Assembly: GCA_051362555.1 (NCBI GenBank) | Contig: CM120647.1 | Location: 12,500,651-12,564,650 of the forward strand | DNA length: 64,000 nucleotides | Reading direction: 5' to 3' | Source: Lingula anatina | Taxonomy: Eukaryota > Animalia > Brachiopoda | In this document: positions 1-64,000 of the stretch, in pieces | How positions within the stretch are numbered: position 1 is the first letter of the stretch | Layout of the letters: each line of letters starts with the position of its first letter | Translations under genes and position numbers: made by a program | The notes under the pieces: generated by a model | Seen by the model: only the letters and a program-made list of their open reading frames with translations | Told to the model about the DNA's origin: nothing | The model's database searches: none

Positions 1-383
1 ATCTTACACTGTACCTCTAATTTTGCTATTTCAGTAGTTGTCTCAGAACCTCTCTTATCTATTTTACATGTAAAATAATAAGCAATCAAATCCCCATACA
101 CTACCCCTTATTTTGCTGTAGTTGTTCATACTCCAGAACCTCTCAAAACTCTTTCACACATAAAAAAGTGAGGTTACAAAACCCCATACACTATCTCTGA
201 TTTTGTTGTAGTTATTCATACTCCAGAACCTCTCTTAACTATTTTACACATAAAGAGTAAGCAATCAAATCCCCATACAGTACCTCTTATTTTGCTGTAG
301 TTATTCATACTCCAGACTGAGAACCTCTCTTAGCTATAATTTTACACATAAAGAGTATTAGCAATCAAACCCCCATACAGTAC
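1..383. repeat. ~90-100 bp tandem repeat derived from the CCP exon 3' end plus its donor
   Basis: About four extra copies of ccccatacagtacctcttattttgctgtagttgttcatactccagaacc. Confidence 0.85.
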
Positions 384-482
384 CTCTTATTTTGCTGTAG
401 TTGTTCATACTCCAGAACCACCTGACAGAAAACGTCCCCCATCTCCATGAAGTCAGACTGGTCGAAGTGCCGCGGATTGTGA
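384..482 (-). CDS. AGBL2: CCP exon ([32 protein letters not shown])
   Basis: Acceptor tctttcag and donor AG|gtactg; phase fits the 1157-1302 exon. Confidence 0.85.
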
Positions 483-1363
483 CTGAAAGATATATTTCAC
501 AGGAATTGGTTAATGAGATGAAAAGTGTGGTCTTACAATGCATTCAGAACAGGTGATCTGCGGACTAACTGATCCAGTGACTAAATATGGCCAACCTGAT
601 TAAAAAGCAAGCTGTCCTAATCCCCTGATGGTCTCTCTGACCGCATTCACATCGAGTTGAGCCATGGCTCTACAAAGCCACAAACTAAATATGGCGGACG
701 TACATGAAAGGAAAACCGCCTAATCTTTTAATAGTCTCTCCGCCTCTCACACACCTCCCGATGTGTCATCCCAATGGAGCCGAGATTTAATGACTGTACC
801 CCGCAGGGATGACGCATGGGGAGGCGTGTGAGAGGTGGAGAGACTAAAAGATTAGGCGGTTTTCCTTTCATGTACGTCCGCCATATTTAGTTCGTGGCTT
901 TGTAGAGCCATGGCTCAACTCGATGTGAATGCGGTCTCTGTCTCCACACACACACACCATAAAATGGATTAAATCTCAGCCTCAAGTTTAAATTGGCAGT
1001 CTCTGTAGCCTGAGAAGGCCTCTATGGTGAAGCTACTGGATATCTTACACCATATCGTATGGGAGGACCTCTCAAAATACCGCCAAAGGTGGATCTCTAA
1101 GACATTATGAATGCTGTTTTGTTCTACTCACTGAAGTGCTCTTATGTTCTACTCACTGAGTAATGGCAGTCCCTGAGAAAGTGGCTTCCATGGTGAAGCT
1201 ATTGGATATGCTGTATTGCCTGTACATCACCACACGTCCTGTGGCCTCCTTGCAGCGACGAATGTGAAACTTGCACGAGTTGAAGAAAAATTTTCCTGAA
1301 GCCTGGCAAGAATGGAATTCAAAACAACTTATGATTAATTCAATAAAAAAAAAATCAATATAA

Positions 1364-1422
<59 letters not shown>

Positions 1423-4400
1423 CAAGGGGGCTAATGCTGAATAAATATTTCTCAATTAGAGAGTGTACTCTTTACTAAACAAGTTTTTCCTATATAGTAC
1501 TCTTTAACAAAACACACCTTTTTTAACAAAAGACCAGGTAGATGAGCATCAAACAAATTCTCTCAAGGCATGGGAGCAGCATTTTGTTTGGGATTAAAAA
1601 CTTACATACCTTATTAGACATGAGCCATGGCAGCATCCTCTCCTGAAGGAATGCTTTCATGTTAGCTGCATTTTCTGGATTGCTACAGCCGTACATGAAC
1701 ACATTAGACTTCCGACTGTGTCCATGTAAATCACAGTATATAAGAATCTGAAAGCAGAGATTTGATTAGTAATACTAACAGTTCATTGGACTTCCGACTG
1801 TGTCCATGTATATCACAGTATATAGGAATCTGAAAGCAAAGAATTTAAGTGCTACAGTTCATATATTATTATAACAATCTATTTCATTCCTATATTCAGC
1901 TTGGGAACTTTAAACTTCCGTCCAATTTTGAAAGCTCCATTGAAGAGACAATAAATTCAACTAGTCTTTTAACTATTAAACTCCCAATTAATCAGGAATT
2001 ACCTCATTTTTGAGGGCGACCTCTGCCATCATGGCCTTGGTATGCCATACTGTGGGGAAGCTCTCGCGACGCGGGTGGCGGTAGTTACGATTCAGATCTC
2101 TAGCTCCTAGAGAGCACCTATAGTTTCCTACTATCACTCCGTCTATGTTGAGCATTGGCACAATTTTGAAAATAAATTTGTTTCGAAGTTGCTGAAAATA
2201 AAAAATTTAAATGTTATCATCAAACACAATATAATATTTTAATTAACATAAAAATCATTTTGATCTTAAACATACAACACTTTGAGAATGTATATAATTA
2301 AAATATATTAAAAAAAGAAAAGATTTGGCATCATTATGCCAAAATGTTCCAAAGGTGCTAAGTCAGTTCTATAATCACCAGAAAAGAATAAACCTCTTGT
2401 AATTTTAATTCTGCAATCCACACCACTTACTTTGGCAACAGAGTTTGAGCTGGTGATAAAATCTATCACCCCCTTCATCATCCAGCTGGCATTGGACTCC
2501 CCAGGGTGAACCCTGGCAGTGACGATCACTGCTTTCTTCTCAAAGTCATCTTTATCTGATACAAAAACAAATCTCATCATCATAAAAAAAAAAATCCTAT
2601 CTTATTTGTGGCTAATCAAACCAAAATATTTGAAACAAATCAATTTTTTCTTCCTTATTTTATCATTCTTCTTCTTTTTTTAAAATCAGTATTCACTTAT
2701 TTCTAAACATATTTTGGAATTTATGACAAAAAGAAGCCTGGCTTGAAAAATTTGGTGCCAGCATTTTAAGATGCAGTTAATGGCAACCACTTACCAAAGT
2801 TAGTGACAGTGAGTAAAAAGCAACTGTTCCCAGCCCTCGTCTCACACATGACTTCTCGTTTGACGACCCTTGACCTCTCAGGGTCAGATATGAGTAGGTC
2901 AAGGTCATCCTTCAGATCTGTGAAGGTATATGGATAACAGTGGGCAAGATAGCATGTGTCTTCTCCATGAGGAAATTCCTGAAATTAACGAAGAAAATTC
3001 TATTAATAATTATAAAAACTTAAAATTACGAAATAAATATATTATTTTATCAAATACCCCACTTCCTCTCTACCCTTATTACTTTTATAGGCTTAACTAC
3101 CTGCCCATGCAGTCATTGTTCCTCCTTAAACTTTAAGAAATTTCCAGGATTTGTTATGATACGGACATCATATTTAAAAATATAAAGATAAAAATTGTGA
3201 TTTTTAAAAACTGAATAGCCTTATGGTTTTAGACAAATTAGATTTTAAGGTAGATCAATGATAAATTTATCAAAAAATGTTTTGAAGCCAAATTAGAATA
3301 TATTTAGCATACGGCTATGATTTACTATAACAGAGCGAGCCGAGTTATTTGTACATTACTCACAATCTCAAACTCCAGTTCATAGTAAATGAGTTCTCTG
3401 TGCAGTAGTGGACACTGGACATGTTTATCATTTCTGTAGTAACTGGATGAAAAAAGAAAACATATTAAGTAAAAGCATATGTTGTCATGAAAACCTACAC
3501 AGCTTGCAATGCTTATCATCAGTACAAATAAACTGAAGTGCAGATTTAGTGTCAGATCAGTAAAACTTTGGTATTTTAAAGGCACGAACTAGTCATTCTT
3601 AGGATCAGTGAGACATGTTGATAGTCCATGCTAATCTGCGCGACCAGTGGGCTGAAGAAGTCTAAGTTGAAAGTTAAAGTATTCATAACAATTTTAAATA
3701 GGATAAAACGCTTTAAGTCAAATCTTCTCAAGTTTTTACCGTAGCTAAAAGCTCTGTTGTGTACCTGATATTGTGTCCTGTCCTGTACCAACCTATACCT
3801 TCTGATGCTGCCTTGGTCTCTGAGTACAACAATGGACGCATACCTAAAACATAATTCAAAATAATTGAATAAATTGAATAAATAATATATACATAATATA
3901 TTCATCTATTTTCTGTATGACAGGTATATTGTCTGCTGAATTATTAAATAAAATTTACTTCCAAACAACTCACCAGGATTATACATTATTATATACCTCT
4001 TCCACAGGTTGGTTATCCTCAACTTGAACCCCCAACCCCCCCCTGTACCCCTGCCAAACATCCATGTACACAAACACCACAACCATACAATATTTCCCCA
4101 ATGAAGTAGTGCCTCTTTCTCCCAAGTCACATTATACAGTATACCTTATATAGTAATACACATTACCTCCCCCCCCCCCCCCCCCCCCCCCCCACTTACC
4201 ATGATTATATAAACTGTCTCTCTTCAACAGGTTGGCTATCCTCAGTTTATACACTACTCCTGGCACCATACTCTTCACCCTGAAGTAGTACCACTGGGTG
4301 TGCCGCTTGGTGTACAGATCTGTCTTCAGCACCAATTCATATTCAAACTGGCCACTGAAATATCAAGTTGGTATTTGACTATCATACTAACCATTTAAGT

Positions 4401-4801
4401 AATAAAAAAACACACACAAAAAAAGGATGCACTTCCACATAATTTATGTACTAAGCTACATGTATGCTTAAAAAATTTCCTTACCAATAACCACTTTACA
4501 AAGCATATTATAAAATAAGTATTAAAGAACAATAAGGAAACATCACAGTTCACAGCAGAAAACTGGTACATGAGGAATATACAACAGTCTCATGACTGTC
4601 ACATGACTTACACTCTCCTGGCCTGGCGTAGGTTACCACACTCAAATCGAGACTCAAATGTGAGACTAGGACAACACCCCTCTGGCACGCGGGGCTGTGC
4701 ATAATCACGTGCACTCTTCTCGGAGTCAAACACGATCTGTATCCCCCTCCAGTTCCCTGTGTACGGAGTTTGCTGAGTGTCTACGGATTTGTTGGCTGGG
4801 A
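384..4801 (-). CDS. AGBL2: Cytosolic carboxypeptidase 2/3-like (Nna1/AGBL family, peptidase M14D, tubulin deglutamylase); 10 core exons; 3' end lies beyond the left window edge
   Basis: Exons 4612-4801, 4200-4354, 3765-3843, 3364-3442, 2795-2978, 2431-2555, 2003-2191, 1610-1747, 1157-1302 and 384-482 join in frame through GT-AG introns. Motifs: [28 protein letters not shown] (Zn HxxE), [24 protein letters not shown] (catalytic Glu). AGBL2 versus AGBL3 orthology cannot be resolved by eye. Confidence 0.93.
639..936. mobile_element. Foldback MITE, family A (PIF/Harbinger-like ends)
   Basis: About 130 bp near-perfect inverted arms GACCGCATTCACATCGAG...CTCGATGTGAATGCGGTC, flanked by TCT on both sides. 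Confidence 0.8.
1157..1302 (-). CDS. AGBL2: CCP exon with catalytic Glu ([12 protein letters not shown]...[14 protein letters not shown])
   Basis: Acceptor ttgccag and donor gtgagt; CCP C-terminal catalytic motif. Confidence 0.93.
1368..1418. repeat. (TA)n microsatellite; others near 4909, 41184, 45050 and 46785
   Basis: Read directly from the sequence. Confidence 0.95.
1610..1747 (-). CDS. AGBL2: CCP exon ([21 protein letters not shown]...PWLMSNK)
   Basis: Acceptor ctttcag and donor AAG|gtatgt; third Zn ligand in DLHGHS. Confidence 0.93.
2003..2191 (-). CDS. AGBL2: CCP exon ([37 protein letters not shown]...)
   Basis: Acceptor ttttcag and donor GAG|gtaatt; 189 bp, phase 0-0. Confidence 0.93.
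2431..2555 (-). CDS. AGBL2: CCP exon ([23 protein letters not shown])
   Basis: Acceptor gtatcag and donor gtaagt; HxxE zinc motif. Confidence 0.93.
2795..2978 (-). CDS. AGBL2: CCP exon ([21 protein letters not shown]...)
   Basis: Acceptor atttcag and donor G|gtaagt; YPYT motif. Confidence 0.92.
3364..3442 (-). CDS. AGBL2: CCP exon ([26 protein letters not shown])
   Basis: Acceptor tcatccag and donor gtgagt; phases match both neighbours. Confidence 0.88.
3765..3843 (-). CDS. AGBL2: CCP exon ([26 protein letters not shown])
   Basis: Acceptor gttttag and donor AG|gtacac; GMxPL.YS...GW.R.G pattern. Confidence 0.9.
4200..4354 (-). CDS. AGBL2: CCP exon ([26 protein letters not shown]...LYNH)
   Basis: Acceptor atttcag and donor G|gtaagt; WYYF motif. 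Confidence 0.92.
4612..4801 (-). CDS. AGBL2: CCP first common exon (..[19 protein letters not shown]), phase-1 acceptor
   Basis: Acceptor cttttccag and donor gtaagt; FESGNL-type motif. Confidence 0.92.
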
Positions 4802-4903
4802 CTGGAAAAGAATTCTTTTATTAATTTATTTTTTTTACACATTGGCACTTATATTTTTTATCATGTATTATAACTAATAATCTATATGTACTCAAATAAA
4901 CAT

Positions 4904-4980
<77 letters not shown>

Positions 4981-5489
4981 TAAATTGAATTATACAATTA
5001 AAATCAATGGGAAATGCAAAGAGAATGTTTCAGTTACAAATGAAGGGATTTTTTCTATTTTGATTGCTAAACTATTATAATCTGACAATAACATAAGTAT
5101 GAAATACATATTAGTAGACAAGAACATAAAATAACAGAAATATGGTTTTCATAAGCTAATTTAGAAAAAAACTGCAAGCTATCATCTGAAAAGAACATGA
5201 AATGTATATCAATAAAGCATGGAAATGGAAACTGAAAATAATGAAAAATCGATGCAGATTAATTGTAATAATACTGTAACACAAAGAATTATATTAATTT
5301 TTCATTTTGTTAATTAATAGTCACAGCAAAATAATACCAATAACCCTCCCGAAGCTACAACCAACGCATGTTACTTTCCCAAAACTTTAACAGCAAGTTT
5401 GCTATTTCTCTCTTAATGATACAGGTGCTCTCAATTCCAATCCCCAACCAACCCAGTATCCCCCACCGTTCACCCACAGTATCACTTAC

Positions 5490-5718
5490 CATCATATTCC
5501 AACTCAGTCCACAGCGGTTCCTCAAATGGCGGTGGTGTCCTAATGTGCCGCGGTGTCTCTAACACCACATTCTTATAGTTATGAGGCCAGTAAGGTCCGT
5601 AAGGCCAGTACTTAAAATCAGGAGGAGGGCGTTTAAATTTTGTCAGAAATCTCTCGAGCTCCTCAGAGTATTTGAAGAAGGTGCGGTACCATTCTCTTGT
5701 CTGGATACCCACCGCCAT
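5490..5718 (-). CDS. AGBL2: CCP N-terminal exon, proximal variant (MAVGIQ...YGPYWPHNYKNVVLETPRHIRTPPPFEEPLWTELEYD)
   Basis: ATG in gtcATGG context and phase-1 donor G|gtaagt that fits the 4801 acceptor. The frame stays open upstream to 5805, so it may instead be an internal exon from about 5801. Confidence 0.78.
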
Positions 5719-7294
5719 GACTGGATAACCGGATACTCTGTGGTACTTATCCGGTTTAGTACATGTTAGTAGAAGTGCATGGATATACTGGGTATATCCA
5801 TCTAGTCAGTGATCAGATCAAGTGCTATGTTATTCCTTCATTCATGGTGGGCAGTTTGCCTCGGAGAAGTCCTGCAAATTGCGCATAAAAATACAAAACA
5901 CATTTCAACGTACCATTATACAAAATGTAGTAACATGGCTATGTCGATGCATTTCTTTGCTGAGTTGTATGTTCAATGTTAATAGCAGGCTTCATACTAG
6001 GTTGTAGATATATCTTCATTTCTTCTCATCATATCCAGATTACTGTCAATCCATTAACAGACTTCAATCGACTCAGTTTTTACCTTTAAGTTATAATGAC
6101 AACATAAGTACCTGCACTTGTACAAAAGCCTTGTTGTGGCCAGGTCCCTTGTGTTTTTGAGAAGTGCCTCACATTACAAACAACAAAGCAAAGGGTATCC
6201 ACTGGAAAATAGGCTCACTAGATACCTTTGAAAACTGAGTCCTGATATTATGAAACAAGTCCTGTTTACATCAGCCCTAACTTAGCACAGATATCGACTA
6301 ACCTGAATCAGCACCGTCTGAAGTAAATAAGTGTCCATTTTATGTAAGAAGACAGGTCTCAGATAGTAAAATTCAACATCAATCAACCTTGTATCTTCTG
6401 GTGTATAATACCACAGGTTTGAATAGATATGTTGTATCAGATGTAATTTGGCCACAGGTGTGAACAGACCCAATGAATCTGTTTCATATGATCCGTAACT
6501 CATCTAAATACTACCAGCATGTCTCCCCCAATCTCATAACTCCTCCCCCAGTAATATCTTATGACTCAATTATTATTTGCAGCTTTTATTCACCAGCAAT
6601 CTGATTATCTAGTACCATTAGTACATTCCTACTGCCACTGGTACTTTGGCTATTTTCAAATACGGAGGTGTCAAGCCATGCTGTATTGAATTAAAATAGG
6701 ATTAAAGGGAAGTTAATAGAACCAGGTGTCTATCCATATTGATCCTGAGATGAACTGAAATGGGATCAAAAGAAAATTAAGTAATTTAATACAGAAAACT
6801 GATAAAAATTTCACTGACCTGATCAGAAAAACAGATTCCAGGAAAAATATTCCCCCAATAGGTAGATCTGAGAAATGCTACTCCACTTTACCTGATCTTC
6901 TGATGTTATCAATAAGATTATTTCTGGCCCAAGTCTAGAAGTTAGAGGGCATTCTTCAGGAGGGAAGAAACTAATCACATCTGGTGCAATTTGATCTAGA
7001 TTTGAGCACACAGACATTGTTATTTAGAAATGGTGTAGCAATTAAAAACACTCAAAATGTCTTTACAGTACAGATTTAATCTCAGTTTTGTTTCTATACA
7101 CTTAACCTGACTGGTCAATGTTTAACATTAAGTTTAAGATCAAATTATAATTATTGATTACTTCCTTCATATTTGTATCTTTCCTTTTTATTACAAGAAT
7201 ACCATGATAATGATTATCATAAATTAAATCTGATTATTTAAATGATTTACTTTATAGTTAGGACATATGTAATCTATAATGCTCACATTTTCCC

Positions 7295-8053
7295 TTAATA
7301 AGGAAAACCCTTTGGCATATTTGTAGCAGAATCTAAGTTTTTATCATATAGCTTTTCATTTAGCAGATAGCGCTTTGATGGCATTTCATCTTCCTTTTTC
7401 CTTTCAGTTCTTCTTGAAGCAGAAGATGATGGAGCAGACTTCAGAAAGTCACCACCCTTTTCCCTTTCATTTTTCCTTGAAACAGAAATACTTGTATTAT
7501 CCTCTACAGATCCTGAGGAACCTACTGCCTGCGTTAATGCTAAATGATCTTGTGCAGGGGCAGTTCTCGTCAAATGTTCAGACTCGTTCCCAGATAAATC
7601 ATCCTGCGATGATGGCTCTGCATTTTGGGAAATATTAGAGTCATCGTGATGTTTTCTCCGTCGCAAGGACGCAGATGTCACATACAGGTGTGTCACATGC
7701 AAACGGCATATTTCAGTGTTATTGATTTTCTGCATGTAAGGAACAAGGATACTCCTTGTCCTGTCAGAACTACTGTGACAGGCGCCATCTTTAGTTCTCA
7801 TTTCACTTCTGCTTGTCATGGCAACATCCCTGTCTCTCCTGGCAACATCCCTATCTGTCATGGCAACATCCCTATCTGTTACACTGTTTTTCTCCATGCT
7901 ATATTTCTCTTTTCCCACTGCCCCCTCAACTCCAGTCTTTTTCTTTGTTGTCACTTTCAAATCCTCAGCCTGTTTTTTCTTCCTCCCAATTCTACAAGTT
8001 GGATCAGTCTTTTCATCCATTGTACCAATTATTAACAATGATACCACATACAT
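7295..8053 (-). CDS. Orphan 252-aa low-complexity, charged ORF inside the CCP 5' region (likely start 8020)
   Basis: Long open frame in AT-rich intronic DNA, with a 7-aa repeat (DRDVAxx). No recognisable domain, and the stop precedes the nearest donor. Confidence 0.4.
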   Translation of the reverse strand: MYVVSLLIIGTMDEKTDPTCRIGRKKKQAEDLKVTTKKKTGVEGAVGKEKYSMEKNSVTDRDVAMTDRDVARRDRDVAMTSRSEMRTKDGACHSSSDRTRSILVPYMQKINNTEICRLHVTHLYVTSASLRRRKHHDDSNISQNAEPSSQDDLSGNESEHLTRTAPAQDHLALTQAVGSSGSVEDNTSISVSRKNEREKGGDFLKSAPSSSASRRTERKKEDEMPSKRYLLNEKLYDKNLDSATNMPKGFPY

Positions 8054-8899
8054 TAAATTATAAACAATACAGTCTGTTAACCAAGATGGAGCAATTCACT
8101 AGAAGTTATATAAGTAGGTGCTCATTACAATTTTATACAATGAAGCAATGGAGAGATTTCACTCCAACTTTAGATTTGGTATATAGTGACTGGAAGATTT
8201 CACTACAGCTTTTAATTCAGCATGCAGCCAATATTCCTATTTTTCTCAGCTTATGCAAAGCACATCAAGTCACTAGATACTACATGGATTTCTAATCAAA
8301 TTATCAAGTTTCATGATAATCTTACAACCAGCAAAAAAAGTCTTCACAAATGGTAAATGAAATGGAATAAGAGCTGCAGCAGTCTAGAATCACGAATCAA
8401 TGCAATGCTGTTCAAAACAGAAAAGTCAAAGGAAGAACTCCAGTTATATGGTCAATTGTAAAACCAAACTTGGATCAATTGTTACAGATTACATAGTGGT
8501 TTGATTTGCAAAATACAAAGAACAAACATATCCCCTTTCGGTTCAGGCTTGTAACTTGTCAGCATCAATCTTTTTGAAAATTGCGATCAAATCAGTTCTG
8601 GTGACAACTTGATTTTGGTGACATTTGTCATCAGTCACAGTGACAACATAATCAACAATGTTGGTGGGAAACCATAAGCAGAAAATGTGCTTTTGGATTT
8701 TTGAATAGGTGATGACATTGGTCTTAACTGCTTAATCAAAAAAGAGAAATGCGTTAATCTAATGACACATGAACCTAAAAGTACTGGTATTATCCACTAA
8801 GTGACTTTCAAATATTTTTCTAAAATATTCTGTTTCAATTCTTCAATCAAAGGTAAAAAAAAAAAATGCATGCCATGACATATGCATCAACATGTACAA

Positions 8900-10250
8900 T
8901 CAACACCCAGACAACTTTCCTCTAAACATCAACATATTTCCAATAAAATTTCCAGAGATTAGCTCCAGGTAAAATATATGATTTGAGCGTCAACACAGGT
9001 GTAATAGCCTCAGTCCACATATGCTGTCTGTTATCTTAGCAGCACCCAGTGTCAGATATGCCAAAACACATGGAAAGTTTGTCGTTGAGAGTGGTGTCCC
9101 AGAGACAGTCTGACACTTACGTGTCCTCAGGTGGACTGTGATAAAGTTGTCAACTTTGGCACCTGGTGACAGCCAGCAGGTAAGACGTGCATGTCACACC
9201 CAATGAGAAAGTTTAATTATGATGTTACAGGGTGGGTGGTGGCGTTGACGACGATGAGTGGATGGTGGAATAAGGCAGTCAATGGCTACTGTCAGCTGTA
9301 CTTTTAGTGCAGGTGTGTGATAGTCAGTGAAAAACTGGCTTTACATCTGGACTAAGATGACAATTAAGATGATTCACTGATATTATTTATGATGATGAAC
9401 TGTGAATTGACAGCTGTAGGCACTTTCCAATCACTGTCACACTGGTTATTGATGACAAATTCTGATAGCTCTCTCTTGAAAAAAAAAAAAAAACCCACAA
9501 ACACAGACGTGCTGTAGCCAACTCCCTGCAACACTGATAGTTGCAGACAAATTCCTGTGACTCTGACTTCTGAATAATTTCTTCAGTCCAGCAACTAAGG
9601 ACTTCCAAATCTTCTTTCACAGCACAAACATGTATCTTTACAGCTGTAAATGCCCAAGTTAAGGAAATAACAGGTACATTAACTATTAGACTATTGGATG
9701 AATTTTATCTTAAGCCTTTAAGCTGCTGAACAATGATGAATAAGATTCACAAGCATTGACTCTAATACGCTGTCAGGTAAAGGTATTCCGTTCCTGTTAA
9801 TACTGTATCCAGGATGCATCATATCCTGCAAATATCTTTTATGAACTAGACTGAAACTCCCACTGCCATTCTGGTAACTGTAACAACTACTTGTGATCTG
9901 CTGCCAGTTCAAGTCCAATCAATAGGACACTTTCAATCAAATTAAGGTCAAAGTTTTATAGGGAAAAAAATGCCATTTGTTGCATCAGGTCGGGCACTCT
10001 ACACATCAGTGTGGTATTGTTAGTGTTGTCAAAGTCACGTCAGCACGTATTAACAGTTTAATGGTAAAAGACAGGAAGACACATCACTCAAATGCTGTTT
10101 CTTGGATAAGCAGCACAAAAACAACAATTTTTCCACCTTCCTTTCTAGTAAATAACTCTCAGTCACGTAAGTTTTGGGGCACCTGCCCTCAGCACCTGAT
10201 AAATCCCCAACATTCACAGATTAGGTCTGAATGGTGAGTTTTTCATTAAA
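8900..10250 (-). mobile_element. Highly decayed L2-like LINE remnant
   Basis: Minus-strand relics resembling GKIVVFVLL..AF (RT) and ITPVL; boundaries are approximate. Confidence 0.35.
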
Positions 10251-11079
10251 ATTGACAGTTAATATCCCCAAGAATCCTTTACACGTATAAAGCCACTTCT
10301 TTCACATTTCTCTTCAGAAACTCAGCCTGCAAACCAGGTAACGTTTCTCCTCAGAAGTCCCCAGGCATGCCTAATCCAGTGGACCCACAGATTAACAAAT
10401 CATAACAGCTTTCGCGTCTCGCTGTCAGTTATCTCAACTCGTGAAATGCGGAAAGCTAAAAACATTATCTTGGAGTATTTAAATCTATGAGGTAGCTTGG
10501 GATAATATGTCATTTTTCTCTCCCTGGCCCCTGCTAACAATTACGTTCCATGTGTACCCAGCAAAACGGCAGAGATTTATTCACCCGGTGGATTATTTGA
10601 GAGGAGTTTCATCACTCTGCACCTATTACACTAACCCTTTACAAACCATCCCTTTCCAAAAATCAACTGGCATTATAGCCTATATACATGAAACCAAGCA
10701 TGATGATGGGCCAAGAAGGGTTAATGTCAATATTCTCTTTATAAGTCAACACATTGCTAATGTATTCAAGCACATGTTTCCATCAATAAGTTTTAATTTG
10801 AAATTCTTGGTCTTTAAGTGCTCTCTGAATTGGCTATTAGGTGTACTTCATCTGGGATGCAGTGCCATTCATCTGGCTAACTAATTTGGAACTGTTAGTA
10901 CAAATCAATAGTTCGAGTTGTGAATTGTGTGGTCCTATTTTGAACTGTATTTAGTTTTCAAAAAAGGACTTTTGCTGTCAACATTCCAAAACAGATTTGT
11001 CACACCAAACAAAGGGCTTTTTTCCCCTTAATTTTTGAAATAATCAAACTTTTACCCATAAGAATTTTGTAACAACCAG

Positions 11080-11340
11080 GGCCCAGTTTTATAAAGGACG
11101 TTTAGCACTAACCAGTGGATAAGCCTAACCAGTGGATAAATTCCCCTAACACCCATTAACTAAAAGATGGTTAAATTGTGTTTTATATACAGTCTTTTAA
11201 CAGAAAACAGCCAATTAGTTAACTGGCCAGTGTTTTACTGGATTAAATAATTATTTAAAGGTCAGTTTACTAACAGACTATTTAGGTCTGGTTAGAGTTA
11301 AACACTGGTTAGTGCTAAACGTCCTTTATAAAACTGGGCC
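11080..11340. mobile_element. MITE with perfect TIRs and CAG target duplication (PIF/Harbinger-like)
   Basis: GGCCCAGTTTTATAAAGGACGTTTAGCACTAACCAGTG and its exact reverse complement; CAG on both flanks. Confidence 0.88.
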
Positions 11341-11704
11341 CAGGTTTTATACATCTCTGTGCTTAAATATTTTGTACCTTAAATATTTCAATTCATGATA
11401 AAAAAATAAATACCTAATGCTAATAGACAAACTAAAATTTTCATGCCACTTTTTTATAATTTAAAGAAATCGTATTAGATCAATTTTTCAGGATACATAA
11501 CACATTGCATCTGCACAGTCAGTGATCATTCAGTGACAGCAGATTCATGAATCAAACAAACCCCTTGACAACCACAAAAAGAGATAACTTATATTCTTAG
11601 TACTTAACCTTCTACCAACAGATCAAAATCAGTCTGAAGCAAAATCTATCCCTACTGGTAACGCCTGCCATCAAATTTCAACTCCCCAATAAACAAAACC
11701 CTAC

Positions 11705-11762
11705 CTTGGCCAGGGGTACCCGTCTTGTTTGTTTTTATCCTTAAGCGTCCTTTCTGGCTCAT
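11705..11762 (-). CDS. Candidate short alternative first exon (MSQKGRLRIKTNKTGTPGQ)
   Basis: Phase-1 donor AAG|gtaggg; sits in a small CpG-retaining patch. Short enough to arise by chance. Confidence 0.25.
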
Positions 11763-14700
11763 AAAATTCGCAATCACGTACGGTAAGACTTCAGTGTTAT
11801 GAATACATAGAGCAAATTGCTGCGGGATATCAACAGTGTGCTGTATTCATTATATTTGATCTCTGTGGCTTGGTAAATAAATCCCCCTAATAGACCAACA
11901 GTTTAAAATACATTGAGGATCTTGGTGGGAAACCAGATAAGAATTTCATGTGAGTCTGTGCTGAGTTTACCTTTTTGACCATGTGTCAAAAACATATCTT
12001 CCCGATAGACCTACAGTTTAAAACACATTGAGAGATATCAGTGAGAAATCAGATAGGAATTTCATAGAAGTTTAAGGCTGTATCTGATTTTTCTTTTCTT
12101 TTTCCCCCTTTTTTTGTGTTACAAAATATGAAATAACTTCAGAATCTGCTTTTATGGATGTTTTTTTTTTTTTTTTTTTTTGAGCAGCAAGTCTAAGGGA
12201 TTGATGGATATTTACATTTACTTTTTGTTTGTTTGCTTGTTCTTCAACCTTTTAGATACATCTATATGGTTCAAACTAAAAATTATTACCATGTCCCCAA
12301 AATGTCTCAGGCGTTCTTCTGCCCAAATGCCCATTCAGAATCAAAGTAAAAAAGAAATTACATGCATTTCTACTTGCTTTTAATTGAAATTCAATTTCCA
12401 TAAACCTAAGGAAAATGTTAAAAGGCAACTCTGGAACAGGTGTGCGTCTTAATTTTCAACCTACTTATAATAACAGGTCTCATTCAATATACATTCAATG
12501 CACATTACATCATTCCATCTTTAAAAAAAATCATGAAAAATAGTATCAAAGTCTTGGAAAAGTATAGTTTTTCTTTGCAAATGTATAGACTAACTTATCA
12601 TACAAATCCCCTCCCTATATCTAGTGTGTTTCCTCTTAAAATGTTTTCTCAAAAAGCCTTGTCTGTTATTTCAAGAAAAAAAAAAACTCTTCGTCAACTG
12701 ATGTAAGATCATCCAAGCGAAGGATCATATTCACCTTAAAACTTATATTTATTCTACAGAAAAATACATGAAATCATTTTGAGTCCAGAAACACTCCAAC
12801 AACTATTTTTACTTAAGTGTTTAATATTAACCTCATACACCCTAGCTAGAGAACAAAAAACTAAACCGTCACGGCTTCATTCTCCCATATCATCTTTTCT
12901 TTACCAAGTCCCCCATTGAGTTGACAAGAGCACACTTTTGTCATTCAAGCATGGCCTCTTGAGAATGAAAAGGTGCCAGTGCTTGGGGAGACACTATGGT
13001 GTGGATATATAACAATATCAGTGTCTTAGTTTTATTGTAGGGAACCGTGACATATCAAATTGTACCATCATAGTTTGAGAAGCTAGATGGAAAATAGGGA
13101 AAACAAATATTGTACTTAAGTCTACAAGAAGCAAAAACAGTTTTGCGTGAAGTTTAAATTTGTAATGAGGGCTCAATGTCTTCTCTAAACCCTTTAATCT
13201 TTTTTTAAAGTCCTGGCAGAGGTTTATTATGAAGATCTATCTAAGTATATATCTCTAACTTGTACATCTTATAAATACCTACATAAATCAACTTTCTGAT
13301 CACAAAATGAACAATAGTGAATTTATTGTAAGTTAATCAAGTAACTGGATATTTTTTTTTTTTAGTTTTTTAGTCCAGTTGACAAAAGTTTAAAATCTCT
13401 CATCAAAATGCTAGCAGTACATTATCAAACCTACCTTAATCTTCAAACAGTGGCTACAAGTTTTAACTGCTGATAACTCTCCACTACGAAGAACACAAAC
13501 ACAAACGGTCAATAGCTCAGTAACCTATTCAGTTGTCCTTTGAAAATTTCAGCCTACACTTGATCATAAAGACAGCAACCTCTAACTGAATACATATTCT
13601 TTATTCTATAAACACAACAGACATTTTTGTATCTCCAATACATATTCCCTAAAACAACCACCCCCAGGGCCTTGCCTGAAGACCTAGCCTGTCCATAAAA
13701 CTGGGATCCGACAAAATTTGTTTTTTCATGATGTTAAGATAATATTTAACCGTCACTAGTATTTAATTAATGGGTCTTAGGGTCAAGATGTTTTAATGCT
13801 TTGAATTAAGACTTGTAACCTATACCTAACAGGTAAATTATACTGATATGTCATGATACTGGTACATTAACTAATAAGTTATGCCAAATTACAGATATCA
13901 AAGCTAGTCTAGTATATATCTTAAGTTTATTTTGTAAATATACGGTCAGCTACTAACTCCCAAGTACTGGCCACTGTTTCTGCTTTTGGGCAGTTGTTTT
14001 GTAGACACTAGTGTCCTAAAAATGTTGAGTACCTGATCTTAATGCCTAGTTTCTACCTAGTTTTAATTTAAATTTATTACCTACCAGTCTAGTAATTTAC
14101 CACTGTTTATCTAACCTACCAAACAGTCTTGAGTATCAACTTTATGTAAATGTTTTCTGAACCCATGAAAAATTTACTCAAATAACATCATTCCACTTCC
14201 TTTACACTAAAAAACCAACTGTTTTTATCAACAGTCACTCAAATTGCAGTTTTAATGGCATGTACTTCAAGTGATTAACCTACATCCTGTTACATAACAC
14301 AATATCCTGACCAAATGTAATTACTATAGTACCTGAATGTCTGAGGTGACCTACCTGAAAAATGTGTACCATTTTTTCAAACAGTTTCCTATCCCATGGG
14401 CAAGGTCTTTCTTAAACTTAACGACAACACGTTCGCTTCTTTCCCAGTCTCACCTGTTCATAGTTTACCTTCAATTAATTAATGGTATTTGTCCTATATT
14501 ACAATAATTACTGGAGCTTTGAAGTATTGACAAGTGCTTGGTGATATACGGCAGTGCAGTGAAAACGCTCAGACTTTAGCTTAAACAGGGCATAAAGGAG
14601 TCGTATTGACTTAAGACACTGATCAATTATTTAAATAAGACTACTCCGTTGGCTTGTTGCTGCCTAAGAGAGAAGCCCAGTATATTGGGCCGAAGTTAGC

Positions 14701-17700
14701 CTACTAGAAATATTAAGTCTGTTTTAATTGTTTGCTAGACAAGGACCTTTCATTTGCCAATTTACCATTTTGAAAGTACAAAATAAGGACATGTCCTAGC
14801 TTTTAGATTCAATTGTAGCCATATGCTTATGCTATTTCAGTCAACCTAAATCTGAAACTTTTTTTTGTTAACTTATCATAATTCCTAGAGCAAAAACTAT
14901 GGGATCATGTTACCTTATAGATCTCAGCCACAAAAAGACCTTCTTTCAAGGAAGTAGAAGAAAATTCTTAATTTTTTTTTCCATCAATCTCCAATTTTCT
15001 AAACACACCTAGGAAGTAGACGAAAATTCTAAAATTTGTTTGTTTTTTTTTTTTCATCAATCTCCAATTTCCTAAACACACCTACCTAAAATGGAATCAA
15101 GTAAGATATACTTATAGAATGTTTCACTTACAGCTGGGTAAGAATACCATTGCATTCAAGCTAATGGACATGTAAAATCTGAAACTTTTTTTAAAAACAA
15201 ACATACAATTTTTTAAGCACAAAAATCATTTGCCTGTTTCAATTATTTTAGCAAAAATGAATGTCACTGAAAATGTTCATACTGACTGATAAATTTCAGA
15301 TTATTTCTCAGGATTTTCTGTACTTTTGAAAATAAGGTCTTACTAGCAGTATAAAACTGGCCACCTTTGAGCTGCTGATAAATGATTATCAGCAGTTCAA
15401 AAAGTAAATTTGGAGAAAAATCAATGTATAATACATCTTAATTCTTAAAATCTTTTTTCCCTGGTAGCACAAATTTAAAGTGTATCTTAAATCAATAAAT
15501 CAACCTTATCTGTTCATTTGAAATTCAAATGCAATTTTTTTCAAAAGAAAATAACGTACAGCTGATGAGTCAACACAACCAATGCAGACAAATGCAAATT
15601 TTTCAAAAGAAAAATCACGCACATCGAACACACAAATGCAGTCACAGTTTACAAGTGGATATAACACATATTTGAACGGAGATTTCCTTGACAAATGAAA
15701 AAAAAAATTAAAAAAGGATACATTAGCTTTGTCTTCAAAACTAGGTTCCTGCCCACGTGGCTCAAGCAGCTCTGTTGCTTCAGAATGCTATTAGTGCTAA
15801 ATAAGTCTCTGAATAAGTAAGATATTTCTTTAGTCTATGCCAAGTCCCAACATAAAGAGAATCCATCCACTCCAAGCAAAATACTGCAAAACCTGATATG
15901 GAGTCTCAAAGTTGAGCTTCGGTGCTTGAACTTGAGTGCGTCTCACATGCTCACACGACACAACACGGCACGATGCATGAAGTAGTCAATTAAAGCAAAT
16001 CCACAGACTACGACCTTTTGCAACATGTAGTAGTCGAATCTATTTTCCTTGTTTGAAAACCAAGCACAGAACTTTATTTTTTCTTTTCGCAGTTTGATAC
16101 AGGTGACTTCTGGCCTTTCTTTCTTTCTGTGTCTGCTCCTTTCGTTTCTTCACTTCACGACTGGGCCATCAGAGCCTGATATGGCTTGTTATCCATAGAC
16201 AACCCTCTGTTAATGGGGCTATCAACAAACAGAAAACACAGCAGCAGATTGTGATATTATTTCACAATTGGTGTGGTGCATTACGCAAGCAAATCTGGTA
16301 ACCTCTTCCAATGAGCTTTTTCTTCTTTTCAAAAATATCACCACTTGGAAAATGAAGCCTAAGGTTTTGTCATATAAACGTATTTAGTTTACTGTACAAT
16401 ACGACAGTTCTCATGGTTTTAATCTCTTAATCAATAAAACATGGGGATATTAAGGCAATATATGTCCTCATGCCTCAAATGTTTTTCTATTTCATTCTAA
16501 GCGCCCCTGCCACATTTTCAACATAATCTGTCAACAATGTATCTCTGTGATAAGGATGGCAGATTATGTTATTGCACCAAGGGGATCAATGTTTTTTTCT
16601 TTCTTTCCTTCTGCCTGGGGAAAAGTGTGCTACATCAATAATGCAGGAACATCAATTGAAACTTCTGGTTCACTCCACGTGTCGAGAAGACAATCAATTC
16701 TACCCAGACTCCAGGTACAAATTTTCAATGCCGCAACTATGGGGAAATGTTTTTAAAGACCTTAGGATCAATAAAACGAGTCTCTTTCACAGTTTAAGGT
16801 AAATGCCTGAACATTTCAAAACACTTCTCTTTGTAGACATTTGTATGCTTTGTTACAATTAATCAGTTTAAAAATGGACTAATTTTAGATAAAACTATGT
16901 AAATTTCTTACCCAGAGCCTAAAAACATATCAGTCAAAATTAAGATTTCTGACAGAAACAAACAACCACACCCACTTACACTTCATTTCTTATCCAGTGC
17001 CTAAAAATACATCTGCTTCAGTCAGAATTTAGATATTTGACTGAACTGAAAACCATTCCTAATCACTATTTTCCACAGGCCTTCTTGTTTAAAAATAAGC
17101 TTAAAAACAAAGTTCTGTTGAAAAACAGAAGCCGTAAAAGAATATCATCCTTTGTATGGTGGCTAAGCCAAAGGCAAACACTGGAACTGGACACGGAGGA
17201 GAGAGGGAAGGATCATGACGCCTTAATGTTGACCAAGCCCTTAAGTTTTGACAGCATCTTAGGCCCATATTCAAAAAGCTTACCCTAAAATAAAATCATT
17301 TAGTTTATGTGTAAAAAGTATATATTTTTATTATCGTTTCTAAAGAGACTGTCGTTTTTTCTTCCCATGAAATACATATTTCACCTTATTAAGTTTTATT
17401 CCTTATTTTGAAAAAATTAACATGGTCTAGTAAACTATGGCTTTTTGAATATATATCTTGATTAATTTAATTGATCCATATATCTAATTGCATCATAATC
17501 AAGTCAAGGCCAAAAGTCCAACAATAACAGCAATAACAACAAAAACAATCCAACTTTAGCAAATTATCAAATATATGGCCAAATAATCAATTATTATGCA
17601 GCAATCCTAGTGGCTAGACAAAAGTCCCTAAGATCATAATTAAGTCAACTTTACTTGACCCATGTAAAGCAGTGGTAAAAAGTTTAAAAAGAAATAGCTC

Positions 17701-19289
17701 ACTTCTCTGACCATAATCTTTGACCACTACCTTCAGGGGGCAAAGAGTCACGTATAAATTCCGTAACCAATTGACTTATTTCTCACTTTGATAACCAAAA
17801 TGAATTATATATTGGTTTTAGCTGGAGGCAACCAATTAATATTGTATTATGTCATGACTTTTGACTTTTGCGCGAGTGAAGTTTAGACGGGGTGGTTTGA
17901 CATATATAATAAGGATTTATAAATTGAATGCAATCAGAACTTAAAATTCTACAACAAAATTATATTTGGCTATTTTTTAAAAAAATAGGAAAAGATGGTG
18001 AAAAAAGGTGAATGCAAATAGGGTGAACCCATATGTGCCAATTCAATATACATTCTATTTGTCTTCCCATTTGGACTACAAAACGCCCATGCTACCACCT
18101 AGACTGTTTCACAAGTGGACTTCTCACTAAAGTCCATTCGTAACTAAATGAGAAACACACCCAGCATCCTCACATAAGTGATCCACTACTGGCTTGTATT
18201 GGGGCAGAGTGCACTTACAGTGAAAACCAACTCTTAGGGTCTATTGTGAAACAAGAGAGAGTCTTGCGTCTAAACCTTCTTAAAGACACAAAAAGCAGGT
18301 CAATATCCTTCTGTAGCTAAATATTTAGACGTGGTCTTTCCATTATGCCCCCTGCCCCACCTTTGCTTGTATCAACACCATTAAGTCGAAACTATGAGAG
18401 CAGAGAATTGAAATATTGATGGATTCTTTAGTGAAAGTTCTATTCACACCTGGTCTGACTTAAACAGGAAGCGGTCAAACTGACATCTCCAAAATTTTTT
18501 TTTTAAATCTACTTATCAATAATAATATTAAGATGTAATCCTATATATTATTATTATTATATTGTCTCCTGTTGGTTTGTTAGACTATATATATCAGTTT
18601 GAGTTTGTCCAGTTGTGAATGCTACTGTAGTTGTACATTGACCAGGTTGACAAAGGGTGTTAAAGCGTGATGTTGATACACACGGCAGCTAATGTGGTAA
18701 CAATTTGGATTTATCAATAGTAGAAACACACCTGTAACGATATGGCACTTGTCAATTAAATAAAAAGGCTTATAATATTCTCTCTGGAATCAATAATTAT
18801 CACTTGATCAAAGAGAGTATAACAAAGAAGAATTAGTTCTTTGTTACATCTTGACATAACTGTGAAAGTTGTATTTTCAAGTCTAAGAAGAGAAGCATAA
18901 ATATCAAAATGTCCTCGATTTTTTCCCTGGATGAAATTATCTTCAGCAAAAAATAAGTGGCTAGGATGTAAAATTCCTATAAAAAATACAGTCACCTTAG
19001 TTCAAAAGCAAAAAGAAATATAGACATTATATTTTCAAAAGGCTGGTTTATTGGTTTATTCATTTTAGTGAAGGGGGGGGGGGAGTAGCTGCAGACAGCT
19101 GCAGAAGACAAGACTTGTTATTGAAAGTCATAAAGATTGCAACAGAAGACTACATTTGTCTCTACAATCACACCATCTGTTGAACAGCTTGAAGCCTGCT
19201 CCACCCTGATTGCAGTAGATGTGCCCTTCAAACAGTACAACACAATGAGAGAAGCTGAAAGAGTAAATAATGTGCCTCTGTGTGATTAC

Positions 19290-19407
19290 CTTCTTTGGGC
19301 TCTGGGCTTTGATTACTGCTTCTCTTCAATTTACTGCATTTCATTAACTGGAAACAACTGTATCTGTGTAAGGGCCATTCCACTTTTTTCCTCCTCTGGC
19401 GCATCAT
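19290..19407 (-). CDS. Candidate alternative first coding exon (MMRQRRKKVEWPLHRYSCFQLMKCSKLKRSSNQSPEPKE)
   Basis: In-frame TGA immediately before the ATG; 39 codons plus 1 nt; donor AG|gtaatc in phase 1; WP...PEP echoes the other N-terminal exons. Confidence 0.4.
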
Positions 19408-20007
19408 TCACTTTCCTTCATAAAATTTTTGCTACTTGTTATCAACAAAAACCCAAAGTGTTCAAATGAAATTGCTTTTACCTTTTGAAATATATATTCC
19501 TCAAAATAGAAAAGGAAAAAATACACAGCAGAAAAAACGCATAACAACTTTCATATTCTAAATTCTTTGCCTGGAATAAAAAATAAAATCAAAATAAAAA
19601 ATAAAAAACGGGATTTAAAAGAAGAAAAATCTACAGTGAAATGACTCCTTATAAGTATCTCAGTTTAGAACATAAAAGACAAAAAAAAAAAAAACAGCAT
19701 CGGCCTGTCTTCTTCCATCAGGGTACTTTTGCTGTGAGCCTGAAAAGTCAACACATACACATACATAAGCCTATTCACAACAGATGATCCTTGGACAGCG
19801 CTTGTGGAGGTGGCGATATAGGTCTTACTGACATGCAGGGTCTACCATATTTGATCCTCGGACAGCACTTGTGGTGGAAGGGAGATGCGTCTTGCTTTCA
19901 TGTGCCACATTTGTTCTGCAGATCAGTAGATCTGAAGATCATCAGTTCTGAATGGGCTCTGTTAAACCAAATCAGGCTAGGGGATCAAAACAGATCATTC
20001 TACTCAC

Positions 20008-20685
20008 CGCTAATCTCCGTCATCAAATATTCAGGGGTTGCTGGCACTGCAAGAATATGTTTTGGCGTTGGGAAAAGCGGTCCATAATCTGGCGGCCAAA
20101 ACGGTCCGTGCTCATCCCTCACCACGCCATATTTGTCTGCAAACTTCCCATTGTGTAACAATGTCAACTTAGAACCATCTGGAAAACGACCATTTCTCAG
20201 AGCTTCGAGGTACCCTTCCCGCGTGCAAGTAGAAAATATTTTAGGCGGTTTGGGAGGTTGGCTCATAATGCCAAAATTTTCCAGTCTCGCCCAGCGCCCT
20301 AAAGACGGCGCCTGATTGGGCATTCTGTCCAATCCCAGTACACCTGGAAAATCGTCTTGATTTGACCTAGATAATTCACCTTCTAGTCTTGGCGATGTCT
20401 TTTTCTGAAACCCACTCCCCTCTGATGCAGACCTGCGCAAGTTTTTTAAACGCCTTTTCTGCATTTCTCTCCAATGTCTGGAGTTTACATAATCTCTTTC
20501 TTTATCTGTCAGGTCCATCATAATTTGAGCATTTAGCTGAGAGATGTGATCAACATCTTCTTTATCGGCTTTGTTGCGATTGCGCTGGATTCTTTCCAGT
20601 GGTGGAGTGTCCAGAGCTTCACGAACTCTGCTGTTGATTTCTGCATCCAGTTGCTCCTTTAATTTCTTCTTGTTCACTTCTGGAT
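20008..20685 (-). CDS. AGBL2: CCP N-terminal exon, distal variant (DPEVNKKKLKEQLD...EHGPFWPPDYGPLFPTPKHILAVPATPEYLMTEIS)
   Basis: 678 bp open frame, phase 1-1 (tctttcag|AT ... G|gtgagt). The C-terminal GPxWP..Y..TPxHI..P..E motif matches the 5490-5718 exon. Confidence 0.75.
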
Positions 20686-20946
20686 CTGAAAGATTTTTCA
20701 ACCATTATTTAATTAACTAAATTCTACATATTTGAATCATGTATTTTTTTTTCTATTTGGTAATGTAACTCACATCTTTTAGTTTTCTAAAGGTCATGTT
20801 ATATTGTGGACAAAGACCAATTTAACTTCCTGAAGGTTCAAGGCCTTCTCACTTAAAAGGACAAATATTCACGTTGGCTATAAGAACATCCCAGGGGTAT
20901 AGATCAGTGAGTGCTTATATCTGTGCCATTCAAAATCTGTTTATTT

Positions 20947-20977
<31 letters not shown>

Positions 20978-21849
20978 TTTTTTGCAGCAGCAGCAGCAGA
21001 TGAATAACAGAAGAGAGATTCTAACCAGGTTTCTTTCACTTTGGACTCGAATACTATTCAGAACTTTTTTTTCTATTAAAAATAGTTTCTGCAAGCTCAA
21101 CACTATTAGGGAATTTTAGTATTACCAGTTTCTTTTTTTTTTTTTCATTTTTATTCGCCATCTTTTCCTGCACTTATATTTCAACATACTTCAAGGTATA
21201 AAAGTTTTTTTCATATTTCACAGAGGAATTGATAGGAGAACAGTCCATTATCATTTCGGTGTGACAATTGTGACAGAGTCTCAACTAACACAATCCTGGT
21301 TGACAATTTATCCAAGGGCAGATTCACAAACCAACATCAATCAAAACCTGCAGTTATAGGTTAGACAATTTAAGGCACAATATTTTCAGGCAGTATTTTA
21401 CATTAAACAGGAACAAAGTTGTTCTTTGTTATTTCAGTTAAACAAGATCACAATCCACTGAATCAGTGGCATCACAAAATTATATTTTAGTCACAAGTCA
21501 GAGAAAGGTGAAAGGTCACTGATCAAAAGATGTAAAAGAATTCTCATAGCAGAACTTATTTCCTATTCATTAGTATTTTTATGGCTGGAATTTTTAGTCT
21601 GAGACAATTCATAAGGTTTCACAGTATAACAGCAGCTGAAAAAAGTATTTTAGCATTTAAGTTCAATTAAATCAAAAGCAAAAGATTAATGCTCATGGAA
21701 CAATAACAGTACATTAATTATCAAATTAAGGAGACACATGTATTATTAATATAATTCCAATGACAATCCAATCAGTTATGAAAAACAGGCTTACATTTTA
21801 ATACAAAGTGAAATTGAAAAATGTTAATAATAAAATCACTGCACTCTAC

Positions 21850-22021
21850 CTCCGAACCCACCCTCCATTTCGATCTGTTTCTTCTTCTCTTCTGAGAATC
21901 GATTGATCTCATCTTTAAGGGAAGAGTAATTTGAGCGTGTGTACCCATCATAAGAGGAGTAGGTTGGGCGGGGGCTGTGACCCATCCCGCCCCCGCCATT
22001 TTTATCCAACATGGCCGACAT
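21850..22021 (-). CDS. AGBL2: Likely first coding exon for the distal variant (MSAMLDKNGGGGMGHSPRPT...EMEGGFG)
   Basis: ATG in actgccATG context; phase-1 donor G|gtagag fits the acceptor at 20685; locally CpG-rich; X-box-like site just upstream. Confidence 0.6.
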
Positions 22022-22043
22022 GGCAGTGGCACCTCCCTACACA

Positions 22044-22057
22044 GTTGCTATGTCAAC
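22044..22057. promoter_or_regulatory. RFX X-box-like site GTTGCTATGTCAAC
   Basis: One mismatch to the GTHNYYATRRNAAC X-box consensus; 22 bp upstream of the 22021 ATG. Confidence 0.5.
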
Positions 22058-23264
22058 AACTGCGATTTAATAAACCTGTAATTTTCATCAGTATTATGAT
22101 GTAAAAATTTTGCTAGCTGTAAATGTTAAATATTGTTTGTTTTAATAAAATCATGTGCAGCAGGGTTACATCAATTAATTATTACAATATCATAATCTAT
22201 GTCCAGGTACTCAATGCATCAATTCACACATGCTGAGTATACATACCAGGAGCAGGTATCACTTTACCTAATAATTTGTTCAAACCTAAGGCCAAACATG
22301 GAGAAACTGCTGGTCTGAATGGTCATGACTGCCTGAAAAGCCAGACGACCAACAAGATTTGTGACAATGCAGGTCCTGCAAACCTTCAATACGCTCCAAA
22401 AGTTTGCCCCATATCTACCTAAGGATAAGACCTAATTTGGAAACCTGCAGCAAAAATGGCCTCAGTTAGCAAAATGTCACAAAATTAGGATTAACCAGAT
22501 TAATTCTACGACCTGTAGACCTGCTTGATTGCACAGTAGGTAAATTTTTTTATGAAGATTAAAAAGCATGCCACAAAGGAGATTTTTCTGAGACCTTTCT
22601 TTATGGTTGCGTTCTCAACCAGATTAACTTCGGGCAAATAAATCTTGTTTACATCCCCCAATCAAATGGATCTTAATTGCTTTACGTAAGAATACTTTTC
22701 AATTCTGTCTCATATTTTCAATCACATTATAGATTTTCAGTCATGAAAGCTGTGTCTGAACAGGCAGAAAATGAACAACGAAACTGGAAAGAAATCAAAC
22801 ATCAAACTTCAATCAATCTCAGTTGTTCTCTCAACTTCTATACCACTAGTAAGAACACAGTGGTTATTATACAACAAGACCAATCATGCGTGCATTATGT
22901 TAAACCAGGATGTTCAATTAACCGTGTGCATGTCAAAAGTCACAGTCAAAATTCAGTCAATCTCTCCAATGTGAGGCTTTTATGTTTTATAAAACAGTGC
23001 ATATGATGTTCTGTGCTACATGCATAAACAGTATCTCAAACAGCACAATACATACTTAATGATGTCTAAAGTCTAGATCAAAACACAGTCCATCTTACCA
23101 ACTTAACATTATAAGGCTTGTGAATTAGACTAGTAGTGTGTTGTTTTTAGCCTATACCAAATGTCTTAAACAGCAGCACAGTACTAGTAACCAAGCCCCT
23201 GTCTGCCAACTTGACAAAAAATACAATCTCTCCAGCCAAACATAAGGAGCCTCAGGCCTATAAA

Positions 23265-23581
23265 GGGACCATTCAGAATGAGAAGAGCTGAGTGCTAGCT
23301 GGTTCACAGCCTAAATATGGCGGACTTGCATGAAAGGAAGACCGCTTAATTTTGTAATGGTCTCTCCGCCTCTTTCAAGCCTCCACACACGTCATTCCGG
23401 CAGGGGCACAGTAATTAAAACTCGTCTCAATACGACCAGTCGAGGGACGATGCATTTGGAGGCATGTGAGAGGGCCAGAGACCATAGTACAGGATTAAGT
23501 GGTCTTCCTTTCATGTATAGGTCACCCATATTTAGGTCGTGGACCAGCTAGCATTCGGCTCTTCTCAATCTGAATGGCCCC
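23265..23581. mobile_element. Foldback MITE, family A
   Basis: Ends GGGACCATTCAGA...TCTGAATGGCCCC; shares ctaaatatggcggac..catgaaaggaa with 639-936. Confidence 0.78.
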
Positions 23582-25060
23582 TATTAGTATGAACTATGAT
23601 GTATAGTTGATACCCAATGTCTCAAACAGCAGCAAAGAAACCAATTCAAGCACCTGCCTGCAGACTTGATCACAATTCCGTCAATCTCAGTTCCTCTCTC
23701 TGTACACATATACATTACATACAATGATGTATTTATTGGAGATCAAAGGACGTCGTGGGAAACCCTGTCAGCAATCAATAGCCTGGCAACCTGGCATTTC
23801 CTTGCTCTCATTGATTATTTATTGCACTGTGTAGTGGATATATGACCACTGAGGACTGACATAAGATGAGTTGGATGGTAAAAAACGTACATGTATGTAC
23901 ATGTACGACCTTGCAAATCTGAGAACAGACGTACAGACAGATAGACAGACAGACAGACAGAAAAACAGACGGGTAAAGACACAGACAGACAAATAGACAG
24001 GTAGAGAAAGGCAACTTTAGACAAACAAACCAACTAGCTAGGCAGACAAGCAGACTTACAGATAGTCAGGCCAATATATTCAATTACTAGTATCATCATT
24101 TAATTAAGTAGCTTGGGAAAGCAAAAGTTAAAGTATGGACAAACATGTACTCACTCTTTATTGTATCATGAACAAAATCCATTTCCATGCTTGCTGTTGT
24201 GGCTTCACCACCACAACTTATCCACAGGTGACAGATGCGATTTTCAGCTTGGTCTGGCTACCTAAAATAATAAAAATATTAAGCATTATTTACAAAAAAA
24301 AAGTCCTTTACTTGTAACTGATAAGACAAAATGACTTTAGTCTGAAAGCTGGCCTAATCCAGGCCTCATAAATAATAAATGCGACTCGGAGCTGCAGATC
24401 CGTGATTGTGATCCCCAGATTAATGACTAAAACTGTGATTCCATGGTCTGTTTGTAAAAACATCTGCAGCTCTGAGTCACAAACAGAAGAAGAGTACTAG
24501 TACCTATATTGCCCTATATTGCCTGAAAACAGTAGCCATATATTTCTCCAAATCTCATAAAACAGACATTATACCTCTTTTGACTGCACCACGGCCAGAT
24601 CTAACCAAATTAAAAATACGATAAACAATTCCACACCAACTCTCAGTCTGATGTTGCTTTGTGAAACAGGTTCTGTAGCTAAGGACAGGCACAGTAGATC
24701 ATAAATCCCTTAAGTACCAACACATTTGGTCCAACTCACCTGCTAGAGAAAAAATCTTAGCATCTTAAACTGTATCAAAAGTCCATTTGAAAAAGTTCCC
24801 ATTGATTTTACCTCACAGCGGCTAGAAATAATACAGCAAGGTGTTATACAGCTAACCCCGTATGAGCAACGCTGACAATTAGCTTCCATATCCTGCCCTA
24901 ATGTTAGTAATTTGTTTGTGGCGCAGTGAAAGGCCGGTATTGAATCAGTGTGTGAGTGCATTGATTTCCTTACTTTTCAGCCTCAATAACCTAATGAACT
25001 CATTCTGCTTACCTGGTTATTATTGATGGAGTTACTGGTAAATGTATTAGTGTGTATAAA

Positions 25061-25110
<50 letters not shown>

Positions 25111-25555
25111 GGAAAAAGAGAGAGAATTGAAAAATATCTCAAGTATATGACTGACCACCATCAAAAAGTAAAAATAATCAAAGAAGCTCATCCACAAATG
25201 TACACCTAAACACTTACTAGTAAGTCTCCATATCCATAATGCTTCACTGAAACATTTGTACCATAGACAATAATAAAGAATATAAACAAGGAGACACCCA
25301 GACTGAAGTGTGCAATATACACCCCTAAGAGTACAATCCTGGGAGAGACAAATTTAAAACAGACAAGTGACAAATAGGGGAAGGACTTTATCTTTTCAAT
25401 GGAGAAAAATTATCTAGGTTTTTTCAGAGGAAACATAACTCTGGAATCATAAGAAATATTACTAGTATTCTACATAGCATTTTTGTACTTTTACTGTATA
25501 GAACAGTACTAAAGGGCAGCCTGCTTTTCATATCAACAAAAACAACAATCAAACA

Positions 25556-26075
25556 ATAAGGAAAAAGAATACATATTTTAAAAATAACTGCATACAGGTC
25601 TCTTTCCTTCCTGAATAACTGTCTTTGCTGAAAATTTCACCAAAAGTCAATTACTAGGAAAACCTTTTTTCAAATATCTTGTCAACTTATTATATTAATT
25701 AACAAACATACAAGCAGACAACCTAACATTCATGAAGACGTAACAACCCAGCATGGTGGAGAAACCTATCCTCCTACTTAACTAGTACATACCTGAACAC
25801 CATAAGGAAAAAGAATAAATTATATTTCTAAAATATCATAAGGACCAGATTCAGATGAGTGTAACTTCACACAGGTCTCTTTCCTTCCTGAATAACCGTC
25901 TTTGCTGAATATTTCACCAAATATCAATTACCAGTAAAAGTTTTTTCAAATCTCTTATCCACTTACTAGTATTATCTCACAAACAGACAAGGAGACAACC
26001 CAATGTCAATGAAAACACTATCCCCTACATAGGTGGAGGAAACAATCTTTCTAGAAAACTAGTACATACCTGTAC
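25556..26075. repeat. ~277 bp diverged tandem duplication
   Basis: acaggtctctttccttcctgaataac...actagtacatacctg occurs twice. Confidence 0.8.
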
Positions 26076-26833
26076 ATCTTACATCAAGGCCTCCCAGTGA
26101 TAACAAAATGTCTCTATCATCCCAGTATCTCTCAAGACTTCACCAAAACAACATAATTCATCACCGGGTCAATATTTGATGTAGAGACTCTCGCCCCGTG
26201 ACGGAACCAACTTAACCAACTTAATCCCCTCCCCGGTGTCTGTCAGGTGTTCTTCTCATGCCTCTTCTCCCCAGGCAACCGACCCACAGCGCTACCATTT
26301 AGATTGGAAGTTGATGTCAAGTATTGTTTTTTATTAACTAACACAACACTGAAGTTTCCTGCCATATTACAAAACAAACTGGAATTTCAGAACTTGTTTT
26401 TTAACCTTTTCAAGTCCCCCAGGATAAGTGTGTGATTGTTTGATAAAAGATAATTAATATTTTATGCTACTTATGTATTTAAGACTGTAGTTATTTGTAC
26501 TGGGCTGACTGTGGGTAAATCTATATTACATATCTTCATAAGCTCAAGGGGCTAACTCACTATCAATTGACTGTATGATTTGTTATGCTTTCTGTTCATT
26601 CAGTTAATTAAATACAAGAACTGGAAAAAAATCACGAATGTCTCAAGAGAAAATAAAGAACGCTGGCACACCCTGTCTGTCAATGCTGGGTTTTGTAAGG
26701 TTAGACATTAATGTGTTTACTGTTCTGCTTTTCTCCATTGTGATGTTGCATTGCTTTCTTTAATGATCATATGTTAGAACTGCTACATCATTGGCAACTT
26801 CATACTTCATCATGAGGCAGGCATAATATGACA

Positions 26834-26864
<31 letters not shown>

Positions 26865-27238
26865 TGTGTATGTGTGTGAGAGAGAGAGAGAGATGTATAA
26901 ATGAAAAAAAAAAAGAAAGAGAGAAGATGGATGAATGAACAGAGAGAGAGAGAGAGAGGAGGGGATAGACGAATGAAGAGAGGGAGGACAAATGGAGAGA
27001 GAGAATGGGGAATCATCTTTAAAACAGATTTCATCAAAAGTCTGACTGTTTCACTGAGTTTTACAGTCTGATCAACTGGCCAACATCATAAGGTTTAGTA
27101 CACATTTCAGTAATGTGTACCTCCCCAATATGCAGTGGACGAGTGGTAAAGACCTGAAGTGAGATAGCATATTGAACTTGTGTCTTCTGTCAACTTAACC
27201 TGTCTGGTTTATCTTTGCTAAAGAAAAACAGGTCACTG

Positions 27239-27291
<53 letters not shown>

Positions 27292-27323
27292 TGAGAGAGA
27301 GAGAGAGAGAGAGAGATAGAGAG
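26834..27323. repeat. Two compound (GT)n(GA)n microsatellites; (GA)n also near 25065 and 33303
   Basis: Read directly from the sequence. Confidence 0.9.
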
Positions 27324-30300
27324 AATAGTGTTACATGAAGAGAGAGAAAAGTTTTGTTCAGCAGTATGGGCATGCATAAAAAGAAATGCAAATAATATAA
27401 TTTTTCATGAACTGGTTTTCCTTACCACAACAGCACTGTACAAATTACTCACCTTGAAGGCTCCTTCAAATAGCAGAGGAAATTATATCCAAATTGAAAC
27501 ATTCAATATATATGCTCATATTCTCAAAGTTTCAGAAGTACTTGACCAATCCTCTCAAATCGACCATGTCTGAAAAGTTTTCAGGTTTTTATCTAAACGA
27601 AAAATGTTGACAACTTCCCGCCCGGCATCCAGGTGTTGTTTCTTTGCCGACTTTTCACTGCGACTAATGAGACGTACCTAGTGTCAACTTAGTCATTACA
27701 CCCCTGTGCCTGACACTTGTGATCTTTCTTTACTCACTTTCCTTTTTTATTTGAGGGACAAATCAAAGGAGAAAAGTCTGATTCAGATGGCATTCCTGAT
27801 CAAATTTACATTATTTTACTGGATTTCACACTTTATAATGGGGGTTTGTGTTTCCTATCATTTCCACATAGACAAGTATATAAACAAATCTCTATAACTG
27901 TCCCTAAATGAGATCCAAAGGTAGTTTTTAGGACACTGGAAAACGGTGAAACTTTGGAGTTTATATATTTGATGTTTAAATCACTGACAAATGCCATATT
28001 TTTTCCCAGCAAAATTGCTTTAAAAAATTAGTTTTATCCAGAAAACAAAAAATTCAACAATGTATCATTTTTTAATTTTATGGAGCTAACACTTTAAGGA
28101 AAAATCAACTGACAACTATTTAAAGGTATAATCAATGAAATAAAATACTATTAGTGAGTACAGAATACCCTGTGTTCTATAACATGCTAGTACTATATAT
28201 ATGCAAGCGTAAACATTACCTGGCAGTCACAGGCAAACAACATCAAGTTCTAATAGCGCGTTGTTATGTTGTTCTGTATAAGAAAACCGCCTCGTTAATA
28301 CAGTGTTTGCTCCACATTTCTATACGCAAGTCAGAATTATTTATGCGTCACTGGATAAGGATAAAAATGCATCTAGGATATTGGTGACTTATCCACTTAA
28401 CTGACAATAGATAGTGTGAGTGATTGGTGTTGGTAACAGACATTCAATCCTTCCACATTTTTTAGTTAACAATCCCAGTGTATATCCGATGCCTCCCATG
28501 TAATTAAGCCCCCCTTAAGCCTACAGTAAATAAGTCTACGTAAAAGTTTATACTCTACAGGTACCAAGGCTCAGAAGAATTTTTTTTCCAATAGATATCT
28601 GCAGATATTGGGCTATTCACTACACTAGCTGTTACTAGTACTAGTACATGTATTTTCTAGAACCAGATTCAATAATCATTCGACTTATTCAATATAATTT
28701 GCTTTACTAAATGTACGTAAGTGTTCCTCTCTCCTTGAACTCTCTCTCTCTCTCTCTCTCTCATCTCATCTCATATTGTCATTATATGTAACTTTGAAAA
28801 TAGCACCATTCAAATAACCTCTAACCTTTATAACATCAACTGGACACTGTGTATTTTCTAAAACTGTAGTTAATTATTTAGGTAACAGTGTGTTCTAGTT
28901 ATTGCATATTGCCTAGTACCCTTTCCATTACTCCCCTTTTTCCTCTCGTCCCTCCAATCCCCCAGGCATACGTAGCTTTGCAAATATCCCCATTCAAACA
29001 CTATTTAATGAACCCGCAGCTCCCAGATCAATTAATTGCAATTAATCATGGTCAAGTGTGTTCTACATCTTTACGAGCAATCATTGGGTCAGTCATCTCC
29101 ACGTTGATTTAGGAATTACACTGGTCGTATGATATAATATCTGGAGCTCAACATGCAAGCGTTAAGCTGGTTACCAGATAATGCTCTCTAATGCATTTTA
29201 CAGTGTTTGCTACAGCAATGAGTAGTCCTTTATGACCACATTGAGTTTCAGTGGTCAATGAAAACTCATTTTTAGAGTTTAGTTTCTGATGATCACCAGG
29301 CTAGTAGTTGTAGTCAGGGGTGGGAAGGGGTGGGGGTTAGGGTTTTGAATGTTTGAACAATGCCCCTTTTTTTTGCTGAGAAAATGTCCAATGGGTAAAC
29401 TTTGATCTAGGTACATGAAGGGCTTTATGGTAAAAGGCCCCCTTTTTTTTTCTTTTTTTCTTTTTCTTTTCAAAAAAGAACCCCCTCTTTGAAATTGTTG
29501 GCTTTGGAACAGACCACCCTGATAAGTTTCAGAGGTCAATACAAAGTTGTTTTTAGATGTCATCACCTGATGATCACTTCAAGTTTATGACTCTCATAAG
29601 TCAAATGAAATATATAGTACTAGTAGGGTACTAGGTATAGTGCCCCTCTCTTAGCTTTTAAGAGCATCGCTTTTTCCTTCTCTTCCTAAAAACAGTCTTA
29701 CACATGAAACGATAGAAAACCAAGCACTATTTCAATCTCTCAACCCTCCAACAGACCAACTCCTCGGACCTGGTGTAGTCTGATTATGTTTGCCCCTCAT
29801 GATTATAGCACCACTGAACCAAAGCCATCAGGAAATTAAAATGTCAGCCCTGTCAACAACATTAACAAGTTGTTTAATATCTAAACAATGCCCCTGGTCC
29901 CCTTATCAATAAGCTGTTCCTGAGTTGTCAGGTAACACAGCAAATACAGTAACCTGTATGCTACTTCGTCAACTTGGGGTTAATTGGTTTTCCATTCACA
30001 ATTTTTTAGTCAAATACTAGTTGTGGACAATACAGGAGATACAGAATTGATTAATTAACTCAGACAACATGATTCTTTTTAACTGAAATTATTTTCTCAT
30101 AAAAAGTATTTTGTCCAAATGATTTCCATTTCATTGTTGTGCAGACACATCCCCTCCCTTCCCAAACCCAAACAAAAGCCTGTGCCTGCCACTAATTGTA
30201 GTGAGCTGCTTGTACAATATTTGTCACTTAAAATTATGTCATAAATATTTTGACATTAGTACTAGTATTTGGTTTATTACATTTGCCTGAGTAGGTTCCT

Positions 30301-30431
30301 TTTTCACATCGAACAGCACAGTTTTCTATATCTCACCTGACTAGGAAGTGTCTCAAATGGACTGGTCATGTCTTTATCAGTTGAATTCTGTATCACTCCA
30401 TGTTACGGGGGCCTCTCACAGGGAAAGGCAC

Positions 30432-30570
30432 TTTTTAAAGACACTTTTTGGTTAAAACCAACCAAATCACCCAGTGTACCCAACCCTTTCTTTAAACATT
30501 CATTAGGTTTTAAAGACACTTTTTGGTTAAAACCAACCCAATCACCCAGTGTCCCCAACCCTTTCTTTTA
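30432..30570. repeat. ~75 bp tandem duplication
   Basis: ttttaaagacactttttggttaaaaccaacc...caaccctttcttta occurs twice. Confidence 0.85.
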
Positions 30571-30887
30571 GCATTAATCAGGACCTACCTCTTTGTTCAA
30601 CAGTTTTCTAAAATTATCCCTGTCAAACTAATTCCTCAGTATGAACTTCTTTAGAGTCGGTCTGAATATTTAAAAGTTAAATACTTGACAAAACCTGCAT
30701 GAAGGTGGTTAAACAGTTGCTGCACTCTTAAGTGTGGCTGTCACAATGTGTGTTAAAACTCTACCGATGTATCAACAAAGTACTTAAACCTCGGCCTATT
30801 AATACACAGCATTTGTTGGTCTAGTGCTAAATGCTGAACCCACATGGACTTGAATATGCATATTTGCAAATTGAACATTTTTTTAAA

Positions 30888-31160
30888 TAGAGCTTGATTC
30901 TTCAAAGAGACTTGTTTAAGAGAGCCTGATCCTTTAAAGACTTAAGAGGCCTGTGGAAGGGGGTTAGTTCTTTGAAGAGACCTGAGTAAGACGGTCTGAT
31001 TCATGAAAGAGGCCTGTGTAAAAGAGGCTGAACAATTCAAATGGCTTGCGTATGGGGGTCTAATTCTTTATGAGGGTCTGTGTAAGGGAGTCTGATCAAT
31101 TAAAATGACTTGACATTGTGTAAGAGGGTCTGATTCTTTAAAGAAACCTGTGTAAAAGGT
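30888..31160. repeat. Diverged ~32 bp minisatellite (about 8 units)
   Basis: Consensus close to gtaagagggtctgattctttaaagagacctgt. Confidence 0.65.
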
Positions 31161-31175
31161 TCCTAGTCTGAGTTA

Positions 31176-31425
31176 GGGACCATTCCCACAGATAATTGGA
31201 TCTATCTATCTCCCTGGGAAGTCTCACTAAATTGCTATCAAACTATCCAGCTTAAACATCTGTCACGCCTAGTAAAACTGTTAGGGGGTAATTAGCTTTA
31301 CCCCTAGCTGATTCAGTAGGCGTGACAGACATTTAAGCCTCTAGAGCTAATAGCAATTTAGTGTGAACCCCCAGGGAGATAGGTCAATCCAGGTGGATCA
31401 ATCTAAGTATAATGGGAACCCAGTC
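31176..31425. mobile_element. Foldback MITE, family B, TTA target duplication
   Basis: tta-GGGACCATTCCCA...TGGGAACCCAGTC-tta; related copies at 32643, 35478 and 59998. Confidence 0.78.
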
Positions 31426-32427
31426 TTAGTGAGAGTAAGGTGTATACAGCATAGGGAGGGAGGTGAGACAGATGTCACAGATACCAACTTGTGCAAATGT
31501 TTCTCAGAAAAACTTGACAGACAGAGGAAATGGATCTTTCATTTCATCAATTCCCATAGAATTAACATCGAACGTTTTTATTATACAATTAGTCATAATA
31601 TTTAATTACAGACTCCTACTTTGCTGTTTTGTTAAGTTCAAATCTGAATTAAAAAAAAAATAGAACAAAAATTCGAAAGAAAATCTTATTTCTTTTTTAA
31701 GAACAGAAAAGCTACAGATGAACCTGAGCCTCTAGAAGTCAAAGAATCACGTTTGACCCTGACTAGTTAAAGAGTCAACTTTGTATTGAATTACACTTGA
31801 ATTGAATGACAACATGCCAGCTGCCAGCAGCCAACTTTTTTCACTTCAATCTGAAGTTTAGACTTTGAGACACTGCAATTTATCATCATTCAAACAAGAA
31901 TTAACTGAAAATAAGGATTTTCAATGTCAACCCACTACCTACACAAACTGACATTTAAATTTTGATAATGGCTTGAAATGCCAGTTGGTTTTTTCACTGA
32001 ACCTGATTCACAGAAGGTGAAACTGACAAGACCATTTTATCATCAGGTAAAAATATATGCCTCATTCAAGCTTAGGCAGGATAAGATAACATATCAGAAT
32101 TGCCCTGTTCAAAAAGCAACAAAATTTGATAAGATTTAATTCCTGTAATACTGTATTGCTGCTCCAAATGAAATCCCTGTAATAAGACATCAGAATTGCC
32201 CTGTTGAAAAAAAGACAACTTAAAAAGCTTTAATCTTCTCTTTATCTGGAGCTTTCATACTGTTCTGATATTGAAGTGCTTTTGATCACATTTTATGAGT
32301 ATTACCCCCTTTATCAGACTAAGAGAATAAATTATGCATAATCCTATGTAGAAAAATGATAGCCCTGGGTCTAGGACAAAAAACCCTCTGGCTAGACGAA
32401 CGTATGTAAAACTTCCTCAAACTCAGA

Positions 32428-33217
32428 GGGGCCCATTCAGAACCAGCTGATCCCTGAAGTAGCAGATCAAGGGATCAAATATGGCTGTCCCACTAGACAG
32501 TTTGCCACATAATCCCCTAATAGACACTGAAAAGATTCCCAGATCCTTCAGGGATTACACAGAAAGTTTTCAAGTGGTTCAGCCATATCTGATTAGCGGA
32601 TCGTAAGTCAGCAGATCAACTTGTGTTGTGAATGCAGCCTAAGGGCGCATTCCCATAGATTTTAGATTGATCTATCCCCGTGGGGAGTCTCACTAGATTA
32701 CTTGTCCGTCCCGTCTACTACACGCTCTAAGGGGGTAATTAACTTTCGTGCCCGCTCGGCTGACAGATATTTAGCGTAAACCCCCAGGGAGTTAGGTCGA
32801 TCTAGTTGGATCGATCTAATCTCTGGGAATGGGGTCTAAGCGACCCATTCAAAATAGATCTCCCTAGCTGAATGCAATCAGATTAACAGACAACTGCACC
32901 TCTTCCTGGCAATGAGTAGAGGAGCTGGTGATTATAAATACCGTATAATGCAAGTACATTGGAAACAAACAGAGCCGTGTCCTAGTAAATCTGACAGTAT
33001 TCAGTGCGAGTCCCCCTGGAGTTAATGTGCAGTAGCTAATGCAGTTTAACACATTCTGAATGAACCCTTAGGCCCTTTCCATATCAGATGGTATACTTGA
33101 GGGTACTGCTACACTTTGAGAGGTCCTAACTTGTAGTAATGCTATTGGAGGTTTTATTCACTTTCACAAGTTCCACAAGACAATACCAGAATGGAGGGCC
33201 ATACATGGGAAAAGGAC
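32428..33217. mobile_element. Stack of four abutting MITEs separated by TAA/TAA/TTA
   Basis: Units about 32428-32639, 32643-32836, 32840-33067 and 33071-33217, each with GGnCCATTC-like inverted ends. Confidence 0.65.
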
Positions 33218-33299
33218 AGAAGACCTGAAAAACCAGATAATGTTGATGATGATGATGATGCTTCATACTGCTAGGGCAAAAATTGATAAATTGGTCAAG

Positions 33300-33342
<43 letters not shown>

Positions 33343-35477
33343 GGTGGGTAGGGCTCTGTCAAGGTGACTCTCCTTAGTAATATCCAGGAAATCTCTCAAA
33401 GCGTATCCGTATATCAGAAGGCTAAGTAATTCATGTTCAAAATAGAAGAAAACGTACCAGCAGGATTGATGTACCATGATAGGGACTCTCGCTAAGGCAC
33501 AGTCAATGTAACTCTCGTAACTTAAAGTAAAGAGTAAAGTCCAGAAGCTTTGTTGTCTATGATGTTTATGTTGCTTTGCAGGGGGCATGCCAGACAATTT
33601 AGCTTATTACATGATTGACTGTGCCTTAGCAAGAATCCCTGCCAAGATGGATCAATCCTGCTAGTACAATAACTTCTATTCTGAACACAGCCATCAACTG
33701 AGGCATCCAACACCTCAGCATCTGGGTCATATTTTATGGGTACAATACATTTAGAAAAACAAAAGCCCATGTATTATATTATAGTTACCTGTTGCTCATA
33801 AAACAATTATTGTACATGATGCTTCACAAAGCAGTTTGCCTTAAACGTATCTCAGATTAACTCTCACCTGTCTAATGATACATCTCTTTTATTACACCTG
33901 TAGCCTGGAGACTCATAATATGACTCCTTAACACCTTGTTAACAGCTAGGATATAGTCACAGAGCGGGTATGAAGTTCATGTACACACTTTTTTTAACCT
34001 AGAGACCAGCACAACATGGCTTCTAGTTTCCCTGTGAAACTCTGGTGTGGGTAGAAAGTTCTTGCACACTGCTACTTAGGAACTTCTGAAAAATGAAACA
34101 TGAAAAGTATGAAAAAGTTGTAATTAAATAACCTGGTATTTTTCCCTTTTTCATATCTATATTGACAAGTGACGACAGCCTTATAAAAAAATATATTACA
34201 CCTTTACATCCCTACAGGTCTACTATTTGTACTTATTGTATCTGCCTCCCCACCTCTAATGAATTGCCTTGTTTTTCCTACCATCAGTTAACACACCAAA
34301 TTAAGATAACAAAAAAGAAGTCTACAAAATACAAACCCAAGACTTCCATTCCCCTACAAATACCTGTGAAGCAATGCAACTTTATTTAATTACTTCACAC
34401 TCTCAAGATAATTGATTAAAACCACAAACAAAATTTAAACCTACAAATTCACAAGTTTTCCCCCTCCCCTGTACTTCAGTGTCGGTTAAGAAAACAATCC
34501 AATCAAACGCCAGCTTCTGTCCTTTCTAATCCACCCATAGAGCTGACCACCTGACAGAGAAAACACCATTATTGAAACAAACCCAGGCCTGAGCCAATAG
34601 AACAAATCAAAACTGTTTCTTTGAGTGGGATAATAAAACCTCATTGTTTGTGTTAGGCCTACCTGGCTAAATGGCCCACAAAGCCATGTTGTGGATTGAT
34701 ACTGTTTGAGTGTGGTGATGCGTGTAGCTTACAGAGCGAGACCAGTGTCGAGTGTCAGCCATGTGTACCTTACATGTCAAGTGCATACCTTCGATATATT
34801 GACATGCATATGCGCGAATATACAGCACGGGCTCTGTCTGTAGGATTAAGTTTCTTTTCAGCAAATATATGGACAGTTTAGAGCTGATTTGAAATTCTGA
34901 ACTAAACCAATAATAAACAAGACAGAGAAGTCAAATCTGTTGCATTATTTTAAGTAAAATAAGATGTAAAGGATTTCTGCTGATATAAACTATACTACAG
35001 TAAGCCCAGGGGCTTGTATCATTGAAGAACTTCAGCCTGAAAATAGGTCTAAAATTTTAAACCACTTTTTAGTCTGCTAGTACTTTGACCCCATATAAAC
35101 CCATAGTGCTTTAATCAGTTGAAATATGTCACCCCTTTTCTATCAAGGAATATTTGGTGACTGGTAACAATATATGCAAAAAAAAACTTATAAATGATAA
35201 ATTACAAGAAAAAAGACAAATACTAGGACTAGTACTAGTATAGAAGGATAAAGAAAAGAACAAAGGTGACGGACCCAATAACATGCTTTCCAACTGGAGT
35301 TTTCTATTTTAAATGCTACAGAAACCTGAAATTTACTGCTAGCTATAGAAAGGAATGAATCTAAGGAGATCAGTTTACAAAACTACATGTTGTTTCCAAA
35401 GTTCAATTTTGTTTTCCTTCACCAAAAGCCTTTGATCTAAAGTTGATTTAGGCTGTCAGCTGTAATTGGGCATTTAA

Positions 35478-35692
35478 GGCTCTGTTCTCACAACTTTTAG
35501 ATCGATCTATCACCGCGGGGAGTCTCACTAGATTACTGTCAGATAATCCCCCTTAAGTGTCCGTCCCCGCCTACTACAAGCTTTAAGGGGTAATTAACTT
35601 TCGTGTCCGCCCGGCTGACAGCTATTTAGCGTGAACCCCCAGGGAGTTAGGTCGATCCAATGTAGGTCGATCTAATCTATGAGAATGGGGTG
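35478..35692. mobile_element. Foldback MITE, family B
   Basis: Close match to 32643-32836 (ggggagtctcactagattac...cccccagggagttaggtcgatc). Confidence 0.78.
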
Positions 35693-36727
35693 TATGTGTA
35701 GATTATATTTCACAATTTGAATTATGCATACCACAATATGGAGGAAACAGACACATATTTTGTGATTCTAAATTTATAAATATTTAGTGTTGATAATTTA
35801 TAATAAGTATAGTTTATAAATTTATAATAATAAGTATAGTGCCATCATATTTTTCCTGTTACGAGTGAAATTCACCAGCATCTCTAATATATGAGAGTAA
35901 CACAAAAATCTAGAATTCAAACTAAGAACTCAAAAACAGTTTTACATAGCGTGCTTTTCTCGACACAGGGCTCAACTATTAATACAGCTATGACTAAGAT
36001 ACTTGACATTATGTATGGTTACTATACAGCACTAGTAGGGGAAATCATTTAAATTAATTGCAAGGAAAATTTATTATTTTGCTATATATGGATCTAAAGT
36101 GCACTGTATACTTTTCATATATATCCGTTTCACTTTTTTAATTTCGATCAAATACTGTCTAATCTTTTAACAGTCTATATGCATAGTTGTAACTATGCAT
36201 TTATAAACAAATTACATACTGACCACATGTAAGTCCAATTAAACATGTGACAATCCTCAACATTTGTCTTTAACAAAATTTGACAAAAAAACATACATTT
36301 CAAACTTGGGCATATCAGACACTATAGTTACTTCAACGCCAAAACATACTGTACTAGTAACAATTTTCAGTTTATCGAAGTTAAAGACAGAGCTGTGCGT
36401 GTGTGTTGTGTGTGTGTGCGTGCGTGTTGTGTGTGTGTGTGTGCGCGAGCCCTTCACACACAAATGTCAATAAATGTAGACATATGCTGCACATGTGACA
36501 TCTTGACGATACTGAAAAGAACATCGTTTTCTGAGACACAGTGAGAGCGAGATTCCGCCACCGATTCCGCCGGCATTTTGCCATTTTGGTTGGCATGGAA
36601 TTTACGTAAACAAAGCGGTTACACCAAGAACCCGGTAAGAACAAGGATTCTGTCCTACGCCTCCTACTAGAAATGTATTTAAAGATGTCGTTTATGCTAA
36701 AATTACGCCAAGTTTCGACATACTTAC

Positions 36728-36812
36728 CTTCAAAATACAGCACAGCTTCTGCAGAAGTTCACCCAGCTTCTTTAACTTTGGTTGTAAATGCGCATGCGTG
36801 AACAATGGCGGA
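36728..36812 (-). promoter_or_regulatory. Likely distal promoter and non-coding first exon of the CCP gene
   Basis: Strong donor AAG|gtaagt at 36727; NRF1-like TGCGCATGCG at 36789-36798; YY1-like AACAATGGCGG at 36801; abrupt rise in CpG. Confidence 0.55.
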
Positions 36813-37206
36813 TTACTTGAATTTTGTGGCCACTTGTAAAATATTTAAATAATCCAAATGTTTCTCCTTTATCAACATTTCATAATACTAATACATAATG
36901 TATGGGCATTCCAGTACTGACGTGCAGTAAACACAGAAGGTGGCAGCGCCAATGTATGAAACAGTTTGGTGAAAAACAACATTCTTATTTTTATTAAACA
37001 CTGTTTAAAGCTACATGTAGGCCTACATGTACATGCCTAAGTAGGGCTTATTTAACTTGAAAATATTTGAATTTTTTCGTTATTTTTTACTATTTTTTTA
37101 AATCTATTCGGACATACATTTTACTTTTAACGTCTACCTAGTAGGCCCATTTGAAAAATGATAATTTTAGTAGCTAAATGAATAACGGAGTAGGCCTAAT
37201 ATAATA

Positions 37207-37493
37207 GGGCCTACATTCCGACGGTCTTTTGTTCGGAGGAACTTTGGCTCCGAAGGTCTGCTATTCCGAAGCCATAGCGGCGTCGGAAATTAAACATGCA
37301 CTGCATAAACTGCTATCAAAAATTTTCTCTATTTACCCAATATACTAACAGTAACGCACACGTGGCGAAATAACAGTCAAAAGCGCCTCTCTGCACATGC
37401 AAGTAATATTAGGCCTACTGCGTTTAACTCTTTCGGAACAGCGTGCCCTCGGGCTAAAAATCATTCGGAATATCGAACCCTCGGAACAGCGGT

Positions 37494-37550
<57 letters not shown>

Positions 37551-37626
37551 GGCTCCTACAGTCTTCGGAAAATCGATCGGACCCTCGGAACATTGCGCCC
37601 TCGGACTAACAGGCGTAGGCCTACCC
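37207..37626. mobile_element. Degenerate MITE with TTCCGA/TCGGAA subterminal repeats
   Basis: Several ttccga-type motifs on the left and tcggaa-type motifs on the right; interrupted by poly-T. Confidence 0.45.
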
Positions 37627-38423
37627 CTGTAAAATAGTGAAGTTGCGTTCATGTTTTTTTTTTTTCATAAACTTTCTTTTTCTTTATTTTCACATAATTT
37701 TTCCAAGCTGACTTAAGCTGTTCTCGTACGTTCACAGTTCATAAAAAAGCTTTGACAATTATCCAATATAAAATTAACAAGGAATATTCCCCCCGGCGGA
37801 CCGCCACGCGGTAGTGTCACAACTAACACAATCTACACATTCATTGAACTTCTTGTGTTCGGGTGGGCCCAGGCCAAATCTAAAACATATATATATATAT
37901 ATAGCCATATTTTATATATCTGCATTTGTAGTTGCAACCTTTTGAAGATGAAACTGATCAGTATTCGAAATTCGAATTAAACCACTCAAGCCTATTTCTA
38001 TCAAATTGTAAGTTAACATCTGTATCAATCTCCTCAATGCCCTTAAAAGAATATAGAACTTTATTTGTAGCAAAAAAATTGCATTGAAAGAAGCGAAAAG
38101 AAAAGAACCTTCCCGGAAATGCTATTTTAGTCCGGTTGCCGTATCATCCATTTCAATTGATACAGATACCGAGGTCAGAATGTCACCTAGATCAAATGAA
38201 AACCTCTTCTTAAAGAGATTACGATAAAAACTGGCGTTAAACCCTGGCCTCTTAAACGATATGGCTATTTTCTAAAACGAGCCTTAGATTTGGGAGCACA
38301 AATGCACAAATTAGTCACAAATTAGTATAGTAGGCCTACCACAAAGTAAAACCCAGCTTTTCATTACACAAAGAATGTTACCGGCTTCCATCTGGGTGTC
38401 TGGCTGAATAATTATCCCCTTAC

Positions 38424-38476
<53 letters not shown>

Positions 38477-39187
38477 GTGACTATTTTCAATATGGTGGAA
38501 GATACGAGAAACAGCACGCTTGCGCTTTCGGAGATTCTTAGTCGCTGACGAGTCACATATTCTCCCTCTTTCTGCGTCTTTGATGAAAGAGAAAGTAATT
38601 TTGACGTCCACGGCCCAATATACAGGTAGTCTGGAGCTTGATACCGTAGATTTCTGTTTCTTTGGTTTAAACAATTAATTAATCACTGCGGTATACTGAC
38701 AAACAATTAAGAAACAAGAATTTTTGCAGGTATGTGATCTGCTTTGTTTGTTTGTGGTCAGATTTTTGTTCGGCGTCAGAGGTCACTTTTTATATATTTT
38801 GGTGTCAAAAAAAATCAGTAGATTGGTAATTGCTCTAAGATAAAGCTTACTGATTTTCACAAGGATCATGCTTATTGCCTATATGTAAAAAATCTCAAAT
38901 TTTTAAATGAATATGGGAAACGCCCACTGAAATTTAAAACAAATTGCATTTTTTTATGTAATCTCACTGATTGTGTGAAGTGATGCTGGGTCATGCCTCC
39001 TTCCAACGTACCAGGTCTCACCCAATTCATCGACCGGGAACGCCAAATGTAGGGGATTTGAACTGTTAATCTGTAAGACGTCTGTGAACGAAACTACACG
39101 AATGAATGGATTGTTCATTATAATCTCAAGGACAGTTGGAGGATTGTCACTAGCGACAGAGTGCTCTAACTTCCGTTTGTGAAAATT

Positions 39188-39394
39188 GGCCGAATATACA
39201 ACCAGTCAATGCGAAGACTGACTAGTCCGCGGACCAAATATGGCGCGACCCACTGGTAAACGTGCCGAGATTTCATTGCTCTGCCCCTGCTGGAACGGCG
39301 CGCGTTAGAGACAGGAATCCATTAATGGAAAGTGCGCGCCATATTTGATCCGTGGACTAGATAGTCCTCAGATCAACTGGTTGTGAACGTGGCC
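39188..39394. mobile_element. Foldback MITE, family A relative
   Basis: Inverted arms (ctagtccgcggaccaaatatggcgcg / cgcgccatatttgatccgtggactag) and the shared core gccgagatttcattgctctgcccctgc. Confidence 0.7.
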
Positions 39395-39978
39395 ATTAAT
39401 CAGCACAGCCTGCGAAAGGCTCAAATATCCTGTGCACTCTTTCATTCATTCCTTTGTTTTTGCAGTATTTGTTTTTATATTTTATTTTTCTATTTTAAGT
39501 GTGTTATAGTTCGCAACTCCTCGCTCTGCGAGCAGATGTATTTATTACTTTTATTATAATTATTTATTTTATTTTTATTTTTATTATTTCTATTTATTTA
39601 TATTCACATAACATTTTTATTTTTTTGCGAAATTTGAATCATGTCACATGGGCCTTAGTCCATCAAATTGTTAGACATATCATAATATATAGCACCATAT
39701 CCTCTGCGTCCTTAGAGTACACAATGCGTGTTAAACCTTTATGCAGCAAAAAAGAAAAAAAATAGAAAAAAAAGGAAGGAAGGAAGGAAGAATAACACGA
39801 GAACCTTCCTGGAAATACTATTTATAGTTTGTCACCAGAGCAAATCCCCAGTTCAACTGATATACTATAGATAGCGAGGTCCAACATGTCACCTACACTG
39901 TAGATCAAATACAAAGCTCTTTGAAGAGAGATTACTTGAACATAGACTTTGGTTTCTTTGGTTCAAATATTGTTGATC

Positions 39979-40038
39979 TGCCAAGTTTTTGTCATTATAC
40001 CGTATTCATCACTACGGTATAATGACAAAAACTTGGCA
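39979..40038. repeat. Perfect 26 bp inverted repeat with an 8 nt loop
   Basis: TGCCAAGTTTTTGTCATTATACCGTA-ttcatcac-TACGGTATAATGACAAAAACTTGGCA. Confidence 0.95.
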
Positions 40039-40059
40039 AATTATAAATTAATTTATAAC

Positions 40060-40349
40060 TTTACGACTGAAATTGATTCCACATATTAAGGGTTAAACTA
40101 GATAAATCACTTAATCAACCATAAAAATGCTAAAATTGCCACTTTTTGTAAATGGTGTAAATTAAACCTACTTTCTGCCCCATTTATAAAAAGCATAAAA
40201 AGCTAGCAGAAAAATCCGTTCAAATATAATTTAATATGATAATATTTAACCATGTATTTTGGTAATTCTCTTAGTTATAATATTTGAATCTATATACTGG
40301 CATTTGGAGGGCTTTTGTGGCAAAAAATTGACTTCATATTCATCTTAAA
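40060..40349 (+). mobile_element. 5'-truncated, diverged copy of the Kolobok-like element upstream of the bre-4 ATG
   Basis: Shares cctactttctgcccc...gctagcagaaaaatccgttcaaa...aaaaattgacttcatat with the other two copies. Confidence 0.6.
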
Positions 40350-40630
40350 TGCATACAGTGCGTGTTAGATCTTTTTGTTGCGAGGAAACGGAAAAGAAGA
40401 AGGAGTTAAAAAGGAACCTTCGAAGAAATACTAATTATAGTATATTTAAGAAATACTATTTATAGTATAACATTCGATTGATAAAGATGCAATCGGCAAT
40501 GTCAAGGCAAGGTTGATCAAATAAGAAAAACACATGCTGGAACATATTAAGATAAACAAGCTGAGCCAGTCATTGGTGTATTCTCGCGACTTTGATTAAT
40601 TGCAGAGATGACAGAAGAGCTGAGAACAAT

Positions 40631-54796
<14,166 letters not shown>

Positions 54797-56793
54797 GTAT
54801 GTACCTGTATTGCAGGATAATTTTTGAACATGTTCCTAGGTACGTTCACTAAAGTGAGGTGGCTTAATGAAAGAATCGTGACTTGGTGGATAAAGGCACC
54901 AGGTTTGGCATGCGGTTACCTTTTAACTTACTGAATCAAAAAAAAAAAAAAAAAAAAAAAAAACACCCTCAAGACTAAGGATAATTTTTACAAAAATTCC
55001 AAGATGGTCGCCAATTCATAATTTTTTCACGTAAAAGTAAATTTGGGAGATAGTTTGCCAAAAGACTGCATTTCAGATTGCACAAGGAATATTCCTATGG
55101 CATATGGCGGCCATCTTGAATTTTCTTAAAATTCCTAAACATACGCTCTGCATAGGGACAACAGAGATTTGAAAATACTCAAGAAAAAAGATTATTTGTA
55201 ACTTTATTTCATCATAAACCCTCCCTCTCTGGCATTTACCGAAACCAATCTCATATGGCAAATGGCAGCAACCTTGGATTTTTAAAAGCCCATTGAAACA
55301 CGCTGTATTATAAGGGTAAGCAGGATGTGAAAAACACTGATAAACAAACTTTATTTGATAACAGCTATTTGAGATAAGTGTTTTAACATAATGTAGAATC
55401 TCATTGACAATAGGTCATCTTCTATTTATTTTTATTTTATTTTTACTAAATAGATAATTTTTTTCTGATGGTTATGGGGCTAACTAGATTTGATATGTCA
55501 AAAGGGTAATTTGGTGGCTTTTTCCACCCTTTCACGATTTTTTAATTTTTTTATACTAAGCCATCTTTCTATACTAGTTGTAGCCTTTTCTTTTGCGCTT
55601 GTCGATCTGGGCCAGTAGCAATATTTTCCTTTTTAAAACGAACTCTTTACTTCTTCTAGTCTAGAAAAAAGGCACACCTTACATCATGTGTTTTTTAGAA
55701 TTATCTTGCACTGCTTTTGATACATTATCTTTTGTGAAAAAAGCTAGCAAAAGTCTGGAAAGATGGGACCGAAATACAAAATTATTATATACGTATATAA
55801 ATTTATCAACATTTTAATTCCATTGTTCCATTGATGTTTCTGCTTAGATTCTTGCAGCTAATCAAGTCAGGTACATGTTTATTTGTCTTCACAAAGTTTG
55901 CTCAAGGTTTGCTTTCGCTTTGTGTTATAGGACGATGCCATGGCAAAATATCGGAAGAATTCTTGGGTGCAATACTTACTTACGTTAAATCATACCTTTA
56001 TAACTGCATCACCTTCAATTTCTGACGGAGCAAGGACGATCCACAGTATTGACCTGTTTGTGAAATCACCATGTATTCCAAAATGTCTTTCTTTTATCAG
56101 TCTCTGTGTTATTAGTATTTGTGTCATTATTTTAACCAATTTGTGAGACTGACTTTTACTGGTAGTAATAATTATCTTTATTGCATTGGCGTCTATTAAT
56201 ATATTAGCGCCTTTTTCAAAGAGACCATGTTGTTTAGATTATGTCAAGTCTTCTTTAACTCTAGATTACAGTAGAGAAATTTGACTATTTCAGTTTGACC
56301 CCGATGAGGAAACTGTTTTAGACAACTGAAATAAAGCATTTGGCTGCGTAAATATTTCTTACTTTTCTTCGTTTACATATCCTGGTTTGAAGATAATCTG
56401 CAAATTCGGTCTTTTTTTTAATTTATGATTTAAGGGTACCGTTAGCGCTTGTGATCATCCAGCTTCCAAAGATGAGGTTTTCCTGTATCAAATTATTGTA
56501 TAGTGCATCTGACATGTTGATTAACCCTCCCCCCCGGAAAAATAAAATATCGGCGTTTATATCCTTCATTTCTAAGCACAAGAATATAATCACGTCATTC
56601 AAGCGTTTATCGAGAAGTTAACACATTTCTATGTCAAGGGCATATAGCAATCAGTATGGAGAGTTACTCAATCCCTGAACAAGATCTTATCTCCAGAAAT
56701 TAGCATGGAAGACTACAAGTGCAAGGGCCCCATTCCCGTGCCGTAATTATAGTTTACATGTTTTTGTCCATAAGTTTTGAGCCCCTAATTTAA

Positions 56794-57168
56794 AGGTACA
56801 TATGAACCGAGCATCGGTGGAGCGTGGATTCCCAGTAACACATATAAACCACTTCTACTAATTTCTTATACAGCTCGAATAAAGTCGACATGCCAAGGGA
56901 TAAACTGAATAAATCATTGGATCAGCCTTAAAAGAGCTTCAATCCGCCCCTTTCTTTAAATTTTGGTCAAAAATTTAACCTACTTATGTGACCTACTTTT
57001 CTGCCCCTTGTATATACAGTATAGAAAGCTGGCAGAAAAATCCGTTCAAATATCATTTAAGAGTAATATTAAGCATTGTCTTTTGGTTCTTCCCATAGTT
57101 ATCTTATTTGAAACTATATGCTAGCATTTGGTTGGTTTTTGTGGCAAAAATTGACTTCATATGCACCG
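56794..57168 (+). mobile_element. Uninterrupted copy of the same Kolobok-like element
   Basis: Ends ttaa-AGGTACATATGAA ... TTCATATGCACC; close similarity to 48415-48737 plus 50401-50455. Confidence 0.7.
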
Positions 57169-57821
57169 TTGGTAAGGAGGTGAAGGAGATATTTGACAAA
57201 CCGATTTTGCATTTCCCCCAAAATTACGATTATGACGTCATTGGTACGATATGGCATCTGTGTAAATACACAGGAATTAATTCAGTGAACAGTGAAGATT
57301 TGTGCATTATCCAAAATTATGTAAGACAGTAAATATGAGAAGTTTGTTTTTGCGCTAAAACTGACCGTCCCCGTAAATCGATTGTAGCTGCTATGAAGTG
57401 GATTTCTGCAGATTCAGTAGTGGAAGGGGGGGCATGTATATAGCAGAAAAGCATTGCAGTCATGAAGCTTCTGAAAAAGTAAATTGAAAATTAAATACGG
57501 AGGAAATAACACTGAATGACACAAAACATTCACAAATGTGGCACCCAAGTTTCTAGCTGTATTTTCTGATAAAAGCATAAGCCCCACTGAGCGCTACATA
57601 AAAGTTACGTGTGCACTGTACATACACGGCGCAGTACATTCACATTGTGTTTAGTGAAAACTAAACAATATACATGTAAATAGTTTTATTTTGAACATAT
57701 ATCCCTGGTCGATTTTTCATTGTGGCATTTTTTGACAAACATTATGTCATTAATACCGCACTAAGTGATAATTACACAGTACCGTTCTACTAGTATTTGA
57801 AACATATCATATTAGTCACTT

Positions 57822-59068
57822 TCATTGTGGCACGTCCTTTCTGACAAATACTATATCTAGAGGTTCTAGAATAATCCCTTCCCTGTAAAGCCCTGTGTTT
57901 TTAAATATTTCCCTGATTGCATTCCCACGTTTTGTGGAATCAGGACCGTAAACAGCGCTGTGAACTGCGTACTCTATAGTCCAGACATCCACGGTGACGT
58001 GTTCCCATGGAAACGATTTGAGAACGTCTAATTCGGCACCCTCTACGTCCAAACTAAAGTAGTCTACGTGGTTCCGGCCTATGGCGGCTAGGAGAGAGTG
58101 GATGGGAAAACATTGTATACGACTTTTTCCTTCAATGACGTGTTGTTCCCCTTTAGGAATTGCATGGCCTTTTTTAGGTATTCCTCCTATCTCCCGTGCG
58201 AACGTAAAATCAACCATTGCGGGACTGCGGCCCGTTGCCAAGCACGTATTAGCAACATAAGTTTTCCTAAAAAGAAGTAAAAATAAGACATACACATTCT
58301 CATCTATCCAAAGTATAAATCTATATGTGCAGGTGTGAACAGAAACACGTACAAACCAAATTCACAATGGTAGGAATTTACTGCTGACATTTGATGCTGT
58401 GATCCTGGAGATCTCTCACACAGACCGTCACCACGCGTGACCTTGTAATGAGGTTTAAATATTGTGACCTCCTCTTCAAAACGCAACACTTAGTACTCAA
58501 ATTCATATTAATTTTTCCCACATTATCTTAGTATGTTATCAACTTGATATATCGAGACATTCGCTTTGACTTACCTGTTTTTGTTCAAAAGCATTTGAAA
58601 CGACCACGGGTTTGGTTCCACAAGCAATCCTTCCCAGTCTCGAGAAATCTCGAAGAAGAGAGTATTGGAATGACCCTCCCCATCAAATGCTCCTGATTCC
58701 ACGAAAAATCCTTTGCGGCGTTGCTTCAGAATCTTATCTACCAATTTTGATTGTCCAATTTGATCCCAGTATGTTGCCTTTGGGTTGGAAAGATTATATG
58801 GCAGCTTGGAAGGAGGGAGAATCCATTTCCCTCTTAAGTGTTCTAAAAGGTCTTCATTGAGTGAGTCTATGTTCCCGGTTCCTAGACGTTTGATGAACTC
58901 TGTGATTATATTGCACTTGTGTTGGAGTTCCTTTTTAAAATTACTTGAGTGTTTAGAGAAAAGATTCGGTTCAATTTCCCAAACGTGGCGAAAAATAAGC
59001 CATGAAATACAAAGCACTAAAAATATAACGACTAGAACTACAGTCCTCCGTTTGTTCGTCGCCATCAT
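57822..59068 (-). CDS. Protein Star-like / FkbM-family methyltransferase-fold type II membrane protein, copy 1 (exons 58575-59068 and 57822-58266; 312 aa)
   Basis: TM VVLVVIFLVLCISWLIF; GFFVESGAFDGE..SNTLFFE, WEGLLVEPNP, DYFSLDVEGAE, DVWTIE; intron AG|gtaagt ... tttttag|G. Confidence 0.9.
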
Positions 59069-59345
59069 GTTTGTTTATTTATTTATTTTTCTTAAATCTT
59101 TCTTATTTGGTCACCTGAAACTAGATCAAAACAGTTAGGAGCTAGCTGTTCCAATACTATGTCTGACTCGTGGACTAGAGAGCAAATAAAAAGTCCAGGA
59201 CTGTCGGGCAGGTGGTAGGGGTATAATATTTAAAATGGAGGAGTTGAACCTGATACTGTAGCCTTGCCCAGAAACATAATAAAAAAGTCATTGATCAATC
59301 CATTTGCATTTTTGGAAGCCCTCTGAATAACAGGTTATGTAGATG

Positions 59346-59384
<39 letters not shown>

Positions 59385-59997
59385 TTAATAATAATAATGA
59401 AACAAGAAAAAGTGGTTAAACAATTAAAAGTGACAGTTCTTTAGTGGGATACATGGTTAGTGAGATTATTAGTTTACCCCTCCTTTATTCTGAGAAGCCC
59501 CTTCATTAAAGGCAGACAGAATAATTTCTCTTATTCTCAATATTATAACTGCATTACAGAAGTGTTTCCGGATGTTCGTATAGCCTACACAACTCTGAAC
59601 AAATTCCATTAGTTTTATGATAGACGAGCAGGGAATTAGTATTGAATTGTAGTCAAGTAGTACCTACCTTTTGTCTTCTGTAGAGTCGTGCTCCCATCTG
59701 TATCATCTACACCTAGTCATCCACTGTTTTATATGTTATCTTGCTGAAGGCGAACAGCATGTTTAATGCAAAACCTGCTTTAGGACAGAAAAGGATAACT
59801 GATGTCAGCCCTTAAAATCCCATTTGCATACAATCGTCACAAACTTTATATGCTGAAGTCATTAATTTTTTTATTTGTGGTAGTCCCTTCTGCATCATCT
59901 ATATCTTGGCATACAATATTTTATATCACAAATGAAAATTATCAAACGCAAGCCGAAAAACTTTCATACCGCCATAAAAGTTTTAGCATCCTGCTTT

Positions 59998-60195
59998 GAC
60001 TGGTTTCCCACACCTAGATCGATCTAACAGGATCGATCCATCTCCACGGGGTTTCTCGCTAAATTGCTTTCAGCTTAAGTGGCTTCAGTAGGCGGGACAG
60101 AGATCTAAGCCACTTAATTTGACTGCAATTTAGGGAGAATCCCCTTGGAGATAGAACCATCCACAGTTAGTCCGATAGGGTCTGGAAATGGTCCC
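59998..60195. mobile_element. Foldback MITE, family B, opposite orientation
   Basis: tagatcgatcta...gatcgatccatctcc...ggagatag...ggaaatggtccc. Confidence 0.65.
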
Positions 60196-60635
60196 TATAT
60201 CGCTTCCCGCTTTATTCATTGTTGTTTATGTTAGTGTCCATGTCTTTGGGCTGTATAATAGAGTTGGCCATATGTAACACTTTAAATTAATATACAAACT
60301 TAGACTCCCGGGGTATACAGAACGTGTAAATTATGTTAGTTGAAAGATATTGGGGATGAACACCACTTCATTCTCAAAATTCCATACTACAGCACAAGTA
60401 GGCAGAGAAACGTTTGAGAGTATTGCCATAAAAATCAAGGGTCTTTTAACTATTGGAATTATAATAGTTTAACAATGCTTATCAATAAAATGTTTCGGAA
60501 AACGTGTATCTGGATTTAGATTATTGTCAATGTGGAAAAAAATGTTCATTAGCTTGGTGGTTAGATGAAAAAGGTAGATGAATATATTAAACATAACCTG
60601 GAATGTTGGCATACCGTTGTCTTACGACCAACCTG

Positions 60636-60993
60636 GGCTCCGTATCTCGAAAGGTTCGCTATGTTCACGTGCGCAAGTGTCTCGATTCCGTGGCCCCGTA
60701 TCTCGAAATACAACCAGTTATGGAATCGAGACACTTGCGCACGTACGCAACATAGCGAACCTTTCGAGATTTGGAGCCCTGGGCTCCGTATCTCGAAAGG
60801 TTCGCTATGTTGCGTACGTGTGTTAGTGTCTCGATTCCATAACCGATTCTATTTCGAGATACGGTTATGGAATCGGTTATGGAATCGAGACACTAACAGG
60901 CGTGCATAACCGATTCTATTTCGAGATACGGGACATGGAATCGAGACACTTGCGTACGTGCGCAACATAGCGAACCTTTCGAGATACGGAGCC
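60636..60993. mobile_element. Head-to-tail dimer of palindromic MITEs with CTG target duplications
   Basis: ctg-[60636-60778]-ctg-[60782-60993]-ctg; TIR GGCTCCGTATCTCGAAAGGTTCGCTATGTT. Confidence 0.85.
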
Positions 60994-61039
60994 CTGGACG
61001 TAGGCCATCATCAGACTGATGGGCAGATGTTGACACTCA

Positions 61040-61745
61040 CTGACTGCTAGGTGGTATAGCGGCCAGGTCCCTCTTATAAATGTCAGGTAGATCGACACCC
61101 CGTCCCTATACATGGGTGGCTGTTATATGTAACGGCTGCTGTTTATAGTCTCTTCTATCTTCCATGGGATATCAAGGACTCAGATTCAAGGATCTTGGTG
61201 GATTCCATTCAATTTGACAGGAATGGTAGTCCTATAGAGATGGGGTCCCATATGATTAGTACAGATTAGCGTTAGTTGAAGTATTGGGTTTAGACTACGG
61301 GACTAATGTAAACTGTACAAAGTAATGGGAAACCGACTTCATTCCTGTCACACCGGTGTCTATTACATGTTCAGAAATGGCAGTCACTGGTCTCCTGTAT
61401 CCATCAACCCTGGTTTTGAACTGTCTACCCGTCTCACTTATGTAAAAGGGATTGCAATAATGGCATTTGATGTTTTACATTTCCCCACAACGTTGTTCTC
61501 GAGGGGTGAAGCTAGTCCTTTGGTGCCACTAGGTGTTGTTTTACTGTGCACTGGGGTATAAAGGCCTTTGACACATTGCTTGTACTTATAGATCCTGCAG
61601 ACTTTCTCTGAAATTCCTTTACAGTAAGTGGGAATCACTAGCTGTTTTTTTTTTCTGACTGTATCTGTTGGCTCACATTTGGTCTCTACTGTCCCGTTCT
61701 GATGCGGCTGTAATTTAAATGCCCCAGATGGGTAGCCACACACAT
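61040..61745 (-). mobile_element. Penelope-like retroelement remnant (GIY-YIG endonuclease region)
   Basis: Frameshifted relics CGYP, YCKGISEKVCRIYK, NVV / IKCHYCNPFYISETGRQFKTR and YRDG. Confidence 0.7.
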
Positions 61746-62735
61746 TGCAGATTGAAAATCTCTATCGGTAGATTACATCCTAGAGACTGTCACATTATTT
61801 ACTGCAATTTTAAAACAGTTGCACTGGTTAAATTTTTAGTTTTTACGCATGCTGAATTTTTAAAAATCTATCTCTTTCATATGTACATATCTGATAAAAG
61901 ATTATACATTGTATGTGTGTGTGTTAAAATAATTTATTAGGAGGATTATTGTTTTTTTTCCCTTGCATTTATTTTGGCGATGCCTTGTTATTGCCTAACT
62001 GTATTTTTTTAATCTCCATTCAAATTTGTTGAATGGCTTTGTTAGCTAAAAATGCACCTCCCTTGTAGAAACTACAAACCCAGCATAAACATATTTTTAA
62101 AGAAAGTTATTGAATGTTTTTATATTGTATTTTAGGGACATTCACATTATACTTGCCTAATTGTAGGTTTGCTTCTTCAAATTTACAAGGGAATTAAGCT
62201 CCATCTGATAAAAGCAAATTTGAGTTTGAAAATCATCAAGATTGGCCATTTTCTCGAAAGGGAAGGTGCATTTTTGGAGTTTTGCAAATCATTTAGAGTG
62301 GATAACTGCAAATAATCATAAATGCCAGGAATATGGGGAAAAAACATTGGAGTCATAAAGATTTTGAAAAAAAAAATATATTTTGAAAACTGGATACGAT
62401 GGTATTGACACTGAGCGACATAAAAAAAGTTAAAAAATGTGGCACCCAAGTTTTTAATGTAAAACATTTCCAAAAACATATATTCTGATAGAATCACAAT
62501 TCCGGCTGAACGCTACATTCAAGATACATTTACGACCCAGTTTATTAGTATCGTGTTCAGTGACAATAAAAAAAAATGTACAAGCACATAGTTATATTTC
62601 TTTTTACATATTTCTGATCGCTTTGTCATTGTGGTATGTCATTTCTAGCAAACATTTAACAGTATCATGCACGTTGTATCACGTGAACACTAAACAGAAC
62701 AGTTTTATATGTGACATATTTATGATATTGCTTTT

Positions 62736-64000
62736 TCATTGTGGTACGTCCTTTCTGACAAACACTATATCTTGGCTCCCTAGTATAGTCCCTTCCCTAT
62801 AGAGTCCTGTATTTTTGAAGATCTCCCTAATTGCTTTCTCACGTTTTGGCGTATCAGGACCTCCGCCGTGAACTGCGTACTCTATCGTCCACACGTCCAC
62901 GGTGACGTGTTGCCATGGAAACGATTTGAGGATTTCTATTTCGGCACCCTCTACGTCCAAGGTAAAGTAGTCTACGTGATTCCGGCCGATGGTGGCCAGG
63001 AGAGAGCGAATGGGAAAACATTGTGTGCGACTTTTTCCTTCAATGGCGTTTTGTTCGCCTTTAGAAATAGCGTAGCTTTTTTCGGCCATTCCTCCTATCT
63101 CATGGGCGAACGTAAAATCAACCATTGCGGGACTGTGGCCCGTTGCCAAGCACGTATTAGCAACATAGGTTTTCCTATAAAGAAAAAAAAATAGAAATAC
63201 ACACCTAATCTATGAAGGTGTGAGCAGCTTCATGTACATGCCAAATTCATAACGTCATCAAGAATAAAAGAGGCCATTCTTGAACGGGTTCAACAACAAG
63301 CAAGGTGGCCTGAGATAGAAGCTACCATATCTTGGGAACATTCCGCGCATACTGTTACCACGTGGCGGCTTTGTAATAAGGTCCAGGCCCGTAGCCAGCA
63401 ATTTCAAAGCGGGGGTTCTCTTCTGAAAAAAGTGGACCTTTTAGCATGAAACCTTCATTTACCTAGATAAAATTTTACCCAACCTTTTCCCAACCCCCAA
63501 ACTCCCTCTGGCTACGGGGGGCAAGAAGGCCTTGTGGTGAGGTCGAAATGTTGTGACCTTTGCTTCAGAACGTGAGATCTAGTACAAGACCAAATTTCAT
63601 TTCCAACAGTATATTTGCATGTAAACAACTTGATAGAACAAAACATTTGTTTGACTTATACCTGTTTTTGTTCAAAAGAGCTTGAAAAGACCACGGGTTT
63701 GGCTCAACAAGCAATCCTTCCCATTCTCGTGAAATCTCGAAGAAGAGAGAATTGGAATGAGCCTCTCCATCATATGCTCCTGATTCCACGAAGAATCCTT
63801 TGCGACGTTGCTTCAGAATTTTATCTACCAATTTTGATTGTCCAATTTGATCCCAGTATTTTGCCTTTGGGTTGGAAAGATTATATGGCAGCTTGGAAGG
63901 AGGGAGAATCCATTTCCCTCTTAAGTGTTCTAAAAGGTCTTCATTGACGGCGTCTATGTTCCCGGTGCCCAGACGTTTGATGAACTCCGTGGTTATGGTG
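62736..64000 (-). CDS. Star-like / FkbM-family gene, copy 2 (exons 63662->64000 and 62736-63174; 5' end outside the window)
   Basis: Near-identical paralog of copy 1 with the same intron position; open frames in both exons. Confidence 0.88.
63384..63519. mobile_element. Short MITE in the intron of Star-like copy 2 only
   Basis: CAGGCCCGTAGCCAG...CTGGCTACGGG; absent at the matching position (ttgtaatgaggt) of the copy 1 intron. Confidence 0.6.

Follow-up and report, generated by a model that had tools for sequence, protein, structure and literature searches.

The minus strand of the window (the whole 64,000-nucleotide stretch of Lingula anatina DNA analysed here) carries a cytosolic carboxypeptidase (CCP) gene with 99% identity to the L. 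anatina protein P0058. The first common exon (4612..4801) begins at a phase-1 acceptor, and mapping of P0058 places the further core exons within 384..4354, at 4200-4354, 3765-3843, 3364-3442, 2795-2978, 2431-2555, 2003-2191, 1610-1747, 1157-1302 and ~384-482; for the last of these, the lower boundary (~384) is a visual reading of the mapped chain, and the gene continues beyond the window. The core exons encode the Pfam domains PF18027 and PF00246, which score 29.0 and 44.9 bits in P0058, both above the curated cut-off. M14D carboxypeptidases have HxxE and H as zinc ligands and a catalytic Glu. The core motifs found are FECGNL, WYYF 161, YPYT 259, HPGE 322, DLHGH 416 and FTMEATF 492; HPGE 322 and DLHGH 416 correspond to the zinc-ligand motifs, and FTMEATF 492 to the catalytic-Glu motif. 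In place of the usual NPDG, found in 362 of 368 proteins, the window's enzyme has NIDG. The M14D motif names FESGNL, WYYY/F and YPYTY/F follow excerpts of PMC4230590. A model of the Lineus homologue adopts the CCP fold, with CCP5 as the top match (E 8.6e-31, TM 0.71 by target). By family membership, the gene likely encodes a tubulin deglutamylase.

Exons upstream of the common core

Two cassettes lie upstream of the core on the same strand, and the coordinates, phases and splice dinucleotides given in the initial annotation are all present. The distal cassette B (20008..20685) is 678 nt long, encodes 225 aa and is 1-1 symmetric, as had been claimed. It is preceded by the first coding exon of the B form (21850..22075; ATG 22021, 57 codons, phase-1 donor), and the joint 21850->20685 is present in all four RNA runs (1, 9, 1 and 3 reads). 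The initial annotation had correctly joined this ATG exon to 20685, but the exon is internal rather than first: the joint 24155->22075, observed in three of the four runs (2, 6, 0 and 3 reads), adds a 5' UTR exon at 24155..24261, which is defined by RNA reads except for its 24261 acceptor, identified from sequence alone. Because this exon has an acceptor of its own, the transcript start would lie further upstream. Once joined to 22075, it contains an 18-codon upstream ORF that is out of frame.

The four RNA runs, out of nine raw-read runs with the species label, were mapped to a stretch lacking 4801, and the joint 20008->4801 was placed via loose read ends: it is covered by 4 reads in one of the four runs (X5), and the loose end at 20008 agrees with 4772-4801 in 29 of its 30 bases, the sole match in the window. 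The joints considered throughout are those listed, with a further 54 loose ends and 5 joints beyond them. The distal transcript thus runs 24155->22075, 21850->20685, 20008->4801 and skips cassette A. The frame of 21850, B and the core is stop-free (744 aa), and joining B to 5871, the best acceptor of A, leads to a stop after 15 codons. The B peptide is predicted from the Lineus homologue model to form long helices followed by a compact module ending GPFWP..TPKH..PE, and is 37-39% identical to bivalve and nemertean proteins; the 21850..22075 exon matches sea-urchin B N-termini weakly (BLASTP, E 0.055).

The proximal cassette A (5490..5871, minus strand; ATG 5718, 76 aa, phase-1 donor 5490) encodes a peptide ending YWPYGPYWP..TPRH..EEPL. 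It is 99% identical to the N-terminus of P0058, which runs directly into the 4801 exon, and A plus the core is stop-free, with 537 aa inside the window and 3 differences from P0058. No 5490->4801 read is among the joints listed from the four runs, and the bin with the A coding part has a depth of 0.35 in X1 and 0 in the other three. The joining of B to 4801 is therefore shown by reads, and that of A to 4801 by the NCBI gene model, on whose basis a second transcript is very probably translated from 5718 and spliced 5490->4801. Used alone as a query, exon A retrieved P0058 only (2 candidates). Pfam searches with A, B, the 4801 exon, the open frame at 7295..8095 (ORF X, described below) and the 21850 and 19290 leaders detected no domain, and atlas searches with cassette B and ORF X returned nothing usable.

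Kinship and age of the two cassettes

A pairwise test of the A and B tails gives 14 identities in 34 residues (E 7e-05), which bears out the claim of two paralogous peptides ending at 5490 and 20008. The homology is limited to these ~34 residues, and the sequences upstream are unrelated. Of 14 A-vs-B pairs from relatives, 12 (two sea urchins and amphioxus among them) have the switch point 47-49 residues ahead of FESRFE, the distance in Lingula being 48; the 400-residue core is identical in 10 of these 12, the other two coming from different assemblies or species. These isoforms are automated gene models. GPxWP occurs once in 222 of 225 proteins with the core motif, not at all in 2 and twice in 1, many of the 225 being isoforms of a single locus. 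The earlier proposal that duplication of the WP segment lets one constant core carry either of two N-termini accordingly holds, for B by reads and for A by the Lingula model and the relatives.

The cassette tree separates 23 A rows from 27 B rows with 100/98 support, and deuterostomes are present in each clade; from the shared tail alone the split receives 92/91 and is not starred. In each of the 23 A rows, [FYH]W[PV][YH] precedes the motif and one extra residue follows it, and the upstream motif is found in none of the 27 B rows. The B profile outscores the A profile for the segments of Nematostella, an acoel, a rotifer, a flatworm, shark and lamprey, and the canonical CCP2/3 spacing is of the B type. 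These comparisons point to B as the ancestral type and A as the derived type. Against an old pair of cassettes, B alone is listed for Tubulanus (5/5), Dreissena (12/12), Nematostella, shark, lamprey and the acoel. The tail duplication is likely older than the protostome/deuterostome split, and the choice between cassettes likely also predates it, since mollusc, ribbon worm, sea urchin and amphioxus models show the same either-or use. Upstream of the motif, the spiralian A profile finds no match in the deuterostome A leaders (scores 2.8, -3.6 and -6.6), which, together with the weaker tail-only split, makes separate duplications possible. In all likelihood, however, A arose from the tail of an older B by exon duplication before the split.

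Proposed mechanism and alternative readings

The locus is probably one CCP gene that yields two proteins, with B or A spliced onto 4801 and likely with separate promoters. The duplicated WP..H..P..EPL tail would fairly likely pack against the core and be functional in the enzyme, with one copy required per transcript, and this requirement is proposed to account for two leaders that resemble each other at their ends and nowhere else. In the models, the shared H..P..EPL stretch has a block pLDDT of 89 (A) and 91 (B) and no regular secondary structure; GPYWP in the A model is poorly predicted (block pLDDT 50). Excerpts of PMC4230590 report that the shortest active mouse CCP2 and CCP3 constructs retain the WP segment and that shorter constructs begin, as mapped here, ~10 residues before FESRFE, the deletions taking away 115-123 residues and thus more than the motif. 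A complex prediction for the Lingula core and 80 aa of the window's B tail, run without alignments or control folds, scored 0.26 (mark 0.34) and speaks neither for nor against such packing. The upstream parts, which would consist of long helices and a compact module in B and of one short helix in A, have about an even chance of setting different partners, places or activity by cell type.

A would probably be driven by its own proximal promoter; no transcription start site was called from the four RNA runs at their low depth. The same two proteins could be made from one promoter, through a shared untranslated exon spliced to 22075 (B) or 5871 (A). The site at 5871, a candidate acceptor to which an untranslated exon further upstream could be spliced, has a pyrimidine-rich tract and lies upstream of an in-frame stop, so that A may be reached from a shared promoter, and untranslated exons precede the B coding exons in the transcript. 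Moreover, several 5' UTRs are implied by records in which 3 transcript accessions (S. purpuratus) or at least 4 (Haliotis) share one A-type protein. No 24155->5871 joint is listed, however, though both ends lie in the mapped stretch (at low depth), and the one-promoter reading is rated unlikely.

Distinctly less probable, though compatible with two proteins from separate promoters, is an array of at least four N-termini. The initial annotation had named further minus-strand leaders at 19290..19407, 15132..15171 and 11705..11762, and these did not hold up. ATG-to-phase-1-donor patterns occur 8 times within 5900-19990 and 6 times on the opposite strand, and 7.2±2.9 are expected from 100 Markov simulations, so that their frequency is that of chance; the three leaders have no BLASTP match at E≤1 among 392 proteins of relatives and no listed junctions. 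Their bins have no sense-direction depth in three of the four runs: the 19290 bin has depth in X1 only, mostly from poly-A matches, the 15132 bin has a depth of 0 in three runs, and the 11705 bin has 0 in X4 and X5 and at most 0.15 in X1 and X7. An array of four or five leaders including them was rejected. Precedents for a wider array are two short leaders without the motif at the same junction in Haliotis and a second B-like cassette in amphioxus. Additionally, ORF X (7295..8095, minus strand), an unexplained 266-codon open frame between B and A, is beyond chance in length: none of 300 simulated versions of the 14 kb interval contained one as long. With an in-frame acceptor at 8073, a donor at 7453 and AATAAA at 7192, it may be a 1-1 exon (7453-8073) of optional use or serve B as an alternative last exon; it has low read depth in all four runs and no junction among those listed. 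Leaders without a tail would, however, likely give an inactive enzyme if the tail is needed for activity.

It is very improbable that B and A are serial in one protein, or that A is decayed or mis-annotated in Lingula. In the Dimorphilus (annelid) model P0081, B is followed by A; in Lingula, B would be joined to A in frame at any of three weak AG sites (5801, 5735 and 5720), and no A junction is among the listed reads. The reads nevertheless go from B directly to 4801, and P0081 is the only one of the 225 proteins with two motifs and has in its linker a simple ERERER run that looks typical of intron read-through. The frame of A is intact and ~55% identical to relatives across the first 150 residues. 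An independent nested gene can practically be dismissed: in Lytechinus pictus the annotation gives B a short gene of its own that stops directly after the donor (P0164, P0165, P0167 and P0173), and no Lingula B+core protein is among the proteins of 395-2000 aa searched, but reads join 20008 to 4801, and B is fused to the core in 15 of 15 matches of the B search and from Nematostella to shark. The B->4801 reads led to the rejection of both serial use and a nested gene, and together with the A model and the relatives they also argue against a single leader; B-only transcripts may be a minor product.

Comparison with known systems

Vertebrate CCP2 and CCP3 (AGBL2/AGBL3), which are M14D deglutamylases, share PF18027, PF00246 and the catalytic motifs with the window's gene, and also have a WP..H..P..EP segment, 80-90 residues ahead of FESRFE. 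The initial assignment to the CCP2/3 type was nevertheless revised, and orthology was rejected: in the core tree, which leaves out CCP1/4, 5 and 6, the Lingula gene lies outside vertebrate CCP2 and CCP3, in a separate clade supported at 99-100%, as a sister paralogue. Shark and lamprey members group with Lingula rather than with lizard CCP2 or frog CCP3, and Nematostella is also in the clade. A crinoid carries both genes, and a constraint placing shark and lamprey with CCP2/3 was rejected with an AU p of 1e-53 for a group of 7 rows named after an earlier tree had been seen. Mammals seem to lack this clade. The WP..HI..P.EP segment aligns across both clades, and canonical CCP2/3 representatives have one WP..HI segment each, isoforms having been compared at three loci. 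The closest solved sequences and folds are CCP5 and bacterial M14D (PDB 8v3m-8v3s, 4b6z, 4a37 and 3l2n), at ≤26% identity, with listed alignments that begin at query residue 120, past the cassette segment; no solved CCP2/3-type structure is among the matches listed. A search that reached few subscription papers found no literature on the clade or its isoforms; the clade may already be present in the CCP phylogenies published by Rodriguez de la Vega and colleagues, of which that of 2007 is cited in PMC4230590.

A more far-reaching picture, which has a small chance of being correct, is that of an overlooked seventh CCP type (from anemone to shark and not among the six of mammals) whose activity would depend on a plug-in tail. 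Bilaterians would have duplicated this tail once, to give a long helix-anchored or a short enzyme according to cell type (ciliated epithelium and sperm, for instance). Products with B but no core, such as the L. pictus models or B spliced to ORF X, would be non-catalytic regulators.

The exon pair sits on what is likely a tubulin-code eraser, and databases label the clade plainly CCP2-like. It provides a natural experiment on the role of the conserved segment ahead of the CCP N-terminal domain and on the targeting of a deglutamylase to particular microtubules. It is also an annotation trap, in that models hold A only (Lingula), a separate B gene (L. pictus) or an A/B fusion (Dimorphilus).

The clustered protocadherin and UGT1A loci, to which the locus had been loosely likened, likewise combine a variable coding exon at the 5' end with a constant set of 3' exons. 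They have 9-21 large homologous first exons, according to excerpts of PMC8373072, in contrast to two cassettes here (three in amphioxus) that are homologous at the tail only; additionally, cassette B has at least two exons upstream, and is thus not a first exon but at least the third of its transcript. Membership in this type was rejected on the grounds of too few variable exons and a homology of 34 residues.

A closer likeness is found in the N-terminal substitutions derived from tandem exon duplication (PMC8373072, PMC9741552), such as KCNAB1, GCNT2 and tropomyosin, which are likewise old and in which either of two homologous 5' coding exons is joined to an otherwise constant protein. In the Lingula gene, homologous N-terminal coding exons lie in tandem within one gene, and the B reads, the A model and the one-motif proteins indicate one cassette or the other per transcript. 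In contrast to the human substitutions, only the last ~34 residues are homologous, and the B form needs a pair of coding exons along with one or more UTR exons. According to excerpts of these papers, 21 of the 236 human events go back to Bilateria, so that either-or exon pairs of this age are rare, and 39-40 are N-terminal; where measured, such pairs are often tissue-specific (PMC9741552). The main texts of both papers contain 0 matches to 'AGBL', and the present gene, being outside the six mammalian CCPs, could not appear in the human catalogue. The locus is best described as a new and very old case of a known kind, the substitution of tandem-duplicated 5' exons.

Two cassettes and their joining to the catalytic core

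The carboxypeptidase gene lies on the minus strand, and a sequence check confirms that the exons of the initial annotation are all present, with the phases assigned there and GT/AG ends. The peptides that end cassette A (ATG at 5718, donor at 5490) and cassette B (20008-20685) have 14 of 34 residues in common in a pairwise comparison (E 7e-05). Open frames run through ten core exons, the first at 4612-4801, both from A and from the 21850 exon followed by B. Exon A plus the core is 99% identical to P0058, the Lingula anatina protein named cytosolic carboxypeptidase 2 by NCBI, which places the window in this brachiopod or a close relative. An NIDG variant, at residue 363 of P0058 (window about 2140-2155, minus strand), is common to the window and the NCBI model, versus NPDG in 362 of the 368 compared proteins. 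The domains, motifs and predicted fold match those of an intact M14D enzyme.

Four of nine available RNA runs, mapped on 4980-24979 (6-25% of each run read), contain the joint 21850→20685 in every case (1, 9, 1 and 3 reads), and the joint 24155→22075, which had not been predicted, in three of the four (2, 6, 0 and 3 reads). Because of the latter joint, the 21850 exon is internal and not, as proposed initially, an ATG-initiated first exon. In run X5, four reads extend beyond 20008 for 30 letters, 29 of which agree with 4772-4801, their sole match in the window; thus, cassette B joins the core directly at 4801 and A is skipped. Serial use of B and A is discouraged: joined to A's best acceptor, the B frame meets a stop 15 codons on. 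The A→4801 junction is predicted by the NCBI gene model, with no read-level support in these four runs, and no joints or loose ends at 5490, 11705, 15132 or 19290 are among those listed for the runs at their low depth, in listings that omit 5 joints and 54 loose ends. The B bin has a depth of 4.1 in X4 and 3.5 in X5, with 0 on the A coding bin in both, versus 0.05 on B and 0.35 on A in X1 (approximately two reads, X1 also having scattered reads in introns); this contrast is one hint only.

Exon 24155-24261, joined to 22075 on the minus strand, contains an 18-codon out-of-frame upstream ORF that terminates upstream of the B form's main ATG and could reduce translation of that form. Read depth extends to 24979, which points to further UTR exons upstream. 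A miniature inverted-repeat element at 11074-11346 (59-nt arms, 92% complementary) attracts reads from copies elsewhere, and a similar repeat near 23260-23375 also attracts reads.

ATG-to-phase-1-donor patterns of at least 12 codons number eight between A and B, versus six on the other strand and a simulated expectation of 7.2±2.9. The additional ATG leaders proposed at 19290, 15132 and 11705 are without a match among the compared relatives' proteins and, with the pattern count at chance level, lack support; short leaders of this kind can be annotated, to judge from Haliotis models. One of the eight patterns is a 266-codon low-complexity open frame between B and A (7295-8095, minus strand), which is longer than any open frame in 300 simulated intervals. 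It has candidate splice sites in frame, namely an acceptor at 8073 and a phase-1 donor at 7453, as well as an AATAAA downstream at 7192. Its depth is low in all four runs (0.16-0.68, in a bin that also contains a short tandem repeat), no junctions for it are seen in these runs, and family and Atlas searches return no match; possible roles are an optionally included insert or a terminal exon for B.

Several further features of the window were recorded. The acceptor at 1747 and the start of its core exon are duplicated in tandem (62 nt, 1702-1763 and 1784-1845, 92% identical); the copy, 82 nt upstream of the genuine acceptor, could act as a decoy or as an alternative 3' splice site. A 90-nt tandem repeat (4.1 copies, 44-419) starts inside the last core exon of the window and carries its donor region on into the intron. 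A glycosyltransferase family 7 gene has exons at 40565-54820 on the plus strand (PF13733 at 46891-47109 and 52602-52829), with a DDE transposase remnant inside (45440-46378, minus strand). Two similar tandem FkbM methyltransferase-type genes follow on the minus strand, the first (57822-59074) carrying PF05050 and the second (62736-63947) assigned by likeness.

Exchange of the cassettes in relatives and its probable age

Cassette B is 37-39% identical to bivalve and nemertean N-termini and is fused to the core in 15 of 15 matches; isoform listings of these and other loci also include shorter proteins in which an A-type leader precedes the same core. The switch falls 47-49 residues before the core motif FESRFE in 12 of 14 A-versus-B comparisons (Lineus, three scallops, an oyster, Potamilus, Ruditapes, Mya, Haliotis, two sea urchins and amphioxus), and the Lingula intron lies at 48; the two exceptions are Biomphalaria, where different assemblies were compared, and Mytilus, where different species were. 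The core is identical over 400 residues in ten of the 12 switching pairs. Among 236 proteins, all automated models and including many isoforms per locus, 225 contain the core motif, and of these 222 have one GPxWP, two lack it (the short leaders of Haliotis, at this same junction) and one has two (a Dimorphilus gene model with B before A). Amphioxus has a third, B-like cassette, and B of Lytechinus pictus is annotated as a separate gene, "myosin-M heavy chain-like" (variants P0190, P0204, P0212 and P0164: the second B-like cassette of amphioxus, the two Haliotis leaders and the L. pictus B-only protein). The clams Mya, Ruditapes and Dreissena carry an optional insert of 14-17 residues between B and the core (P0138, P0143 and P0147 versus P0223), which, at the level of predicted sequence, is a precedent for including one more exon at that point.

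In a tree of 50 cassettes, one of each type per species and labeled beforehand from upstream sequence, the 23 A rows split from the 27 B rows with support of 100/98 when the alignment spans the 8 residues ahead of the motif and 30 from its start, and of 92/91 with the shared tail alone; sea-urchin and amphioxus rows occur in both groups. Every A row has an aromatic-W-P/V-Y/H ahead of the motif and one inserted residue behind it. Further upstream, deuterostome A leaders are unlike those of spiralians, which counts against a single origin of A. Among the proteins listed, where absence from annotation is not absence from the genome, only B-type segments occur in Nematostella, an acoel, rotifers, flatworms, shark and lamprey, and the spacing of B is also that of canonical CCP2/3; B is therefore likely ancestral, and A likely a copy predating the protostome/deuterostome split.

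Identity of the enzyme and possible role of the shared tail

A core search of 1.84 billion representatives gave 9253 matches, of which the best 150 were used; the tree has 130 rows, from which two multi-copy models and 20 representatives whose core could not be parsed were left out. These best matches split into a GPxWP clade, whose named rows include a crinoid gene, Nematostella, an acoel, shark and lamprey along with Lingula, and a canonical CCP2/3 side, on which a second crinoid gene stands with lizard CCP2 and frog CCP3. A 30-row likelihood tree gives the same split (99%) and rejects a grouping of CCP2/3 with shark and lamprey (AU p 1e-53). CCP2/3 orthology of the window gene is rejected by its separate clade; CCP1/4, 5 and 6 are absent from both trees, and the nearer tie to CCP2/3 is drawn from search rank and the shared WP segment. 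Mammals have six CCPs, according to PMC13279043, and the GPxWP clade seems not to be one of these six. Two proteins, P0237 (2168 aa) and P0238 (1509 aa), have four matched stretches each and apparently represent several CCP domains in tandem, whether real or fused models.

The shared H..P..EPL stretch has no regular secondary structure in the AlphaFold models of P0058 (A form) and the Lineus B form, and its high block pLDDT (89 and 91) nevertheless suggests that it packs on the core. The cassette/core junction is a low-confidence loop (pLDDT 55 and 72). In the Lineus model, B contributes long helices and a confident module of approximately 70 residues (pLDDT 83-94); the contribution of A in P0058 is a single helix, and its GPYWP is uncertain (pLDDT 50). 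According to PMC4230590, the shortest active mouse CCP2 and CCP3 constructs start near a TTQ motif, approximately 120-130 residues before FESRFE when mapped on other vertebrate-type sequences, and keep the WP segment; shorter constructs start approximately 10 residues before FESRFE. We infer that the cassette tail is probably a needed part of the enzyme. If so, a promoter newly gained within the gene would yield a working isoform only if it carried a copy of the tail, which would answer why otherwise unrelated leaders end alike.

Comparison with known systems

No description of the clade or of the isoform pair was found in the literature searched, which left most subscription journals outside; the A and B isoforms are already in RefSeq, without comment. 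Membership in a protocadherin/UGT1A-type cluster is rejected. Substitution of tandem-duplicated 5' exons, as presented in PMC8373072 and PMC9741552, works alike, and its testable features are found here. The mechanism is familiar; what makes this case a real, testable lead is how old the arrangement probably is, that it is conserved at a single junction, and that it sits in a paralogue of the tubulin-code erasers that is unstudied.
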